Below, in pieces: positions 1 to 64,000 of a DNA stretch of 64,000 bases. The position numbers and the translations under genes are program-made. The DNA comes from Candidatus Nezhaarchaeales archaeon (GTDB taxonomy: Archaea; Thermoproteota; Methanomethylicia; Nezhaarchaeales; WYZ-LMO8). The notes beneath the pieces are model-generated. The model ran no database searches. It had not been told where the DNA came from and was given only the letters and a program-made list of their open reading frames with translations. The stretch is taken from positions 576,001 to 640,000 of the forward strand of contig JAWAKK010000001.1 of the NCBI GenBank assembly GCA_038887515.1. Direction: 5' to 3'. How positions within the stretch are numbered: position 1 is the stretch's first letter; every line of letters starts with the position of its first letter.

Positions 1-38
1 AAAGTGGAAAGATTAATGTAGTGCTTTATTTTTAAATA

Positions 39-968
39 TCATTTCTTTTCAACTAATGCTATCAGCCTAACTATTGAGCCGTCTCCTCCGGCCCATCTAA
101 GCGGAAGCCCTATCAAGATGCACCTCTTGCCAGTCACCTTGTCTATGTCTCCTCCGACGTTCTCATAACCCATGACTCCGTTGGTTAGTAGGATTCTGTG
201 GCAGGGCTCCCAGTATGGGAAGTCCTCTCTAGGATCGCGGCCGAACGTCTTCTTGTATTCCTCAACTAGCCACGGAACTACTATGTTCCTCTCGTCAAGC
301 GTTCCAGGACCTTGAGACCATATTTCCCTCGTGTACAGCGGGTGATCGAGTGCTTGTGTATCTAGGCCTACAGCCTTCACCCCTCTCTTAACCAACCACC
401 ATGCAGCTTCGATGGATAAGCCAGGTGAATAGCAGAAGTACTTTACGGTGTCGCCCCAGTACTTGTGCCAGCCAGTGTTTATTATTACCATATCGCCGGG
501 CTCTATCGATGGCTCGGCCTTCTCTAGTTCTTCAACAGTTATGAACTCCCACTTGCCCTTAGGTATCGATACAACCACACCTTCACCCATGTACCTTTCG
601 ACAGGGATTTGATCGGTTGTAGGGAAGCCCTCCTCGACGTGGACTGGTGAATCTGCATGGGTCGTTACGTGCATGACTGTCGTAATCCTTTGAGTTAATA
701 CGCGTGACTTGCTGTGGTAGTGGATTCTATCGAAGTGGACGTCCTCGAAGTACGGCCAGAGCGGGGCATGGAAGCCGAAGGGCCATGAGAGGTCGTATAC
801 CTCGAATTCTCGGCCGAGTAGCCTTAATGGTGGCTTCTTAAGTATGTCTTCTGGTTTGCCTATCCACTTTGGATCTAACATTCCATGTATGTAAGGCGTG
901 TCTACGGGAAGGTTCTTGATGTACTTAGGGGATTTCGGTAGGTCCTTTGGGATTTCGATCTTGCTCAT
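39..968 (-). CDS. Cyclase (kynurenine formamidase-like) family metal-dependent hydrolase; candidate dihydrophloroglucinol cyclohydrolase
   Basis: HVTTHADSPVH (HxxTHxDxPxH) motif, GLDTQALDH, YENV, PLRWAGGDGSIVR typical of the cyclase family. Specific function is inferred from context. Confidence 0.85.
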   Translation of the reverse strand: MSKIEIPKDLPKSPKYIKNLPVDTPYIHGMLDPKWIGKPEDILKKPPLRLLGREFEVYDLSWPFGFHAPLWPYFEDVHFDRIHYHSKSRVLTQRITTVMHVTTHADSPVHVEEGFPTTDQIPVERYMGEGVVVSIPKGKWEFITVEELEKAEPSIEPGDMVIINTGWHKYWGDTVKYFCYSPGLSIEAAWWLVKRGVKAVGLDTQALDHPLYTREIWSQGPGTLDERNIVVPWLVEEYKKTFGRDPREDFPYWEPCHRILLTNGVMGYENVGGDIDKVTGKRCILIGLPLRWAGGDGSIVRLIALVEKK

Positions 969-1038
969 AACCTAATCCCCCTCGACCCTCTACGAGGTAC
1001 TTCCATATTTAAGTTTTAAGCGGCATTTAACTTCAACA

Positions 1039-1923
1039 TTAAGCCCAGACGGTTACTCCTCCGTCCACCAGCAGGACTTGTCCAGTTACAAAGTTCGAAG
1101 CATCGGAAGCGAAGAATATTATAGCGCCGACGACGTCGTCGGGAACTGCCCATCTGCCAAGCAGTATGCGTGACTTCATAGTCTGAGATAACTGCGGGTT
1201 CTTCGGTATATGTGCTGTGAGCGGGGTCAGCACGACCGTAGGCGCTACGGCATTTACTTGGATATTGTACTTGGCCCACTCGGTGGCTAGCTGCCTCGTT
1301 AAACCCACGACCGCCGCCTTACTGGTGCAGTAGGCCACGTAGTTGCCCGGTAGACCAAAGAATGACCTCACGGAGGCTATGTTAATTATCTTGCCCCTCC
1401 TCTGCTTTATCATTACCTTGCCTACTTCTCTACAAGTCAAGAATACTCCCGTAACGTTAGTTTCTATGACTGAGTGCCAGTTGTTGAGTGGATACTCCTC
1501 GGCTGGATTTGATGGTATATTTATTCCCGCAAACGTAATCAGTACATCTATTCTACCGTAAGCGTCCACGACTTGTTGGGCCAATCTCTTAACATCGTCC
1601 TCCTTAGTTACGTCAGCCTGAACCGTAGTAGCTTCTCCTCCAACCTCTCTTACCATGTCTATAGTTTCCTTCAGTTTCTCCAAGTTTCTGCCCACTAGAA
1701 CTACCTTAGCTCCAAAGTCTGTTAGGGCGAGAGCTGTAGGTGTACCAAGACCTCCAGCGCCCCCAGTTATAACTGCAACTTTACCCGTCAAGTCGAATAG
1801 CTTCTTGTAATACAATTGCTTCTTTTTGACTCTCTCGGCCAAGAATTGTTGGTAGGCTTCGTACGACTCAGATATCTTAAACCAGTCGACCTTACTCCAA
1901 CTAAATTCCTCCGCCAAAGCCAT
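1039..1923 (-). CDS. SDR oxidoreductase (likely NADPH-dependent); candidate phloroglucinol reductase
   Basis: TGGAGGLG Rossmann motif, GRN after beta-2, YCTSK catalytic motif, FVTGQVLLVDGG C-terminus, ~35-aa N-terminal extension. Confidence 0.9.
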   Translation of the reverse strand: MALAEEFSWSKVDWFKISESYEAYQQFLAERVKKKQLYYKKLFDLTGKVAVITGGAGGLGTPTALALTDFGAKVVLVGRNLEKLKETIDMVREVGGEATTVQADVTKEDDVKRLAQQVVDAYGRIDVLITFAGINIPSNPAEEYPLNNWHSVIETNVTGVFLTCREVGKVMIKQRRGKIINIASVRSFFGLPGNYVAYCTSKAAVVGLTRQLATEWAKYNIQVNAVAPTVVLTPLTAHIPKNPQLSQTMKSRILLGRWAVPDDVVGAIIFFASDASNFVTGQVLLVDGGVTVWA

Positions 1924-1929
1924 ACACCT

Positions 1930-2286
1930 CTAGTCGGGGTAACTTACTACTACTAGCATTGAGGCCGGCATATTGGTCTCATTAATTATCCTCCGCTTAA
2001 CGCCGGAGGGAATGTATATTGAGTCCATAGGACCCAGCGTGTATTTATTGCCCTCCTCATCGATGACTGTTATCGCCCCCGAAAGGACGAAGTAAACCCG
2101 TTCAGGTCCTGAATCCATTTCAGCGCCGCCGCCTGGCAGGAAGTGGGAAAGCCCTACCCAGAACTTTTGGGTGCCAGTAGTATCTCTACTGTGGAGTCTC
2201 AAAGCAACCATGTTGAAGTGCTTTGGTGCCTCGTATGGCTTTACGTCCTTTAACTCCACCTTCTTAATCTTGCTCATTAATATCAC
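1930..2286 (-). CDS. Cupin domain protein
   Basis: FLPGGGAE...ERVYFVLSG...GPMDSIYIPSG cupin signature; operonic with the SDR and cyclase. Confidence 0.85.
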   Translation of the reverse strand: MILMSKIKKVELKDVKPYEAPKHFNMVALRLHSRDTTGTQKFWVGLSHFLPGGGAEMDSGPERVYFVLSGAITVIDEEGNKYTLGPMDSIYIPSGVKRRIINETNMPASMLVVVSYPD

Positions 2287-2566
2287 CCTTCTTCAAGTTA
2301 AAGGGGTCCCCTAGAATTTTTAAGTTTTATTTTCCTCGATAGCTGCGCGCGGAAGACTTTCCATGGTAGGTTTAAGGCCGTAGGCAAAGTCTCCGCGTAA
2401 GTATTGAATGTTAGATGCTCAGTAAAGTGGAGATCACGCCTTGTAAGTGTACTTTCATCGGGTATGCCAAGGTCCTTAGCTAGTACGCAAAGAAAGGCAA
2501 TAGAATAATAGGAGAAATTTTTTAACTCTTCACGACTTCAAAGGTGTAGCAATTGAGCTAAAAGGG

Positions 2567-3625
2567 GTGGCAAAATTGCCGTTTCATGGCGAATATAAAG
2601 ACTTAGAGGTAATTGATGAAGGTCAAGGAGAACTTCTAAACTGGATGGATCCAGAGGACTTTCGGGAGTGGGTGCGCAAAAACAAAGATACGTCGCTTGT
2701 CGAAAAAGTCATGGACCCCAAGGAGGCCGTAAAAAAATTCATCAATGATGGTACTTACATAGCCTTAGGAGGATTCGGCCAAGTTCGAGTACCAATGGCC
2801 TTAATATACGAAATTATCAGGCAGGGCAAGAGAAACCTAGTAGCTTCAGGGAAGACGTCAACCCACGATCTCGATGTACTGATAGCGGCTGGATGCGTCA
2901 GTAAAGTGGAGGCCTCATATCTTTCAGCCGGCCACGAGCTAAGAGGGCTCTCGCCCGCAACTCGTAGAGCTGTTGAAAGCGGCCGCGTTAAGGTTGCAGC
3001 TGAATGGAGCAATGCAGCTCTTCAGTGGAGGTTTAAGGCTGCTGCTAACGGGTTACCGTGGATACCATCCTTTATACTCATGGGAACCGACACCTTTAGG
3101 CGAAGCGCTGCGAAAATAGTTAGGGATCCATTCACCAAAAGGGCCATATGTTTAATACCTGCATGCTTCCCTGACGTTGCCATCATCCACGTACATAGAT
3201 GTGATGTGTACGGTAACAGCCAGATAGACGGCATAACAATCATGGACTGCGAGCTCGCTAGGGCTGCGAAGAGGGTTATTATAACGACTGAGAAGATAAT
3301 ACCTCACGAGAAGATACGCGAAGAGCCATGGCGTACAGTAATTCCATTCTTTGTAGTAGATGCAGTCGTCGAAGTGCCGTTCGGTAGCCATCCCTGTAAC
3401 ATGCCGACGCTCTATTACTACGATGAAGAGCAAATGGGCGAATACCTAAACCTTACGAGAACTGAGGAGGGCACAAAGGCTTACTTTGAGAAGTATGTCT
3501 ATAGCGTTTCGGACCATTACGAATATTTGGAGAAGGTTGGAGGCGTGAAGAAGCTAATGCGATTAATTATGCTTGAACAAGGTAGAATACCGTTTGAGTA
3601 CCCGTGGGTTGCGGCTAAGAGGTGA
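2567..3625 (+). CDS. Family I CoA-transferase subunit A (glutaconate CoA-transferase-like)
   Basis: DGTYIALGGF, PDVAIIHVHRCDVYGN, VDAVVEVPFGSHP motifs. Confidence 0.88.
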   Translation: MAKLPFHGEYKDLEVIDEGQGELLNWMDPEDFREWVRKNKDTSLVEKVMDPKEAVKKFINDGTYIALGGFGQVRVPMALIYEIIRQGKRNLVASGKTSTHDLDVLIAAGCVSKVEASYLSAGHELRGLSPATRRAVESGRVKVAAEWSNAALQWRFKAAANGLPWIPSFILMGTDTFRRSAAKIVRDPFTKRAICLIPACFPDVAIIHVHRCDVYGNSQIDGITIMDCELARAAKRVIITTEKIIPHEKIREEPWRTVIPFFVVDAVVEVPFGSHPCNMPTLYYYDEEQMGEYLNLTRTEEGTKAYFEKYVYSVSDHYEYLEKVGGVKKLMRLIMLEQGRIPFEYPWVAAKR

Positions 3626-3629
3626 TGGT

Positions 3630-4409
3630 ATGAGTGGAGAACTTAAGTATACTAGGATGGAGCAGATGATTATAGCCTCGGCAAAGATGCTAGAGAACGG
3701 AAAAATAGTTTTCGTTGGCACCGGGATGCCCCTACTAGCAGCTATGGTTGCAAAAGCACTTTACTCTCCAAAGCTAGTGCTCCTTTTCGAAGCTGGAGGT
3801 ATAGATCCGCTTCCTGGACCAACGTTACCCATTAGTGTTGGAGACTCCATGACTACATGGAAGGCTAGCGCTGCGTTAAGCATGGATTACGTAATGACGT
3901 TGGCACAAGCAGGATTCATAGAGTACGGAATGTTAGGCGCGGCTCAAATAGACATGTACGGCAACATTAATACGACGGTTATAGGTCCTTGGGAAAGACC
4001 CAAAGTAAGGTTTCCCGGTAGCGGAGGAGCTAACGATATTGGATCACTTTGTTGGAGAACTATAGTCATAATGAGACAGGATAAGACTAAGTTCGTTGAA
4101 AAGCTTGATTTCCTTACAACCCCAGGCTATTTCAATGGCCCTGGAGCTAGGGAGAGAAACGGTCTGCCTAGAAACACAGGCCCGTGGAGGGTCGTAACTC
4201 AGCTCGGCGTTTACAGCTTCGACGAGAAGGACAAGAGAATGACGTTGCTAGCGGTATACCCCGGCGTTAGCCTTGAGGAGATAAAGGAGAATAGCGGCTT
4301 CCCCATAAAAATACCGGAAAAAATTGAGGTGCTCCCGGAGCCGACTGCCGAAGAGTTAAGGGTTCTGAGAAAACTAGATCCTTACGGCCTTGTCCTTGGT
4401 AAGGGCTAA
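3630..4409 (+). CDS. Family I CoA-transferase subunit B (glutaconate CoA-transferase-like)
   Basis: VFVGTGMP, catalytic Glu in LLFEAG, LGAAQIDMYGNINTT, PGSGGANDI. Start moved to ATG 3630 after a GGTG RBS. Confidence 0.88.
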   Translation: MSGELKYTRMEQMIIASAKMLENGKIVFVGTGMPLLAAMVAKALYSPKLVLLFEAGGIDPLPGPTLPISVGDSMTTWKASAALSMDYVMTLAQAGFIEYGMLGAAQIDMYGNINTTVIGPWERPKVRFPGSGGANDIGSLCWRTIVIMRQDKTKFVEKLDFLTTPGYFNGPGARERNGLPRNTGPWRVVTQLGVYSFDEKDKRMTLLAVYPGVSLEEIKENSGFPIKIPEKIEVLPEPTAEELRVLRKLDPYGLVLGKG

Positions 4410-4548
4410 CTTAACCTCCTCTACGAGTTTTATTCTTTTCCCCTTTTATTAGGTAACCCTCTCGTAGGTAAGATACTTATATTACTGGAAGAAGTCTTGA
4501 GAAAGGTTAAAAAACTTCAACGTTCGTTGTATGCTTTGGTGAGCGTTA

Positions 4549-5505
4549 ATGTCTTGGAACTATAATGATATGCAGGAATGGATTAGGAGGGTGAGGAGAG
4601 GGGAGCTACCTCCCCTGATAATAACTGTCGCGATAACTGGAGGAATACAGGGAAAAGAGGTCACTCCTTACCTTCCTGAAAGCCCCGAAGAGCAAGCTCA
4701 ACAAGCATACGAAGCGTATAAGGCAGGTGCATCAATAGTACACATTCACGTTAGGGATCCGAAGACTGGCTACGCAACTCCGACAGCCGACCCGGCCCAG
4801 ATAAGGCTCGTGAACAAAAAGGTTAGAGAGCTATGTCCCGACATAATAATTAACAATTCAACTGGCATAGGCTTATTCACGTCTCTTGAAGAGAGGCTTA
4901 AAGTGCTCGAAGCAGATCCCGAAATAGCTTCGCTTAACGTTGGGCCTGTTGCCTGGAGAACCCTACTTAAGAAGAGGGAGCCCGTGAGGACGCAAGACGT
5001 ACAGGTAGACCTTACGTGGCCTCCGAACTTCACTTGGAGGGAGGCGGAAGTATTAGCTAAGAGGATGTTAGAGAAGAACGTAAAGCCTGAGTTCGAAGTC
5101 TATCAGCAAGGACACTTCCACGTGGTATATCATCTCATCGAAAACAACTTAACCAAAGAGCCGCACATCGTTCAACTAGTACTTGGAGTTACGGGTGGAG
5201 AGCTACCCCATTATAAGAACCTGATAAACATGGTGGAGCATCTACCTCCGAATAGCTTTCCGTTCGTAGTTGGAATAGGTCCATTCCAAGCATACCTAAC
5301 CACTATGGCTATAGTCATGGGCCTTCACGTCAGAGTGGGCCTCGAAGACAACATATTCTACCGTAAAGGAGAGCTGGCAAAGAGTAACGCCCAATTAGTT
5401 GAGCGAGTAGTAAAGATAGCCAACGAGATAGGGAGACCCATAGCGACCCCCGATGAAGCTAGAAAGATGCTTGGACTACCTAAAGAACCTAAGCAATACG
5501 ACTAA
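4549..5505 (+). CDS. Beta-keto acid cleavage enzyme (BKACE/Kce, DUF849); candidate triacetate acetoacetate-lyase
   Basis: IITVAITG, HIHVRD (Zn), KPEFEVY, RVGLEDN, ATPDEARKMLGL. Confidence 0.9.
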   Translation: MSWNYNDMQEWIRRVRRGELPPLIITVAITGGIQGKEVTPYLPESPEEQAQQAYEAYKAGASIVHIHVRDPKTGYATPTADPAQIRLVNKKVRELCPDIIINNSTGIGLFTSLEERLKVLEADPEIASLNVGPVAWRTLLKKREPVRTQDVQVDLTWPPNFTWREAEVLAKRMLEKNVKPEFEVYQQGHFHVVYHLIENNLTKEPHIVQLVLGVTGGELPHYKNLINMVEHLPPNSFPFVVGIGPFQAYLTTMAIVMGLHVRVGLEDNIFYRKGELAKSNAQLVERVVKIANEIGRPIATPDEARKMLGLPKEPKQYD

Positions 5506-5584
5506 CGGCTAACAATTTGAAGGCGATAAGCTTATGGGGCTTCTACGATAGCGCGTATTAAGGGACTTAATGGAGGGATAATAG

Positions 5585-6547
5585 TTGAATAAAGTTAACA
5601 TAAGGAAAGTAGCAGTATTGGGAGCCGGAACCATGGGTCATGGTATAGCTCAAGTTTGTGCTCAGAGCGGTTACGAAACCGTAATGGTAGCTACTAAGCC
5701 AGAGAGTCTGGCGAGAGCCCTAAACAATATCAAGAAGGATCTCGAAGTCTTCGTAAAGAAGAACCTCATAAATCGAGAGGACGTCGACAGAATAGTTTCA
5801 AGGATAACTATCGAGTTAAGCGTAGCAAAGGCCGTGAGAGAGGCAGATTTCGTGATCGAAAGCGTTGTAGAGGACTTGGAGGTTAAGAGAAAGATATTCA
5901 AGGAGGTTGACGATAACGCGCCTCCCCACGCGATCCTGGGCACCAATACGTCCACTATAAGCATAACTGAGCTTGCTAAAGTCACTCGTAGGCCCCAGAT
6001 GGTCTTAGGGGTGCACTTCTGGAACCCGCCGCACCTCATGCCATTAGTTGAGATAGTTAAGACCGAGTACACATCGGATGAAGCCGTCGAGGTCGCAAGA
6101 GCGTTTATCGAAGATCTAGGAAAAGTCCCAGTTCTATGTAAGAAAGAGGCTCCAGGCTACCTTGGAGTTAGGCTCCAGGCAGCCATAGTCCTAGAGGCTA
6201 CTAGGATGCTTGAAGAAGGCGTAGCCTCAGCTGAAGATATAGATATAGCGGTTAAGATGACTCTAGGATTGAGGTATCCTCTATTTGGACCACTACAGGT
6301 GGTCGATTTAGGAGGTGTAGACGTCTTCTACTACGCTTACAGCTACTTGTATAACGCAACTAAAGAGGAGCGGTTTAAACCGCCGAAGATCCTTAAAGAG
6401 CTTGTTGAAAAGGGCAAGCTCGGAGTAAAGAGCTACGAGGGCTTTTACAAGTACACTCCAGAGCAAGTAGAAAAGATAGTAAAGCTCAGAGACGAGTGGT
6501 TAATAGACCAACTCATAAGCAGAGGCCTACTAAAAATAAAGAAGTAA
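5585..6547 (+). CDS. 3-hydroxyacyl-CoA dehydrogenase family protein; candidate 3-hydroxy-5-oxohexanoate dehydrogenase
   Basis: GAGTMGHGIA, ESVVEDLEVK, TNTSTI, HFWNPPHLMPLVE, GKLGVKSYEGFY. Confidence 0.9.
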   Translation: MNKVNIRKVAVLGAGTMGHGIAQVCAQSGYETVMVATKPESLARALNNIKKDLEVFVKKNLINREDVDRIVSRITIELSVAKAVREADFVIESVVEDLEVKRKIFKEVDDNAPPHAILGTNTSTISITELAKVTRRPQMVLGVHFWNPPHLMPLVEIVKTEYTSDEAVEVARAFIEDLGKVPVLCKKEAPGYLGVRLQAAIVLEATRMLEEGVASAEDIDIAVKMTLGLRYPLFGPLQVVDLGGVDVFYYAYSYLYNATKEERFKPPKILKELVEKGKLGVKSYEGFYKYTPEQVEKIVKLRDEWLIDQLISRGLLKIKK

Positions 6548-6816
6548 ATAACAACTTAGCTATCTTCTACACCCTTTTTTTATCAAGCTAGCGAAGCTCT
6601 CCTAAAATTCGGTTTTTACGTACATTGCTTGCATTCTAAAAGCCTACTTAAAGCTATTTAGCAATCCTATCTTCCGTTCCCGCAGGAAATACCGAGAGTT
6701 TCTACGCGTTTAGAGAGTCGAGGACCATACGAATGAGAACAGTTATCGAAGTGAATTCTAGCGACTATTTTTAAAGAAGTTAGGCTTGTTTTGTCGTATA
6801 TCGTAGTTAGCCGTCG

Positions 6817-7527
6817 TCAGCTTACGCCGACACTTATATACCTTATCATATCCGCGACTTCCTCACATCTATCAACTGAGTTCTCTACTTCATCGACTAT
6901 TTCCTTCGCTATAGCACACCATTTCGGCCCCTTCTCATCACACTTCGATAACACGTACTCTAAAAGAGCGGTTCTAATGTCGTCGACTTCTTCTTCAATG
7001 CGCTCTATCATGTCAGCAGTGGTAAGAGCTTTTCGAGGGTTGTCCGACATCTCTTTAAACGCTTGGTCTATCAGCATCATAGCCTCACGTAGCTTCAACG
7101 CCATGTTCAACAGTTTTGAAATGTACTCCTCGTCGAAGTAGACACCTATACGCGTCGAAATAAGCAATCTTCTAGCAGCCGCCTTAGAATAGTCAGCAAC
7201 GTCGTCCAACCTTAGTACGAGCCTCATTATGTAGTCTCTGTCTAGAGGCAGTAAGGTAGCCTTCGACAAGTCGTATATAAAGTTCCTCTTGGCTTCATCA
7301 GCCCTACGCTCGGCCTTCAATACTTCGGAGAACGTTGAGCTCGCGTCGTCAAACCGCCTTTCCTCTATCGCCTTAAGCATTGAAATTAGACCTTCAATAA
7401 CTTTCGTTACCTCAACGCCGTGCTCTATGCACTTAGACACTATACCCTTTTCAACTTTTTTAGATGCCCATATCCAAGTTGACACTAAGACCACCGTAAG
7501 GCACGTTCTTAGCTTTCCTCCCTGCAT
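6817..7527 (-). CDS. DUF47/PhoU-like phosphate transport regulator
   Basis: ERRADEAKR, LPLDRDYI, LDDVAD, EEEVDDI repeats; lies downstream of PiT. True start is probably ~50 nt downstream of 7527. Confidence 0.85.
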   Translation of the reverse strand: MQGGKLRTCLTVVLVSTWIWASKKVEKGIVSKCIEHGVEVTKVIEGLISMLKAIEERRFDDASSTFSEVLKAERRADEAKRNFIYDLSKATLLPLDRDYIMRLVLRLDDVADYSKAAARRLLISTRIGVYFDEEYISKLLNMALKLREAMMLIDQAFKEMSDNPRKALTTADMIERIEEEVDDIRTALLEYVLSKCDEKGPKWCAIAKEIVDEVENSVDRCEEVADMIRYISVGVS

Positions 7528-7546
7528 TTATATACTTTGTTGTTTG

Positions 7547-8608
7547 TTAAATTGACAATCGTATCAAGGAGTGAGCGAAAAGGCAGAGACATGAAGCTAT
7601 CCCCATCGTTACCGGGACGGTTAAAAGCCACGACATTATTATGTAACCAGTTACCTTCATGTTTAATCCCCGTAAGCACCTAGCCTTCGCTATTCCGGCA
7701 CCAATTATCGCCGACACACTTGTGTGAGTTGTCGAAATTGGCATGCCAAACCCCCAGAGCATGTAGGGTATAGTCGTGAATAACCATACAGTTAAAGCTA
7801 ATGAGAAGCCCGCCGCAACCCCGCTTGGATTATCTAACCTAGTTATTCTAAACGCGGTGGTCTCCACCACTCTTCTCCCCAAAGTGAAGCCACCTATGGC
7901 AATGAATGTGCCTCCCATAAGAGATAAGAGCAACATTGTTTCGTGCGTTGGTAACCCGAATTGTCTCTCTGTTATAGTTAAGTACACTCCAGTAGCATTA
8001 GCTACGTCATTCGCTCCGAAGGAATAGGCGGCAAACGCCAAGGAAACTATGTGAAGCGCTAGGAATATCTTTTCAACGTCGCGTTTCACCCTAAGAGATA
8101 ACTCGAGTTTTAGGAAGAGAAAGTACAGGAGGACGGCTAGACTCATGGCTATGGCTGGCGATGTTACCCAACTTAGTATGATCCTCGTCATGACGCTCCA
8201 ATTTATTTCATCAAATTTAATGGAGCCTATTACAGCGTACGCTATACCTACCCCCAATATTGACCCCGTTACGCTCTGCGAAGTCGAAATGGGCAAACCG
8301 AGAAGAGTTGCAGTAAGTATCCATACGCCGGCCGCTACGACCGCTATTAGGGCGGCAACTATATCTATCTGAGGTACAATCCCCCTACCTAAGGTCTTAA
8401 TTACGTAGCTCCCTTGGAGCAGGGCCCCAATGATAGTGAACATGGAGAATAGCAGGAGAGCCCTCCTTAATGTTAAGGCCCCGGCACCTACAGCGGTATC
8501 TATCGGGTTCGCAGCATCGTTAGCTCCTATATTGAAGGCCATGAAGGCTGACGCTGCCACTCCAATGATATAAAGTATTAGTTCTATCATCTCTTCCACA
8601 TTTCTCAT
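7547..8608 (-). CDS. pit: PiT family inorganic phosphate transporter
   Basis: Two GANDxAN signatures and PISTSQ / PISTTH motifs. Confidence 0.92.
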   Translation of the reverse strand: MRNVEEMIELILYIIGVAASAFMAFNIGANDAANPIDTAVGAGALTLRRALLLFSMFTIIGALLQGSYVIKTLGRGIVPQIDIVAALIAVVAAGVWILTATLLGLPISTSQSVTGSILGVGIAYAVIGSIKFDEINWSVMTRIILSWVTSPAIAMSLAVLLYFLFLKLELSLRVKRDVEKIFLALHIVSLAFAAYSFGANDVANATGVYLTITERQFGLPTHETMLLLSLMGGTFIAIGGFTLGRRVVETTAFRITRLDNPSGVAAGFSLALTVWLFTTIPYMLWGFGMPISTTHTSVSAIIGAGIAKARCLRGLNMKVTGYIIMSWLLTVPVTMGIASCLCLFAHSLIRLSI

Positions 8609-8792
8609 GCTTCACTTTATAACGCTTACTAGCCAGCATGGAAATTTGTAGTGTGCGGTAGGTACATGATGACTGCGCATAGCGATAGGTTTTGCTAGAC
8701 AATAGGAGTAGTCCAGCGCGACAAGGGACTTATTACGTGCAAATAGAAACGCCTTTAAGCCTAGACGGAAAAAAAGGCATAACGATGTAAAA

Positions 8793-9815
8793 ATGGAAAT
8801 TTATGACTTTGAAGCCCACTTCTATACGAAAGATTACGTTAAAGCTCTGCTTAAAAACAAGGCTTATCCAAGATATAAGAAAGATGAGAAGCAAGATATC
8901 TATTGGCTTTTATATACGCCTAGCGTCCAAGAACCCCACGTAGGAGCGTTGCTTGAAAAGCTCCTCAACGTAGAGGAGAAGAGAATACATGATATGAGGG
9001 AGGCCGGCATAAAAGTTCAGATCCTAAGTCTCTCGGCACCTGGATGTGAGCAGCTAGGACCTAAGTTAGGTTCTAGGATGGCTAGGAAGGTCAACGACGA
9101 ACTCTCGAGGATCGTTGAGAAAAACCCCGACAGATTCATTGGGCTCGCAGCCCTCGCACCTCAAAGTCCCCAAGAAGCTGCGGAAGAGCTTGAGAGGGCT
9201 GTTAAGGATCTCGGACTTAAGGGTTGGAAGACCCACTCCAACATACGTGGTGAGTACCTAGACAACGAGAAGTTCTGGCCTATACTAGAGAGAACTGAGA
9301 GGCTTCGTGTACCAATATTTCTGCATCCTACCGTCCCGAGGATAAAACAACTCGGAGAACCCTACGGGTACGCAATGGCTGGTCCAGCCTTTGGTTTCGT
9401 TTTTGAGACTGCTATGTGCTTAATGAGATTAATACTGAGCGGCGTCTTCGATAAGTTCCCTAACCTAAAGTTCGTGCTAGGGCACCTTGGAGAGGCCATG
9501 CCGTTTCTCATCAACCGTATAGACTTTCCTCGCGTGAGGCCATGGGTCTACGAAAGCATGGACGTAAAAATATCGAAGAAGCCCAGCGAGTACTTGAAGA
9601 ATAATGTGTTTATACTTACGAGCGGCGAATTCCCCGTACCAGCAATATCCTGCGCCATAGAGATAATGGGCTTAGACAGGGTTCTCTTCGGTTCAGACTA
9701 TCCCTACGAAAACTCTGTAGATGCTGTGAAGCGCATTGAAGCTCTACCTCTCTCAAAGGAGGAAAAAGAGAAGATATACTCTCAAAACGCTAAATCGCTC
9801 CTAGGTATACGTTGA
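8793..9815 (+). CDS. Amidohydrolase-2 family non-oxidative aromatic acid decarboxylase (gamma-resorcylate/2,3-DHBA decarboxylase-like)
   Basis: DFEAH, FLHP, LILSGVFDKFPNLKFVLGHLGEAMPF, FGSDYPYE. Confidence 0.85.
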   Translation: MEIYDFEAHFYTKDYVKALLKNKAYPRYKKDEKQDIYWLLYTPSVQEPHVGALLEKLLNVEEKRIHDMREAGIKVQILSLSAPGCEQLGPKLGSRMARKVNDELSRIVEKNPDRFIGLAALAPQSPQEAAEELERAVKDLGLKGWKTHSNIRGEYLDNEKFWPILERTERLRVPIFLHPTVPRIKQLGEPYGYAMAGPAFGFVFETAMCLMRLILSGVFDKFPNLKFVLGHLGEAMPFLINRIDFPRVRPWVYESMDVKISKKPSEYLKNNVFILTSGEFPVPAISCAIEIMGLDRVLFGSDYPYENSVDAVKRIEALPLSKEEKEKIYSQNAKSLLGIR

Positions 9816-9896
9816 GGCGAGGCCCATAATCTCTGAAGAGTTAATGTCAACTGAAAGCTTAAAGCATAGGTCAAGAAACCAATATTAGCTAAAAAG

Positions 9897-11768
9897 GTGG
9901 TAGCATTGGTTTATGGTTATGCTGGTAAGATACTCTACATAGATCTAACGACCAAAGAAAGCTGGGTCAAAGCTCTCGATGTAGATTACGTCTATCCCGT
10001 AATCGGTGGAGCTGGGCTTGGAATAAAGATACTCATGGACGAGGTCAACCCGAAAGTTGAACCACTATCCCCTGAGAACAAACTGATCTTTGCTGTAGGT
10101 CCACTAACAGGATCCTTAGCCCCCTGTACAAGTAGGATGGCTGTCGTATCTAAATCACCCTTAACAGGCGCAGTTGGAATGTCGCTTAGTGGCGGGTACT
10201 TCCCAGCTGAACTCAAGTTCGCCGGTTATGATGCTATCGTAATATCGGGGAAAGCAGATGGACCGTCGTACATATGGATATACGACGATAAAGTGACCAT
10301 AGGAGATGCATCAGGAATCTGGGGCTTATCGACGACCGATACCCAAATAATATTGAGGGAAAAACTGAATCAACCTGAAGCTAAAGTAGCATGTATAGGA
10401 CCGGCTGGTGAAAGACTAGTACGATACGCATGCATAATAAACGAGAGGAGGGCGGCAGGAAGAAAGGGTCTAGGCGCTGTCATGGGTTCTAAGAACCTTA
10501 AGGCGATAGCTGTGAGGGGGACGAAAAAAGTTGAAGTTGCCGACCAAGAGAAGTTCAGAAAAGCTGTCAAGAGGATGTACGACTTAATGAAGGAAAGCCC
10601 TGTTCTCTACCCCTCTTTCTCGAAGATGGGGACACCTATGACTGTTGAGGTTACGGCCGAGCTTGGAATACTTCCAGCTAAAAACTGGACTGCTACTGGC
10701 CTGTTCGCCCCAGTTGAAACTCTTGGTGGAGAGGCACAAACTTATTACACCATCACCCGTATGGGTTGCTACAATTGTCCCGTAAGGTGCGGACAGGTAA
10801 AGGTTGTTAAAAGCGGTCCCTTCGCCGGCTTTATGACTGAAGGGCCTGAGTTCGAGACCACATATAGCCTTGGAACCATGGTCGGTGTCAGCTACCTGCC
10901 GGCTGTAATAGCTGCCGACAGGCTATGCGACGAATACGGCTTAGATACCATATCCACTGGAGTATGCATAGCTTTTGCGATGGAGCTCGTCGAAAAAGGT
11001 ATACTGTCGGCGGATGAGGTCGACGGTATGGACCTTAGATTCGGCAACTACGAAACCGTGGTAAAGATGATTAGAAAGATAGCCTTCAGAGAAGGGTTTG
11101 GAAACATACTTGCCGAGGGGGTTAAGCGTGCCTCAGAACTCATTGGAAGAGGCTCGGAGAGGTATGCACTTCACGTTAAAGGTCTTGAGCTACCTGGTTA
11201 TGACGTTAGAGGAGCTAAAGCGCACGGCCTAAGTTACGCTACTGCCTATACTGGAGCAGATCACAATAGGGGTTACTCTATACAAGAGATATTCAGTGTC
11301 CCAGTACCTTACAAAGTGGATAGGCTAGCGATAGAAGGTAAAGGAAAGCTTTGCAAGTGGAACCAGGACGTTAGGACTGCCGTCTGCGACTGCATGCCGC
11401 TCTGCGTGTTTCCGTTCGACATGGGGCTCGCAGCCAACGCCTTAGAGCTGATGTCAGAGCTCTACACAGCCTTAACCGGTTTATCCATGACGCCGGAGGA
11501 AGTCCAGAAAACTGGAGAAAGAGTCGTCAACATAGCTAGGGTATTTAACTTTAAGGCTGGCTTTACGAGAGCTGACGACACTCTCCCAGCGAGAGTCATG
11601 AAGGAGGGCATACCTGGAGGGGCATCGAAAGGACAAGTGATAACTCGAGAAGACCTGAATAAGATGCTAGACGAGTATTACGAAGCTCGAGGTTGGGATA
11701 AGGAGAAGGGCATACCAACTAAAGAAAAGATGGTTGAACTTGGCCTACCAATTGAGTGGCTAGCTTGA
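9897..11768 (+). CDS. aor: Tungsten-dependent aldehyde:ferredoxin oxidoreductase family
   Basis: GYAGKILYIDL, KSPLTG, GAVMGSKNLKA, CYNCPVRC, EGPEFET, DEYGLDTIS, YYEARGWD. Confidence 0.93.
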   Translation: MVALVYGYAGKILYIDLTTKESWVKALDVDYVYPVIGGAGLGIKILMDEVNPKVEPLSPENKLIFAVGPLTGSLAPCTSRMAVVSKSPLTGAVGMSLSGGYFPAELKFAGYDAIVISGKADGPSYIWIYDDKVTIGDASGIWGLSTTDTQIILREKLNQPEAKVACIGPAGERLVRYACIINERRAAGRKGLGAVMGSKNLKAIAVRGTKKVEVADQEKFRKAVKRMYDLMKESPVLYPSFSKMGTPMTVEVTAELGILPAKNWTATGLFAPVETLGGEAQTYYTITRMGCYNCPVRCGQVKVVKSGPFAGFMTEGPEFETTYSLGTMVGVSYLPAVIAADRLCDEYGLDTISTGVCIAFAMELVEKGILSADEVDGMDLRFGNYETVVKMIRKIAFREGFGNILAEGVKRASELIGRGSERYALHVKGLELPGYDVRGAKAHGLSYATAYTGADHNRGYSIQEIFSVPVPYKVDRLAIEGKGKLCKWNQDVRTAVCDCMPLCVFPFDMGLAANALELMSELYTALTGLSMTPEEVQKTGERVVNIARVFNFKAGFTRADDTLPARVMKEGIPGGASKGQVITREDLNKMLDEYYEARGWDKEKGIPTKEKMVELGLPIEWLA

Positions 11769-11778
11769 CCTAGATCTC

Positions 11779-12423
11779 CTACTTCTCCTTTTTAATTTCA
11801 TATATGAACGGTAAGATGACGGCTAGGTTCCTCATCTCCTCAACGCAGTGCTGAAACAGTCCCTTAGCCATCTCATAGCTCGCATACTTCGGGTTAAGCC
11901 AGAACCTGCTCCTCATCTCGCATCCTACATCCCTGTCTCTGACGAAGTGAGTCATGAAGCCCGTTTCGACCTCTCCATCTGCTCCTCGAAAGTATATTCG
12001 AGCACAGACCGCAGTAGCTTTTGCTTGCTCGAGCTTAGCTGGATTGAAGTATTGCGAGGGATCCTGAAAGTGTATCCTGAGCTTAGCTACTGGGGGTTTG
12101 CCCCCCAGAGTCTCGTCAACTATGTGGCTTGCTCCAATGTAGCTTCCAGGGCTCCACTTGTCGTCCCACGCACCGTATATGTGGTCAACTGGATGCCAAA
12201 GCTTGTAGACCTCAGTATGCTCCTTAGGAGATAGACCATAAGCGAACCACCACTCAATCATTCTCCTATTGCAGAGAGGCATTCTCGTAAGCACTGCTAC
12301 TAAGTAATAGCCATCAGGTAGACGAACGTACCCGCTCTCTAAAGGCAGGTAGCCGGGCTCTAAAAGTCTACCTATTTCTTCAAGCCGCAACCCAAGACTC
12401 TCCAACAATTCATAGACCTCCAC
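11779..12423 (-). CDS. PhlG / phloretin hydrolase family C-C hydrolase
   Basis: LESGYVRLPDG, MIEWWF, YKLWHPVDH, EMRSRFW, HCVEEMRNLA (Zn ligands) characteristic of DAPG/phloretin hydrolases. Confidence 0.85.
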   Translation of the reverse strand: MEVYELLESLGLRLEEIGRLLEPGYLPLESGYVRLPDGYYLVAVLTRMPLCNRRMIEWWFAYGLSPKEHTEVYKLWHPVDHIYGAWDDKWSPGSYIGASHIVDETLGGKPPVAKLRIHFQDPSQYFNPAKLEQAKATAVCARIYFRGADGEVETGFMTHFVRDRDVGCEMRSRFWLNPKYASYEMAKGLFQHCVEEMRNLAVILPFIYEIKKEK

Positions 12424-12522
12424 AAATTCTAATTACTTTCAACTCCTCGATATTATCATCGTAATCTATTTAAATTTAGCTCGAGTAATTATTTTAACTA
12501 GCAAGCAAACTATATACAACAT

Positions 12523-13881
12523 ATGGTGGAAAAATTGGAGAAGAAAGAAGGCGTTGGGTTAACGAAAGTCCAAGCGATAGCGATAGTGGTCGTTGTCGTC
12601 GTTATTGTTGCGGGCGTTGCCGCCTACTTCTTAACCCTACCTCCACCAGGTCCAGCTGCCCCCGAGTACATAAAGATCGGCTGGCCAGCTCCAATAACTG
12701 GGGGCATAGCAGCCTTTGCTGAGACTACGCCTTGGATGGTCGAGCAAGTTGAAAAGTATGTTAACAACGTTATGGGCGGCGTTTACTTAGCTGAGTACGG
12801 TAAGAAGGTCCCGATAAAGATCATCTTGAGGGATATTAAGAGCGATTCAGATGCTGCTGCTTCAGTTGCTGCTGAGCTAATAACTAGAGAGAACGTAGAC
12901 TTAATGTTGGCCCTATACTCTCCAGCCATGACTAACCCGATAAGCGCCCAATGTGAGAGGTACGGAGTCCCATGTATTGTCTCCCAAACTATAATAGTTT
13001 CGTGGTTAATGGGAGGCCCCTACACTTGGTCATATTGTATTGGGCTAGCAGAACCAGACTACGCTGTACTATTCTTCGACCTCTTCGATACCATTAAAGA
13101 CAAGACAAATAAAGTTGTTGCTCTGATAAATTCTGATGATCCCGACGGTAGAGCTACTGCGGCTGCCTGGAAGGCACAAGCTGAGAAGCGAGGATATACG
13201 ATAGTGGATCTTGGCCTAATACCCTACGGTACGAAAGATTTCAGCACGTACGTGGAAGCATGCAAGAAGGCCGGAGCAGACATACTTACAGGCAACATGA
13301 TTCCCACGGACTTCGCATCATTCTGGAGGCAATGCAACGAGATGAGTTACAAGCCGAAGCTCGTGGCGATGGCTAGGTCCCTCCTGTTCCCATCGTGGGT
13401 AGCTGCTCTAGGCGGCGACTTAGGGAATGGATTAGTCGGATACATTTGGTGGACGCCCTACCATCCATACGAGTCTTCGTTAACGGGACAGACTCCTCAA
13501 GACCTATGCCAAGCTTGGGAGACCTACTCTGGCAAACAGTGGACTCCTGTTTTAGGGATGACTCACGCGGTACTTGAAGTTGCGGTTAAAGCGATCGAGA
13601 AGGCTGGAAGTCTCGATAAGGCCAAGATAAGGGATGCGTTAGCCAACATAGACTTAAACACTATAGTTGGACGCGTCAACTTCAAGGCTCCTCTAACGTC
13701 TAGCCAGCAAGCGAGGTATCAAGCATTTGAGAACATGATTAAATACAAGGATCACTACGTCGTCGTACCACCAGTCGCAATTCAGTGGGTTAAGGTAGGG
13801 GAACGCTGGGATCCAGTAATAATTTACAATTGGGAGAGTCCAGATATCCCTGTTACAGGTAAGCTTTTCTTACTGAACTGA
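12523..13881 (+). CDS. ABC-type solute-binding protein (LivJ/PBP1 family) with N-terminal membrane anchor
   Basis: N-terminal TM helix and Pro-rich linker, IKIGWPAPITG, RDIKSD, AIEKAGSLDKAKIRDAL. Confidence 0.85.
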   Translation: MVEKLEKKEGVGLTKVQAIAIVVVVVVIVAGVAAYFLTLPPPGPAAPEYIKIGWPAPITGGIAAFAETTPWMVEQVEKYVNNVMGGVYLAEYGKKVPIKIILRDIKSDSDAAASVAAELITRENVDLMLALYSPAMTNPISAQCERYGVPCIVSQTIIVSWLMGGPYTWSYCIGLAEPDYAVLFFDLFDTIKDKTNKVVALINSDDPDGRATAAAWKAQAEKRGYTIVDLGLIPYGTKDFSTYVEACKKAGADILTGNMIPTDFASFWRQCNEMSYKPKLVAMARSLLFPSWVAALGGDLGNGLVGYIWWTPYHPYESSLTGQTPQDLCQAWETYSGKQWTPVLGMTHAVLEVAVKAIEKAGSLDKAKIRDALANIDLNTIVGRVNFKAPLTSSQQARYQAFENMIKYKDHYVVVPPVAIQWVKVGERWDPVIIYNWESPDIPVTGKLFLLN

Positions 13882-13899
13882 GAGATTAGGCTGCATCTC

Positions 13900-14516
13900 T
13901 CATCTTACCTTCAACTTTTTTATGTTTTTAATTAAGCTTCTAGAGGAAGTGATCCATCCAAACATGTTACTTATATTCCAGAGAGATGACCTTCTAGCGC
14001 AGTTAGGTCCTATAGCTTCGCAGCAGTCTGATACAACTATTGGCCAGAACTCTCTAAAGAAGGCGTCTCGAACCGTTGATTCCACGCATATGTTTAACGC
14101 TATCCCCACGAAAAAAGAGGTACTTGACCTTAAGCTGTTTGAGTACCTCCTCAAGCTTTGTATTTACGAACCCGCTGTACCTCTGCTTGTTGATTACGAT
14201 GTCTCCTGCTAAAGGTTTAACTTCATCGATTATCTCGGGATTCAGGTCCACCGGCGTCGGATAGATCTTGCGAGTATACGTGCCTGACGTAGATTATCTT
14301 TAACCCTGCCTCCCTCCAAGAAGCTAAAACTCTCTTAACTGGTTCAATTATTCTCCGAAGCCTTGAAATGTCGAATCCCAATATGTCAAACATACCGCCA
14401 TAGCTTAAGAAGGCTTTCTGCATGTCAACAACTATTAAGCAGGACCTCGTTAAATCCACGGTCACAGGGCTTGGTTTTGCCGGAAGCCTAATCAAATTAG
14501 GCATTTTTACCACCAA
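13900..14516 (-). pseudogene. RutB-like isochorismatase/cysteine hydrolase pseudogene
   Basis: Three consecutive frames give LIVVDMQ...DAGGPES / EIIDEVKP...KQRYSGF...YLFF / VGIALNICVESTVRDAFFREF...MFGW. Internal deletion near 14237 and frameshift at the A6 run 14111-14116. Confidence 0.85.
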
Positions 14517-14588
14517 AGCTATTCGATAGAACTTAATCTATCGTATTGAATATAAGCTTGCTGAATCCCTAATTAATGGGGTGTAGCG

Positions 14589-14876
14589 TTGATAACCGTC
14601 AAGGTACGGCCCCTCTTCAACCTAAAGAGAATTATAGGTTCGAGCGAGTTGACGCTGAAGCTGAAAGAGGGATCCACGATAAGAGACTTAATTTATGTGC
14701 TAGTTGAACGCTATGGGGATGAGCTTGAGAAGCTTCTCTTAAAGGGAGGAGATGAAGGCAAAAGGAACATAGCCATTTTTGTTAACGGTAGGCTTATAGA
14801 TTTCATAGATGGCGACGCTACGAGGCTTTCCGACGGCGACGTGGTTTCCATGATACCCCCGGCTGGAGGAGGTTAA
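14589..14876 (+). CDS. MoaD/SAMP ubiquitin-like sulfur carrier
   Basis: Beta-grasp pattern IFVNGR...LSDGDVVSMIPPAGGG with C-terminal GG; near AOR. Confidence 0.9.
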   Translation: MITVKVRPLFNLKRIIGSSELTLKLKEGSTIRDLIYVLVERYGDELEKLLLKGGDEGKRNIAIFVNGRLIDFIDGDATRLSDGDVVSMIPPAGGG

Positions 14877-14972
14877 AAAACTTAAGATCGAGCCAAGGTT
14901 TTAGTCATGGAGCCTACAGGAAACTACTTAAAAACCTCGGGGCATTGACTACTATTTTGGTGTTCTTGGGAA

Positions 14973-16493
14973 TTGCTTAAGCTTAAAGGCGATGTATTTA
15001 AGGATGTTATTGAAAAAGATCGAGACGTATACAAATTTAAGACCTTCTTAGCTGGTGACTGGGTTAGCGGCGAAGAAAGCGTTGAAGTGAGGAGCCCCAT
15101 AGATCTCAGCGTGATAGCTAGAGTTCCAAAGCTGACGTTCGATGAAGCTGAAAGGACCTTGGACGTCGTATATAAAGCTGGTAGGTGGAAGATCAGGGAC
15201 GTGCCGGGGTGGAGAAGGCTTGATATGCTAGAAAGGTTGGCTGACCTAATGGAGGAGTACAGCGAAGACCTCGTAGAGACATTAATAGTCAACACCGGAA
15301 AGACTGGGCCCCAAGCGATTGGTGAAGTAAATGCTTCAATAGATAGGCTTAGAAGAGCCGACTTAGATGCTAGGAAGATATTCGGTGAGTACATACCAGG
15401 CGACTGGGATCAGACAACCATGGAGACGGAGGCAACCATAAGGAGAGAGCCCCTCGGAGTTGTCTTGGCCATTGTGCCTTTCAACTACCCGCTCTTCGAT
15501 TCAGCCGCTAAGTTCGCCTACAGCATTGTGGCTGGAAACGCCGTAATGATAAAGCCTCCATCGGCAGACCCGCTACCAGTCTTACTATTCGCAAGACTAA
15601 TTGAAGAGGCCGGGTTCCCCAAAGAATCCTTTGCTGTCCTAACCCTACCAGGCGGGGAGAGCGGTAGACTCGTAGCAGACGAAAGAATCCACGTAATCAG
15701 CTTTACTGGAAGTAGCGAGACCGGCAAAAAAGTGCTAGCTGCAGCTGGGATAAAGCAGTTCGTAATGGAGCTTGGCGGGGGAGACCCAGCAATAGTCTTA
15801 GAGGACTCCAACCTAGAGCTAGCCGCAGAAAGGATAGCTGCGGGAATATATAGCTACGCTGGACAGAGGTGCGACGCGATAAAGCTCGTCATCGTAGAGG
15901 AGAGCATATACGACGAGTTTAAGAGAAAGTTGGCGAAGGAGCTAGCTAAAGTAGTCGTAGGAGACCCTAGGGATGGCATAACGGTCATGGGCCCGCTGAT
16001 AAGTCCGGATGCTGTAGATAGGATGCTCAATGCAGTTGAAGAAGCAGTAAGTAGGGGAGGAACCGTAGTCTACGGTGGCAGGAGGCTTGGATCGACGTAC
16101 GTGGAGCCGACATTAGTGGAGTTCCTCAATAAGAGTTCCTTAAAGGATTTAAGACTATATAGGGAGGAAGTCTTCGCCCCCGTAGCGTTGATCACGAGCT
16201 TCAAGGAATTGGATGAAGCAGTAGATTTAGCGAATGGTAGAAGGTACGGGTTGGACGTATCCATATTTGGCTTCAACATAGAGAGGCTAAGGAGGCTCAT
16301 TAGGTTCCTCGAGTTTGGAGCCATATACGTAAACGACATGCCTAGGCACGGAGTCGGCTACTACCCCTTCGGAGGTAGAAAGGAATCTGGGATTGGGAGG
16401 GAAGGAATAGGCTACTCGATAGAGTACGTGACGGCCTACAAGACCATAGTCTTCAACTTTAGAGGTATGAGAATTTGGAAGTACGCTGGGTAG
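14973..16493 (+). CDS. gapN: Non-phosphorylating NADP-dependent glyceraldehyde-3-phosphate dehydrogenase
   Basis: ALDH fold; IFGEYIPGDW, PFNYPLFD, MELGGGDP, YAGQRCDAIK typical of archaeal GAPN. Confidence 0.92.
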   Translation: MLKLKGDVFKDVIEKDRDVYKFKTFLAGDWVSGEESVEVRSPIDLSVIARVPKLTFDEAERTLDVVYKAGRWKIRDVPGWRRLDMLERLADLMEEYSEDLVETLIVNTGKTGPQAIGEVNASIDRLRRADLDARKIFGEYIPGDWDQTTMETEATIRREPLGVVLAIVPFNYPLFDSAAKFAYSIVAGNAVMIKPPSADPLPVLLFARLIEEAGFPKESFAVLTLPGGESGRLVADERIHVISFTGSSETGKKVLAAAGIKQFVMELGGGDPAIVLEDSNLELAAERIAAGIYSYAGQRCDAIKLVIVEESIYDEFKRKLAKELAKVVVGDPRDGITVMGPLISPDAVDRMLNAVEEAVSRGGTVVYGGRRLGSTYVEPTLVEFLNKSSLKDLRLYREEVFAPVALITSFKELDEAVDLANGRRYGLDVSIFGFNIERLRRLIRFLEFGAIYVNDMPRHGVGYYPFGGRKESGIGREGIGYSIEYVTAYKTIVFNFRGMRIWKYAG

Positions 16494-16938
16494 GCTCACG
16501 CAATCTCGGTGACGAAAGTCTTTGTCGACCAGTATACGCAGTTGAAGCACGTTAAACCTTAACTTTAAGCTGTAGCCTGCCTTTAGGCGTTGAAGCGGGA
16601 AAGGTCCTCCAAAGCCACTCGTTAACTTTACGTCTCATCTCGACGACAAGCGCCGCTACCGCTAGCCGAGGCTACGAAGTTATTCAGGTCGTCCCAGACC
16701 GCGACTACCACGTTGCTGAGCTCAGCATATCCCACGGCCTTGGGTCTACGGTCAAGACCGCGAGTCGTCGAAGTTAGCCGTCGTACCGTCAACCCCTACG
16801 CCCACATAGGCAGGTCCCTAATCGAGCTTCAACGGCCGACACACCTCATAAGTCCGCAGTAGGTTAATATAGGGTTGCACCATCAAGGTTTAACGGGAAA
16901 CCTAGACGCAACACAATGCTTGTAGGTGCAGCGCTCTT

Positions 16939-17646
16939 ATGGCTAAGAGGAGCTCTTTCTCGCGGGTTATAGACATGCTCCGCGCGTTGAACTGCTTCTA
17001 CAGTTTAAGGGACTTAGAGGAGGTCCTTGACGTCCCCTTCCAGAACCTGTGGAGGTACGTTAACCTGCTGAGCGTCCCAGAGGAGAAAACTATAGAGAAA
17101 ATTATGAGTAGGGTCCGAGAGCTCAAGCTCATCGAGGAAACCATAGGTAGAGTGCTCTCGGACCCAGACGTAGATATATGGAGCCTAGCTAGGGAACCAG
17201 GCTTCCTGAGGCTCTTCTCCCTGGTTATCGAGGAGCTGGCTGAAGGTTTAAAGGTCGACGTCATCGTGCCCCTATCATACTACGCCTTACCTCTAGCGTC
17301 CGTAGTGGCTATGGATCTTGAGACGGCTATTTGCCCGGTAACAACCTATGGTGCTAGGAGCGAGAGGGAGGGGTTCTATACGGCACATTACATTTCCTCG
17401 AGGGATGGAGAGCTACGCATGATAGCTATTCCTAGGAGGAGCCTACACGGAAGGGAGAGAGCGCTACTGATCGACGTGGTAGTGGACGATTTAAACCTCG
17501 TTGAAGCAGTTGTAGGGGTGATAAAGAGAGCTAAGATTGAGGAGCAGCTGTTGGTAGCAATACAGATGGCGAAGGAGGTACGCTTAAAGCTAGAAGAGAG
17601 TAAGCAGGAGCTTCGGATAGTCAAGGTCTTTAAGACTCTACAATAG
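16939..17646 (+). CDS. HTH + phosphoribosyltransferase-like domain protein (PurR-like regulator)
   Basis: N-terminal HTH (YSLRDLEEVLDVPFQNLWRYV) and PRTase-like C-domain with a degenerate PRPP loop (ALLIDVVVDD). Confidence 0.7.
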   Translation: MAKRSSFSRVIDMLRALNCFYSLRDLEEVLDVPFQNLWRYVNLLSVPEEKTIEKIMSRVRELKLIEETIGRVLSDPDVDIWSLAREPGFLRLFSLVIEELAEGLKVDVIVPLSYYALPLASVVAMDLETAICPVTTYGARSEREGFYTAHYISSRDGELRMIAIPRRSLHGRERALLIDVVVDDLNLVEAVVGVIKRAKIEEQLLVAIQMAKEVRLKLEESKQELRIVKVFKTLQ

Positions 17647-17688
17647 AAAGAAATAAGAAAAGGGGAGGAAAACAGTTATTAGGGGTTC

Positions 17689-17748
17689 TTACTTCTTAGC
17701 TTTCTTCTCTTCCTTCTTTTCGGCTTTCTTCTCTTCCTTCTTGCTCAT
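17689..17748 (-). CDS. Putative 19-aa Lys/Glu-rich micropeptide MSKKEEKKAEKKEEKKAKK
   Basis: ATG..TAA ORF with GAGGCGG RBS, upstream TTTTAAG TATA-like box and downstream pyrimidine tract. Confidence 0.5.
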   Translation of the reverse strand: MSKKEEKKAEKKEEKKAKK

Positions 17749-17962
17749 CTTTTCCGCCTCGTCTATTCTCTCTTACATTTAAGAGCTTAAAAGGTTTGTA
17801 CGTTTACGTGGAGATAACGCTTCCTTAAAGCTAGTTGAAGAACTGTATACTACTGATTAGTTACTGAACGTTTTAGACTCGCGAACTGCCATGTAGTTGC
17901 TGTTGCTCCTCCCGCGACGTTAAAATAAAAACTGTCGCCCCTATCCTCTCTGGGGATTTAGG

Positions 17963-19204
17963 TTGAGGATAGCTTTCGTCACCATGGAGTACCCTCCCAA
18001 CGTCTACGGAGGTTTGGGGGTCTACTCTCAGGAGGTAGCAACGCGCCTAGTTAAGCTAGGCCACGAAGTCCACGTCTTCACAATGAATTCAGGGGAGTTA
18101 CCGAGAGAGGCCAACGATGGAGGGGTCTACGTTCATAGGTTTAAGCCGGTAAACGCTGCCTCCTTACTTAAGGTCGTCGTAAACGAGGAGCTGAATAGGT
18201 GGGGGCCCGGCTTTAGGTACTTTAACGACGTCCTGCTTTACAACGTGGAGGCTGCACTCACAATCGTTAAGCCCTTTGAGGGAGGCGAGGGCTACGATGT
18301 CGTAGCAGTCCACGACTGGCTATCGGCGATGGCTGGGCTCATAGTTAAAGATGAGCTAGGGATACCGTTAATCTTCCACGTGCACTCTACCGAGAAGGGA
18401 AGGAACTTTGGTGGAGGATCCGCCACTGTGTCAGCCTTAGAAGTGTTATGTGCCGATAGGGCGGATTCTATAGTTACGGTCTCTAACGCTATGAGGGACG
18501 AGGACTTGATCCCCCAAGGCTTTCCGGCGGGTAAGATACGCGTAGTATGGAACGGCGTTGATCCCCACAAGTTTTCACCTTCAAGGGTCTCAGAGCACGC
18601 AGTTAAGGAAGTTAAGGATAAGTACGCTACAACTAATGGACCCCTAATACTTTTCATCGGTAGGCTCGTTAAGGTCAAGGGTGTAGACAAGCTAATAGAG
18701 GCTATGCCGTACGTGGTAAAAGAATACCCGGAAAGCAGGCTACTTGTGGTAGGTCGGGGGGACCTCTACGACTACCTAGTGCATTTAGCCGGTAAACTCG
18801 GCGTAGCTGGCCGCGTTAGCTTCATTGATAAGTTTCTAGGCGACCAAGAGAAGGTTGTTATCTACGCTGCATGCGATGTAGCTGTCTTCCCCAGCCTGTA
18901 CGAGCCCTTTGGCATAGTAGCCCTAGAGGCCATGTCCATGGAGAGGCCCGTCGTCGTCGGCGCTAGGGGTTGTAGTGGTCTTCGTGAAATAGTTGTTCCA
19001 TCAGGCGCTGGCCAGTGCGGCGTACACGTAAACCCCTACGACCCCAAAGACATAGCTTGGGGTATAACTGCAGTTCTCTCAAGTCAAGACCGTGGTAGGT
19101 GGATGGGCTTGAACGGTAGGAGGAGAGTTCTCGATAGCTTTACGTGGGATCATACTGTTTCAAGGACTTTAAAGGTTTACGAGGAAGTCGCTAAGAAAGC
19201 TTAG
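17963..19204 (+). CDS. GT4 glycosyltransferase, probable glycogen synthase
   Basis: MEYPPNVYGGLG, HDWL, HSTEKGR, PSLYEPFGIVALEAM. Confidence 0.88.
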   Translation: MRIAFVTMEYPPNVYGGLGVYSQEVATRLVKLGHEVHVFTMNSGELPREANDGGVYVHRFKPVNAASLLKVVVNEELNRWGPGFRYFNDVLLYNVEAALTIVKPFEGGEGYDVVAVHDWLSAMAGLIVKDELGIPLIFHVHSTEKGRNFGGGSATVSALEVLCADRADSIVTVSNAMRDEDLIPQGFPAGKIRVVWNGVDPHKFSPSRVSEHAVKEVKDKYATTNGPLILFIGRLVKVKGVDKLIEAMPYVVKEYPESRLLVVGRGDLYDYLVHLAGKLGVAGRVSFIDKFLGDQEKVVIYAACDVAVFPSLYEPFGIVALEAMSMERPVVVGARGCSGLREIVVPSGAGQCGVHVNPYDPKDIAWGITAVLSSQDRGRWMGLNGRRRVLDSFTWDHTVSRTLKVYEEVAKKA

Positions 19205-19426
19205 CTACACGAAGTTGACAGCATTATAAGAATCTACCCTATTGTTTATCAGACCGTAGGCTAAGGTCGTCTAGCCAAAGTTCTCTTAATTTAAAATGGT
19301 CAACGTCTAGGCGAAACCCATAAATCAGCGGAATCGCTCGCTCGAACATTCTAGAAGGTGATACCGGCTATAGCATTGAGGACGCGGAACAAGAGTGTGC
19401 TTTAAACTTCGCGTATAAAGCTACGT

Positions 19427-19759
19427 TTAAATTAGCGATACGTCGACTGCTAGTTGCGAGTCAAGTCTCTTCAATTCTAGCTTTTTGAGAGGTCTTTCAG
19501 AGATGTTGTTTAACGGCTCGCCGCTCTTAACATTGAACTTTGCGTAGTGAAAGCCACACGTCAAAGTATGTCCTTCTAACGATCCGAGAAATAGCGGGTA
19601 GTCCATGTGAGGACATCGATTATCGTAAGCGTAGAAGTCGTTTTCAAGTCTTATTATTAGGATTTCGAGGTTCCCCATCTTTACTAGCTTCATCCCGTTC
19701 CTAGGCACTTCGTCGACCCTACATAGCTCGACAAGTTTACCGCTCATACTTCCCTTCAC
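19427..19759 (-). CDS. Rieske-type [2Fe-2S] ferredoxin
   Basis: CPH...CGFH Rieske ligands. Confidence 0.88.
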   Translation of the reverse strand: MKGSMSGKLVELCRVDEVPRNGMKLVKMGNLEILIIRLENDFYAYDNRCPHMDYPLFLGSLEGHTLTCGFHYAKFNVKSGEPLNNISERPLKKLELKRLDSQLAVDVSLI

Positions 19760-19777
19760 AAAAAAGAGGTTAAGAGT

Positions 19778-20359
19778 TCATTCTATGTGTCTAAACTTCT
19801 GCGTGTATGGACCTTCTCCAGGTTTCCTACGTCTAAAGTGCCCGGAAGGCCTTCCTTCTAGGAGTTCTTGGAACCAAGCCTCGTGCTCTATCTCCTCATG
19901 TAAGATCGATAGCGATAGGTCGTATGTTCTCGGATCCTTGCCGAAGGTCATGTTGCATATCTCCGTATAAACTCTTACTGCACATCTCTCAGCTTCCAGC
20001 AAGACCTTGAGGATGGCCTTTAAATCGCTGGGATCCGCAGGTAAGTAAGCCGCCGGACAGGCGGCGGCGTCGTGGAGTTCTTTAAGGTCCCTATAAAGTT
20101 CGCCTCCAAGCTCATATATGCGTGGCACAAGAGCCTCGAAATGAAGCCTATCTTCAAGCCTAGCGTCCTCTACGACCTCCTTTATAGCTTCTCCTTCTAG
20201 CCCTGTACAATGCATTCTCAAAAGGGTATAATAGTAGTACGTAGTGAACTCGGCGGCAGCTGCCCTCTTCAACTTATCTATCAGGAGGTCGACGTCGACT
20301 CCAGCTTTTTCAACCATTTCCCTTCCAACGTTAGTAGAATACTTCCTCTCTTTTACCAT
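19778..20359 (-). CDS. dps: DPS-like (DpsL) ferritin-family protein
   Basis: [44 protein letters not shown]. Confidence 0.93.
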
Positions 20360-20702
20360 AACTTTGCATCCCTCAATTTTAAAAACAGACCTTTAATCTA
20401 TTAAATGTGTATTCAGTTTTTTGTATGTCTTAAAAAACTAATCATTGTACTATTTCGATTTATAAAAATAAAAGAGTATTACGTAGAATGAGAAGCTATA
20501 TTATAAGTAAAGTAGCTCTCCACCGTAATAGTAAGTTGTAATTGGAGAACCGTGAACTCAAGTTATCCTGCCTACCTAAGTAAACTTAAGTAAAAATGCA
20601 AAACATTTAGCATTGAAACTTGAGTTGCAGTTGAAGATGGCTGCAATTCTTAGCCCTTGCACCTACGAAGAGGTCCCCCATAAATGGTAAGCCGGTCCTT
20701 TA

Positions 20703-21446
20703 TTACTTAATTATGGAGTCTAGGATCATCATTATGATGAAGCCTGCTATTAGTCCGAAAGTCGCTTCCCTACCAAAGCCCTTCCTGTGAATCTCAGGGA
20801 TCATCTCGTCGACCACCACGAAGATCATGGCCCCAGCCGCGAACGCTAGGCCCCAAGGCAGTAGAGAATGGGAAGCCGACACTAGTATCAGTCCCAGTAG
20901 TCCTCCGAGAGGCTCAACTATGCCTGTAAGGGCCGCGTAGCCGATGGCTCTTAGAGGGCTATACCCTTCCCGTAAGAGGGGGAGCGCTACTGCTAGCCCT
21001 TCAGGTAAGTTCTGTAGCCCTATAGCCATAGCGATGACTAGCCCGGATTCCACGTTCCCCGTGCCGAAGCTCACGCCTACAGCCAATCCCTCAGGGAAGT
21101 TGTGTATCGTTATGGCTATGGTTAGCAACCATACGTGCGATAGCTTTGACGGCGGCCCCTCAGCACCGGCTACTGGATGGAAGTGAGGGATTAAGCGGTC
21201 TATGGCGTGAAGTGCCAGAGCGCCTACTCCGAGACCTGCAGCCGATATTAGTGATCCGCCTAACTCGACGGCCGGCACCAATAGGCTGAAGGTGGATGCG
21301 GCCAGCATAATTCCAGCAGCGAGCCCTAGAAGGATGTCTAGTAAGCTTTCCGAAACCTCCTTTACAAAGAGTACCGGTAGCGCCCCAGCGCCCGTGGCTA
21401 GGCCAGCTACTAAGCTGGCCGTGAATCCTATAAGTATTGGGTCCAT
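20703..21446 (-). CDS. ZIP family metal transporter (GufA/ZupT)
   Basis: AITIHNFPEGLAVG, GLQNLPEG, EMIPE. Confidence 0.92.
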   Translation of the reverse strand: MDPILIGFTASLVAGLATGAGALPVLFVKEVSESLLDILLGLAAGIMLAASTFSLLVPAVELGGSLISAAGLGVGALALHAIDRLIPHFHPVAGAEGPPSKLSHVWLLTIAITIHNFPEGLAVGVSFGTGNVESGLVIAMAIGLQNLPEGLAVALPLLREGYSPLRAIGYAALTGIVEPLGGLLGLILVSASHSLLPWGLAFAAGAMIFVVVDEMIPEIHRKGFGREATFGLIAGFIIMMILDSIIK

Positions 21447-21491
21447 CGGTACCGCTCATCTCGTACCGTATTTCGATAATCCCTAACTCAT

Positions 21492-22694
21492 TTAGCGTAG
21501 CCCAAGTCTAGGCTTCCAGGAGCTAGCGGAATATTCCCGTAAGACTTGTTGGTATACCTTTAAGGTCTTCTCCCCTATAGCGTCCCAAGAGTAAGCTTCT
21601 TGCGTGCTCCTAGCGCCGTTCTCGCCCATCCTCCTCGCCACGTCTTGGTTATCGATCAAGTACTCAATCGCTGAGCTCAGTGCAAGTGCATCGCCTGCAG
21701 GTACTTTTAACCCATTGAAGCCGTTAACAACTATCTCCGACAAGCCTCCAACGTCTGAAACTATGACGGGCTTTCCGGCCGACATGGCCTCTAGGGCTAC
21801 TATGCCAAAGGGCTCGTACAGGCTGGGGAAGACAGCTACATCACTTATCCTGTACAACCTCATGAGTTCGAGGTCCTCGACGAAGCCAGTAAAATAGAAT
21901 TTATGTCTGAACCCAGTCCTATCGACCTTATCCATAAGCTCCTTGCGCATTGGCCCTTCACCCACAACAATTACCTTTAAGTCCTGTCTCTTCGATAGTA
22001 GCCTTAGTGCCGCTTCTACCAGTACGTGAGGCCCCTTTTCGTACGTCATCCTCCCCACGAAAAGTACTATCTTCTCCCAGTCCTCAGCGTAGTTCCTCCT
22101 TAACTCTTGGAGGCTTACGAAATCCTGCATACGTATAGATTCAACCCCGTTGGGTATCACGATGATTTTATCGTCCGGTACGCCTAACGACCTCCTCAGC
22201 TCGTCCTTCATGTAGTTGCTGCACACTATCACCTTCCAGCTTTCGTAAGTTAGCCACCACTCGACTTCGTGGATGTGTCGTTGCAACACGTCCTGTATTA
22301 GCCCGCCCCGCCTACCGTACTCGGTCGAGTGCACAGTCGATATAAGCGGCTTCCTAAGTAAGTGCTTAAGTGTAATGCCAGCCGTCGCCGTCAACCAATC
22401 GTGAACGTGAACTACAGAGAAGTCATCTTCCTCTTCGAGGGCGGCCTCTACCATGTTTAAGTTGAACTGGTGGACCCACGACGGAAAGTCGCTCGATTGG
22501 AATCCGCAGCTCGTGACCCTAATGACCTTCAGGTTCTTCTCCTGCTCTATTGTTGGAACCTCAGGATAATCGAGTGTTATGACGGTTACGCTTACATCTC
22601 TACGAGCTAGGGTTCTTGAAAGCCAGTAAACGTGGCGGGCTAGTCCACCTATAATTCTAGGCGGGTACTCCCAGCTAAGCATTAAGACCCTCAT
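21492..22694 (-). CDS. GT4 glycosyltransferase (glycogen synthase-like)
   Basis: SWEYPPRIIGGLARHV, HDWL, HSTEYGR, PSLYEPFGIVALEAM. Confidence 0.88.
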   Translation of the reverse strand: MRVLMLSWEYPPRIIGGLARHVYWLSRTLARRDVSVTVITLDYPEVPTIEQEKNLKVIRVTSCGFQSSDFPSWVHQFNLNMVEAALEEEDDFSVVHVHDWLTATAGITLKHLLRKPLISTVHSTEYGRRGGLIQDVLQRHIHEVEWWLTYESWKVIVCSNYMKDELRRSLGVPDDKIIVIPNGVESIRMQDFVSLQELRRNYAEDWEKIVLFVGRMTYEKGPHVLVEAALRLLSKRQDLKVIVVGEGPMRKELMDKVDRTGFRHKFYFTGFVEDLELMRLYRISDVAVFPSLYEPFGIVALEAMSAGKPVIVSDVGGLSEIVVNGFNGLKVPAGDALALSSAIEYLIDNQDVARRMGENGARSTQEAYSWDAIGEKTLKVYQQVLREYSASSWKPRLGLR

Positions 22695-23275
22695 TTCCTG
22701 TTCAGGACCTCCTCAACGGCAGTAGGGACTTCTTTTGGGCTCGCCGCGACCTTGACCTTGTTGCTAGGCAACTTGTACTCCCGAAGTAACCTGAGAAAAG
22801 CTTCGTTGGTCCTTGCAAGTACTAAGTCAGAACGATATAGAGATTGCGACTCTAAGCCGCGAATACTTAAGCTTAGGAGGTTCATTTCGCTAGCCCTCAT
22901 GCTTTCAACGCTGAAGACTGAGGATACCATGGGTTTCTTCAAGTAACACTTAATTAAGAAGCCAAGAATCGTTCCAGTCCACTCGTATGAGAGTATTAAG
23001 TCAATTTTAGGGTGCTCGCAAGATTCATGAATTATTGATGAGAAGGCCCTAGAGAAGGCGCCCATGGCTGACAACACGCTCGTCACTATGTTCGTGTTAC
23101 TCTTTATCGTTATTGCGACCGAATGGTATACAATTCCATCACTTCTAAATCTTTCATCGGAGTGCCACGGGTATAAAATTACTACTTCGTAGCCTCTATT
23201 CACGAGTTCTTGAGCGTCTTCCCTTACTAGTAGGCCTATCGTACCATCGATATGCCAGGTAACTGCGAGTATCAA
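22691..23275 (-). CDS. Degenerate GT4 N-terminal-domain-only protein
   Basis: Weak correspondence to the GT4 N-domain (DLILSYEW, KPMVSSVFSVE); no nucleotide-sugar-binding C-domain; overlaps the next GT4 start. Confidence 0.6.
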   Translation of the reverse strand: MILAVTWHIDGTIGLLVREDAQELVNRGYEVVILYPWHSDERFRSDGIVYHSVAITIKSNTNIVTSVLSAMGAFSRAFSSIIHESCEHPKIDLILSYEWTGTILGFLIKCYLKKPMVSSVFSVESMRASEMNLLSLSIRGLESQSLYRSDLVLARTNEAFLRLLREYKLPSNKVKVAASPKEVPTAVEEVLNRK

Positions 23276-23292
23276 CAGCGTGCACCCGCCTG

Positions 23293-23538
23293 TTAACTAC
23301 TTATGGAGAGAGCAGAGATGATCCCCCTGTAGGTTAGGTAGAATCGACCGCCCTCCTCATTAACGTAGCCGAGCTCCTTACAGCACTTTAAGAGCTCGTT
23401 TACTTCGTTCTCGTTCATCATCTTGGAGTACTTCGCGATTTCGCTTATGCCGACGGCCGTTTCGTCGTTTATTGCCGATAAAAAGTACATGACCGATAAG
23501 ACCTTATGTATCCTAGATATTAATTCGCACCCGTTCAT
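23293..23538 (-). CDS. Small winged-HTH protein
   Basis: ISEIAK...VNELLK..KELGYV..EGGRFYLTYRG wHTH pattern; ATG directly after the upstream stop. Confidence 0.6.
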   Translation of the reverse strand: MNGCELISRIHKVLSVMYFLSAINDETAVGISEIAKYSKMMNENEVNELLKCCKELGYVNEEGGRFYLTYRGIISALSISS

Positions 23539-23540
23539 AA

Positions 23541-25601
23541 CTAACCCTTCAGCAAGAAGTACTCTACAAAGGGATCGCACCAGTGGCTCCAGTACTGTGC
23601 GTAGTTCTTTACTGGCACTGGGTTTAAAGACGTTTCTCCTAAGTAACTTGGGTTTATGCCTATCGGTAAGCTGAAGAGCTCGTTGCAGTATCCTATAGCG
23701 CCTTCAGAGATCATGTGGTCTAAGTTGTTCACTAGGATCCCGTAAGGGTCTAGACCGAGGACCTTCATGACCTCTACGAGGTATGGAGTATCTCGAGGCC
23801 AGATTACCGGACCGTGATACTCCAGGTCTCCTAGGTATGGTCTTTCTTCGACCCTCCTGGCAATTATACCGAAAGGCTCCCAGGAGCTACCTAAGCTTAC
23901 CAGCCTCCTCTTAACAGTCATAGCCTCTATTGAGCTCCACATGCTCGATAGCTCCTCACCATAAGCTATACCTTTGAGTATAGTTAGCGCCACTACGCCA
24001 GCCGAGCTTGGGGTTTCGTCCCTTAAGTTGCTTGAAGGTTCTATGGTAAGCGGCGGTAGGCTACTTCTCGAATAGAACCACTTCTTGTAGCCGTCGAGCA
24101 GCTCACATTTCACGTCGTGAAGTTCTTTATCGGCTTTAACCTCAGAGTCCTGGGCAGCCTTCAGTAAGCTATCTAAACCCTCTATGAATAGAGCGTTAAC
24201 CTCTACTAGGGCGAAGAGGTCTTGGGGGGAGACCTTCCACATCCAGTTCAAGGGTAGCCTAGTGGGCCACTTCAGGTCATTGACGGCGTAAATGACGTCC
24301 ATCCATGAGGAGTTAGCCCTACATAGAATCAAGCCGTCGCGAATTATGCAACCGGAGAAGCCGTCTCCAGCCCTCATTAGCTTGAGGGCGGTCGACGTGA
24401 GTCTTAAAGCTTCCCTCACAAGGGCCTTCTCGCCTGTTAGATAGTATAGCTTCGCTGCTATGCTCATTAGTTGAGGGAAGGCATCGCTAGAATAGTCTCC
24501 TTCGCGTAGGAAGGTCTTTAATCCTTTAAGTTCTTTGGCTTCTAGGAGCAACTTTCTAACTAGTTCCACAAGCCAACTTGAAAGCCCTAAAACAGTAGTG
24601 TAGGTCAGTAAGTTCCACCTTAAGCCTTCGAGGAGGTCCCTAGCCCACACCCTCTTAAACCACATAGCCCCCGCTTCTGGGGCCAGTATGGAGTTTAAAG
24701 GTATGCCGAAGCCCAATAACCTGTCTACCCTTAAGACCAGCGCGTCGATTACCTTAACGGACACTTTACCCCTAATCCTCTCCTCAAGTTCCCTACGAAG
24801 CCTCTTCAACTTCCCTTTAACTTTGAGGTCTATCCTCTTGAAGTTCCACGCCTTTAACGGTACTTCGACGTTAATAGTGCCTCCATCGCACTTTAAAGCT
24901 ATGGGCATCCTTACCCTACGGACGTGCCTTACGAAGTAAGGCTTGCCTCCCTCTAAGGTCCTAAATCCATCGCCGAGCTTGTAGATCCAATCGAAGGACA
25001 ACTCTAGCTTATAGACCTCGCTGAAGCCCCTTATCTTCAAACTTAACGGAATGGTCTCGGGCTCTACAGTAATTGCTTCACCTTCTTGAATCAACTTAAA
25101 GTTCGATTCTACGCAAGTATCCATGTCGTAGAAGGCTAGGAGGGGGGCGAAGATTGATGGTCTAGATGCTGAAGCTTCTAGGACGCCTCGGCCCTCTTCG
25201 ACCCTTATGGAAACTGTAACCTCGTACTTATCGCCACGATCGTCTACATACGCGTAGCGTGCACTTCTCCTTCCAATAGTTACCGTTATCGGTTTAAGGC
25301 TTTCAGCTCCAATAGGTTTGTAGTATATTGCATCTAGGACCTTGTACAGCCTATTGTTAAGGGGGCCCACCAATAAGCCCTGCCAGGAGAAGTCCCTATT
25401 ACCGCCATGTAGAAGCCCTATGGGCGTCGCTATCGGGGCGTCGAAGTTGGAGGTAGAGTATTCGAGCAAAATGTCTTTCAATAAAACGTGCTTATTCCTA
25501 GCGTAATCCCAATCGGGGTCCTCGTAGGGTTCAATTTCGCAGAGAACGTCGAACCTCTTGGTAAGGTGTATTTCAGCCATCATTATCAATTTGAAAAACA
25601 C
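23541..25601 (-). CDS. Amylo-alpha-1,6-glucosidase / glycogen debranching-like enzyme
   Basis: EAGAMWFKRVWARD, SWMD, VEVNAL, YHGPVIWPRD, ELF..., QYWS motifs of the GDE_C family. Confidence 0.8.
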   Translation of the reverse strand: MFFKLIMMAEIHLTKRFDVLCEIEPYEDPDWDYARNKHVLLKDILLEYSTSNFDAPIATPIGLLHGGNRDFSWQGLLVGPLNNRLYKVLDAIYYKPIGAESLKPITVTIGRRSARYAYVDDRGDKYEVTVSIRVEEGRGVLEASASRPSIFAPLLAFYDMDTCVESNFKLIQEGEAITVEPETIPLSLKIRGFSEVYKLELSFDWIYKLGDGFRTLEGGKPYFVRHVRRVRMPIALKCDGGTINVEVPLKAWNFKRIDLKVKGKLKRLRRELEERIRGKVSVKVIDALVLRVDRLLGFGIPLNSILAPEAGAMWFKRVWARDLLEGLRWNLLTYTTVLGLSSWLVELVRKLLLEAKELKGLKTFLREGDYSSDAFPQLMSIAAKLYYLTGEKALVREALRLTSTALKLMRAGDGFSGCIIRDGLILCRANSSWMDVIYAVNDLKWPTRLPLNWMWKVSPQDLFALVEVNALFIEGLDSLLKAAQDSEVKADKELHDVKCELLDGYKKWFYSRSSLPPLTIEPSSNLRDETPSSAGVVALTILKGIAYGEELSSMWSSIEAMTVKRRLVSLGSSWEPFGIIARRVEERPYLGDLEYHGPVIWPRDTPYLVEVMKVLGLDPYGILVNNLDHMISEGAIGYCNELFSLPIGINPSYLGETSLNPVPVKNYAQYWSHWCDPFVEYFLLKG

Positions 25602-25627
25602 CTACGAAAATATAAGCATTAAGGGGT

Positions 25628-27124
25628 TTAACGTAAGCGTTTCGATCCCTCTAGGACCCTAATAGCGGCTTCTAGAGCAGATCCATAGCCCTTCTCTATA
25701 GCCAAGTCTATTGTGTTTGCGAGATCTACCCAAAGAAGGACCTCCCTAATCCACTTTTGCAAATAGCCGCGAGCAACGTGTAGCTCTGCGACCTCCCTAT
25801 CAATCCTCTTTAGGGACTCTAAAGCCTCTCCAAGGCTTCTAGCTTCGCATAGTATCATCCCGTTCCACAGAAACCTGAATGAAAGTGCAGGCGGTGTCTT
25901 AACCTTCCAAGCGTACTCCTCTATTCTCTTCATGTACTCCCTCAAGGTCTCTTCGTATAGCGATGTAAGCAGTGAGACGTAGCTAGCGAAGGCGTCAAGG
26001 GGCTTCTTGAATGGACTAAAGTATAAGTGGACTTCACCTGAAGAGCCCTTCTTCGAAGACATGTAGTAGAAGTTGTCACTTACGCCGAATAGCCTCCAAT
26101 GCCTCAGGTACTCGCCTCCAACGGCCTTCGCGTACATTCCAAGCTCTTCGTAGAGCTTTAAAGCTTTAATTTGAAGGTCTGAGCCGATCCATGCGCTCAC
26201 GTCTTTTTCGACGTCAGCCCAACTTATGGTGCTCCAGGGTGGAACGTCGTAAACACCCACCGGTCTATACCTTGAAGAGGCCTCCGATACAGTCATGACT
26301 TCTATCCTTCTAGCATTGAGTTCGTAGGGAAGCCACTTTAAGAACTCGAGTATCCCGGTCTCCGGCCAATGATGTTCTCCAAAGGTCTCGAAATCCATGG
26401 CTACGAAGACTACATCGCCAGCGCTATTCAATATCCAGTCGGCGTACTTGTCGGCGGTGAGCGGGTATTGGTCCCACGCGCTGTTAGAAAACCTGAACGC
26501 AACGTCGTCGCTCAACCTATAGTTTCTCAGTAGCAACTTTAAGTCGCAGCCGTAGGCAGAGTACACGTAGTTGGGGCTTCTCCAAGCAAGAAGCCTTTCA
26601 ACGCCCTCCGTAACACATGTTTTAAAGCCCATATCGTGGAGCGTCTTGCCTATAACGTTGTTGTATATGAACTCCGTAGCTTCGGCAGCCTTAGGCCCTA
26701 GGCCGAAGACTTCCGATATTACCTCTACGCATTCGTCAACCTGCTCCTTAAACTCCTCTAAGTCCGAGAGTAGTGGAGAGATGCTGTGATAATACGTTTG
26801 GGCTATTAGTTCTACGTTCCCGGTATCGACGGCTTTACGTAGGAGGTCTACGAGGTCGCTACAGTACTTAACCGCTTGCTCTATCCAGATTCCACTTATA
26901 CCTAGCGAGACCTTAAAGTTTTGGGTTTTAATGTTCTCTAAGATAGTTTGGAGGGCAGGCTTGTAGCACTTAAGTGAGACCCTCTTGAATACCTCCTTGT
27001 TTAGCTGTTCATCGTAAGCGGCATCGATGCCCCGAGAAATAAGGTCCAATAAGCACTTTGCGTTATATGGTCTAAGTCTTACGGGTTGATGTAGCTCGAA
27101 CATGAAGGCTACGCTTTTAGCCAT
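25628..27124 (-). CDS. GH57 alpha-amylase family protein
   Basis: FELHQP, QTYYHS, TEFIY, RNYRLSDD, MDFETFGEH, SWAD. Confidence 0.9.
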   Translation of the reverse strand: MAKSVAFMFELHQPVRLRPYNAKCLLDLISRGIDAAYDEQLNKEVFKRVSLKCYKPALQTILENIKTQNFKVSLGISGIWIEQAVKYCSDLVDLLRKAVDTGNVELIAQTYYHSISPLLSDLEEFKEQVDECVEVISEVFGLGPKAAEATEFIYNNVIGKTLHDMGFKTCVTEGVERLLAWRSPNYVYSAYGCDLKLLLRNYRLSDDVAFRFSNSAWDQYPLTADKYADWILNSAGDVVFVAMDFETFGEHHWPETGILEFLKWLPYELNARRIEVMTVSEASSRYRPVGVYDVPPWSTISWADVEKDVSAWIGSDLQIKALKLYEELGMYAKAVGGEYLRHWRLFGVSDNFYYMSSKKGSSGEVHLYFSPFKKPLDAFASYVSLLTSLYEETLREYMKRIEEYAWKVKTPPALSFRFLWNGMILCEARSLGEALESLKRIDREVAELHVARGYLQKWIREVLLWVDLANTIDLAIEKGYGSALEAAIRVLEGSKRLR

Positions 27125-27212
27125 AGACAGATAGCTTTGCTTCGATAGGAAAGTATATAAGCTTTAAGTTAAAAATGGAGCCAATAAACCCCCGCCTAGA
27201 GGATGCCTGAAA

Positions 27213-28772
27213 ATGTCGACGAATCAGCGACGGGATAGGGCGATCATCAGCATAACTCCGGACTTAGCGCTAGACCTTGGCTACAACTACGCTGGCGGCC
27301 TGGGGATTCTTGAGGGAGATAAGTTTTATGCCGCTTCGAAGCTTGGACTACGTTACTTCGTTTTTTCCCTATTCTATAGAGGTGGGTATGTGGACTATAG
27401 CTTTGATACACAGGATTCTCCTATTCCTCTACCACAACCACAACCGAAAGAGTTCATTGAGAGGTTAAGGCTCTTCGACGAGCTAAAGCTCAAACTTAAG
27501 GGAGAGACCGTATACGTTAGGGCCTTCGAGTATTGCGAAGGAACCTCAAAAGCACTTTTCTTTAGCGCCGAGAACCCCGAGTGGGCAGCGAAATTAACTG
27601 AGAGGCTCTACATAGAGGACTCCGTCGAAGAGCGCTTCTATAAGTATACTCTGCTTGCCAAAGCTTCGGAGGCATACATACGTCGTGCCATAGCTCTCGA
27701 CGACATAGAGTACATAGATCTCCAAGAAGCATACGCAGCTCTACTGCCCTTATTCTTAAGGATACCAGGAAAATATAGGCTCGTAATACATACTGCTGGC
27801 CCTTGGGGGCACCCAACGTTCTCTCGAGACTTATTTAGGAGAGAGTATGGGTACATGTTCGTTGACCAAGATATAGTCCTAACCGAGATAGGCCTATCGG
27901 CTTCAAAGCAAGCCTTTGCAGTTTCAGCGAAGCATCTAGATATATTGTTGAAAGTCTTTCCACATCACGGCGAGAAGCTCACCTACGTTACCAACGGCAT
28001 AAACCTGGAGAAGTGGATGGATGGTGAGCTTAGAAAGAAGTATGAAAACCACGAACTTACGCTAGATAGGTTTATAGACGTTAGGCTTAGATTGAAGGAT
28101 TCGCTAATAGAGTTATTAAGGAAGTACAAGGACATAGACTATGAGGATAAGTTCATAGCTGTATGGTCTAGGAGGATCGTGGCGTACAAGAGACCTGACT
28201 TTCCTGTAAGGCTAATCTCCGATTCTAAGGACCTGCCGATAGTCTTTGTGCTTAGCGGCAAAGCGCACCCCCACGACGTTAAGGGATTAGAGTTCATGAA
28301 GTTGTTCAGAAGGATCCACAAGGAAGTGGAGAACGTCGTATACATACCCAATTACTCAAGGAAAATAGCTAAGATATTGCTAAGCGGAGCCGACTTACTT
28401 CTATTCACACCGTTCTCAGGGTGGGAAGCCTGTGGAACAAGCTACATGAAGGCAGCAGTGAACGGGGTCCCATCACTCTCGTCTAGGGATGGAGGGATTT
28501 TAGAGTTCTTGGTGGACGGCATAAACGGCTGGCTCTTCGGAGAAGATCTTAGAACGTTGATAGATTACTATTCCCCCGAGGCTCAAAAGATTAACGAGGA
28601 AGAGTACGCTCAATTCCGAGACCTCTTCTTTAAAGTGCACGAACTGTACAGGAATAATCCAGAGGGCTACTACAAGGTGGGGTCAAACGCCTTAAGAACA
28701 TTCGTCGCGCGTGCAAACATGGAGAGGGTGATGAAGGAGTATTATCCAGGGCTCGTGAAGCCGATAGTATGA
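27213..28772 (+). CDS. glgP: Alpha-glucan (glycogen) phosphorylase, short archaeal type
   Basis: YAGGLGILEGD, VTNGI, RRIVAYKRP, GKAHP, EACGTSYMKA (PLP Lys). Confidence 0.9.
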   Translation: MSTNQRRDRAIISITPDLALDLGYNYAGGLGILEGDKFYAASKLGLRYFVFSLFYRGGYVDYSFDTQDSPIPLPQPQPKEFIERLRLFDELKLKLKGETVYVRAFEYCEGTSKALFFSAENPEWAAKLTERLYIEDSVEERFYKYTLLAKASEAYIRRAIALDDIEYIDLQEAYAALLPLFLRIPGKYRLVIHTAGPWGHPTFSRDLFRREYGYMFVDQDIVLTEIGLSASKQAFAVSAKHLDILLKVFPHHGEKLTYVTNGINLEKWMDGELRKKYENHELTLDRFIDVRLRLKDSLIELLRKYKDIDYEDKFIAVWSRRIVAYKRPDFPVRLISDSKDLPIVFVLSGKAHPHDVKGLEFMKLFRRIHKEVENVVYIPNYSRKIAKILLSGADLLLFTPFSGWEACGTSYMKAAVNGVPSLSSRDGGILEFLVDGINGWLFGEDLRTLIDYYSPEAQKINEEEYAQFRDLFFKVHELYRNNPEGYYKVGSNALRTFVARANMERVMKEYYPGLVKPIV

Positions 28773-29004
28773 CGCTTACGCGGTCGACAATCTTAAGCTT
28801 AAGGCGATGTTCGGCGGTCCTGTAACTTAAACATTCCGCAAGGCTAGATGAGACGTTAACATCTAGGCTCCTTACTTAAGCTTAAGATGGCGAGAACTAA
28901 GTTAGCCTATTCTCTAAACCTTTTGTTAGATATATTTATATGCTCCGCATAAACATCATTTATTGTATATTTACGGGCACGAATATTACATTAGGTGGCT
29001 TCAT

Positions 29005-30135
29005 GTGGGTAAGGTAAGAGTTGCGCTAATAGGTGTAGGGAATTGTGCTTCAGCGGTCGTTCAAGGGGTATTTTACTATAGGTGCGCCGATGATGACGTT
29101 AATATTCCTGGACTTCTTCATCCAAAGCTTGGCGGCTACCACATAAGCGACGTGGAGTTCGTAACGGCATTCGACGTGTCTAAAGAAAAGATAGGTAGAG
29201 ACCTTAGCGAAGCCATCTTTGCTTATCCGAACATAACCAAAAAGTTTGCTTACGTGCCTAAGCTCGGCGTAGAAGTTAAACCTGGACCCGTGCTTGACGG
29301 AGTCGCCCCTCACATGGTTGATTGTTTCAAACCTCACGACATGGATATAAGCTTGGACTTCGTGGTCGACGAGCTGAAAAGCTCTCGGGCCGAAGTTGTC
29401 GTTAACATGCTTCCAGTCGGTAGCGAAGAGGCTACAAGGTTTTATGCGGAGGCTACCGCTATAGCTGGCGCATCGTTCGTTAACGGGATTCCTGTCTTCA
29501 TAGCCAGCGACCCGGAGGGCTATTGGCCTAAAAGGTATCAGAAGGCCGGCGTCCCACTACTAGGTGACGACATCAAAGGGCAACTTGGAGCTACGATACT
29601 ACATACAGCGCTTGTATCGTTATTGAGGGATAGAGGTGTTAAGCTTGTTGAGACCTATCAGCTTAACGTCGGCGGCAATACGGATTTCCTGAACATGACG
29701 GTTGAGGATAGGCTTAAGAGCAAGAGGATAAGCAAGACGAGGGCTGTAACAAGCTTGGTGCCTGATGGATTTCGCCTTGAAGAGGAAGGAAGGATGAGGA
29801 TTGGTCCTAGCGACTACGTACCTTTCCTAGGCAATACCAAGGTCTGCTACATATACGCTAGGGGGTTGAGCTTCGCAGACTTTCCGGTAGAGCTCGAAGT
29901 CAAGCTCAAGGTTGACGATAAGTCTATGTTTGCTGGAGCGATGATAGATGCCATAAGGTTAGCCAAGGTAGCTATGGATAGAGGGCTATGTGGCCCCGTG
30001 CCCGAAGTATGTGCCTACTACTTTAAACATCCTCCCAAGCACGCTCCAAGTCCTCAAGTAGCGTTAGAGTGGCTTAAAGAATTCCTTGAAGAAGGAGCGG
30101 AGCCAATAGGGGAGGAGGCCATCATCGTTAAGTAA
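29005..30135 (+). CDS. ino1: myo-inositol-1(3)-phosphate synthase
   Basis: IGVGNCASA, GDDIKGQLGAT, QLNVGGNTDFLN, SKRISKT, YFKHPP. GTG start after a GGTG RBS. Confidence 0.92.
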   Translation: MGKVRVALIGVGNCASAVVQGVFYYRCADDDVNIPGLLHPKLGGYHISDVEFVTAFDVSKEKIGRDLSEAIFAYPNITKKFAYVPKLGVEVKPGPVLDGVAPHMVDCFKPHDMDISLDFVVDELKSSRAEVVVNMLPVGSEEATRFYAEATAIAGASFVNGIPVFIASDPEGYWPKRYQKAGVPLLGDDIKGQLGATILHTALVSLLRDRGVKLVETYQLNVGGNTDFLNMTVEDRLKSKRISKTRAVTSLVPDGFRLEEEGRMRIGPSDYVPFLGNTKVCYIYARGLSFADFPVELEVKLKVDDKSMFAGAMIDAIRLAKVAMDRGLCGPVPEVCAYYFKHPPKHAPSPQVALEWLKEFLEEGAEPIGEEAIIVK

Positions 30136-30199
30136 GAAGGAAATTCCTTAACCTTAAAATGCAAGGTATAGGTTAGAATTTCAAGAGGGTGTCATTCGG

Positions 30200-31132
30200 G
30201 TGAAAGCGCTAGTTACTGGCGGTTGTGGTTTCATTGGTAGCCATATAGTCGAAGAGCTGCCAAAGAAAGGGTTTAACGTAACGGTTTTAGATGACCTGTC
30301 GTTAGGATCCTTAGATAACATCAAAGGTTTAGATGTAAAGTTTGTAAGAGGGGACTCGGAGAGCGTTGCTACATTTGAAGAACATTTTGATGTAATACTG
30401 CATAACGGCATCCCTTCGAGTAGCCCAATGTACAAGGCTGACCCCTACTTAGTGGTGAAAGCCGTTAGAGGAACCATGAGCGTCCTAGAATACGCTAAGA
30501 AAAAGCGTTCTAAAGTTGTGTTAGCCTCCACTTCAAGTATATATAACGGTAATCCAATACCTTGGCGAGAAGACATGAACATCATGGTAACGGACTACTA
30601 TACCGAAGCGAGATTTTACTGCGAAAGACTCTGCAAGCTATATGCATATCTCTATGGCGTAGAAAGCGTATCGTTAAGATACTTCAGCGTCTTCGGCGAG
30701 AGAGAAGAACACAAGAAGGGTTATGCTAATGTGTTAACCCAGATGTTATGGAGCGCCCTAAAAGGGAAAGAATTCGTAATTTACGGTGATGGAACTCAGA
30801 CTAGAGACCTAATATACGTGAAGGATGTGGTCGAAGCAAACATAAGGGCCATAGAGTTTAGCGACTATATCGGAAACGTTAAATTCGAAGTTTTCAACGT
30901 AGGCTCTGGGACCTCGTATTCCTTTAACGATATGGCTAAGCTCCTTAGAGCTAGTGGTCTAGACGTAAAATTAACGTATAGGGGGAACCCGATAACAAAC
31001 TATGTTCAACACACCCTCGCCGATATGTGTAAGTCCAAGCAACTATTGAGGTTCAATCCGCAATATAGAGTTGAAGAGGTTCTACCACGCTTAATTGAAT
31101 ACTACAAAAGAGTCTCAAACCTATTACCTTGA
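30200..31132 (+). CDS. NAD-dependent nucleotide-sugar epimerase/dehydratase
   Basis: TGGCGFIGS, STSSIY, LRYFSVFG, GDGTQTRD. The catalytic motif reads YTEAR instead of YxxxK. Confidence 0.85.
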   Translation: MKALVTGGCGFIGSHIVEELPKKGFNVTVLDDLSLGSLDNIKGLDVKFVRGDSESVATFEEHFDVILHNGIPSSSPMYKADPYLVVKAVRGTMSVLEYAKKKRSKVVLASTSSIYNGNPIPWREDMNIMVTDYYTEARFYCERLCKLYAYLYGVESVSLRYFSVFGEREEHKKGYANVLTQMLWSALKGKEFVIYGDGTQTRDLIYVKDVVEANIRAIEFSDYIGNVKFEVFNVGSGTSYSFNDMAKLLRASGLDVKLTYRGNPITNYVQHTLADMCKSKQLLRFNPQYRVEEVLPRLIEYYKRVSNLLP

Positions 31133-31462
31133 GTATTTCACCATCCGAATTACTTTTAGCTTAAGTTTATGTTCCTTCTCTACATGAAATTATGCTACAC
31201 GATTAGTGTGAGAAACATTTCCGATCGAATATTAAGAAGTTTTAAAATGCACTTGAATGAAGTATTGAGGTTTTAGGGATTGGATGAACATTTCGTTCTT
31301 TTGCTCTTATACTCGGTGATTCACCTACAGCTTCAGTTTAAGACATTAACCAGTACTTCGAAAACCTCCTAATAGGTCAGATAGGGCGATCCCAAACCAG
31401 CGAAGGGGGGCCTTAATAGCAGAGCCTATTTTAAGCCCCATTTCAAAAAAAACGAGGATTTT

Positions 31463-31539
31463 TGGCGGGCCCGCCGGGATTTGAACCCGGGACCTCCGGC
31501 TCCGGAGGCCGGCGCTCTATCCTTCTGAGCTACGGGCCC
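31463..31539 (-). tRNA. tRNA-Arg (anticodon CCG), intronless, CCA encoded
   Basis: Reverse complement GGGCCCGTAGCTCAGAAGGATAGAGCGCCGGCCTCCGGAGCCGGAGGTCCCGGGTTCAAATCCCGGCGGGCCCGCCA folds as a cloverleaf. Confidence 0.97.
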
Positions 31540-31650
31540 TCCAACGTCAGTTAGCGTATTGCGCTCTTATTACCTTGGCGTCCCCCCCCCCCGCTTCTTC
31601 ATTGGATGCCTTAGGTTTAAATTGTTGGTTAGTGATCCTGATGTTAGTTA

Positions 31651-32391
31651 GTGTGGTCTAGCCCTATGAAGCTCATGGATCTTGGCAATGTCCGTCAAGC
31701 GGTTATAGTCGAGAGGTTGAATAGGTTCGTAGTGCTCGTTGAGCTGGACGGAGAGCTCGTTAGGGTCCACAATACCAATACCGGTAGACTTCACGATGTG
31801 CTTGTTAGGGGTTTTAGGGCTCTGGTTGCTCCAATAAGGGGTAGGAAGCTTAGTTACAGGCTCGTTGGTGTCGAGCATAGGGATGGGCTGTACGACATAG
31901 TCGACACAATCACTCAGGAAGAGGCCTTTAAGAGGGCATTAGAACTGAAGTTGATCCCATACCTTGAAGACTACGTTTTGGTTAGGAGGAGGCCTTTGAT
32001 TAACGGGGTCGTCCATGACTACCTGCTTAAGCGCGGCGAGGAGTATGCGGTTGTTGAAATTAAGAGTGCTGAGTTTAGAGGGAAGCGCGGCGAAGCCATG
32101 TACCCCGACTGTCCTACGCTTAGGGGTAGAAAGCACATAGCCAATTTGATAAGGCTTTCAAGAGAAAGTAGTTTAAAAGCCTACCTAATATTCATAGCAG
32201 CAATGCCTAAGCCTAGGTGCTTCATGCCTTTTAGGGAGGCCGACCCAGTAGTCGATAAGCTTGTTAGGGAGGCTTTGAAGAGCGAGGTTGAAGTGAGGTC
32301 TATAGCCGTTTTCATGGATTATTGCGGCCGCGTATACCTCGAGAACCCTGACTTACCGGTATGTACTGAGTGGTTAAGGATTGAAGTATAA
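31651..32391 (+). CDS. sfsA: SfsA family nuclease
   Basis: RLNRF, HNTNTGRL, VEIKS, YPDCPTLRGRKH, DP motifs. Confidence 0.9.
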   Translation: MWSSPMKLMDLGNVRQAVIVERLNRFVVLVELDGELVRVHNTNTGRLHDVLVRGFRALVAPIRGRKLSYRLVGVEHRDGLYDIVDTITQEEAFKRALELKLIPYLEDYVLVRRRPLINGVVHDYLLKRGEEYAVVEIKSAEFRGKRGEAMYPDCPTLRGRKHIANLIRLSRESSLKAYLIFIAAMPKPRCFMPFREADPVVDKLVREALKSEVEVRSIAVFMDYCGRVYLENPDLPVCTEWLRIEV

Positions 32392-32582
32392 ATTAGCGGT
32401 TACGGGAGAAAAGTATACAGTGATCTGTTCCCTTGAGCTTGAAAAGTCATGCTACAATCATATCAAGGCACGGTACTGACCGACGATAGAAAGGCGAATT
32501 CCTTTACGTTTAGGAGTAGCTAAATTTACATAGGAGAAAGGCGAATCTCCTTAAGGAAAGTACGTATCTTAGGGTTTCATCG

Positions 32583-33143
32583 ATGAAGTTCTTAGGGATA
32601 GACCTCGCTGCCAGTAATAAGAGGCCTTCAGGCTACTGCATCCTCCATTCCAAAGACTTGCTCTGTGAAACGGGCGTTGTAAGAAGCGATGAGGAGATAA
32701 TGGAATTAGCGTTGAAAACTTGGCCTAAGGTCATAGCGATAGACTCTCCATTATCTCGCGCGCTTAGAGGGTGTCCCTTTAGAGGGTGCGACTTAGAAGC
32801 TAGAAAAAGAGGGTTCATGGTATTGCCACTAAGTATGCCAAGCATGACGAGGCTAACCGAGAGAGGAATTAAATTAAAAGAAAGTCTAGGAAAAGCTGGC
32901 TTTAACGTCATAGAGGTCTTCCCTACGGGGGGCTTTAAGGCTCTAGGCATAAAGCCGCCTAAAAGGGGGTTTGAAGAAGCCGTAGCTGGACTAAAAGGTC
33001 TTGGATTAAAGATTTGTAGTGTGAGGAGCGTTCACGAACTTGACGCAGTGATGGCAGCTTATACGGCCTACAAGTACTTTAAAGGAGAGGTTGAGGTGCT
33101 AGGCAACGTCAAGGAAGGCTTCATAGTGATCCCCAAGAAGTAA
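32583..33143 (+). CDS. DUF429 family RNase H-like protein
   Basis: GIDLA, IAIDSPLS, IEVFP, HELDA. Confidence 0.85.
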   Translation: MKFLGIDLAASNKRPSGYCILHSKDLLCETGVVRSDEEIMELALKTWPKVIAIDSPLSRALRGCPFRGCDLEARKRGFMVLPLSMPSMTRLTERGIKLKESLGKAGFNVIEVFPTGGFKALGIKPPKRGFEEAVAGLKGLGLKICSVRSVHELDAVMAAYTAYKYFKGEVEVLGNVKEGFIVIPKK

Positions 33144-33248
33144 TATGAAGTATGCGGTTTGAGGATGAAGCCCTAGCTTAGTTGACGTAACATTAAAGCG
33201 AAATACCTTTTAACCCGCAGAGAAATGATACAGAAGGGTAGAAAATTA

Positions 33249-33392
33249 TTGTCTACATCTGTTTTGAACGTTAAACCTCCAGTTGAAGGTAGAAAGATGT
33301 TGTGCCCTTACTGTGGGTGCTACGTGGATTTAAGCGAGTACTACGCAGCTCACTATAATCGTCGATGTTTGAACCGTAAGCGCAATAATTAA
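33249..33392 (+). CDS. Small zinc-finger protein (47 aa), not in the ORF track
   Basis: MSTSVLNVKPPVEGRKMLCPYCGCYVDLSEYYAAHYNRRCLNRKRNN; CxxC...HxxxxC; TATA-like CTTTTAA upstream. Confidence 0.55.
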   Translation: MSTSVLNVKPPVEGRKMLCPYCGCYVDLSEYYAAHYNRRCLNRKRNN

Positions 33393-33432
33393 GCTAAAGA
33401 ATTTGTAGCAGCACAAATAGTAGTGCGAAGCG

Positions 33433-34077
33433 GTGCGCCCTATGAGCTTACAAAGGGTCGTTAACTTGGTGGAAACACTAATTTTGAGCTCTGCCCTAGG
33501 ACCTTCCCCTAAGTTTGATGAATCTCACATAATTAAGCTGTTCATGTCCCTCCTTAAAGAGGGGGCCATTGGTAGGATTAAGTTATCGAAAATCCTATCA
33601 TTGGGAGAGGGATCTACTAGAACTTTAATCTCGAAGATGAGGAAGCTAGGCTTAATAGAGGAAACGAAGAGGGGATGTTCCTTAACAAGCCTTGGAAAGG
33701 AGATTGCTGATATTCTGACCTCTAAAATACCTTTAACATGTGAGGTCCCAATTAACGACTTCGGTATAGGAGGTAAAGGTGTCGGGGTCCTGATAAGGGG
33801 GGCCCCGGCAAGGATTGATGTGGTTAAGCTCAGAGACGAAGCAGTAAAGAGGGGTGCAAAGGCTCTTATAACATTAATTTTGATTGATGGTAAGCTAATC
33901 ATGCCCGTTCTAGAGGAAGATGTCGTAAGTAAGTGGCCTAAAACTGCCCGCTCCATATTAGAGACGTTTAACCCAATGGATGGAGATGCAGTCCTAATAA
34001 GCATAGCCGACGACTACTTAAGCGCTGAAAAGGGGGCACTGATAGCTGCTTGGAACCTAGCCTTTAAGTGGACTTAG
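33433..34077 (+). CDS. wHTH protein, DUF4443-like
   Basis: IGRIKLSKILSLGEGSTRTL HTH, LRDEAVKRGA. Confidence 0.75.
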   Translation: MRPMSLQRVVNLVETLILSSALGPSPKFDESHIIKLFMSLLKEGAIGRIKLSKILSLGEGSTRTLISKMRKLGLIEETKRGCSLTSLGKEIADILTSKIPLTCEVPINDFGIGGKGVGVLIRGAPARIDVVKLRDEAVKRGAKALITLILIDGKLIMPVLEEDVVSKWPKTARSILETFNPMDGDAVLISIADDYLSAEKGALIAAWNLAFKWT

Positions 34078-34255
34078 TGCTAAATCATAGCTCATCGAGC
34101 TGATTAATGAACCTTAAGGTTAACGAGCCTAAGAAAATCCTCTACACTAGAGCCTCGTAGCTTAATGGTAAATTTGGTGGAGGGATTTTAATAGTGACCT
34201 ACAATATAAATATATAGGGGCTAAGAGCTTTGTTAAAAACGTTGGACTTATAGAA

Positions 34256-34390
34256 TTAAGGCTTCCTAACCAACTGTCGTCTACATATCTTACAAAGCCC
34301 GTGGCCTAAATGACAGGAGGAGCATATGTGCCTCTGGCAGCGCCTGCAGATTAAATGAGCTACCCTGCTTCTACATATTTCACATATCAT
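34256..34390 (-). CDS. Small 4xCxxC zinc-finger protein (44 aa), not in the ORF track
   Basis: [44 protein letters not shown]; ATGA overlap with the thi4 stop. Confidence 0.75.
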
Positions 34391-35181
34391 TTTCCTCTAA
34401 GGTCCCTTTCAACTACTTCAGCTATTTTCTTCCCAGAAAGTAGCATTGAGCCGAATATTGGCCCCATCCTAGGGAGGCCGTAAACTGCAGCTACGGCCAT
34501 TCCTGCTACGTAGAGGCCGTCTATTACCTTCCCCGTCTTCTCCACGACTAGTTGTTCCGAGATTTCGCTATAAGCTGACCTCTCTCCTACGAGGGTTATT
34601 GATGCGTTGGGTATCTTCCTAGAAGCCACGGTCACGACCTCGGCATCGTGGCCCGTAGCATCTATTACTGCCCTAGATCTAATGAACATTGGGTCTACGT
34701 GGAGCCCAGCTATTTGAACTGCACTCCACTGAACGCTTACACCTTCAATCCTCAAAGGGTTATCCCTATATATTACATCGTCCACGCTGAGGCCAAGTAT
34801 CACTTTAGCCCCTGCATCAATTGCACCTGAAGCTAACTTAGCGAGCATCTCGGCTGCATCCGTTATATAGACCCCACTACCCACAGGAGTCAGTTTACAA
34901 CCGACCTCCCTCAATATTTGATCGGCCGGCTCTCCCAGCAACACCTTGTGGAATAGCATGCCACCTCCCCCTATGCCGCCACCGAAGCTCAATCTCCTCT
35001 CCAAAAGCACAACTTTGAAGCCTCTCTTCGCTAAGTACCTCGCTGCCGTCATACCTGATGGTCCTGCTCCAACAATTACAACGTCAACCTTTGATATCTC
35101 AATCCAATCCTTGCAGGCGTTCTCAACTATTATTCTGGTAATCTCGTTCTCGGGCAAGCTCTTTACGATCATGTACACCAA
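34387..35181 (-). CDS. thi4: Sulfide-dependent adenosine diphosphate thiazole synthase
   Basis: [20 protein letters not shown] (His in place of the suicide Cys), [16 protein letters not shown]. Confidence 0.95.
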
Positions 35182-35242
35182 CCCCTAAAGAAGTTGGGCA
35201 TGAGTATTTCTAAGCTAGACTAGGTTTAAATCGTTTAAGGAT

Positions 35243-36739
35243 CTATTTAAGGAGCGTTTTAAGTGACTCTTCGACCTCCTTGACGAAGCGTTCCCCCCGC
35301 TCCTCAGCTTTAGTAATTAACGAAGATGCCAGTAGGGTCAGTGTTGCAGCTAAGAGACCCCATACTCCCGGGTCGAATTGTAATACGTTCTGTATCCACG
35401 AGGTTAACTGACCGAGTTGTAGCGCGTAGCGTGAAAAGGTCAATACCCCGGTTACGGTTATGCCTGCTACTATGCTAGCATACGCTGAAACCTTGTTTGC
35501 CCGTCTCCACACCAAAGCAGCTATGAAGGTTGGGACAAGCTGTAGAAGCCAGCTTGAAGATGTAACTGCAAGATCCACTATAAAGCCCTTAGTGAAGGAG
35601 AAGGATAAAGTCGCTAGCGCTATAATTACCATGAAGACCCTACCAACCAATAGGGCTTTACTCTCATCGAACTTCGGCCTTACCGCCTTCACGACGTTCA
35701 CCGCGAACTCGGAGCTCAGCGTTAGCATTATCGAGTCAAGGGTCGATATGCTGGCAGCAAGTATCCCCAGAACCGCTATTAGTGCTATAGGCTCCCATAC
35801 CATCGTTAGGAGGGTGGGTGTAACCATATTTTGATCTTTGACTCCAGGAACCACTATATGAGCTACGAGACCAAGTAAGGTCACAATCACCGTGTAAGCG
35901 AAGCCGAAGACTAGAAAGCCTCCAATCATGTTTCTAAGGGATCTAACAGATTTTGGTACGTAGAACCTTTGAACCACTTGAGGGTTCGATATACAAAAGA
36001 AGAACCATGGAATAGTCATGCTAACGAAAGTCGGAAGTGTAAACTTATTGTGGGGCCCTGGAACGCCCAGTATCTCTACGTCCTGGGCCAGCTTATCGAA
36101 AACCGCTCCTATACCTCCAGCTAGCTGGAAGACCGCTAATAGCATTACGATAGACGACACTAACATAACGATAGCTTGTAAAGCGTCAGTCCAAGCGACG
36201 GCTCTCATGCCACCCCAGAGCGTGTACGCAAAGGCTACAACAATCACTAGTGTTGCACCAAACTCAAACGGTAAGGCGTTATTGGTTAATCCACTAACAA
36301 GAACCCCCACACCTATTAACTGGGCTGCCATGTATGGTATCAAGAAGACGTGATAGAGGACGGCGACTATCATTCCAAGTAACGGACTTCCATACCTCTC
36401 TGCAAGTAGCTGAGCCGGCGTTACAAGGTTCCACTTTCTACTGGCAACGTAAAACCTCAAACTAAGCAAGACCGCTAACATTAAACCCATTAAGTATATG
36501 AGTTCGAACCCTAAAGCCCCAACACCGTGTATTGCCGTTAATCCAACGAGGCCAACCATCATGAAAGCGCTGTATGTTGTAGCTGAATACGTCATTGCGG
36601 CAATGAAGCTCCCTATCTTTCTTCCGGCTATAAAGTACTCCTCAATAGTTTTTTCAGTCCTCATCTTGCCTTGGTGAGCTATGAAGAAACATACGGCAAA
36701 GAACGTTATAATTGAGACCAAGACAAGTAGAGGGTCCAT
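35243..36739 (-). CDS. Sodium:solute symporter (SSS) family protein
   Basis: EYFIAGR, ATTYSAF, GGMRAVAWTD, PQVVQRF, AASISTLDS. Confidence 0.92.
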   Translation of the reverse strand: MDPLLVLVSIITFFAVCFFIAHQGKMRTEKTIEEYFIAGRKIGSFIAAMTYSATTYSAFMMVGLVGLTAIHGVGALGFELIYLMGLMLAVLLSLRFYVASRKWNLVTPAQLLAERYGSPLLGMIVAVLYHVFLIPYMAAQLIGVGVLVSGLTNNALPFEFGATLVIVVAFAYTLWGGMRAVAWTDALQAIVMLVSSIVMLLAVFQLAGGIGAVFDKLAQDVEILGVPGPHNKFTLPTFVSMTIPWFFFCISNPQVVQRFYVPKSVRSLRNMIGGFLVFGFAYTVIVTLLGLVAHIVVPGVKDQNMVTPTLLTMVWEPIALIAVLGILAASISTLDSIMLTLSSEFAVNVVKAVRPKFDESKALLVGRVFMVIIALATLSFSFTKGFIVDLAVTSSSWLLQLVPTFIAALVWRRANKVSAYASIVAGITVTGVLTFSRYALQLGQLTSWIQNVLQFDPGVWGLLAATLTLLASSLITKAEERGERFVKEVEESLKTLLK

Positions 36740-36741
36740 TT

Positions 36742-36918
36742 CTAGGCCCTCCAGCTCTTCATAGTATAAAACATCAACGCTATGGCAGCCAGTGCATCAA
36801 TACACCAGAAGAGGTACGTAAACCACATAAGTTCTGGGGATCTTAAGGCAGTGTATGGAACTACGTAGGCTAGTAGCAGTAGGACTATGAAGTAGATGAT
36901 CGTTGAACGGTATTTCAT
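36742..36918 (-). CDS. Small two-TM SSS accessory membrane protein (58 aa), not in the ORF track
   Basis: MKYRSTIIYFIVLLLLAYVVPYTALRSPELMWFTYLFWCIDALAAIALMFYTMKSWRA; stop lies 2 nt before the SSS start. Confidence 0.8.
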   Translation of the reverse strand: MKYRSTIIYFIVLLLLAYVVPYTALRSPELMWFTYLFWCIDALAAIALMFYTMKSWRA

Positions 36919-36951
36919 TTCTCTTCGAATTTCTTCTAATTCGAAGAGAAA
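36918..36951. promoter_or_regulatory. Perfect 14-bp inverted repeat, probable operator
   Basis: TTTCTCTTCGAATT-tcttct-AATTCGAAGAGAAA between the minus-strand TATA (TTATATA ~36953-36959) and the ATG at 36918. Confidence 0.75.
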
Positions 36952-36986
36952 ATATATAAGTTTTTTTATAAAATTTCTCTTTAGAA

Positions 36987-37961
36987 ATGGCTGAAGAGAC
37001 GATACTAAGACTATTGAGGGAAAGGGGTAGTAGAGGGGCCCTTCAATCCGAGATACCTGAATCTACAGGCTTTTCGAAATCGACGATATCCTACTTCTTA
37101 TCGAAACTTGAAGGCGAGGGGATTATTGTTAGGAGAAGGGTTCCCGGCTCCGGCTTTAGAGTTTGGCTAAAAAGTTCGGAGTCCTCGAGTAAGCTCGTAA
37201 GGGTTGGTATTGTAAGAGCCGCCGAGTACCCGTTTATCTTTGACTTCAAGTCTATGCTTGAAGAGAGGGGTTTAGGAGTTTACGTGAAGGTTTACGATGA
37301 TGGAGTAGCAGTCATGAGCGACTTAGTTAAAGGAAAGATAGATGCCGGGTTTTCGCCTTTCATAACTCAGCTGATCTTCTATGCCTCCTCTAGGAGGAAA
37401 TTTAGGATTGTAGCGCTGGGAGTTAGCGGTGGTGGAAACATAGTTTTGAGGAGAGGAGTTGAGCTAAGCGAAGTTAAAAGGACGGGCTCGACGCTTGCTT
37501 CAACGATGGACGTTTGCCTAACAGCATACTTGAGGAAGGAAGGCCTCAGCGATGTTGAGGTCGTTTACTTTGAAAGCCCACAAAGCATGGTTAAAGCGTT
37601 AGAGGAGGGAGTAGTTCAGATGCTAAGTATATGGGAACCCTATGCAAGCGTGCTGGAGTCGAAGGGCCACAAAAGGATCATTAGGTTCAGCGATTACCTA
37701 GGTTTATACCCATGTTGCATGTTGGCCGTAAATCCAGTAGACGAAGAGCTCGTAGATCTAATAATCGATGGCTTCGCAAGTTCCTTGTCGAAGAGGAACT
37801 ACGAGGACCACGCCGTTAAGCTGGGCGATCTGATAAACGTGGAGCCAAGCATTGTGCGGAAGAGCATCTCAGAATACACGTTTCATCCCAAGTTCGAGGT
37901 TAAAGATGTCAGTAGGTACTTAAAGGCTGTCGGCCTTGAAGCGACACTTCCATGGATATAA
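36987..37961 (+). CDS. HTH + type 2 periplasmic-binding-like (NMT1/THI5-like) cytoplasmic regulator
   Basis: LQSEIPESTGFSKSTISYFLSKLE HTH followed by RAAEYP...IWEPY...PCC PBP2 pattern; no signal peptide. Confidence 0.75.
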   Translation: MAEETILRLLRERGSRGALQSEIPESTGFSKSTISYFLSKLEGEGIIVRRRVPGSGFRVWLKSSESSSKLVRVGIVRAAEYPFIFDFKSMLEERGLGVYVKVYDDGVAVMSDLVKGKIDAGFSPFITQLIFYASSRRKFRIVALGVSGGGNIVLRRGVELSEVKRTGSTLASTMDVCLTAYLRKEGLSDVEVVYFESPQSMVKALEEGVVQMLSIWEPYASVLESKGHKRIIRFSDYLGLYPCCMLAVNPVDEELVDLIIDGFASSLSKRNYEDHAVKLGDLINVEPSIVRKSISEYTFHPKFEVKDVSRYLKAVGLEATLPWI

Positions 37962-38149
37962 GTGGTTAAGTTTTTGTAAAGCAGAGTAGGAGCTTGTTGT
38001 TCATAGCAAGTCTCTAACTTTCTAGCGCGCTGATGACCTAACTCGTCCTCAGGTTCAATATCATCTAATAGTTGGCTTGAAAGATGGTTATGCTCTTTAG
38101 TTGTTGAAGTCGACTAGAAATAAATATCTTTTAACCTTAAACTCTACAA

Positions 38150-38833
38150 TTGATGGATATGCCTCTTTTAATTGAGGCTAAGAATATTTACGAAGGATGG
38201 TTTAAGGCAGTCTTAGCTGTACTAAATCATGGATCTTGGACTGCAAAGGAGGATTCTAAGATCCTAGAGGTGGAAGACTTAATTCTCCATATAGGGGACC
38301 TGTCGAAACCTACAAGGCACCCAGAAGTTCTCGAAAAGATAGGGTGCCTAAGTCCTACTCAACTAGAAGCTTACGTTAAGCAGTTTACGTCGTCAGACAA
38401 AATGGGCTTCGCTTACACCTATGGCGAGAGACTGAGAGCCTACGCGTGCCCAAGGTGTGGTGCAACGTTCGACCAAGTATCATTCGTCAAGGAAAAGCTA
38501 TCGAAATTTCCGAATACGAATCAAGCGGTAGTTGTATTATACAATCCATTAAGAGATTCGGATAGCACCAAGCATGGCGATCCACCGTGCTGGAACTGGG
38601 CTCAATTTAGGCTAAGAAAGAAAGAGCTACACGTTACAGCCGTCTTTAGGAGCCACGATTATGCCAAAGCTCTTTATCCAAACCTCTATGCGATAGCGAC
38701 ATTAGCGGAGGAACTTTACCCAAAAGGTACCAGAAAGCTTACGCTACTGTCTGCTAGCGCTCACATATATGAAGCCGATTACAAGATTGTCGAGAAACAC
38801 GTATCCCCCTTCAGGTTGCTGTACAGAGTTTAA
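38150..38833 (+). CDS. thyA: Archaeal-type thymidylate synthase
   Basis: YTYGERL, DPPC (catalytic Cys), FRSHD, N specificity residue, SAHIY. Confidence 0.85.
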   Translation: MMDMPLLIEAKNIYEGWFKAVLAVLNHGSWTAKEDSKILEVEDLILHIGDLSKPTRHPEVLEKIGCLSPTQLEAYVKQFTSSDKMGFAYTYGERLRAYACPRCGATFDQVSFVKEKLSKFPNTNQAVVVLYNPLRDSDSTKHGDPPCWNWAQFRLRKKELHVTAVFRSHDYAKALYPNLYAIATLAEELYPKGTRKLTLLSASAHIYEADYKIVEKHVSPFRLLYRV

Positions 38834-38911
38834 GGTATTATGTACGGTAACACTCACTTACTTGCAATGCTTATATGCCTCATCGTCGCATAGCTCTAAC
38901 GGTGTCGAGAT

Positions 38912-39682
38912 TTGAAAGCTTTAAAGCTAGCCGAGCTCTCTTGGGTTGAGCTTAGGGAGCTACTAGACAAGGGACTCGATACGGTCTTTATCCCCGTCGG
39001 AACCATTGAAGCCCACGGCAAGCACTTGCCACTAGGTACTGACATTTACATCCCCGACAAGATAGCTGAAGTCCTATGCTCAAAGGTTGGCGGGGTACTG
39101 GCTCCGACGATTCCCTATGGAGTTACAAGAAGCATGATCGGATACCCAGGCTCGCTTACCTTGACGCCGGAGACCTTTAAGTCTATGATCAAGGAACTAG
39201 CAGTATCATTTGGCAGAAAAGGCTTTAAGTACATCATCTTCGTTAACGGACATGGAGGGAACACAGAACTGATAAAGGAAGCCATTAGGGAAGCTTACGC
39301 GGAAGCTGGCGTGAAGGGTATGGTGATTGATTGGTGGCTTGCGGCCAAAAACGTTATCGATAAGTACTATCCTGTAGGTCAAGGGCACGCATTGGCTGAA
39401 GAGACAGCAGCTCTAATAGCTTCTAGAGCCGACCTCCTTAAGAAAGACCTCTACGATGAGGACGAGTACGTTCTGTATCAAGAAGGTCTCTGGGCCTACC
39501 CCCTCCCAGCTTCAGCATTGGCTTACAAGAATGAGAAGCCAAAAATCGATTTTGATGAAGAGAAGGCTAAGAGGTTCCTCGATGAGGTCTGCGATTATCT
39601 AGCTAAAGAGGTCGAGAGCGTAATAGAGAGGTGGAGGAGAGGTATTGACGCCATCGAAAGGAGGCTTGGGAAGTTAAGCTAA
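38912..39682 (+). CDS. Creatininase family amidohydrolase
   Basis: PVGTIEAHGKHLPLGTD, NGHGGN, HALAEET. Confidence 0.9.
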   Translation: MKALKLAELSWVELRELLDKGLDTVFIPVGTIEAHGKHLPLGTDIYIPDKIAEVLCSKVGGVLAPTIPYGVTRSMIGYPGSLTLTPETFKSMIKELAVSFGRKGFKYIIFVNGHGGNTELIKEAIREAYAEAGVKGMVIDWWLAAKNVIDKYYPVGQGHALAEETAALIASRADLLKKDLYDEDEYVLYQEGLWAYPLPASALAYKNEKPKIDFDEEKAKRFLDEVCDYLAKEVESVIERWRRGIDAIERRLGKLS

Positions 39683-39801
39683 CAACTCGCTTTCTTTAGC
39701 ATGGTGAGCTAGTAGACTTACTGATTTTCAAGCCTTTACCTCACAAAACCATGGAAAGGCATTTAGCTTTTAAAACGTAGACCTATCGTAGGTGAGGTTG
39801 A

Positions 39802-40800
39802 TTGCACGAGACCCTCATCTTAACTGACGACGATGTTAAAGGGCTTCTTTAGATGCGTGAAGTCATCAGTGCTGTGGAGTCAGCATTTAGAGAGAAGTGT
39901 CTTGGTAGGGTTCAAATGCCCCCAAAGGTTTACTTATTCTACAGAAAGCACGATGGTGACTTAAGGGTCATGCCCTCTTACCTCGAAGATCTCGAAGTCT
40001 CTGCGGTCAAAATCGTGAACTCTCATCCGCGAAATTGGATTACGTATAGTTTACCGACGGTCATGGCCATCGTTGTACTCGTAGATCCAAAGTCGGGTTT
40101 TCCTCTATCAATCATGAGTGGAAGCTGGTTGACGGCCATGAGGACCGGCGCAGCAGGCAGCATAGCAGTTAAGTACCTTGCTCGCAACGATTCTGAAATT
40201 ATTTGCTTCATAGGCGCCGGCACTCAAGCTAGAACTCAGCTCATGGCTATCAACATTGTCCTAAAGAGCTTAAAACACCTTAAGATCTACGATGTAAGAG
40301 AGGAGGCGGCCAAAGCTTTTGCTGACTACGCAGCAAATACAGTTAAAGGAGTGAAAATTGATGTATGCAGGAGCCCAAAAGAAGCCGTCGAGGGTACCGA
40401 TATAATTGTTACAGCAACGCCCTCTCGCGAGCCAGTAGTCATGGATCGTTGGGTAAAAGAAGGGTGCCACTTCAACTGTATAGGCGCCGATGCGCCCGGC
40501 AAAGAAGAAATAAATCCTAATATACTTTTAAGGGCAAAAGTCGTGGTCGACGATGTTGAACAAGCAGTTCACAGCGGCGAGATCAATGTGCCCATAGCTA
40601 AAGGAATACTTAGGGAAGGCCAAATTTACGGTGAGCTTGGAGAGCTAGTTGCTGGGATAAAGAAGGGTAGAGAAAGACGTGAAGAAATAACAGTATTTGT
40701 GTCGACGGGGCTAGCGATACAGGACGCCGTTACGGCTAGGCTCGTCTACGAGAAGGCAGTATCGAGGGGTGTAGGGACTAGGCTTAGGTTAGTAATGTAG
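39802..40800 (+). CDS. ala: Archaeal alanine dehydrogenase (ornithine cyclodeaminase family) with in-frame TAG at codon 17; possibly disrupted
   Basis: QMPPKVYL, GDLRVMP, TAMRTGAAG, GAGTQA, STGLAIQD. GGTGAGG RBS then TTG 39802 and LILTDDDVKGLL-TAG-MREVI. Confidence 0.82.
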
Positions 40801-40817
40801 TTGGGCAACTAAAGCGT

Positions 40818-42215
40818 TTACCTTCTGGACAATCTTTTAGTGTAAATGACCATCGAAACGAGAAGTAAGGCTAGGCAGTAAGTTCCGCCGTAAATTAGGA
40901 TGTTAACGTCTCCGAAAGGAGGGGCCACCGAGAATATTAGGATCACGAAGGTCGCTATGAGACCTAAAAACGCTGGAATTGGCAACTTTAATGGGCCTTC
41001 AACCTTGGAGGGCCTTGCGCCGTCGGGTTTCTTCACTCTCAAGACTATAACGTCTATGAATATCGTGAGGTAAGTGAGCATGAATACGAAAGAACATATT
41101 AGGGCCAAGAATGAAGGAGTTTTAGTACCCAGAGAGGATGCTGAAACCCCCAAGACTAGCAACATGAGGGCGTATAGTAGACATAAAGAGCCCCATGGGG
41201 CCCTGAACTTGGGGTGTAGCCAGCTAAAGAAGCTTGGCAGATAGCCATCCACAGCCATCCCGTACAGCACCCTCGTGGCTCCAGTTAAAACCGCATTTAC
41301 GGTGCTTCCCGTCGCTACTAGACTTATGATGGCCATCCACACTTCGCCAGCTGGACCAAGCAAGTACCCGACCGCTCCTACATGATATGGTTCACTGAGC
41401 AATATCTCTCGAGGAACTGAAGCTACCCACGATAAGCCCAAGAACTGTTTTAAAGCGAACAGGATAACCATTGACGTCACCATTGCTAGCGGTAGCGTCC
41501 TAGAAGGGTTCTTAACCTCCTCCGCCAAGGGAGCTAATACCTCAACCCCAACGAATAACCACACGCCCATGAGCGTTAAAGCCAAGATGCTTGGAAGCCC
41601 TGCCGGCACTCCGTGATAGATGGAGGAAGCTGGAGGATCTAAGAGTGTACGAGTTAAGCACTCTAAGCAAGGCCTTTTTACTATGAAGCCTAAGAGAGCC
41701 AATGCTAGGTACGAGCCAGCCATTATTGATACGAGCACTAATTGAACGCGCCCGGTAACGGTAATCCCGAGCATGTTTACGATCGTAAATAACGTTAAAA
41801 GTAGCATCGCCCAGCCCCACCAAGGCACTTGGGGAATGATTTTCTCCATTATTATCCCTACTATGGCTGACTCGGCCGAAAAGCCAAAGATGTCTTTAAA
41901 CCCGTACCAAAGTCCTATCGATAATCCGGCAACCCTACCTAAAGCCATACTTGTGTAAAACACAAAGCTACTAGACTTTGGGTAAGCCGTTGCTAATTCC
42001 GAGAGAGCTAAGCAAACCAGTAATATGTAGCAAAGTGCTATTAAGTGCGTATACGTAAACCCTGCCCCCAAATCCCCAAAGCCAAGGCTAATCATCATAA
42101 GCGTAGTTGAGCAAGCTACTAAACCTAGGCTCATAGCCCACGCTTGCCAAAAGCCCAATGTCCTCTTGAGGCCGACCTGAGCCAGAACAGTGCCCGCCTC
42201 CAAGTTAATCATCAT
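40818..42215 (-). CDS. APC family amino acid permease
   Basis: LKRTLG, ELATAYP, AEEVKNP, RVLYGMA.DG.LP; many TM helices. Confidence 0.9.
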   Translation of the reverse strand: MMINLEAGTVLAQVGLKRTLGFWQAWAMSLGLVACSTTLMMISLGFGDLGAGFTYTHLIALCYILLVCLALSELATAYPKSSSFVFYTSMALGRVAGLSIGLWYGFKDIFGFSAESAIVGIIMEKIIPQVPWWGWAMLLLTLFTIVNMLGITVTGRVQLVLVSIMAGSYLALALLGFIVKRPCLECLTRTLLDPPASSIYHGVPAGLPSILALTLMGVWLFVGVEVLAPLAEEVKNPSRTLPLAMVTSMVILFALKQFLGLSWVASVPREILLSEPYHVGAVGYLLGPAGEVWMAIISLVATGSTVNAVLTGATRVLYGMAVDGYLPSFFSWLHPKFRAPWGSLCLLYALMLLVLGVSASSLGTKTPSFLALICSFVFMLTYLTIFIDVIVLRVKKPDGARPSKVEGPLKLPIPAFLGLIATFVILIFSVAPPFGDVNILIYGGTYCLALLLVSMVIYTKRLSRR

Positions 42216-42263
42216 AGGATCTTTAAAGCTTATCTTGTAAACGAGGTCTAGTTATTGTAGTCC

Positions 42264-42899
42264 CTAGCTCATGTGATTTCTCTTTAGGGCTCCATTACCG
42301 CTCCTCTCTATGATTCCCGTTTCTATAAGTTTCTTGAGGGCTCTACTTAAGGCCGCCCTTATAACCCTCCTCTTAGCGATAGTGCCAAAAAGCGCTATAG
42401 CGGCCTTCCTAACGCTACCGGTCTCAGCGACCTTCTTCAATATAGCGATGTCCCTAGGACCGAGTTTTAACCCGTATCTCATCGCTATACTGGCTATATC
42501 GGCAGGTCTTAAACCAAGGTACCGAGAACTCTCATCATTGCAGGGCTCCCCTATCCTCCTTATGACCTTAAACTTTATGATTGTGACCTTGTCGCTTGGA
42601 CTAATAGAACCATATATTTCTTTAAGGTTTTGGAGCAGTTGATTTTTATCCTGAAAGCCGTCTTGTCTAGCATCTTCATCGGTAAGGTCGCAAACCCTCT
42701 TTACCTTCACGTCTGATATCTCTAGTTCTGCTAGGACTTTACCTCCACCGTGAAGTATAACGCGCCTCCTCTTCGGTTTAACTATCCCAAGCCTTATAGT
42801 TGTGGTCTTAACGCCAGCCAATACTAGGTCTGCAAACTCCTTCTTCATCATAATGTGCCTACCAAAGAAGCTAAGCTTGCCTTTGTTTGGAGACCCCAT
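42264..42899 (-). CDS. ASCH domain protein with C-terminal ModE-like HTH
   Basis: GVKTTTIRLG, LTDEDARQDGF ASCH core; ILKKVAETGSVRKAA HTH. Start set to ATG 42899. Confidence 0.8.
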   Translation of the reverse strand: MGSPNKGKLSFFGRHIMMKKEFADLVLAGVKTTTIRLGIVKPKRRRVILHGGGKVLAELEISDVKVKRVCDLTDEDARQDGFQDKNQLLQNLKEIYGSISPSDKVTIIKFKVIRRIGEPCNDESSRYLGLRPADIASIAMRYGLKLGPRDIAILKKVAETGSVRKAAIALFGTIAKRRVIRAALSRALKKLIETGIIERSGNGALKRNHMS

Positions 42900-43064
42900 T
42901 CTCTTTTGGGCACCCGGAGAGGTCCAGCTCTTTAGGTTAGGTGATACTAGAATTGTATGAAATTGACTTTTTAGCTTAACCATCTTCGGTAAGATGATTG
43001 TCGATGCCGGGCGAGCATTAATGCATAAATAAGCTTACTTCAATCCTCTAACGTCCATTCTTCA

Positions 43065-43586
43065 CTATATGGCGTAGAACCTTAAGATAAAGGTCAACGT
43101 TATTAATGCTCCAAGAACCGTAAACAGCCCGTTTACTACCTTGTTATTGGAGTTAAAGAGCTTTAAGCTAACCTCCTTCTTGTTTATAGGCCAAAGTGGC
43201 GGGAAGCTCATGTATGTTAAGAGGTCGCTAAATATGTGACATAGGAAGCCGGATAAGCATGCCAAAAACCCCACCCAAAAGCCTAAGCCAGCGTAATACG
43301 TGAGGAGCCCCACTGGTATACTAACTATCGTGGCTACGATGACGTTATGAGTATACCTTCGATGCCTAATTTCGAGCCTTAAGTCTATGTCTGGAAGAGC
43401 GGAGAAAGCGCCGGAGAGCAGCAATAGTATAATGCTATCTCGCGACACTATGTTAATAGAGTACAGTATTAAGCCGATGACTGTCAACGTAAAGCCTACA
43501 TGCCCAGCTCGATTCACGTCAACACTTCGTCGTAGCGGAGATTTAAACTTAGATATCTTACTTAAAGCTCCAAGTAGCCCATTCAC
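43065..43586 (-). CDS. YdjM-like membrane metal-dependent hydrolase
   Basis: GH, LPDID, HRRYTH, HIFSDLLT motifs. Confidence 0.85.
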   Translation of the reverse strand: MNGLLGALSKISKFKSPLRRSVDVNRAGHVGFTLTVIGLILYSINIVSRDSIILLLLSGAFSALPDIDLRLEIRHRRYTHNVIVATIVSIPVGLLTYYAGLGFWVGFLACLSGFLCHIFSDLLTYMSFPPLWPINKKEVSLKLFNSNNKVVNGLFTVLGALITLTFILRFYAI

Positions 43587-43616
43587 CTTATCGATTGACG
43601 AGCTCAGTTTTGCTAA

Positions 43617-44324
43617 CTACTTGGGCTTCACAACGGACTGCGTCAATAGGGTGTCTATGTCTATCTGGAGCTTCTTCTTCATGTACATGTAGGCCGCCGT
43701 TAACTTTGTCTGTTGAGCTGCATAAGGTAAGGCTGATAGCATTAAGGGTACGTAGTGAAGATCCACAAGAGGTTTAATAGACGAGAGAGCACTCCACGCT
43801 ATGTCCCATACCGATGAACCTTCTTTACTTGCTTTCTCAACGCTCTTGACTATTGATGGTTGGACCATCATAGCGATCTCTATAACCCTATCAGCCAGTA
43901 ATTGGGAGGTCTCGCCTCTAAGTAGAGAACTAAGTAAGAAGCACTCGGCTGTGGACCTTATGTGGCTGTACACGACGGACCTCTTGGCCTTCTTTGACGT
44001 AAATATCTCCTTTGCGTGAGGTAGGTCGAGGATGTCATCGGCCGCCAAGCCTGCTAATATCAGCAGTTCTCGTAACTCTTTGGCGAGAGGTTTTACTTCA
44101 CTCAAAACCACTATGCTCCCGATGTCCTTCTTAGCCGTGGTAGATAGAGCCTTACAGGCCAGCCCAAAAGGTGTTGATGATATCTCCAGAGCCAGGTTAT
44201 TTACTGCATTTACTAGAACTTCTCTATCAACGCCGTAGACCGCACCTTTACCGTAAATCAGCTTCCTATAGAAATCGTCTTTGCTAACCTTCCTTCTCTT
44301 AGGTACCAAGCCTAGGATCTCCAA
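43617..44324 (-). CDS. Hypothetical alpha-helical protein
   Basis: 235-aa ORF with GGAGGG RBS; no recognised motif. Confidence 0.6.
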   Translation of the reverse strand: MEILGLVPKRRKVSKDDFYRKLIYGKGAVYGVDREVLVNAVNNLALEISSTPFGLACKALSTTAKKDIGSIVVLSEVKPLAKELRELLILAGLAADDILDLPHAKEIFTSKKAKRSVVYSHIRSTAECFLLSSLLRGETSQLLADRVIEIAMMVQPSIVKSVEKASKEGSSVWDIAWSALSSIKPLVDLHYVPLMLSALPYAAQQTKLTAAYMYMKKKLQIDIDTLLTQSVVKPK

Positions 44325-44412
44325 GTTTAACCCTCCGAAGACCTTAAGAATAGTTTGGTTGATGGAGAGAGTAAAAAAATTTGCTCGAAGCCCTTTATGC
44401 GCGTGGAGGGGG

Positions 44413-45630
44413 CTATAACTGTCTTAGATCTATGACTCTCTTAGCTTTCCCCTGGTACTCTATCTTGCCCTCTTCGACGGGCTCTATGTTAACGTTCAGC
44501 AACGTAAGTTCCTTTATCTGATTTTTAAGGTAATTTATTATTCCTTCTATATCCTTAACTCCTTTCTTGACTTCCACTCTTACCGTTATGTCATCAATGT
44601 TTGAAAGAACGATTTGATACTCCCCGGTAAGCTGTGACATACTAGAAGTAATCTCTTCTATGATCTTGGGGTAAAGGCTTATACCGCGAACCTTAATCAT
44701 CTCGTCGATTCGCCCTTTAATTCGAGATATCTTCGGGGTCTCAAGACCGCAAGAACATTCTCCTGATAGAAGCTCAACCATGTCTCCAGTGCGGTACCTA
44801 ATTAGAGGCATAGCCTCCCTGGTAAGGGTCGTTACTACGAGTTCTCCGTCCTCTCCTTCACTTACTTGCTCGCCGGTCTTAGGATCTATAACTTCTATCA
44901 GGTAGTGGTCCGCCCATACGTGCATACCTTCCTTCTCAGAACACTCAATCGCTACTCCTGGACCTCCTAGCTCTGCTACGCCGTAGTTGTCGTACGCCTT
45001 TAAGTTTAGAGATTCTTCTATTCTTCTCCTCGTAGACTCGCTCCAGGTCTCAGCTCCCAAGACCGCTACTCGAAGCCTCAGCTTCTCGGTTATGTCCGTG
45101 TCCTTAGCTATGTTGGCCATCTTAAGTGCAAAGGAAGGAATTGCGTGAAACGATGTTACTCCCAGCTCAACCATAAACCTCAAGTGTTTGTCCGGCGATG
45201 CAGGGCCTAAAGGTATTGAGATTGCGCCTGCTAACAATGCAGCCTCGCTGTAGCCTCGGCCAGTAAACATCCCTTGATTGGCAGTGTTTATGAAGATGTC
45301 CCCCTTCCCTATCCCGACGACCTTCAGGTTCCTGAGGAGCCTCTCCATCCATAGTTTGTAGTCGCTTTCCGTGTAAAACGTTAATATGGGTTTCCCGGTC
45401 GTGCCTGACGAAGATAAGACAAGGGATACCTCGCTGAGCTCCGTAGCAAGCGCTCCATAGGGGTAGAGGGATATGAGATCCTGCTTGGTAGTAAACGGTA
45501 ACTTAGATAAATCTTTAAGTGAAGTTATTGCTAATCCTTTAAGCCTATTAGAGTACAGTAGGCTCTTTGAGGCTTGCTCTATGGTCCATTTCAATCTCTT
45601 TAACTGTAATGTCTCTAAATTTTTACTCAA
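44413..45630 (-). CDS. Phenylacetate-CoA ligase (PaaK/FtsA) family protein
   Basis: LPFTTKQDL, SSSGTTGKP, YGVAE, IRYRTGD, GRIDEMIKVRG, GKAKRVIDLR. Confidence 0.9.
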   Translation of the reverse strand: MSKNLETLQLKRLKWTIEQASKSLLYSNRLKGLAITSLKDLSKLPFTTKQDLISLYPYGALATELSEVSLVLSSSGTTGKPILTFYTESDYKLWMERLLRNLKVVGIGKGDIFINTANQGMFTGRGYSEAALLAGAISIPLGPASPDKHLRFMVELGVTSFHAIPSFALKMANIAKDTDITEKLRLRVAVLGAETWSESTRRRIEESLNLKAYDNYGVAELGGPGVAIECSEKEGMHVWADHYLIEVIDPKTGEQVSEGEDGELVVTTLTREAMPLIRYRTGDMVELLSGECSCGLETPKISRIKGRIDEMIKVRGISLYPKIIEEITSSMSQLTGEYQIVLSNIDDITVRVEVKKGVKDIEGIINYLKNQIKELTLLNVNIEPVEEGKIEYQGKAKRVIDLRQL

Positions 45631-45782
45631 GGTAAACTAGATCACCGAGCATCTCCGGCACCCGCTGAGGGTTGGCGGCGTTAAGGCCTTATAAAGCTTT
45701 GCGTCTTGCTTAGTTCATCTAGATTTCAAGCACACAGAATCTTCAACTTTATTGGTTTCTTTGGGTTAAAATATGGTACTAG

Positions 45783-47201
45783 GTGGATTACGAGCTTGTA
45801 AAACAACATTACTCAAACGAGATCGTCAAGAGAGAGGTGGCGGAGTATTGTAAGGGTAGGTGGGTTGCCCTAGAAGGAGGTGGTATTGGCAAGGTCTTCT
45901 TGAGGTATTGGAGAGATGGAAGGCCCTTAAAAATTAATAGCCCTCAGGAGGTCGAAGATTTAATTAAACAGTTTGAATGTGTTAAGCCTAGGACCATTTA
46001 CGGCTCCATAAACGTATACAATAGGTTGTCTGCTAAGCTTGACATAGAAGATCGCGGAAACATAGCTTACGCTTCTCCAATATGGGACATAGATGGAGAG
46101 CTGGATAAATGGAGGGATATCATTGAAGTTGCTCGAATAATAGTTGATGAGCTTGAAAAGCTAGGCATCTCGAGGTCAGTCTTCATAAAGTGGAGTGGCG
46201 AGGGGGCTCACGTTCACGTCCATGAAAAGTGCTTTTCAGTTGACGTCCTGTCTAGGCACAACCCGCTGGACGTAGCGTACTCATTAGTAGAGTACGTTTT
46301 AAAGGAGAGCAAGGAGAAAATACTTGAGATTGCATCTCGATCCGGCAGACTCAAAGTCGAAAACGAGATTGACCTGAAAAGGGTGTTTACTGCTCCATTA
46401 GCGATCCATAGGAAGAGAGACCTTTGTTGCGTATGCCTTAAGCCAAGCGCCTTAGACAGCTTTGAGCTTGAGTGGGCTAATCCTAAGGGCTTTAAGCATG
46501 ATGATAGGTGGAGGGATTATGTTGAAGGCGAGGGAGATGAAGTAGCGATTAAAGCCATCAAGACCATAGGCGGTTATAAGGGTTGGTTTAGCACCATGGA
46601 GGTGAGAGCGAGAACTACGATTACTCTCCCTAAACCCGTAGAGGTCAAGCGGAAGGAGGAGATCGGGCGATTCCAAGTCATGGGGCTTCTTCAAGCAGCA
46701 CGCTATTACTTGATAACGGGGGATCTCGAGAAGGCAAAATCCTTCGGTTTGAATAGAGCAATATTTTACGCGTGGGCTAAGAAACACGCCAGAGATGCTA
46801 TTTCTAAAAAAGTAACCAAGATTACGGGTTCTACAGGTAAAAGCACGTCAGAAGGAAGAACTGTTCAAATAGGCGATGAAACCGCTTTTTTATCTGATGG
46901 AGGCTGGTTCATCATTGGGGGTCAAGAGCAGAAGCCGGACGACTATGATAGGCAAATAGCACAGCACATAGAGAGGGTAGTCCCTTACGAGAAGGCATGG
47001 CAAGCGGCTCTAGAGTACTTAAAGAGCTTTAAGAAGGAGACATTGCTCGATCAACAGAAGTTCTTTAAAGAAGTGTATGAGCCCATTAGAGACAGGTTTC
47101 TCGAAGACGTCGTCCTAAATCCTAGGAGAAGGACTACTCGACATGAAGGACTACTTAAGTGGTTCAGCGGAGGGCACGAGACTTCTAACGTAAGTTCTTG
47201 A
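45783..47201 (+). CDS. Archaeo-eukaryotic primase (AEP/Prim-Pol)-like domain fused to an uncharacterised C-terminal domain
   Basis: WDIDG (motif I), KWSGEGAHVH (motif II), IDLKRVFTAPLAIH (motif III); C-domain RFQVMGLLQAAR...GLNRAIFYAWAK. Confidence 0.75.
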   Translation: MDYELVKQHYSNEIVKREVAEYCKGRWVALEGGGIGKVFLRYWRDGRPLKINSPQEVEDLIKQFECVKPRTIYGSINVYNRLSAKLDIEDRGNIAYASPIWDIDGELDKWRDIIEVARIIVDELEKLGISRSVFIKWSGEGAHVHVHEKCFSVDVLSRHNPLDVAYSLVEYVLKESKEKILEIASRSGRLKVENEIDLKRVFTAPLAIHRKRDLCCVCLKPSALDSFELEWANPKGFKHDDRWRDYVEGEGDEVAIKAIKTIGGYKGWFSTMEVRARTTITLPKPVEVKRKEEIGRFQVMGLLQAARYYLITGDLEKAKSFGLNRAIFYAWAKKHARDAISKKVTKITGSTGKSTSEGRTVQIGDETAFLSDGGWFIIGGQEQKPDDYDRQIAQHIERVVPYEKAWQAALEYLKSFKKETLLDQQKFFKEVYEPIRDRFLEDVVLNPRRRTTRHEGLLKWFSGGHETSNVSS

Positions 47202-47288
47202 GCAGTATTGTATCTTGAAGTAGCTGTTTAACTTATGAGGGTCTTACGCAAATTTTGTTACGCTAACCCGGTAACCGAGGGTTTATTG

Positions 47289-48965
47289 ATGGTGCTCTTC
47301 GTCGAAGTATGTAGGCTCTGCGATGAGCTTGAGTCAACTAGCTCTAGGAGTTCCATGGTTGCCTCAGTTTCAAGCTTCATAAGAGGCCTAGAGGCTCACG
47401 AACTTGAACTGGCGGTCAGGTTCATAATAGGTGAGATCTTCCCTCCATGGGAGCCTGAAATAGGACTTGGAGCATCTGGTGTAATTGATTGCGTTGTTAA
47501 AGCATTTGAGTCGTCTAAAAGTAAGCTGTTTAAAGCCTTTAAGTCGACGGGCGACCTAGGCCTAGCGTCAATGATCATTGCTGAAAAAAGGAAAAGTACT
47601 TCGCCCCTCATAACTTTCGAGAAGGACTTGACAATTAAAGAAGTACATGAAGTCTTTAAGTCAGTAGCGAGAGCCTCGGGAGAGGGCTCTAGGCACAAGA
47701 AGCTCAGGCTTTTCCACGGACTATTATTGAGGGCTAAGAGGCCAATAGAAGTGAAGTACCTTGTAAAGCTCGCTTTAGGAGAAAGGAGGCATGGCTTCAG
47801 CGAGGGTTTAATGGAGGAAGCAATAGCAGATGCCTTTAACGTACCACATGAACTTGTTAGGAGAGTTCACATGCTTACAAGCGATCTTGGGTTTACAGCA
47901 AAAATAGCCAAGCTTGGAGGAGTAGAGGGGCTAAAGAGCCAAAAGATAGTGCTCTTCAATCCAGTTAAACCCATGTTAGCTGAGAAGGTTAACGACTTAC
48001 TATCAGCCCTAAAGGAGCTTGGAGGAAGGGCTTCGCTAGAAATTAAGGTTGATGGAGCCCGCGTTCAGGTACACAAGTCCCACGATAAAGTCAAGGTATT
48101 TAGCCGAAGAGCAACTGACGTGACCGCGAGCCTACCTGAAGTAGTTGAGGCAACGAAGAAAGTCATGGCTGAGAGCGCTGTCCTCGAAGGAGAGGTAGTA
48201 GCGCTTACAAGTAACGGTAGGCCTGCTCCCTTCCAGCTTCTGATGAGGAGGTTTAGGAGGCAGAAAAACGTGAGCGAACTAGCTAGCAAGATACCGTTAA
48301 GGCTTTACTTCTTCGACATACTTTACCTTAACGGTAAAACTTTGATAGACGAAGCATACATCGAGAGGAGAAGGATACTAGAGACTGTTGTTGGTAGGGA
48401 GCTGGTAATCGACGCCTTAATAACGAGTAGATACGAGGAGGCCAAGGCCTTTTACGATAAGGTCCTTCGAGAGGGGCATGAGGGGCTCGTAGCCAAGGAC
48501 CTGGAGGCACCCTACACACCTGGTGTTAGGGGCAAGAAGTGGTTAAAGGTGAAGCCAGTATTCAATACCCTAGACCTCGTTGTGGTAGCAGCTGAGTATG
48601 GGCATGGTTATAGAGCATCTATGCTGAGCGATCTCCACCTAGCTGCATACAACCCTGAAAGCAATGAATTCGAAGTTGTAGGAAAGTGCTTCACGGGCCT
48701 AACTGATGAGGAGCTCGTTTGGATCACTAAAAAACTTAAAGAGATAGCTATCAAAGAGGAGGGGAGGACTGTCTACGTTGAGCCTAGGATAGTAGTTGAA
48801 GTAGCCTTTGACGAAGTTCAAAAGAGTCCACACTATAAGTCTGGCTTAGCCTTGAGGTTTCCTAGAATAACCAAGATTAGGGAAGATAAGTCGCCCTTTG
48901 AGGCAGACACAATACAGACCCTAAGGAAAATATATTACGAACAGAGAGGCTGTAGAAAGGCTTAG
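47289..48965 (+). CDS. lig: ATP-dependent DNA ligase (LigB-like)
   Basis: EIKVDGAR, EGEVV, FFDILY, EGLVAK, WLKVK, LRFPR. Confidence 0.93.
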   Translation: MVLFVEVCRLCDELESTSSRSSMVASVSSFIRGLEAHELELAVRFIIGEIFPPWEPEIGLGASGVIDCVVKAFESSKSKLFKAFKSTGDLGLASMIIAEKRKSTSPLITFEKDLTIKEVHEVFKSVARASGEGSRHKKLRLFHGLLLRAKRPIEVKYLVKLALGERRHGFSEGLMEEAIADAFNVPHELVRRVHMLTSDLGFTAKIAKLGGVEGLKSQKIVLFNPVKPMLAEKVNDLLSALKELGGRASLEIKVDGARVQVHKSHDKVKVFSRRATDVTASLPEVVEATKKVMAESAVLEGEVVALTSNGRPAPFQLLMRRFRRQKNVSELASKIPLRLYFFDILYLNGKTLIDEAYIERRRILETVVGRELVIDALITSRYEEAKAFYDKVLREGHEGLVAKDLEAPYTPGVRGKKWLKVKPVFNTLDLVVVAAEYGHGYRASMLSDLHLAAYNPESNEFEVVGKCFTGLTDEELVWITKKLKEIAIKEEGRTVYVEPRIVVEVAFDEVQKSPHYKSGLALRFPRITKIREDKSPFEADTIQTLRKIYYEQRGCRKA

Positions 48966-49067
48966 GCTCTTCGAAGCTTCCCATAAAAGAATGGGGTTAC
49001 TTAATGTATCTCTTCAATATAAGTAGGTTAAAATGGTGTTTAGGTTTAGTTAGATATGCAAACCAAT

Positions 49068-50018
49068 TTAATTGAGCGACAGCCGTCGGCTTCGCCCTTG
49101 CCCTGCTTCTATGGTCCTCTGCTCGATTGCCTTTACCATGAAGTACAATGTCTTGTTTAAGACTGCTTCAAAAGAGCGCGTAGCGGCTAGTCTCCATATA
49201 GCGCCATTAATGTAGTCTACTTCGGTTTTCTTCCCCCTTAATACATCTATAAGCATGGAGTTCTTGTTGTTGTAAGTCGCCCTAGCGATAGCGAACGTTT
49301 CTTCTACAGGGTTTTGAGGCTCGAGCTCAACCCCTAGGTTTAAAGCGACCTTCCATCCTTCGCTCGCAATCATAGTTAATAGAGTCCTCGTATATTCGTT
49401 TTCCAAGAGTTCCCCGTTCTTCATGTTGAAGAGAGTTCCTAATGGGTTTATCGACGAGTTCACTATGGTTTTAACCCATGTTGCACCATCTATGTTTCTC
49501 GTTACTTCGGCTAGAAGTCCAGCGCTCTTTAACGCATCAGCGAATTCAAAGCAAGCTTCCAAGAGATCCTCGTCCCTTGAACCTAATACCGTTCTCGATA
49601 AGCCTACGGCCCTTATGACCCCCACTTCCTCCGTCATTACACCACAACTGGTTAATCCACGCGCCACGCTCCTACCTAAAACTTCTTCAGCCTCCTTTTC
49701 GACTCCGAGTCCGTTTTGAAGGAGAATGACTGGACAACTTAAGTTAGCAAACGCTACGTGTGTGGTAGCCGACCTAGTGTCGTAGGCCTTAACAGCTACG
49801 ACGCACACATCTACATCGTTTACCCCTCGTAGGTCTGCTCTAAACTCGGCCTTAACGTAGATGACCGATGAATCCGGCATTTTTAACCTTAAGCCACTAT
49901 TTCTAAGACTGGGTATTTTATGTTCCCGCTCTACGAATATGACTTTGTGACCGCTATTGCAAAGCAAACCTCCAAAGAGTCCTCCTATAGCCCCGGCACC
50001 TATGAAGACTACTTTCAA
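49068..50018 (-). CDS. panE: Ketopantoate reductase
   Basis: GAGAIGG, VKAYD, LQNGLG, WVKTIVN, SMLID, TEVDYING. Confidence 0.92.
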   Translation of the reverse strand: MKVVFIGAGAIGGLFGGLLCNSGHKVIFVEREHKIPSLRNSGLRLKMPDSSVIYVKAEFRADLRGVNDVDVCVVAVKAYDTRSATTHVAFANLSCPVILLQNGLGVEKEAEEVLGRSVARGLTSCGVMTEEVGVIRAVGLSRTVLGSRDEDLLEACFEFADALKSAGLLAEVTRNIDGATWVKTIVNSSINPLGTLFNMKNGELLENEYTRTLLTMIASEGWKVALNLGVELEPQNPVEETFAIARATYNNKNSMLIDVLRGKKTEVDYINGAIWRLAATRSFEAVLNKTLYFMVKAIEQRTIEAGQGRSRRLSLN

Positions 50019-50030
50019 TACTTGACACCT

Positions 50031-51335
50031 TCAGCCTATCACCTTGTCCCATTTCTTGAGCTGCAAGACCTTTGAAAGGGAACTACCCCTCTTTATCTCT
50101 TCTCTTATCCTATTCTCCTTCTCCATCACGTCTATAGCCCTATTAGCTATTTCCACGGCCTTATCCTTAGGAACCACTACTACGCCATTGTCGTCACCTA
50201 TTATCCAGTCGCCGGGTTCAACTTTGACGCCACCGCATAATATTTCGACGTTTATTTCTCCGAAACCTTTGGGCTCGCCAGCCTTCGGGTTTACGTGTCT
50301 AGTAAACACTGGAAACTTTAGTTCCCTTATGACCTCTACATCCCTTATAGCGCCATCAACGACCACGCCTGCTACGCCCTTAACTACGCAACTCCACGTT
50401 GCAAGTTCTCCCCAGACCGCTTCTTCAGATCCCCCAGCGTCTATAACTATAACTGAGCCTGGTTCAGCTACGTCTATTGCTTGAACAGGCTTGGACCAGT
50501 CTCCCGGATATGTTCTAACTGTTACCGCTCTGCCTACCACCTTAACTCCTTGGACTACCGGCTTTATTCCCTTCATAGCGCCTTTCTTATGCATTGCGTC
50601 AGCTATGTTCGGAGTCGAAACTTTCTTAAAGGCCTCTATCAATTCTCCTTCGGTGAACTTTCTGAACATTTTAGTTTCAAGCGGCTTCTTAGTCAACATT
50701 GCTTGCTTTATTGCTCTTGCCGCTTCCTCGGCCTTTTCAGCCTTCGTTATTGCTCCTCCAACTATTACTATTGACGCCCCAGCCTCAACTGCTTTAGCTG
50801 CACTCTCGCTATTTATACCTCCAGCTACAGCTACTGGAACGCTTACCACGTCAACGACCTGCTTGAGCACCTCTAGGGGTTTCATACCTCGCATCTGCTG
50901 ATCTATGCCGACGTGAACACATACGTAGTTGACTCCAAGTCTTTCGAGTTCAACAGCTCTTGTAGGCATGTCCTCCACATTTATCATGTCTGCCATTATT
51001 TTGGCTCCAACCCTCCTAGCGGCCTCAACAGCTTCTCTTATCGTGCTATCGTCCGCTAAACCTAATACAATAACCACGTCGGCACCAGCCTTAGCTGCGG
51101 CTTCAACTTCCAAGGCTCCGGTATCCATGGTTTTCATGTCCGCTACCACGGGCACATTCGGAAACTTCCTCTTAAGTTCTCTAACACAGTCTAAGCCTTC
51201 ACTTTTAATGAGCGGCGTCCCAGCTTCAAGCCAGTCGACGCCGCCTTTCAAAGCTTCTTCAGCTACCTTGAGGGCCCTATGGAAGTCTACGAAGTCCAAG
51301 GCCAATTGGAGGACGGGCCATTCCATCCTTATCAA
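50031..51335 (-). CDS. hxlA: 3-hexulose-6-phosphate synthase fused to an RraA/MenG-like domain
   Basis: LQLALD, EAGTPLIK, ADMKTMDTG, HVGIDQQ; C-terminal AVWGEL, DGAIRD, GDDNGVV. Confidence 0.92.
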   Translation of the reverse strand: MIRMEWPVLQLALDFVDFHRALKVAEEALKGGVDWLEAGTPLIKSEGLDCVRELKRKFPNVPVVADMKTMDTGALEVEAAAKAGADVVIVLGLADDSTIREAVEAARRVGAKIMADMINVEDMPTRAVELERLGVNYVCVHVGIDQQMRGMKPLEVLKQVVDVVSVPVAVAGGINSESAAKAVEAGASIVIVGGAITKAEKAEEAARAIKQAMLTKKPLETKMFRKFTEGELIEAFKKVSTPNIADAMHKKGAMKGIKPVVQGVKVVGRAVTVRTYPGDWSKPVQAIDVAEPGSVIVIDAGGSEEAVWGELATWSCVVKGVAGVVVDGAIRDVEVIRELKFPVFTRHVNPKAGEPKGFGEINVEILCGGVKVEPGDWIIGDDNGVVVVPKDKAVEIANRAIDVMEKENRIREEIKRGSSLSKVLQLKKWDKVIG

Positions 51336-51386
51336 GCTAGGCTGTACCTACCTCAGTTATATTGCTTGCTTCATTTTTTATGGTAT

Positions 51387-52808
51387 TTAAACGTAAACCC
51401 AGGTGGATCCACTCTTGGAGTCCATGATCTTAATCCCGAGGGCTGCTAACTGCTCCCTTATCTTATCTGCTATTTCGTATTCCCTTCGGTCTCTATGTAT
51501 TTGTCTAAGCTCGACTACTATCTTCACGAGCTTGTCTACGAACTCTCTATCGAAACCCTTTACTCCTGGAGCATCGTCGAGGAGCGCTAGAACTTGATTT
51601 AACCGTTTAAAGGCATTAAGCGCTTTCAATGCTAACTCCGCTTTGCCTGACGGTATTATGGAGCTGTACGATATCGATACTAGCCTTTGAAGATATGGAG
51701 AGGCCTTAGCGCAGTTAAAGTCTTCTTCCATCGCCTCTAAGAAGCCTAAGACGCTTAGATCTACATGCCTTGCTACTTTTAAATCCTCTTGAGAGAGCTT
51801 GAAACCGAGATTCTCTTCCGATGATGCTCTGGCTAAGAGTTCTACGCAATTCCTAATTCTTTCGTACATCTTTTCGTATTGTTCCAAAAGTTCATATGAG
51901 AATTCTACAGTACTCCTATAGTGCGTAAGTGCGAGCATCAACCTAAGTGCTTCAGGTCTATGCTTGCTGAGTACGTCCTTTAAAGGTACTATGTTCCCCA
52001 AGCTCTTACTCATCTTCTCTCCCTTAATGGTCAAGTAGCCTGCGTGAAGCCAGAACTTCACCCAAGGTCTCACTCCATACCTAGCTTCGCTTTGAGCTAT
52101 CTCGTTTTCGTGGTGCGGAAATATGAGGTCAGCCCCTCCACCGTGTATGTCTATCCTATCGCCTAAATAGAAACTGCTCATGACGGAGCACTCTATGTGC
52201 CACCCTGGTCTTCCAGGGCCCCAAGGGCTATCCCAGTACGGTTCGCCTGGTTTAGCTCTCTTCCAAAGGGCGAAGTCGTAAGGCCTTCTCTTTTCATGTA
52301 TGAATTGTTCCTCTTGCCTCCATCCCTCTCCTTTAACTCTCTTGGATAACTTACCGTAATCAAGGAACTTGTCGACGTCGAAATACACACTTCCATTGCT
52401 CTCATAAGCGAAGCCCGCCTCTACGAGCTTAGATATGAAATCTATCATCTCTTTTATGTGCTGCGTAGCCCTTGGGTGCAGATCGACCTCAATCTTCAGC
52501 TTCTTTAAAGCTTCAATGTAGTCCTTGGTGTAAGTATCCGCTATGACTCTCCAATCCACACCCTTTTCCTTTGCCTTGTTAATTATCTTATCGTCTATAT
52601 CTGTAATGTTTTGGACGTGGATCACCTCAAACCCCCTAAGCTTAAGGAAGCGCTTAATGACGTCGAAGGCAATGTACGTCCTAGCATGACCTACATGAGT
52701 GTAGTCATAGACCGTGGGCCCACATACATAAATCCCAACTCTCGGAGGGTCGAAGGGTTCGAAGGGTTCGAGAGAGTTGGTCAAGGTGTTGTAAACCTTA
52801 ATACCCAA
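51387..52808 (-). CDS. cysS: Cysteine--tRNA ligase
   Basis: YVCGPTVY, HVGHAR, PGWHIECS, FPHHENE, KMSKS. Start set to TTG 52808 after GGTGA. Confidence 0.96.
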   Translation of the reverse strand: MGIKVYNTLTNSLEPFEPFDPPRVGIYVCGPTVYDYTHVGHARTYIAFDVIKRFLKLRGFEVIHVQNITDIDDKIINKAKEKGVDWRVIADTYTKDYIEALKKLKIEVDLHPRATQHIKEMIDFISKLVEAGFAYESNGSVYFDVDKFLDYGKLSKRVKGEGWRQEEQFIHEKRRPYDFALWKRAKPGEPYWDSPWGPGRPGWHIECSVMSSFYLGDRIDIHGGGADLIFPHHENEIAQSEARYGVRPWVKFWLHAGYLTIKGEKMSKSLGNIVPLKDVLSKHRPEALRLMLALTHYRSTVEFSYELLEQYEKMYERIRNCVELLARASSEENLGFKLSQEDLKVARHVDLSVLGFLEAMEEDFNCAKASPYLQRLVSISYSSIIPSGKAELALKALNAFKRLNQVLALLDDAPGVKGFDREFVDKLVKIVVELRQIHRDRREYEIADKIREQLAALGIKIMDSKSGSTWVYV

Positions 52809-53008
52809 GAACCTATCACCAGAACCCGAGAGTAACCATGCTTCCGAAAATTTAAGTTTCAAGCATAATACAACCTGTGAGATAGAGCACGCGCGTTTGA
52901 GGGACACTTAAACTTAAGATCGTACTTCAACTACGAATCCATTAAATAATTACGACCTGTAATGTTGTTTAGGGTAGCAAAATCCTCGACTCTAAGGGGT
53001 CTGGGTTC

Positions 53009-54148
53009 ATGACCTTAGAGTTTATGGCTACTACCATCGAGGGTTTAGAGGACGTAGCCGCTAAGGAAGTGGAGGAACTTGGAGGGAGCGTAACGGAGGT
53101 TGGAAGGGGGAGAGTATTCCTTCGCGGAAGTATCGACCTTATGTATCGGTTGAACATTAAGGCTAGGTGTATTCACAAATTAGTGTTAGTTCTCAGTCGT
53201 GGCAACGCCCTTAATTTAAGCGAAATATATCGCTTCGCTAGAGCAGTCGATTACTTCGATATTATAAGGCTGGACCAGACGTTTGCTGTAAAAACTACAC
53301 GGATTGGGTCACATGATTATACCAGTATAGACGTCTCGGCAACTGTCGGGCAAGCTATAATAGATAACTTCATGGAGACTAAGAGCGTTAGGCCACACGT
53401 AAACCTTACGAACCCAGACGTAGAGATAGACGTGTACATCAAGGACCTAGAAATAACTATAGGCGTCAACACGACCGGAGAATCGCTTCACAAGAGGAAC
53501 TATAGGGTCTACGATCACCCAGCGGCTCTGAAGACAACCATAGCTTCAGGAATGATAAGGTTATCTGGCTGGCGTGGCGATGGGTTGCTAGATCCAATGT
53601 GCGGCGGGGGGACTATAGTCATAGAAGCAACGCTTATGGCTAGGAAGTTTCCACCTGGCTTTTTTAGGAATGGCTTTGCGTTCACTAAACTACCACTCTA
53701 CGATCCTAAAGTTCATAAAGAGGTTCTTGAGAAGGCCTTGGATGAAGCTAATAGAGACAAACTTGAAGTGCAGGGCTTCGATATATCGCCTAAACATGTT
53801 GAAGGAGCAAAGCTAAACGCCTTATCTGCAGGAGTTAGCGATACCATTAATTTTAGAGTCAAAGACTCTAGGAAAGAAGATACCTATGTAGGTTTGGACG
53901 TGAATACCGTAATCGTAAATCCACCCTATGGAATTAGGCAGAGTAGGCTTAAAGTGCTCAAAGACTTGTATTCGACGTTCTTAAAGGCGCTTTCTAATAC
54001 TCTCAGCGGTTCGACCCTAACAATAATAGTCGCTCATCCAAGGATATTCGAAGACGCGCTAAACAACATAAACTGTAAAATACTAGAGTTAAGAAGTATA
54101 AAGCACGGAAACTTGCCTGCCAAAATATATAGGGTTCTAATATGTTGA
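53009..54148 (+). CDS. trm14: tRNA (guanine(6)-N2)-methyltransferase (THUMP + MTase)
   Basis: GLEDVA, LHKRNYRVYDHPAALK, DPMCGGGTI, NPPYG. Confidence 0.9.
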   Translation: MTLEFMATTIEGLEDVAAKEVEELGGSVTEVGRGRVFLRGSIDLMYRLNIKARCIHKLVLVLSRGNALNLSEIYRFARAVDYFDIIRLDQTFAVKTTRIGSHDYTSIDVSATVGQAIIDNFMETKSVRPHVNLTNPDVEIDVYIKDLEITIGVNTTGESLHKRNYRVYDHPAALKTTIASGMIRLSGWRGDGLLDPMCGGGTIVIEATLMARKFPPGFFRNGFAFTKLPLYDPKVHKEVLEKALDEANRDKLEVQGFDISPKHVEGAKLNALSAGVSDTINFRVKDSRKEDTYVGLDVNTVIVNPPYGIRQSRLKVLKDLYSTFLKALSNTLSGSTLTIIVAHPRIFEDALNNINCKILELRSIKHGNLPAKIYRVLIC

Positions 54149-54193
54149 GACGCCTTATCGGTAATCCCCTAGTTCGCTTAAGACGTAGGCCTT

Positions 54194-54898
54194 CTATTCT
54201 CGACTTACAAATACTGCTACGTTTATCGCTAGGCAAGCTGAAACTACGTTGACGTCATAGCTTAACATAGCTTTAAAGTCCACGTCCCTTTTGTAGAAGG
54301 CTTGTACGAGATCTAGATAAGCTAGAAAGGCCTTCGGTTCCTCCTCTCCTCTTTGGAGACGCCAGTAGCGCTTTTCATCCTTCTTTATGGCCGCGATCCT
54401 TTCTCGTATTAGTTCCTCTACATTTATACCCTGAAGCCATAGCTTCTGTGCCTGGGTTGTACTCCACTCATAGAGGTCAAGGACGCTGTAATCTGCTATT
54501 CTAAGATGAAGCTTCCAGTCGTTTAAGCTAATTTTGGCCCTTGCAATTACCTCATCTACCGCTATGTCTTTCACGGAGGATTGTGCCTTAGGTCCAAGTA
54601 CTAGAAGGGGGCTTACGTAACAGGAGGCTAGGCATATGGCCTCAGAGATGAGGCTTCCTAAGCCTAAGGCTTTCGATACGAAGCCTACAAAGTCCATGAC
54701 CTCTCGATGAGGATACGCTAACGTCACTAGAGGCTTAGTAGTTTTCGTTAGCTTCTTCGCGAGAGATGGAGGAACTCCAAGATGCCTGTACTTGAATCTA
54801 TCGATGAGCCACTTTAAGTCTTGTGAGATGTCATCGGTCGGGTCAAAGACTATGACCCCCCTCATGTTTTTTACTAGAGCTGCGTAGTGCGAGAACAT
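54194..54898 (-). CDS. Conserved archaeal hypothetical protein
   Basis: 234-aa ORF (RFKYR.LG, KLHLRIADYS, DEKRYWR). Confidence 0.65.
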   Translation of the reverse strand: MFSHYAALVKNMRGVIVFDPTDDISQDLKWLIDRFKYRHLGVPPSLAKKLTKTTKPLVTLAYPHREVMDFVGFVSKALGLGSLISEAICLASCYVSPLLVLGPKAQSSVKDIAVDEVIARAKISLNDWKLHLRIADYSVLDLYEWSTTQAQKLWLQGINVEELIRERIAAIKKDEKRYWRLQRGEEEPKAFLAYLDLVQAFYKRDVDFKAMLSYDVNVVSACLAINVAVFVSRE

Positions 54899-54956
54899 AC
54901 ATTAATTTATACGGTATGCCAGGCTAATTTAATTGTGTTACCATAGTAGTGTTAAA

Positions 54957-55826
54957 TTAGGTGCCTCTGAAGGCTACGTAGTCTCCTAAGCGTACACCGA
55001 GTTCCTTAGCAACGGCTCCACACTTAGCCCTTAAAAGGAAGAAGGTCTTAGCTCTAAGAGGTGTCTCGGACAAGTATTCGTAGTGAGCCATCCCCTTAGC
55101 TATTATAACGTTGGATTCTTCCAACGATTTTTTGACTTCCTCAGATACCTCGTCTAGGAAGACGCTCGAGCCATCTGTTCCGCTACCGATAAGTCTGTCT
55201 ACAACCTTGTGGAGACCTACGTATATCGCATCGTCTATGGTCGTATCGTTTTGAAAAGTGCCCGACTTAGCTATGGTTACGACGCGGCAATTTAGTCGTT
55301 TAAGCTCGCTTAACATGACGTAATCAAAGGGTAGCTCTTCGACATTGTCGAGCAAGTAGACTACATTTGCAGCCTTAACCGCTTCGTAAAGTTGAAGTGT
55401 GTGATCCCTACGAATATCCGTTAAAACAATTAGACTTTCTATAGAATCAAGTGTCGGAGGTCTAAATTCGGCAACACCGTAGTCAAAGCTATTCCCTACG
55501 AGGGAGAGCTTGACTATCTCCTTGAATCTTCTATAGCCTTCAAGGTCTTTAATGATCTTAAAACAGAGGTCTCTTATTTCAGAGAACTTAGCTAATGCCC
55601 TCTCGCGTATGTAGAAGTAGGGGTCGTCAATAGTAAGCTCCTTGAGTTTCCTGTAAATCATTGTAGCAAGCCTTGTGACGTTTAGGTCTACTTTCAATAC
55701 CCTGCTCATGTACTTAGTTAACTCAACCATTATCTTGGTGGTCTCCTCCTCATTTAAGTTGAGCATTTCTAACTCTCGTCGTCTTACATCCAATATGCAA
55801 GGTAAGCATTCTGGCTTCAGTTTCAA
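54957..55826 (-). CDS. DUF89/ARMT1 damage-control phosphatase
   Basis: ECLPC, DPY, GNSFDYG, LDNVEE, AKGMAHYE, KC. Confidence 0.88.
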   Translation of the reverse strand: MKLKPECLPCILDVRRRELEMLNLNEEETTKIMVELTKYMSRVLKVDLNVTRLATMIYRKLKELTIDDPYFYIRERALAKFSEIRDLCFKIIKDLEGYRRFKEIVKLSLVGNSFDYGVAEFRPPTLDSIESLIVLTDIRRDHTLQLYEAVKAANVVYLLDNVEELPFDYVMLSELKRLNCRVVTIAKSGTFQNDTTIDDAIYVGLHKVVDRLIGSGTDGSSVFLDEVSEEVKKSLEESNVIIAKGMAHYEYLSETPLRAKTFFLLRAKCGAVAKELGVRLGDYVAFRGT

Positions 55827-55914
55827 AGTTAACCCCTCGAAATTCAGCAGGAATATATGAGTGTACGCCTCTATCTAACAATAATAATTCGCCAGAAAAG
55901 GTTGGTGTAACTTA

Positions 55915-56502
55915 TTGAGCGTACTATTCGTCATAGAGCATTTAGAGCCTCGTTTGAGTAAGTGGGCTCTCATAGAGTATGAGCACGCCTCGTTGATCGT
56001 TGGAAAGGAAAGCTTGGCTTTCACAAACGTGAAGAAAGGATTTAACATCTTGCAGAAGTTCGGGAAAGTCTATAGAGAGAGTGCTACAGAGTTGTTCGAC
56101 AACGAGAAGACCGTAGTTCTCGACCCTAAGGCTAATGAGCTCCTAGACCCTTCAGACTTCTGCTACGCTGAGACCGTAGTGGTTGGAGGAATATTGGGAG
56201 ATAACCCTCCAAGAGGTAGAACGTTTAAGCTTATAACCTCGAAGATGAAGAAGGTTAAAGCTAGGAGCCTAGGTAAAGGCCAGTTTTCAATAGACGGCGC
56301 CATTTACATGGCTCTCAAAGTAGCTCAAGGAGTAAAGTTGAGCGAGATACCTTTAGCTACGAGCCTAACATTGAAAAGTGGTTGTCTCGAAGTATACTTA
56401 CCCTATTCTTATCCACTTGTAAATGGTAAGCCTGTCATAAGCCCTAAACTAATCGAGTACCTTATGGAGACGGACGTGGTTCAAGCAGGAAGCAGAGATT
56501 AA
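55915..56502 (+). CDS. Sfm1-like SPOUT methyltransferase (DUF431)
   Basis: IEHLE, EY, LDP, GGILGDNPPRGRT, QFSIDGA, LPYSYP. Confidence 0.88.
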   Translation: MSVLFVIEHLEPRLSKWALIEYEHASLIVGKESLAFTNVKKGFNILQKFGKVYRESATELFDNEKTVVLDPKANELLDPSDFCYAETVVVGGILGDNPPRGRTFKLITSKMKKVKARSLGKGQFSIDGAIYMALKVAQGVKLSEIPLATSLTLKSGCLEVYLPYSYPLVNGKPVISPKLIEYLMETDVVQAGSRD

Positions 56503-56957
56503 CACTTCATAAATAAGTATAGGAGCGCAACGAATAGCGCTAAAAAGGCCACCAGCGGTAGGATAGCCATTAAAATGGATTCGGAACCCGAAATAGGTAC
56601 CGGAGGCAATGGAAAATACCATACCCAGCCCCTTACGTCTACAGTCGAAAGCGACATGACTATGAACCCTACAGATACTAGGATGAAACCTAGAAACATT
56701 AGCATTAACGGTGAGAACAAAGGCTTGAAAAGTTGAGTGTCCTTAGAACTGGAAGCGTCCGGCAATGCTTCTCCCCCGACTACGTAACCTCCCATGATCG
56801 CTACGGCGCCTTTAAGAGCTAGAGCCCTAGCGTCTTCTTCTGGTATCTCCGCTTCATCTCTGGGCGAGTAAGGACCGTAAACCCTACCGTCACTACCCAC
56901 AAAAGCTCCAACTTCTTTTAAAAAGAGTACTTTAACGTAGTTCATGTTAACCACCAC
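56499..56957 (-). CDS. GINS B-domain-like N-terminus fused to a DUF131-like two-TM module
   Basis: VKVLFLKEVGAFVGSDGRVYGPYSPRDEAEIPEEDARALALKGAV followed by two hydrophobic helices. Confidence 0.65.
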   Translation of the reverse strand: MVVNMNYVKVLFLKEVGAFVGSDGRVYGPYSPRDEAEIPEEDARALALKGAVAIMGGYVVGGEALPDASSSKDTQLFKPLFSPLMLMFLGFILVSVGFIVMSLSTVDVRGWVWYFPLPPVPISGSESILMAILPLVAFLALFVALLYLFMKC

Positions 56958-57252
56958 CTATTAGGCTCACAAACCAGGATAGCGCTATAAAGAATATTAT
57001 GACCGCAGCAATGATCCCCATAACGGCTACGGCCTTCTTAGAAGAGCCCCATAAGATCGGAACAGGTCCTATTAATATAAAGCCTGACGACTCCTGTTTC
57101 CCTTTATTCGTACCGGTAATCTTCATCGACGAAAATATTATGAATACTACGCCTATTATGACCAGCAATAAACCTATAAAGAATGTCGGATCTACGTCCA
57201 TGTTTAGCCCCCAGGCGAACACCCTATAGATACCTAGAAACCTAAAAATCAA
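56947..57252 (-). CDS. DUF131 (TIGR00304) membrane protein
   Basis: GFILIGPVPILWGS signature between two TM helices; start probably ATG ~57201. Confidence 0.85.
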   Translation of the reverse strand: MIFRFLGIYRVFAWGLNMDVDPTFFIGLLLVIIGVVFIIFSSMKITGTNKGKQESSGFILIGPVPILWGSSKKAVAVMGIIAAVIIFFIALSWFVSLIGGG

Positions 57253-57357
57253 ATCCTCAAAATAAGTTTTTTAGAGGAGGACATAATGAATATATGGGCA
57301 ATGATGTACCATTGCATGCCTGAAAAATGATGTCTGACTCCAATGCTGAGCCCGATA

Positions 57358-57906
57358 TTAAAGAGTGCCCTTTACATTATCTACATGTGAACGAGACTTA
57401 TCGTATAATGCCTCTAGACTTATCACGTTGTAGTATTTACCAATATCTTCGAGTCTGTGGGCGTCAGAATTCCTTAAAGGTATCAGGCCGAACTTTATTG
57501 CCAACTGTTCGGCCAACTCTCTATCCATCCCCCTATGGAGGTAATTCCTAACTTCAATTCCCTGACATGTAGCCAGTATTTGTGGGCGTTCGTCATAAGG
57601 ATGGGCCTGAAACCTGAAGACCCTATCCCCCAAGTATAGATCGACTATCTGTCTATGGGTCGAGGGGCCCATCCCTTGAACTTCAAGTTCAACTCCGGGT
57701 ATTATTACTATTTCCGGAAAATACTCCTTAGCTATTTCAGCTGCCTTAACGCCGTAAAAGGTAGTTCCATGCTCAGTTATCGCTATACCGTCAAGCCCAG
57801 CTCTCTTTATCTGCTTAACTATTCTAGCAACGGAATCAATACTTGGATTAGGAAAACCCATGGCCTCAAAGGGATGGGTGTGTAAGTCGAGCTTGAGGTA
57901 TTTCAT
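57358..57906 (-). CDS. PHP domain metallophosphoesterase
   Basis: DLHTH, GIAITEH, PGVE, AHP, NSDAH. Confidence 0.88.
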   Translation of the reverse strand: MKYLKLDLHTHPFEAMGFPNPSIDSVARIVKQIKRAGLDGIAITEHGTTFYGVKAAEIAKEYFPEIVIIPGVELEVQGMGPSTHRQIVDLYLGDRVFRFQAHPYDERPQILATCQGIEVRNYLHRGMDRELAEQLAIKFGLIPLRNSDAHRLEDIGKYYNVISLEALYDKSRSHVDNVKGTL

Positions 57907-57993
57907 GGCTTATCTTCTCTTTTAATGAAGACTTATCTTTACAATACGATATATATGGCCTTCGTTCATACTCGTTGTCCGAAAGTTTGGTCG

Positions 57994-58842
57994 CTACCTA
58001 GGTAACTTCTCAGAAACAAGATAGGGCATTTTAGCCCTAAACGCTACTAAGGGGTCTCTAAGCTTCATAAGATGGGAGAGTAAGGCCCTTTTACCCTTCA
58101 TGGTTAAGGCAAAGACCGGAATTGAAACGCCTAGCTGGAAGATAGCATTCGAAGCAACATTCTCTCTTATGATCTTCGAATTACAGCCCCAAACTAGGTC
58201 CGACAGCAGTAAATTTTCTACATCTTGCTCTTCACATCGAGTCGTACACACGGTTAGCACGGTAATGTCGACGTCCGCGCCCAGCTCTAAGCCTCTTACA
58301 GCAGCTATCTCCCAACTTCTGAATCCAGCTATTGTAACTGCTATCTTCTTGTAACCTCTTTGTGCCGCCAAATTGACTCCTTCTACTTGATCTATAGTTG
58401 CCTTCTCTTCGTCCAAAATTATTGCGCCATGCTCCTTTAGCTTATCTATTATCTCTGGTACTGGAGTAGTCTCGATTATACCGGTTAAGAAGGCGCCTAT
58501 CATTTGGACCAGCTTTGGATTCGATGCTAAAACGGTGCCGGCGCCTTCGCATACTGTGACAGCGCAGTCGAAGAGCCCTTCTTCTAAACAAGACATTATG
58601 ACCTCCGATGCCCCGAAGGGTACGAGTACCTCAGCCGTGAAGACCCTTTTCGACGTTGCAAACCCTCTTTTGTCCATCTTTATTTCAATTATTTTCTTTA
58701 CAGTACTTCGATCTATCTCTTCGAAGCCGTAAAGGCTAGAGCTGAGGGGACAATGCCGAGTTCGCGGGTCGTCAATGACGCTTACCTTTGAGTCCTCGAT
58801 CTCTACCCTAGCGCCACAGCACATGACTAAATGCCTAGGCAA
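57994..58842 (-). CDS. Methanogenesis marker protein 8 (DUF2099)
   Basis: HLV, CPL, FGASE, VTVCEGAGTV, QMIG, TIDQVEG, CTT. Confidence 0.8.
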   Translation of the reverse strand: MPRHLVMCCGARVEIEDSKVSVIDDPRTRHCPLSSSLYGFEEIDRSTVKKIIEIKMDKRGFATSKRVFTAEVLVPFGASEVIMSCLEEGLFDCAVTVCEGAGTVLASNPKLVQMIGAFLTGIIETTPVPEIIDKLKEHGAIILDEEKATIDQVEGVNLAAQRGYKKIAVTIAGFRSWEIAAVRGLELGADVDITVLTVCTTRCEEQDVENLLLSDLVWGCNSKIIRENVASNAIFQLGVSIPVFALTMKGKRALLSHLMKLRDPLVAFRAKMPYLVSEKLPR

Positions 58843-58895
58843 GGAAGAAGACCTCTATTTAGAGCCTTACATGACCAGCCTAATATGATGTGACT

Positions 58896-59102
58896 CTAAA
58901 ATCCTCCAAGCTTAAATTTCTTGGCTATATTGGTTGCTTCATCTATGTCGTCTGTCGCCCCTATGAACTTTGATTTAGAAATAGCGTTTCTGATGCCGCA
59001 TTTAAAGCACATAAAGGTTCTTGCCGGCATCCTCACTACTCTAGGTTCTCCACAATTACGGCATAGAGCTACCACATATCGTTTCATTGATAGTGGTAGC
59101 AT
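58896..59102 (-). CDS. Small zinc-ribbon protein (DUF1922-like)
   Basis: CRNCG...CFKCG. Confidence 0.7.
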   Translation of the reverse strand: MLPLSMKRYVVALCRNCGEPRVVRMPARTFMCFKCGIRNAISKSKFIGATDDIDEATNIAKKFKLGGF

Positions 59103-59296
59103 ATTTATGTCCCCCGAAAGTCTCGTTGAGTGTCTAACAGGCTACTCTGTATATAACGCTTTCACAGGATCCTGTATTTTGAGATTCCTCTATATTAATG
59201 TCTCGCTTGAAGTGAAAAGTACCCTCATAATTTAACTGCTTCTACCAAATAGATACAGGTAATCTCCTACTTGTTAAGTTTCGAGGCTGATGCTGA

Positions 59297-59968
59297 GTGA
59301 TGGCGCAAGAAGTGAAAAATGAATTGCTCAATGTGCTAAGACGCTCTTACGAAGACGTAAATCGTATAGCGGAGAAGATGAGGACCCTAAACTCATTTGA
59401 ATTACTATTAAGTACGATAATTTCTCAGAACACTAACTGGAGAAACGTTGAGAGGGCTATGGAGAACATGAGGAGAAAGGGCTTAGTGCACTTGAACGGC
59501 ATTTTAAGTGCCGATATTGCTGAGCTTGAAGATGCGCTGAGGGTCTCGGGATTATACAGGGTTAAGGCTCTCAGGATCAAGGAAATAGCGGAAATAATTA
59601 AGACTTGGAATACCGACCTAGACGGCATCTTGTCCATGTCGTTTGAAGACGCTAGGACTAAACTCATGGAACTTCCAGCCGTTGGCTATAAGACGGCCGA
59701 CGTTATGCTAGCCTTTAAGGCTCGAGCCCCTGTCATACCCATAGATACACATATTAGGAGAGTAGCGGAGAGATTGGGCTTAGTCGATAAGAAGGCAAGT
59801 TACGAAGAAATTAGGCTCACCCTTGAGTCTTTCGTCCCACCCGAAGAGCGGGACCTCTTTCACCTAGCTCTCATAAAGTTTGGTAGGGAAATATGTAGAG
59901 CCAGAGACCCTGCGTGTAGTAAGTGCCCGCTGAATAGCGTCTGTATGTCGAGACGCGTTAAGCCTTGA
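59297..59968 (+). CDS. nth: Endonuclease III (HhH-GPD, 4Fe-4S)
   Basis: ISQNT, LPAVGYKTAD, IDTH, CRARDPACSKCPLNSVC. Confidence 0.92.
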   Translation: MMAQEVKNELLNVLRRSYEDVNRIAEKMRTLNSFELLLSTIISQNTNWRNVERAMENMRRKGLVHLNGILSADIAELEDALRVSGLYRVKALRIKEIAEIIKTWNTDLDGILSMSFEDARTKLMELPAVGYKTADVMLAFKARAPVIPIDTHIRRVAERLGLVDKKASYEEIRLTLESFVPPEERDLFHLALIKFGREICRARDPACSKCPLNSVCMSRRVKP

Positions 59969-61190
59969 TGGCTCTACCCAATCTTGCATGGGCTTGAGCT
60001 AGGTGGCCTGCCGCTAAAGCTGAGAGTAATGAGAGTTCTCCTGCTAAGCAGGCCGCTGCAACTATTTCAGCGAATTTCTTAGAGTTAGATCCTGGAGGAT
60101 TTCCAGGACCCGCACAACCCATTATCGCTAAGGCTTCTCTTTGTGTCGGGAGCCCAGTTCCACCGCCGACGGTTCCAACCTCAAGAGACGGCATGGTTAT
60201 TGAAATGTAGAGGTCTCCTTGAGGGGTTAACTCGGCTGTCGTTATAGCCATAGATGACTCAACTACTTGAGCGCAGTCTTGTCCAGTAGCTATGAATATC
60301 GCGGCGACCACGTTCGCTACGTGAGCATTAAGACCGTATGCGTGCGCAAGACCGCTACCCAAGAGGTTCTTTCTAAGGCAAACTTCTACCACGTCTTCAG
60401 GCGTAGTCTTAAGCTTGTCCATAACTACCTCTCTCTTCAAAAGGGCTTCGGCGATAACTGTCTTCCCCCTACCTAATAGCCAGTTAACTGCGCTGGGCTT
60501 CTTATCGACGCAGAGGTTCCCGCTTAGACTCAGCATCCTAGCAAATTTCACGTTTTCCTCAATGAACCTCCCGGCTTTATCGGAAGCCATAGTGACCCCG
60601 TTCATACCCATAGCATCGAAGGTGTTAGCGACGAAGCGGATCCAAACGTTTCTTCCAACAACCCAATGTTGGATGTCTATTAGCTTCACAAAGGGATCGA
60701 CACTGTTAAAGACCCCTTCTATCTCCCTTCTATGTTCTTCAATCCAACGGACTAGCTTGTATGCGTGCTCTATACTTGGAGTTATGAATAGAGGTGCCCT
60801 TGACATGTAGTCTCTTATTATCTTCGCTCTAGCGCCGCCGGATTCGGAAATAGCTGAGCAACCTCTATTTACGCTTGCGACAAGCGCCCCTTCAGTGGTG
60901 CAGAGTGGGATGTAATATTCGCCGTCAGCATAATCGCCCTTGACCTTTATGGGACCTGCAATGCCCATAGGCACCTGCCCTACACCTATTGGGTTCTCTA
61001 TATTGCGTCTAGCTGTCATGTTTAGGTCTATAGAGAATTGCCCTATGTTAACGAGTTTAACGCCAGCAACTTTTTCAAGGAAAGCCCTCCTTATCTCGGC
61101 GGCTTTATTCACATCACCAACCACTTGTTCAAGCTCATAGAGCTTGATTTCATTATTTAATAGCTTGTTTAATATGTCTTCAAAGTCCAA
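59958..61190 (-). CDS. hmgA: Class I HMG-CoA reductase (NADPH)
   Basis: NIENPIG, TTEGALVAS, DAMGMN, GNLCVDKK, GTVGGGT, GELS. Confidence 0.96.
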   Translation of the reverse strand: MDFEDILNKLLNNEIKLYELEQVVGDVNKAAEIRRAFLEKVAGVKLVNIGQFSIDLNMTARRNIENPIGVGQVPMGIAGPIKVKGDYADGEYYIPLCTTEGALVASVNRGCSAISESGGARAKIIRDYMSRAPLFITPSIEHAYKLVRWIEEHRREIEGVFNSVDPFVKLIDIQHWVVGRNVWIRFVANTFDAMGMNGVTMASDKAGRFIEENVKFARMLSLSGNLCVDKKPSAVNWLLGRGKTVIAEALLKREVVMDKLKTTPEDVVEVCLRKNLLGSGLAHAYGLNAHVANVVAAIFIATGQDCAQVVESSMAITTAELTPQGDLYISITMPSLEVGTVGGGTGLPTQREALAIMGCAGPGNPPGSNSKKFAEIVAAACLAGELSLLSALAAGHLAQAHARLGRAIKA

Positions 61191-61406
61191 AATTCGCCAC
61201 CAGTCTTAAGACCCTTTTGCGCGTTCTAAAGTTTTTCCTCTAATACATGTACCAAGGAGCCAAAATGCGTCTAGCAAAAGAAGTGTGTCTAGTAACAAAA
61301 TATGAGCGTATACTTCTATAGAATAAACCTATATATGCTCTCTACGAGCCTTTGTTTAAAGGTTCAAGGTAATGATTTGATCGGTCGTCCTCGATAGTGT
61401 CAATTA

Positions 61407-62318
61407 TCATGCATGAAAGTTTAATTGGAATATCTCGTGCATACTTGCTTTCTCTAACCCCGGTATCCCGTAAGAGTCTGCTCTACATTGCCTACATAAC
61501 TTAAATTGATTAATGAACTTGCTTGCCTTCTTCCTAACAGCTTTCAGTTCCTCGCATGTCGGCGGTTTATAGTCCTTAAAGGAGGAAAGGGGTATTAGAG
61601 GAATTATGTTTTGCACGAAAGCGCCTAGCTCAGCTACCTTCTTAGCTACCTTTACGGCTTCTCTATCATTTAGTCTTGGAATAAGTACCGTGTTCACTTT
61701 AACTATTAGACCTTCGTCAACGGCAGTCCTGAGACCCTTAAGTTGTCTTTCTATCAAGGTCTTAGCCGCCTCGAGACCCTGCATTATCCTTTTGTCTAGG
61801 ATTATGAAATCGTAAATCTTAGAAGCAACTACGGGATCTAAAGCATTAATTGTTATAGTGATGGTCTTTACCCCAAGATTCTTAAGGTCAGCAACCTTCT
61901 CTTGCAACAATAGACCATTAGTCGCGATACATTTTATAATGTCGGGATACTTCTCGTCTATTAATTTGAGGGTCGTAAATGTTTCATTATTAAATAAGGG
62001 TTCGCCAGGACCAGCTATCGCTACGACCCTTAGCCTCCTATCTATCTTAATTATTTCGTCTACAAGCCTAACTGCCTCTTCAGGTTTAATCATTGAACTT
62101 GTAACGCCTGGTCCATACTCAAATTTGCTTATTCCTCGTCCGCAGTACTTACATTGAATATTGCACTTAGGAGCGACTGGGAGGTGAAGTCTTGAATATC
62201 GAAAATTGGCTTTAGGGTTGAAGCATGGATGGGAAGCGATCCAGGAAGGCTTGCTTCCAAGCTTCTTGCCTAGTAGAAGACTGGTCTGCTCAACCATCCC
62301 ACGGACTTCATCGTTCAT
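61407..62318 (-). CDS. nifB: Stand-alone NifB-like radical SAM protein
   Basis: HPCF, HLPVAPKCNIQCKYC, AGPGEPL, TNG, CRQCRAD. Start set to ATG 62318 after GGAGG. Confidence 0.82.
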   Translation of the reverse strand: MNDEVRGMVEQTSLLLGKKLGSKPSWIASHPCFNPKANFRYSRLHLPVAPKCNIQCKYCGRGISKFEYGPGVTSSMIKPEEAVRLVDEIIKIDRRLRVVAIAGPGEPLFNNETFTTLKLIDEKYPDIIKCIATNGLLLQEKVADLKNLGVKTITITINALDPVVASKIYDFIILDKRIMQGLEAAKTLIERQLKGLRTAVDEGLIVKVNTVLIPRLNDREAVKVAKKVAELGAFVQNIIPLIPLSSFKDYKPPTCEELKAVRKKASKFINQFKLCRQCRADSYGIPGLEKASMHEIFQLNFHA

Positions 62319-62600
62319 CGAACATCTCCTCCGAATCAGTCGAGAACGCAAAATCGATATTGTCTTAGCATCTTCTTAAAGGATAGCATTCTCTTAAGGG
62401 TTTAGCAGGACTTCGTCAAAAGTGAGGTTTCGGTTTGTCGATGTCTTACATTAATAGATCTTGAGGCTAGATGGATGATGACTTCCTTTACGTTCATACC
62501 ATGCACGTTCCCTGTTAAGCATGGCACTCATGACGTCTACTACCCCTTTAGGTTCCCAAAATTTATGGTAATAGTTTAGTAAGCTATAAAAAGGCAGTAT

Positions 62601-63077
62601 ATGGAGAGTATGCTTTCGGTGAAGACTATGTCTTTAAACCAAAGGATCACCATTAAGTACGTCAGCAAGAAGACTGGCAACATAAAGAAGATCGAGCATC
62701 CAAATGAGTCGTTCGATTACATAATTAGTACTGCCGGAAGATGGGTTAATGTTGTTGCAAGCGAGAGAGTTGAAGTGAAGACTGGACAATCAGTTGTGGT
62801 AAAGATATACCCGGTAGAGCTACACCCGAAAGAGATAACACTTACATGCCCGGTTTCTAGACATGCCCTTGGAATCCTTCTCGGGCTATATGGATCTGAA
62901 GGTAGACCACAACTAGTTGAGAATAAAAGGGTATACGATAAGGCCGTCTTCTTAGCTCTTAGAGAGGGCGTCATAGAGGAAGGCGACTTGCTAGGAGTCA
63001 TGAATGTAATCATAGTGTATGAAGTGTTAGAGAAGCACTTGGTCAGAACTTGCTTCTCACCCGCCGTAAGCCGCTAA
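62601..63077 (+). CDS. DUF22 family archaeal protein
   Basis: VASERVEV, RHALG, GVIEEGDLLGVMNV. Confidence 0.75.
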   Translation: MESMLSVKTMSLNQRITIKYVSKKTGNIKKIEHPNESFDYIISTAGRWVNVVASERVEVKTGQSVVVKIYPVELHPKEITLTCPVSRHALGILLGLYGSEGRPQLVENKRVYDKAVFLALREGVIEEGDLLGVMNVIIVYEVLEKHLVRTCFSPAVSR

Positions 63078-63091
63078 CTATTCGTCCCCCT

Positions 63092-64000
63092 CTACTTTAA
63101 GTCCTTAACTACATAGGGGCCCAACCTTTTATATCCTAAAAGATAGAAGTAGGGTCTAGAACCTACAGCGCTTATAACTGCCAACCTCTTTACATCGAGC
63201 TTCTCACTCGCTATCCTCTCGGCCTCTTCCATCAATTTTTTGCCAAGACCTCTATGCTGCCACGCGCACTCTTCATCATGACCAATGGGTACTTCAGGGC
63301 CATAAACGTGAAGCTCGCGTACTATCGCCGTCGGTTTCTCCGTGAGCTCGCGAATCCAAGGACTTGAAGGCAACCTTAGCCTAACGTAACCAGCTATTAG
63401 GTCTAGATCCTGATCTTCGATTGATACGAAGAACTCTAAGCCTTGAGATGCATCATAAACTTTGCTACTAATATTGAGATTTAGGTCTTGAGGTATTATC
63501 CCATACTTTAGCTGTGCAAAGCCTACTTCCCTACACCTAATGCATCTACACTTTAGCCCAAGCTCTTCCATCCTTTTCTTAACAATTTCCCTTAAGTTGT
63601 TCGACTTAACCCCAGCAGCGATACACCTACTTGGTATGGCTCTTTGGATCCTTATGACCCTTACCCATTCCGGAATGGATGGTTTAACCTTTAATAGAAA
63701 TTCTATAGCTTTGGCATCGTCCATCGCCTCGTACATACCCTTAAGCCACATTTCATAGAGTTCCGTTCCAGGTAAGACTAGCGTCGGATAAATCTTTATC
63801 ATGTCTGGCCTAAAGTCGGGGTTTCTAAATAATTCCTTAAAGCCCTCTACGTCTCTGTCGAAGTCAACCCCCGGTAGGCCAGGCATGTAGTGGTAGACTA
63901 CCTTAAAGCCGGCATCCTTAAGGATTCTGGTGGCTTCAATTACATCCTTTATTTTATGGCCCCTCTTTATTTTCTCTAAGACCTCGTCGTATACGCTTTG
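63092..64000 (-). CDS. elp3: Elp3 tRNA uridine(34) acetyltransferase (5' part outside the window)
   Basis: HYMPGLP, PDMIKIYPTLV, CRCIRCRE, RELHVYG, QHRGLG, ISAVG. Confidence 0.95.
   Translation of the reverse strand, partial: QSVYDEVLEKIKRGHKIKDVIEATRILKDAGFKVVYHYMPGLPGVDFDRDVEGFKELFRNPDFRPDMIKIYPTLVLPGTELYEMWLKGMYEAMDDAKAIEFLLKVKPSIPEWVRVIRIQRAIPSRCIAAGVKSNNLREIVKKRMEELGLKCRCIRCREVGFAQLKYGIIPQDLNLNISSKVYDASQGLEFFVSIEDQDLDLIAGYVRLRLPSSPWIRELTEKPTAIVRELHVYGPEVPIGHDEECAWQHRGLGKKLMEEAERIASEKLDVKRLAVISAVGSRPYFYLLGYKRLGPYVVKDLK

Follow-up and report, generated by a model that had tools for sequence, protein, structure and literature searches.

The seven genes described here, at positions 39-6547 of the window (the whole 64,000-nucleotide stretch of archaeal DNA that was analysed), probably encode an archaeal form of the pathway that takes phloroglucinol to acetyl-CoA without oxygen, with a variant lower part; we put the likelihood of this reading at about 70%. 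The pathway was worked out in 2023 in Clostridium scatologenes, where its enzymes are PGR, DPGC, TfD and TAL (Zhou et al., mBio 2023, PMC10470551). The substrates and reactions that we infer for the archaeon, from gene families, diagnostic residues and conserved neighbourhoods, are these: an SDR would reduce phloroglucinol to dihydrophloroglucinol with NADPH; a cyclase-family metal hydrolase would open the ring, giving 3-hydroxy-5-oxohexanoate; a HAD-family dehydrogenase would oxidise this compound, as the free acid, to triacetate (3,5-dioxohexanoate), with NADPH probably regenerated; a BKACE would convert triacetate and acetyl-CoA to acetoacetyl-CoA and acetoacetate; a glutaconate-type CoA-transferase would turn the acetoacetate into acetoacetyl-CoA; and a thiolase and an ADP-forming acetyl-CoA synthetase, encoded elsewhere, would yield acetyl-CoA, acetate and ATP. 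Phloretin-hydrolase-like and hydroxybenzoate-decarboxylase-like enzymes may feed phloroglucinol into the scheme. All ties to the characterised enzymes are indirect, running through published residues, one named species and one NCBIfam model.

The cluster consists of two gene runs that diverge from an intergenic region at 2287-2566. On the reverse strand lie the cyclase-family hydrolase (39-968; 309 aa; PF04199, 119 bits), the SDR (1039-1923; 294 aa; adh_short_C2, 215 bits) and a small monocupin (1930-2286; 118 aa; Cupin_2, 46 bits). The forward strand carries subunits A (2567-3625; 352 aa; 130 bits) and B (listed as 3573-4409; 278 aa; 114 bits) of a family I CoA-transferase (both PF01144, CoA_trans), the BKACE (4549-5505; 318 aa; PF05853, 292 bits) and the HAD-family dehydrogenase (5585-6547; 320 aa; 3HCDH_N and 3HCDH, 226 and 86 bits). 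The seven ORFs and their families are exactly those of the original prediction, and their Pfam scores are all far over the curated cut-offs, so the arrangement is not due to chance. The genome measures 1.29 Mb and is 94% complete. It is that of an archaeon, as shown by an archaellin gene (PF01917) 8 kb upstream and by the archaeal MAGs from which the closest cyclase homologues come. Cluster genes from eight loci, used as tblastn queries against this genome, matched the window cluster only. The cyclase, the BKACE, the 3HCDH gene and the CoA-transferase pair are each present in one copy, with no second cyclase-family gene, BKACE or beta-oxidation HAD, and all are inside the cluster, which places them outside any general beta-oxidation system. 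Two thiolases and an ATP-grasp_5 acetyl-CoA-synthetase-like ORF are encoded elsewhere.

The assignment of the upper pathway (SDR and cyclase) to phloroglucinol is well supported, and so is the cyclase as a candidate dihydrophloroglucinol cyclohydrolase (DPGC). In an alignment of 14 sequences neither its metal motif H100-x3-H104-x-D106-x-P108-x-H110 (HxxxHxDxPxH) nor W71 varies, and Y73 is kept in at least 90% of the rows. PMC10470551 gives the same metal motif for DPGC, together with a Trp20/Tyr22 pair in the C. scatologenes enzyme; W71 and Y73 correspond to this pair, which stands at 20 and 22 in a 250-aa bacterial homologue (P0111), the window protein being about 50 aa longer at its N-terminus than such bacterial forms. 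The same paper confirms the statement in the original prediction that the cyclohydrolase is of the cyclase family. The closest homologues come from archaeal MAGs, and bacterial ones are 55-65% identical. Among the latter is that of Rubrivivax gelatinosus (55% over 250 aa), itself 75% identical to a cyclase from a Bacillota cluster (L036); PMC10470551 names this species as one that carries the cluster and is reported to be a degrader.

The SDR is a candidate NADPH-dependent phloroglucinol reductase (PGR). Its best NCBIfam model, NF006070 (255 bits), is also the top model of the three SDRs from bacterial clusters that were compared (256-276 bits), and when eight cluster SDRs were searched against the genome by tblastn it was the sole match. 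It has Arg-Asn after strand beta-2 (VGRN) and a YxxxK motif. Two points count against our main reading here: the motif is G-R-N and not T-R-(S/N), and the specificity of SDRs is not readable from sequence.

Many of the cyclase homologues are named 'kynurenine formamidase' by JGI, and the best NCBIfam model of the BKACE is that of lysine Kce, which would suit the outcome that the original prediction named as its refutation: that the proteins belong with KynB, the Kce of lysine fermentation and fatty-acyl HADs. This is highly improbable. The KynB model scores 58.8 bits on the cyclase against a cut-off of 223, and KynB structures in the PDB match it at only 29-33 bits; the Kce equivalog gives the BKACE 257 bits against a cut-off of 382. 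Moreover, the conserved neighbours are SDR and cupin genes, not those of tryptophan or lysine metabolism, and the solitary 3HCDH gene does not fit with fatty-acyl HADs.

On the phloroglucinol reading the HAD-family protein would be an (S)-3-hydroxy-5-oxohexanoate dehydrogenase with the free acid as its substrate. It keeps the catalytic S123, H144 and E156, and the two CoA contacts of the Clostridium butyricum enzyme are replaced (Lys56 by Leu61 and Asn221 by Arg230), the Arg being common to all 49 aligned cluster HADs, the window's included. This fits the free-acid enzyme TfD, which is described as lacking the contacts Lys56 and Asn221 and, in C. scatologenes, as preferring NADH (PMC10470551). 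No Asp ends beta-2 in the window protein, and its cofactor is probably NADP. One residue counts against our reading: Val195 stands at the position of Asn188 in the C. butyricum enzyme, where CsTfD keeps Asn194. A route through CoA esters might also be considered, in which the CoA-transferase would activate 3-hydroxy-5-oxohexanoate, the HAD would oxidise the ester, thiolases would cleave triacetyl-CoA and the BKACE would serve some other purpose. A scheme of this kind was put forward earlier for Pelobacter and Eubacterium. For E. oxidoreducens, an 'or 3-hydroxyacyl-CoA intermediate' is given as an alternative in PMC10470551. In favour of such a route, a genuine CoA-transferase that keeps the catalytic Glu separates the two halves of the cluster, the genome has two thiolases, and in both NCBIfam and the PDB the HAD is matched best by 3-hydroxybutyryl-CoA dehydrogenases. 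Nevertheless, all of the HAD equivalog scores are far under their cut-offs (at best 270 against 408 bits), both CoA contacts are gone, and a tightly linked BKACE would be left with no role; we consider this route quite unlikely.

The BKACE is a candidate triacetate acetoacetate-lyase of a distinct clade. The NCBIfam triacetate-lyase equivalog, NF053538, scores 213 bits against a cut-off of 430. Among bacterial cluster BKACEs, to which the window protein is only 30-40% identical, this was the best model in five of the eight tested (383-416 bits), which ties these clusters to characterised chemistry. The window BKACE forms a clade of its own with that of one other locus (L006). Kce is its best PDB sequence match (181 bits) and shares its fold, the HxH motif and the ED of its retained LEDN motif, but an insertion in the window protein divides the alignment into two stretches, and Ile33 takes the place of Kce Glu14. 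According to PMC10470551 this Glu binds the 5-amino group of the substrate, and CsTAL carries Trp instead. The low triacetate-lyase score, the Ile33 and the low identity to bacterial cluster BKACEs count against our main reading. The claim that the pathway is complete is less well supported than the original prediction has it, since the BKACE falls under both equivalog cut-offs and the HAD is without the Asn of CsTfD.

The CoA-transferase is of the glutaconate type in family I. Its closest structural relative is GctAB (PDB 1POI): subunit A matches GctA (1POI_A) best, at 151 bits, and subunit B matches GctB (1POI_B) at 189 bits, its E73 aligning with the glutamate in the 'VESG' stretch of GctB. 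The context differs, not being that of glutamate fermentation, and the NCBIfam 3-oxoacid transferase models match the pair weakly (48 and 38 bits). Subunit B probably starts at 3630 (a Met, residue 20 of the listed ORF) rather than at 3573, since this lies 4 bp past the stop of subunit A and residues 20-25 are where the alignments to PDB entries start. The activation of acetoacetate proposed for this enzyme is the role that a CoA-transferase has in the published scheme (PMC10470551).

How regularly these genes keep company was surveyed from two directions. Around the cyclase, in the 79 loci of its best relatives (out of 473 confirmed), the partners counted within 8 kb were the SDR in 57, the cupin in 51, the HAD in 48 and the BKACE in 25, with SDR, HAD and BKACE together in 22; 19 of the 79 have no partner gene, which counts against our main reading. 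In the same 79 of 473, only three loci have a glutaconate-type CoA-transferase; subunit A homologues of 57-59% identity occur in three bacterial cyclase clusters (L013, L055 and L075). The second survey covered 80 metagenome loci seeded with the BKACE and scored partners at no less than 50% identity. Among the 30 close loci (BKACE at least 57% identical) it found the HAD in 18, the SDR and the cupin in 11 each, a DPGC-type cyclase in 8 and CoA-transferase subunits A (best 78%) and B in 7 each; in the 50 distant loci (at most 54%) there were no partners at this threshold. In one locus (L094) six of the seven are present, at 66-83% identity, the gene for CoA-transferase B standing at the end of the contig. 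The cluster is a member of a widespread cyclase-SDR-HAD-BKACE module that PMC10470551 assigns to phloroglucinol.

These surveys also bear on the possibility that only SDR, cyclase and cupin act on phloroglucinol, the BKACE, HAD and CoA-transferase being an older, separate module of the genus that happens to adjoin them and handles another beta-hydroxy or beta-keto acid, 3-hydroxybutyrate/acetoacetate for example. Another genome of the genus (G186) has an intact BKACE (93% amino acid identity) and HAD (82%) and lacks the SDR and the cyclase; several metagenome loci (L109-L113) have HAD plus BKACE alone, so that the lower pair may have a separate use; a BKACE of 90% identity (L088) has no DPGC-type cyclase within 8 kb; the CoA-transferase pair is located elsewhere in four relatives; and the low score of the BKACE on the triacetate-lyase equivalog would also suit a split. 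However, directly upstream of the G186 BKACE is a frameshifted and truncated cupin, implying that the linkage is older than the loss, which looks like the decay of a larger cluster. Furthermore, SDR, cupin or cyclase accompany the BKACE in 14 of the 30 close loci and in none of the 50 distant ones, and in eight loci (L006, L095 and L097-L102) genes for cyclase, cupin or SDR stand in between those for HAD and BKACE. If its only HAD and only BKACE served another purpose, the genome would offer no visible way onward for the ring-opened product. A split of functions therefore seems unlikely.

The small monocupin is frequently, although not always, a partner in the cluster; it is found within 8 kb of the cyclase on plasmids of Mycobacterium riyadhense and Novosphingobium pentaromativorans as well. 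Residues Y18, H23, Y65, R98 and N102 are invariant, and a His triad is absent. The structural model (pLDDT 93.5) is predicted to resemble TM1459 and the polyketide cyclase RemF most closely. The main text of PMC10470551 has no occurrence of the word cupin.

Three forward- or reverse-strand genes beyond the seven may belong to the system. The first encodes a phloretin hydrolase/PhlG-like C-C hydrolase (11779-12423, reverse; PF18089, 161 bits), which may release phloroglucinol from acylphloroglucinols. This protein is closer to the phloretin hydrolase of M. abscessus (5XE5, 74 bits) than to PhlG (3HWP, 51 bits) and about 50 aa shorter N-terminally than the solved homologues; the gene is present in one copy, and the family is found in none of 14 control genomes. 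In 9 of the 79 loci (best of 473) a homologue is found no more than 8 kb from the cyclase, and in a Caldarchaeum locus (L009) the two genes adjoin. This same locus also has a protein of the Peripla_BP_6 family, a solute-binding member of which (12523-13881, forward; PF13458, 150 bits) possibly serves uptake in the window, its membership being uncertain. Equally uncertain is that of a hydroxybenzoate-decarboxylase-like Amidohydro_2 protein (8793-9815, forward; PF04909, 154 bits), possibly a feeder enzyme. In the PDB it is closest to LigW/LigW2, at 211 and 209 bits, followed by gamma-resorcylate decarboxylase at 179 bits. Of the 79 loci (best of 473), five have a homologue no more than 8 kb from the cyclase, and one of 76% identity follows the HAD in locus L089.

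With the C. scatologenes cluster the window shares four protein families, the Trp/Tyr pair and metal motif of the cyclase, a HAD without the CoA-contact Lys/Asn, a BKACE without the amino-binding Glu, and an accompanying CoA-transferase and phloretin-hydrolase-family gene; a figure legend in PMC10470551 lists a CoA-transferase and DAPG_hydrolase/phloretin hydrolase among the co-located genes. It differs in the separate clade of its BKACE (Ile instead of Trp, and a score under the TAL cut-off), in the Val and probable NADP preference of its HAD (Asn194 and NADH in CsTfD), in a CoA-transferase like GctAB and not CtfAB, in N-terminal extensions of some 40-50 aa on cyclase and SDR, in having a cupin and in lacking thiolase and kinase genes. 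The N. pentaromativorans (pLA3) and M. riyadhense plasmid clusters, which carry generic PGAP annotation only, have the cyclase-cupin-SDR-HAD-BKACE module with cyclases 55-56% identical to ours, whereas the bacterial BKACEs mostly fall in the NF053538-like clade and the HADs retain the Asn, most of them with an Asp where beta-2 ends. The original prediction, which knew of no characterised archaeal version, overstated the novelty: a cluster had already been noted by bioinformatics in the sulfate-reducing Archaeoglobus (PMC10470551), so that archaeal occurrence is not new, and the cyclase of A. fulgidus DSM 4304 (P0044), from another archaeal lineage, is 72% identical to that of the window over 91% of its length. 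What would be new is the archaeal variant of the lower pathway, along with the frequent cupin partner and a congener in which the cluster seems to have decayed.

The rings of flavonoids and tannins are broken down without oxygen via phloroglucinol as a common intermediate, and which organisms can degrade it has a bearing on the storage of carbon in anoxic soils and sediments. According to Zhou et al. (mBio 2023, PMC10470551), phloroglucinol is reduced by phloroglucinol reductase (PGR), an NADPH-dependent SDR, and the ring is opened by dihydrophloroglucinol cyclohydrolase (DPGC), a Mn-dependent enzyme of the 'cyclase' family; the ring-opened product is oxidised as the free acid by the HAD-family (S)-3-hydroxy-5-oxohexanoate dehydrogenase (TfD), triacetate is cleaved by triacetate acetoacetate-lyase (TAL), a BKACE, and an acetoacetate CoA-transferase and a thiolase finish the route. 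The seven-gene arrangement on which the original prediction of such a pathway was built is borne out by the positions of the ORFs and their Pfam families: there are two divergent runs, and each of the seven products matches its family far above cut-off. The minus-strand run (the upper genes) comprises a cyclase-family protein (39-968; PF04199, 119 bits), an SDR (1039-1923; adh_short_C2, 215 bits) and a small cupin (1930-2286), while the plus-strand run (the lower genes) comprises CoA_trans subunits A (2567-3625; PF01144, 130 bits) and B (3573-4409, the start being probably 3630; PF01144, 114 bits), a BKACE (4549-5505; PF05853, 292 bits) and a 3-hydroxyacyl-CoA-dehydrogenase-family protein (HAD; 5585-6547). 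To the left of the cyclase lie unrelated genes (for Sir2, a nuclease and the archaellum), and the cluster therefore ends on that side with the cyclase. The host, an archaeon, has a genome of 1.29 Mb that is 94% complete, and an archaellin gene lies upstream of the cluster. Cyclase, BKACE, 3HCDH and the CoA-transferase pair are each present once in that genome, all within the cluster, and a reverse search with the cluster genes of eight other loci gave matches confined to the same place; elsewhere the genome encodes two thiolases and an acetyl-CoA-synthetase-like ATP-grasp_5 ORF.

Our comparison with the Clostridium scatologenes enzymes (CsDPGC, CsTfD, CsTAL) runs through the residues published in PMC10470551. 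Searches of the PDB by sequence, of NCBIfam, of proteins with a Bacillota cluster cyclase as seed and of the ESM Atlas returned neither a C. scatologenes sequence nor a model bearing the name of PGR, DPGC or TfD; what they did return was a TAL model, NF053538, and a homologue from R. gelatinosus (75% identical to the seed, 55% to the window cyclase), the ESM Atlas giving generic 'cyclase family' clusters and nothing further.

The window cyclase has the features of a DPGC, namely PF04199 with its metal site, the Trp/Tyr pair and neighbours of the PGR, TfD and TAL types. In an alignment of 14 cyclases H100, H104, D106, P108 and H110, which align to the KynB metal motif, are invariant, as is W71, with P72 next to it and Y73 in at least 90% of the rows. 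The diagnostic pair of DPGC in PMC10470551 is Trp20/Tyr22, replacing the Ile/Leu of isatin hydrolase, and in the 250-aa bacterial relative P0111 the pair falls at 20 and 22, exactly the numbering given there for CsDPGC; the same source bears out the original prediction in placing the cyclohydrolase in the cyclase family. Assignment to KynB, one of the outcomes that the original prediction had set against itself, did not hold (58.8 bits on the TIGR03035 equivalog vs a cut-off of 223). A protein search with 1635 candidates yielded 873 relatives at E <= 1e-5, and among the best 120 of these 873 the top relative is 85% identical, with others at 69-77% from Bathyarchaeia, Caldarchaeum, Nitrososphaerota, Freyarchaeota and Archaeoglobus. 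The A. fulgidus homologue is 72% identical to the window protein, the 250-aa bacterial forms about 64%. Many relatives are of about double length (500-541 aa; P0012, P0013, P0018-P0034 and others), matching at 45-51% identity over 81-91% of the query, and one long relative, P0042, has PF11256 as well. At the N-terminus, the archaeal cyclases and SDRs, those of the window included, are also extended by about 40-50 residues relative to the bacterial cluster proteins.

The candidate PGR is a classical SDR of the Ser/Tyr/Lys type, with 'YCTSK' in its translation, and its best NCBIfam model, NF006070, is likewise the best for the three bacterial cluster SDRs tested. The PGR diagnostic in PMC10470551 is a TR(S/N) motif contacting the NADPH 2'-phosphate; compared by that stated form only, and in an uncertain register, the window SDR reads V-G-R-N after strand beta-2, Arg-Asn being present and Thr not adjacent. 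Of 57 aligned cluster SDRs, that of the window among them, 50 have [G/A/S]-R at this post-beta-2 site, commonly with Thr before it. No PDB entry named PGR was found among the 60 listed of 176 matches to the window SDR or among eight matches to the SDR of locus L024, and no NCBIfam PGR model among the 25 families listed per protein. In L006, a locus of a MAG titled Bathyarchaeia with cyclase, HAD, BKACE and cupin, no SDR was found in the cluster; after the cupin lies a luciferase-like (PF00296) oxidoreductase (L006:12373-13269), which might be a different first-step reductase, perhaps F420-dependent.

The lower genes depart further from the characterised enzymes. The motifs 'HIHVRD' and 'GLEDN', which we take to hold the zinc ligands, are kept in all 24 cluster BKACEs aligned. 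For TAL, the diagnostic in PMC10470551 is Trp16 of CsTAL in place of Glu14 of Kce; the window BKACE has Ile33 at this site, with the Glu absent, and Trp occurs in L024 only of the 24. On the TAL equivalog NF053538 (3,5-dioxohexanoate:acetyl-CoA acetone transferase) the window protein scores 213 bits vs a cut-off of 430. The 24 sequences form four groups: a large bacterial clade, whose tested members (five of the eight BKACEs tested) score 383-416 bits on the same model, also under its cut-off; L024, a Kce-like form with Trp; a short form in L049 and L073; and a clade of the window with L006. A lysine-fermentation Kce, the second adverse outcome foreseen, was rejected as well, the NF052387 equivalog giving 257 bits vs a cut-off of 382 and Ile33 replacing the Glu14 that serves the 5-amino group.

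In the candidate TfD, S123, H144 and E156 correspond in the alignment to Ser117, His138 and Glu150 of HBD from C. butyricum (4KUG) and are invariant in 49 cluster HADs. TfD is distinguished, in PMC10470551, by loss of the CoA-contact residues Lys56 and Asn221 and retention of Ser, His and an Asn (HBD Asn188, CsTfD Asn194). The window HAD has Leu61 and Arg230 at the two CoA-contact sites, as expected of TfD, the Arg being common to all 49 aligned HADs (window included), and a reading as a fatty-acid HAD was rejected. At the Asn site it has Val195, a type shared with the archaeal loci L005, L006, L008 and L009 and with the Bacillota locus L036, Asn being found in the other 43 of the 49. The window HAD also lacks the Asp that ends strand beta-2 in most bacterial cluster HADs, and is therefore read, by inference, as probably preferring NADP. 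The HAD of G186, a genome of the same genus (L086:10466-11428), reads VMVDIKPE there, with Asp, vs VMVATKPE, with Ala, in the window; in this one pair, of which G186 is the partner without the SDR, the difference may be an NADP vs NAD switch linked to the presence of an NADPH-dependent reductase. As for the CoA-transferase (2567-4409), its closest solved relative is glutaconate CoA-transferase, and it has the two PF01144 subunits of the family I glutaconate type, with E73 of subunit B aligned to the Glu of 'VESG' in GctB, presumably the catalytic residue. Overall, the reading as a phloroglucinol pathway has good support for the candidate SDR and cyclase and reasonable support for the remaining candidate genes; the BKACE misses both the TAL equivalog and the Trp, and the HAD is without the TfD Asn.

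A scan of genome contigs seeded with the cyclase confirmed 473 relatives, of which 79 loci were kept, and tblastn with the proteins of the window as queries (E <= 1e-10, query coverage of 60% or more) then looked for partners no further than 8 kb from the cyclase. With the reservation that contig ends truncate loci and that the relatives are mutually non-independent, the SDR was near the cyclase in 57 of the 79 loci, the cupin in 51, the HAD in 48, the BKACE in 25, a PhlG-like gene in nine and a LigW-like gene in five; SDR, HAD and BKACE occurred together in 22, and CoA-transferase A in six (three at 57-59% identity with subunit B adjoining, three at about 30%). Short contigs are among the 19 loci with no cupin, SDR, HAD or BKACE, as is a group titled Nitrospinota or plain 'bacterium'. 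Plasmids of Mycobacterium riyadhense and Novosphingobium pentaromativorans have the same gene order, with the cupin, under generic annotation. A second scan, seeded with the BKACE, gave 80 metagenome loci that divide cleanly into 30 with a BKACE at least 57% identical and 50 with one at most 54% identical. Counting partners at 50% identity or more, the close set had the HAD in 18 of 30 loci, the SDR in 11, the cupin in 11, a DPGC-type cyclase in eight and CoA-transferase A and B in seven each, at least one of SDR, cupin and cyclase being present in 14; every one of these counts was 0/50 in the distant set. In one locus, L094, six of the seven cluster genes are present at 66-83% identity, with CoA-transferase B at the contig end. 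Through this split and L094, three lower-gene products (the BKACE of the window type, the HAD with Val and the glutaconate-type transferase) are linked by co-location to the upper genes, their reactions remaining candidate ones. Conservation of the neighbourhood, proposed from the start as a check, was found in MAGs titled Bathyarchaeia, Nitrososphaerota and Caldarchaeum. In a MAG titled Caldarchaeum (L009), a PhlG-like gene, cyclase, SDR and cupin are followed by a DHDPS-family aldolase (L009:4854-5837) that adjoins the HAD and replaces the BKACE, which may represent an aldolase-type lower branch; SDR and cyclase occur in this locus as a second pair as well, and a Peripla_BP_6 protein is present.

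The small cupin has the invariant residues Y18, H23, Y65, R98 and N102 and no His triad. Its structure is predicted with a pLDDT of 93.5, and neither the fold search, which returned generic small cupins only (TM1459; RemF, a polyketide cyclase; DddK), nor a weak PDB sequence search (best E-value 5e-4) indicated a function; no title among the literature matches listed tied a cupin to the phloroglucinol pathway. The idea that the window copy is damaged, with Val for a Glu common to 57 of 63 homologues, was dropped, the same Val being present in four other loci. In three bacterial genomes the cupin is single-copy and inside the cluster. In a sample of 301 genomes around G301, from another phylum, the cyclase was found in four and the cupin in four; both were present in only two, and the cupin is therefore not claimed to be obligatory. 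A joint reading, to which we would give roughly three chances in ten, is that anaerobic phloroglucinol catabolism, in bacteria and archaea alike, has in this histidine-poor cupin a working component that has gone unrecognised and, separately, that the archaeal module is a self-contained, NADPH-neutral variant of the pathway. On the first part the cupin could act as a tautomerase or isomerase, or could handle the polyketide-like triacetate intermediate; on the second the module would combine BKACEs of a separate clade with an NADP-type dehydrogenase that lacks the Asn and a CoA-transferase of the glutaconate type. If true, such an NADPH-neutral module would let small-genome archaea ferment plant phenols.

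Downstream of the cluster are genes that could provide a feeder context. One is phloretin-hydrolase-like (PF18089, 161 bits), single-copy in the host and of a family found in 0/14 control genomes; its protein scores 55.8 bits on the PhlG equivalog NF047887 vs a cut-off of 600, is closer to the phloretin hydrolase of M. abscessus (74 bits) than it is to PhlG (51 bits), and its ORF covers those chains from about residue 54 onwards. Also present are an Amidohydro_2 protein whose nearest matches are LigW and the gamma-resorcylate decarboxylases, a binding protein of the Peripla_BP_6 family and an aldehyde dehydrogenase; a PhoU_div/PHO4 phosphate pair looks unrelated. Among the genes described as co-located in PMC10470551 are DAPG_hydrolase (phloretin hydrolase) and CtfAB. 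A tungsten-type aldehyde:ferredoxin oxidoreductase (9897-11768) and the aldehyde dehydrogenase (14973-16493) flank the PhlG-like and binding-protein genes. At the DNA level, five relatives match the 8.8-16.5 kb stretch only in short pieces of the oxidoreductase gene and, in genome G254, in the aldehyde dehydrogenase at 70%, with no match to the remainder. Further on, a run of GT4 glycosyltransferases with a GH57 enzyme and a phosphorylase-like protein (17963-28772) resembles a cluster for glycogen or glucan metabolism, and a tRNA gene occupies 31466-31539.

Across 301 genomes sampled from the window's phylum, the host included, cyclase orthologues (E <= 1e-60) were detected in two; none of the four same-genus, one same-family and five same-order genomes gave one. 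By DNA comparison, the congener G186 has an intact BKACE (93% amino acid identity) and HAD (82%), directly upstream of which is a cupin pseudogene (L086:8722-8999), frameshifted after 'SHFLP' and truncated at its 3' end; no SDR or cyclase was found upstream of the pair. Beside this remnant are a saccharopine-dehydrogenase-like gene, an ArsR/permease pair and, 4.5 kb from the pseudogene, a resolvase gene. We read G186 as the decay of a formerly larger cluster. Equally, the BKACE and HAD may have a life of their own, as they persist in G186 without SDR and cyclase, and four relatives place the CoA-transferase pair elsewhere. The trait is patchy and, on the reading as decay, is being lost in a congener.

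The original prediction knew of no characterised archaeal version; occurrence in archaea is, as it turns out, already in print, PMC10470551 assigning the cluster to sulfate-reducing Archaeoglobus by bioinformatics, and among the literature matches listed none beyond that paper concerned archaeal phloroglucinol degradation. The added value here lies in the candidate archaeal variant of the lower pathway, the frequency of the cupin, the context of possible feeder genes and a patchy, seemingly decaying distribution. The module reaches beyond Archaeoglobus to MAGs titled Bathyarchaeia, Nitrososphaerota and Caldarchaeum, the lower-pathway enzymes of these archaeal loci differ from the characterised ones, and the cupin is flagged as a frequent partner gene. 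The known pathway is not overturned by this; it gains candidates for archaeal enzymology and better markers for metagenome surveys.

Follow-up and report, generated by a model that had tools for sequence, protein, structure and literature searches.

The phloroglucinol cluster described in Clostridium scatologenes comprises PGR, DPGC, TfD and TAL (PMC10470551), and Archaeoglobus is the only archaeal carrier of such a cluster named in the published passages on which we draw. Phloroglucinol clusters of Mycobacterium have already been listed with a DAPG_hydrolase gene (Zhou et al, 2023; PMC10470551), and the Mycobacterium gene for the phloretin hydrolase Phy lies among pathway genes, an arrangement shared by the PhlG-like gene described here. 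PhlG, the Pseudomonas member of the same family, is reported to be specific for DAPG and to release MAPG, not phloroglucinol (PMC8003664), thus a phloroglucinol pathway would be fed only by a reaction of the phloretin hydrolase type. Scission of anthocyanins is described as yielding 2,4,6-trihydroxybenzaldehyde (PMC7792584).

Layout of the archaeal locus

We analyzed a 64,000-nucleotide stretch of a Candidatus Nezhaarchaeales genome, hereafter the window. Six components of a core phloroglucinol-type cluster occupy positions 39–6547 on both strands: a cyclase (39–968), an SDR (1039–1923) and a cupin (1930–2286) on the minus strand, and CoA-transferase A/B (2567–4409), BKACE (4549–5505) and 3HCDH (5585–6547) on the plus strand. 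The four enzyme families of the C. scatologenes cluster are thus present, together with a CoA transferase; compared with that cluster, the window adds the cupin, an aldehyde:ferredoxin oxidoreductase (AOR), a decarboxylase and a minimal hydrolase, and the host is an archaeon whose class includes no second genome with the cluster. The host also has a transhydroxylase similar to that of Pelobacter acidigallici, known for trihydroxybenzene fermentation and said to grow on 2,4,6-trihydroxybenzoate, in work by Schink and Pfennig from 1982. The putative assignment of the core to the phloroglucinol pathway holds at the level of families only; BKACE, with 213 bits on NF053538, stays short of that model's cut-off of 430.

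Positions 8793–12423 contain exactly three ORFs, all intact, whose coordinates, Pfam matches (all far above gathering cut-offs) and matches to solved structures bear out the three genes and families named in a preliminary description: an amidohydrolase, an AOR and a PhlG-like hydrolase, proposed to feed the core pathway. The trio had also been placed next to the core cluster. It is indeed nearby, but two unrelated genes that do not belong to the system, identified by Pfam as PhoU_div/DUF47 (6817–7527) and a PHO4 phosphate transporter (7547–8608), both on the minus strand, stand in between.

Judged by its neighborhood, the trio is part of a wider module with three further members. An orphan Peripla_BP_6 substrate-binding protein (12523–13881, plus strand; Pfam) is divergent to the PhlG-like gene, with 99 bp between the two; neither a permease nor an ATPase gene adjoins it, while a paralogue 57% identical lies within a complete ABC operon (G000:C1). 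A broken isochorismatase-family (RutB-like) gene (13906–14495, minus strand) was detected by tblastn with the intact proteins of two related loci (L003 and L043, see below) and as a Pfam fragment; it is split over three reading frames and has lost ~30 residues, and its intact relatives score 251–259 bits on the RutB model, under the cut-off of 378. With one member reduced to a pseudogene, the module may be eroding. Lastly, a small MoaD-family protein with a Gly-Gly C-terminus (14589–14876, plus strand; Pfam ThiS 5.7e-14; NCBIfam moaD_arch 67.3 bits, cut-off 49.5), with 38% identity to its ThiS-like counterpart in L043, probably serves pterin-cofactor synthesis for the AOR.

The three enzymes and their characterized relatives

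The PhlG-like gene (11779–12423, minus strand) encodes a short, single-domain relative of PhlG and phloretin hydrolase, 214 aa long, whose match to DAPG_hydrolase (4.4e-47) spans profile positions 3–223 of 223. It is the only copy of this family in the genome and is convergent with the AOR gene, the two stop codons lying 10 bp apart. The start is a GTG at 12423; were translation to begin instead at one of the in-frame TTG codons, 12408 or 12405, the protein would have 209 or 208 aa, the length of the closest homologues. Phloretin hydrolase is a better match than PhlG, both by single sequence (1.2e-19, 74 bits, versus 1.3e-12, 51 bits) and by profile (153 bits, 5.7e-44 over the whole domain, versus 124 bits), and the score on the NCBIfam PhlG equivalog model is 55.8 bits for a cut-off of 600. 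H81, E104, H192 and E196, invariant in 30 homologues, align with PhlG chain positions 137, 168, 278 and 282, which at an offset of 8 fit the PhlG zinc ligands His129, Glu160, His270 and Glu274. The Pfam domain and these four ligands are common to Phy of Eubacterium ramulus and Mycobacterium abscessus (5XE5/5XEY), and family and zinc site to Pseudomonas PhlG (PDB 3HWP); unlike in the Pseudomonas setting, phl biosynthesis genes are absent here. However, Phy is ~280 aa long, and the window protein is devoid of ~50 N-terminal residues and of a ~24-residue loop before the C-terminal helix of the solved enzymes, which may give it a different range of substrates. The archaeal PhlG-like proteins also form a clade separate from Phy, on a stem of 0.89 substitutions per site.

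The amidohydrolase (8793–9815, plus strand; 340 aa; Amidohydro_2 1.1e-44) is a metal-dependent enzyme of the decarboxylase type in the ACMSD superfamily, and the sole Amidohydro_2 gene of the genome. Its best solved matches are 5-carboxyvanillate decarboxylase LigW (2.1e-61), gamma-resorcylate decarboxylase (9.9e-52) and 2,3-dihydroxybenzoate decarboxylase (5e-39), and a profile of its clade gives the same order for the two leading enzymes (284.6/280.7 bits for LigW versus 265.7/251 for gamma-resorcylate decarboxylase). The initial label, resorcylate-decarboxylase-like, is a fair one, although LigW ranks slightly higher by both measures. Full-length matches place the window enzyme in the same fold family as these two, with metal and catalytic residues in common: D5, H9, H178, H231 and D302 are invariant among 29 clade members and E7 is kept in at least 90% of them, H178, H231 and D302 aligning to LigW chain positions 210, 263 and 336, the last being the site mutated in entry 4qs5. 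The known enzymes operate in aerobic lignin or resorcinol pathways, whereas the context here is anaerobic and phloroglucinol-linked. The clade is large and uncharacterized, its members being ~340 aa long and encoded by anaerobic archaea and Deltaproteobacteria; among the best 120 of 1256 homologue matches, identity is 50–93% and none bears a name beyond "amidohydrolase", nor does any NCBIfam model match the window protein.

The AOR gene (9897–11768, plus strand) starts 81 bp downstream of the amidohydrolase gene on the same strand and encodes a tungsten-type AOR (sensu stricto) of 623 aa (AFOR_N 5.9e-80, AFOR_C 2.2e-135). Both domains are full-length in common with the solved AORs of P. furiosus (1AOR; 1e-148) and Aromatoleum aromaticum (8C0Z; 7.8e-119), as are cluster and active-site residues; C291, C294, C298 and C503, E320 and H456 align with P. 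furiosus C288, C291, C295 and C494, E313 and H448. It differs from both in belonging to a subclade of its own, whose genes show synteny with those for PhlG-like proteins and decarboxylases. We found no literature on a role of AOR in polyphenol catabolism.

Gene neighborhoods in other genomes

We surveyed PhlG-like genes in 79 loci, each species being represented by a single genome; tblastn matches were counted at E ≤ 1e-8 if they covered 50% or more of the query. Neighbors include the binding protein (39 of 79), 3HCDH (35), the cyclase (34), SDR (33), the cupin (31), BKACE (23), the amidohydrolase (12) and AOR (5), whereas control genes from the same window are found near PhlG-like genes twice for GAPN and never for PHO4, DUF47 or CoA-transferase. 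A DPGC-type cyclase together with BKACE or 3HCDH lies within 10 kb in 32 of the 79 loci, in agreement with the tie to phloroglucinol catabolism first suggested from the PhlG-like gene. The co-occurrence of homologues with the core genes, on which that suggestion was to be judged, is seen in 28 of 46 when only loci of 15 kb or more are considered (same genes, same distance); in 18 of these 46 no core gene occurs within 10 kb. AOR and amidohydrolase are not chance neighbors either, as the trio recurs in an archaeal locus (L003) with the layout of the window, amidohydrolase-AOR with the PhlG-like gene convergent, and in a proteobacterial one (L043) that carries AOR, isochorismatase, PhlG-like, ThiS, amidohydrolase, IclR, ABC transporter, cyclase, cupin and BKACE. 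The synteny thus spans two domains of life.

A second survey, seeded on the amidohydrolase, covered 80 metagenome loci, of which 10 were annotated. An orthologue (72%) adjoins cyclase (85%) and 3HCDH (81%) orthologues in L089; L107 carries cyclase, binding protein, AOR (57%), ThiS and amidohydrolase; PhlG-like genes are present in L098 and L118. In 75 of the 80 loci, many being short contigs, neither a cyclase nor a PhlG-like gene nor an AOR of the module type was found, and some annotated loci display instead pyrogallol-transhydroxylase-like enzymes, TRAP transporters, a UbiD decarboxylase or a second amidohydrolase. Since the clade can adjoin such genes without those of the phloroglucinol pathway, another ortho-hydroxybenzoate substrate is possible.

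Proposed role and origin of the module

We favor, at a probability of roughly 0.55, the reading that the trio is functional and belongs to a peripheral module, gained by horizontal transfer, that would convert ring-substituted phloroglucinols to phloroglucinol for the neighboring reductive pathway. The PhlG-like enzyme would act in the manner of phloretin hydrolase: with its conserved His/Glu/His/Glu zinc site it would hydrolyze acylphloroglucinols such as phloretin or monoacetylphloroglucinol at the C-C bond that joins the aryl ring to the carbonyl group. In the amidohydrolase, a hydroxybenzoate, for which 2,4,6-trihydroxybenzoate is the best-fitting candidate, would be chelated on the metal through its carboxylate and ortho-phenolate and would lose CO2; the AOR would supply that acid by oxidizing the matching aromatic aldehyde (e.g. 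2,4,6-trihydroxybenzaldehyde), with ferredoxin as electron acceptor. SDR reductase, ring opening by the cyclase, 3HCDH, BKACE and CoA transferase would follow. Every substrate of the trio and the direction of each reaction are inferred, and phloretin or other acylphloroglucinols, 2,4,6-trihydroxybenzoate and its aldehyde are plausible candidate substrates.

Decarboxylase and AOR might instead funnel a different ortho-hydroxy aromatic acid and aldehyde. Candidates are beta- or gamma-resorcylate, lignin-type 5-carboxyvanillate/vanillin, and 2,3,4-trihydroxybenzoate, which would yield pyrogallol for conversion to phloroglucinol by the genome's own transhydroxylase. LigW is after all the top solved relative, and four of the 10 annotated loci (L093, L096, L105, L108) have a molybdopterin oxidoreductase beside the clade member, with two enzymes bearing a pyrogallol-hydroxytransferase-like domain in L108, TRAP carboxylate transporters in L095 and L096, and UbiD in L093. 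The host also encodes a full-length pyrogallol hydroxytransferase homologue (PDB 4v4c, 1074.6 bits) in a locus including the beta subunit and an ABC transporter, and in L002 a transhydroxylase-type enzyme directly adjoins a PhlG-like gene and AOR. However, the host transhydroxylase locus lies ~330 kb from the trio, and the amidohydrolases of the window and of L003, L043, L089 and L107 keep company with phloroglucinol-pathway, PhlG-like or AOR genes, not with a transhydroxylase. Enzymes of this decarboxylase group require a hydroxyl ortho to the carboxylate; from this mechanism, gallate, which has none, would be an unlikely substrate. Altogether we regard a different acid as rather unlikely.

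The AOR could also be a general-purpose enzyme (e.g. for aldehydes from amino-acid fermentation), a passenger on the island with no specific tie to hydrolase or decarboxylase: the genome holds six AOR paralogues, this one included, the P. furiosus enzyme that it matches best among solved structures has a broad range, and AOR is scarce beside PhlG-like genes, as counted above. Yet the module-linked AORs form one clade (SH-aLRT 99), separate from the host's five others and kept beside PhlG-like or amidohydrolase genes in archaea and Deltaproteobacteria; the window AOR is 58–82% identical to its orthologues adjoining PhlG-like genes in five loci, versus 33–45% to those paralogues, and a MoaD gene accompanies it in the window, L043 and L107, which makes a mere passenger quite improbable. 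We give an equally small chance to the PhlG-like enzyme cleaving another beta-dicarbonyl-type bond, in a different flavonoid intermediate or an open-chain compound such as 3,5-dioxohexanoate. Its missing N-terminal part and loop would fit, as would eight 20-kb alphaproteobacterial loci in which it accompanies cyclase, SDR and 3HCDH with no BKACE within 10 kb; but BKACE is present elsewhere in 5/5 such genomes examined, so nothing points to its replacement, the window carries both genes together, and the fully conserved zinc site and closest characterized relative, phloretin hydrolase, argue for acylphloroglucinols.

The module lies on an accessory, transferred island; among 62 genomes from the class of the host (Nezhaarchaeales-like), only one has it. 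A bacterial donor, raised in the preliminary description as a point to test, gains support from the phylogeny, where archaeal PhlG-like proteins form a clade nested within those of anaerobic bacteria; the island was probably acquired from bacteria via other archaea. That the sequencing run is labeled a hot-springs metagenome is the sole pointer, and a hint only, to thermostable enzymes. Shared with anaerobic bacteria, the module would probably strip side groups from plant-polyphenol fragments.

The trio and its genomic setting

Window 8793-12423 holds exactly three ORFs, with the limits stated beforehand: a gene for an amidohydrolase (P0001, 8793-9815, + strand), one for an AOR (P0002, 9897-11768, + strand) and a PhlG-like gene (11779-12423, - strand). 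The preliminary description had placed a hydrolase, a decarboxylase-like amidohydrolase and an AOR beside a core cluster, and the ORF limits, the Pfam assignments and the matches to solved structures bear this out. Each gene of the trio is uninterrupted and aligns end to end with its homologues, and all three look functional.

The core cluster lies upstream of the trio (39-6547) and comprises genes for a cyclase, an SDR, a cupin, CoA-transferase A/B, BKACE and a 3-hydroxyacyl dehydrogenase (3HCDH). By Pfam, SDR, cyclase, 3HCDH and BKACE, i.e. all four families of Zhou et al (2023), are present there, and the passages covered of PMC10470551 describe the same families for the anaerobic phloroglucinol pathway of Clostridium scatologenes. 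The window cyclase is 49-54% identical to most cyclases of alphaproteobacterial clusters (37-39% to two of them), the window BKACE scores 213 bits on the TAL model (cut-off 430), and the solved-structure matches of the SDR and the cyclase include no phloroglucinol reductase or DPGC entry. We tentatively assign the core to a phloroglucinol pathway at the level of family matches.

Unrelated PhoU_div and PHO4 transporter genes (6817-8608) separate the core from the trio. Downstream of the trio lie an orphan substrate-binding protein gene (12523-13881), whose solved relatives are weak (best 3.7e-17) and mostly amino-acid binding, a broken isochorismatase-family (RutB-like) gene (13906-14495, - strand) with pieces in three frames and ~30 residues gone, and a MoaD-family gene (14589-14876). 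We refer to these three genes and the trio as the module, and to the region carrying module and core as the island. The isochorismatase-family gene is intact in four loci retrieved by the synteny scans described below (L003, L043, L100 and L101), and this archaeon may be in the course of losing one step of the module. The island is bordered by an archaeal non-phosphorylating GAPN gene (14973-16493, + strand; NCBIfam 801.9 bits, cut-off 780), which may also be accessory since, among five genomes from the host's genus or family, the query was found in only one. These five genomes, in which the SIR2 neighbour is 51-57% identical, are too diverged to give island borders from synteny. The remaining window and 18 kb upstream carry housekeeping or archaellum genes.

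The sequencing run containing the stretch, possibly its source, is labelled as a hot-springs metagenome. In an independent assembly of this run, window 1-12612 lies on one 32.8-kb contig extending ~20 kb further upstream, so that core and trio are physically linked in a second assembly too; note that this assembly is not fully independent if its run is the source of the stretch. The contigs of the run break inside the binding-protein gene (12583-12906), where the short pieces have a raised depth of 30-52, versus 17-20, and one variant piece carries 7 differences, which points to a stretch also present in a paralogue or in another strain. In metatranscriptomes from two runs of the same study (~3% subsample each), 0 reads fell on the stretch.

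Family assignment of the three proteins

The PhlG-like protein (214 aa) matches DAPG_hydrolase (PF18089) over the whole profile (4.4e-47; positions 3-223 of 223) with 160.9 bits against a gathering cut-off of 22.7, and a whole-genome domain scan returned the same single match. Its solved-structure matches are phloretin hydrolase (1.2e-19) and PhlG (1.3e-12). Residues H81, E104, H192 and E196, invariant among 30 homologues, align through a profile of these homologues with PhlG chain positions 137, 168, 278 and 282, which match at an offset of 8 what we take to be the PhlG zinc ligands, His129, Glu160, His270 and Glu274. With the whole domain aligned, the homologue profile scores 153 bits on phloretin hydrolase and 124 bits on PhlG, and the protein is thus closer to the former. 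On the PhlG equivalog model NF047887 it reaches 55.8 bits against a cut-off of 600, which rules out a PhlG orthologue.

Compared with the solved enzymes 5XE5 and 3HWP, the protein lacks ~50 N-terminal residues and a loop of ~24 residues; it begins at chain residue 54-71 of both, and an upstream extension of the ORF is impossible. We examined homologue lengths in the best 150 cluster representatives from a library of 1.84 billion proteins, in which the family is small (649 clusters at E≤0.001). Among the 119 representatives covering at least 150 query residues (31 cover fewer), the N-terminal extension is absent from 54 and present in 54, and the remaining 11 are fusions of at least 350 aa. Judged by these lengths, the short form is a natural, common architecture rather than a truncation. 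In seven fused proteins (P0371, P0373, P0408, P0416, P0500, P0397 and P0412), the partners of the PhlG-like domain differ: five are ~470 aa long, with a C-terminal ~290 aa that has no assigned domain, another carries a metallo-beta-lactamase domain on the N-terminal side, and the last carries FAD_binding_4 on the C-terminal side.

P0001 (340 aa) is an Amidohydro_2 protein (Pfam 1.1e-44, 153.8 bits), and no NCBIfam model matches it at 1e-5. Its solved matches are headed by LigW, the 5-carboxyvanillate decarboxylase (2.1e-61), gamma-resorcylate decarboxylase (9.9e-52) and 2,3-dihydroxybenzoate decarboxylase (5e-39); the top 14 comprise only aromatic-acid decarboxylases and Amidohydro_2 entries without a name, the profile ranking agrees, and the LigJ hydratase follows at 3.5e-12 only. 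Across 29 sequences of the clade, H9, H178, H231 and D302 are invariant and E7 is at least 90% conserved. In LigW, the counterparts of H178, H231 and D302 are chain positions 210, 263 and 336, and entry 4QS5 carries a D-to-N change at position 336; the N-terminal Glu-x-His, outside the HMMER alignment, was placed by eye. The metal and catalytic residues of LigW are presumably Glu19, His188, His241 and Asp314, in the pattern of an N-terminal Glu-x-His, a His after strand 5, a catalytic His and an Asp after strand 8. Decarboxylases of this group hold the carboxylate and the ortho phenolate of the substrate on the metal; 2,4,6-trihydroxybenzoate would therefore fit, and gallate, having no ortho hydroxyl, is ruled out on mechanism, as we infer from established knowledge.

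P0002 (623 aa; AFOR_N 5.9e-80, AFOR_C 2.2e-135) is by its best relative a tungsten aldehyde:ferredoxin oxidoreductase (AOR) in the strict sense; its solved matches are the Pyrococcus furiosus AOR (1e-148), FOR (6e-108) and BamB (1.8e-78), and it scores 54.8 bits on the GAPOR NCBIfam model (cut-off 1300). Its C291, C294, C298, C503, E320 and H456 align with cluster and active-site residues of the P. furiosus AOR, which we take to be the four [4Fe-4S] cysteines C288, C291, C295 and C494 and the Glu and His near tungsten, E313 and H448. Its identity to the host's five remaining AORs is only 33-45%.

Gene neighbourhoods and origin

We scanned prokaryotic genomes, one for each species, for PhlG-like genes and searched the best 79 loci with the window proteins. 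Within 10 kb of the PhlG-like gene we found the cyclase in 34 loci, the SDR in 33, the cupin in 31, 3HCDH in 35, BKACE in 23 and the binding protein in 39, versus 0/79, 0/79, 0/79 and 2/79 for control genes intervening in or flanking the island of the window (PHO4, DUF47, CoA-transferase and GAPN). The co-occurrence with SDR, cyclase and BKACE genes, on which the preliminary description had made its reading depend, was thus found, a cyclase together with BKACE or 3HCDH being present in 28 of the 46 loci of at least 15 kb. The PhlG-like gene stands at the operon end in Bradyrhizobium, Rhizobium and many other Alphaproteobacteria. In L003 the window layout recurs: the amidohydrolase gene is followed by the AOR gene, the PhlG-like gene is convergent with them, and the isochorismatase gene is intact. 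L043 carries on one strand AOR, isochorismatase, PhlG-like, ThiS/MoaD, amidohydrolase, IclR regulator, ABC transporter, cyclase and cupin genes.

Some of these loci contain further genes. In L002 (3859-11386), from a Bathyarchaeia-labelled MAG, the PhlG-like gene is flanked by a second AOR (42% identical to P0002) and the module AOR, and by a pyrogallol-hydroxytransferase-like large subunit and a beta subunit. In L004 (672-16190), from another Bathyarchaeia-labelled MAG, it lies among two cyclases, a cupin and 3HCDH, along with an HpaB-type hydroxylase, a luciferase-like oxidoreductase and, divided over two ORFs, a gene for a PFL-like glycyl-radical enzyme. The window cupin (1930-2286, - strand, 118 aa) lies between the SDR and CoA-transferase genes; its homologues (42-66% identity) are found with the cyclase in 31 of the 79 loci, from Alphaproteobacteria, Deltaproteobacteria and archaea, and the passages covered of the phloroglucinol pathway paper (PMC10470551) do not mention a cupin. 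The cupin may therefore belong to the phloroglucinol cluster as an accessory not yet described.

The amidohydrolase-seeded scan gave 80 metagenome loci, of which 10 were annotated. In L089, an amidohydrolase orthologue (72% identical) directly adjoins cyclase (85%) and 3HCDH (81%) orthologues, L107 contains cyclase, binding protein, AOR (57%), ThiS and amidohydrolase genes, L098 and L118 contain PhlG-like genes, and L092 duplicates L043; none of those module or core genes was found in the remaining 75 of the 80 loci, many of them short. Several of the 10 annotated loci carry pyrogallol-hydroxytransferase-like molybdoenzymes, TRAP transporters, a UbiD decarboxylase, a zinc alcohol dehydrogenase or a second amidohydrolase. 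Given these mixed neighbours, the clade is, as far as gene context goes, tied to anaerobic hydroxy-aromatic acid metabolism generally, and to phloroglucinol genes only in part. A second Amidohydro_2 type, of 318 aa and 31% identical to P0001, repeatedly occupies the position immediately ahead of the 340-aa type in bacterial loci (L010 3619-4575, L096 6951-7907, L100 6841-7797, L101 3745-4701 and L095 3923-4879) and is absent from the window.

CysRS, a housekeeping protein encoded in the window, shares 70-78% identity with proteins from MAGs named Candidatus Nezhaarchaeales or Nezhaarchaeota. Among 62 species genomes of the host class, no carrier of the PhlG-like gene (E≤1e-10) or of the cyclase (E≤1e-20) was found besides the host genome, and the amidohydrolase has relatives of at most 43% identity. 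The nearest homologues of the island genes among the matches listed come from Bathyarchaeia-labelled MAGs (73-82%) and Caldarchaeum, followed by Desulfobacteraceae, Thermodesulfobacteriota and 'Deltaproteobacteria' MAGs (50-61%). A PhlG-like tree was built from 89 sequences: the window protein, 12 proteins from databases and those of 76 of the 79 loci, the other three lacking an ORF that reaches 170 aa. In it, all seven archaeal rows group together (SH-aLRT 100) inside a 17-row clade (98) of anaerobic bacteria, which itself sits within a much larger bacterial radiation. The bacterial donor considered beforehand thus finds support in the phylogeny; we infer the direction of transfer, since the tree search was a quick one and the root was assumed. 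The economical reading is nevertheless an origin in bacteria and later spread among archaea of hot springs.

Proposed role, alternatives and significance

The reading with the best support is that the module would act as a peripheral 'substituent-stripping' unit handing phloroglucinol to the neighbouring pathway. The PhlG-like hydrolase would perform a Phy-type cleavage of acylphloroglucinols, the amidohydrolase would decarboxylate 2,4,6-trihydroxybenzoate, and the AOR would act on the matching aldehyde, 2,4,6-trihydroxybenzaldehyde. For the general reading, in which the trio feeds phloroglucinol to the adjacent pathway, we estimate a probability of about 0.55. On rough estimates, its parts differ: the substrate of the hydrolase is probably an acylphloroglucinol, 2,4,6-trihydroxybenzoate is a tentative candidate for P0001, somewhat short of even odds, and 2,4,6-trihydroxybenzaldehyde is a rather doubtful one for the AOR. 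As PhlG converts DAPG to MAPG only, according to the passages covered of PMC8003664, it is Phy-type cleavage of acylphloroglucinols that would feed the pathway. Anthocyanins are known to release 2,4,6-trihydroxybenzaldehyde on scission (PMC7792584, abstract), and a natural substrate would thus be available to the AOR.

The main alternative is that the decarboxylase and the AOR serve another ortho-hydroxy acid. It is favoured by a second polyphenol-type locus ~330 kb away (G000:C1:249763-258162; L169 3763-12162), with a complete ABC transporter (two ATPases, two permeases and a binding protein 57% identical to the orphan one of the window) and then a full-length homologue of the Pelobacter pyrogallol hydroxytransferase (PDB 4v4c, 1074.6 bits) with its Fe-S beta subunit. 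With this transhydroxylase locus in the genome, a route from 2,3,4-trihydroxybenzoate through pyrogallol to phloroglucinol is open. Of the 62 class genomes, 8 encode a homologue of the hydroxytransferase, every one of them from the host's family, and none of the other seven gave a cyclase with the window query. The AOR may also be a hitch-hiking generalist: AORs lie beside PhlG-like genes in 5 of the 79 loci, more rarely than the core genes. These AORs are close to P0002 (80-82% identity for two on archaeal contigs, 58-61% for three of deltaproteobacterial type) and form one clade in an AOR tree (SH-aLRT 99); on these data, the link is rare yet specific. Finally, the short hydrolase may cleave another beta-dicarbonyl compound, for which a check of the enzyme as a replacement of the BKACE lyase gave no support, BKACE genes being found elsewhere in all five genomes examined.

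The feeding of phloroglucinol by the trio can also be stated in a more specific form. The amidohydrolase-AOR pair and MoaD would constitute an undescribed oxygen-independent route, in which a dedicated tungsten AOR subclade would oxidise phloroglucinaldehyde-type aldehydes (anthocyanin A-ring fragments, formylated phloroglucinols) and the 2,4,6-trihydroxybenzoate decarboxylase long sought in anaerobes that ferment phloroglucinol would be represented by a new LigW-like clade; the pair and the minimal PhlG-type hydrolase would have moved as a mobile cassette from sulfate-reducer-like bacteria into several archaeal lineages. That all these parts hold jointly seems unlikely to us.

Phloroglucinol is the hub for the anaerobic mineralisation of flavonoids and tannins, and its ring-opening pathway was solved only in 2023. 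To our knowledge, few enzymes supplying it from substituted phloroglucinols are known (phloretin hydrolase, gallate decarboxylase and transhydroxylase). DAPG_hydrolase in Mycobacterium phloroglucinol clusters, and the cluster in Archaeoglobus, are already published (PMC10470551, passages covered). Among the open papers listed, we found none on a phloroglucinol pathway in Nezhaarchaeota or Bathyarchaeia, none combining trihydroxybenzoate with a resorcylate decarboxylase or phloroglucinol carboxylic acid with an amidohydrolase decarboxylase, and none that connects phloroglucinol catabolism with an AOR or with a decarboxylase of the Amidohydro_2 family; relatives of the present loci may be included in the supplements of Zhou et al.

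As the host is a probable thermophile, the proteins could reasonably be considered where robust biocatalysts for C-C hydrolysis or (de)carboxylation are wanted, which is a prospect rather than a finding. If the proposed role is true, two peripheral reactions would receive genes through the module, one for an ortho-hydroxybenzoate decarboxylase and one for a tungsten enzyme oxidising aromatic aldehydes, and its short hydrolase would set the minimal catalytic version of the PhlG/Phy type. The host lineage is discussed mostly for methane or alkane metabolism; polyphenol catabolism would then have spread by gene transfer into a hot-spring archaeon.
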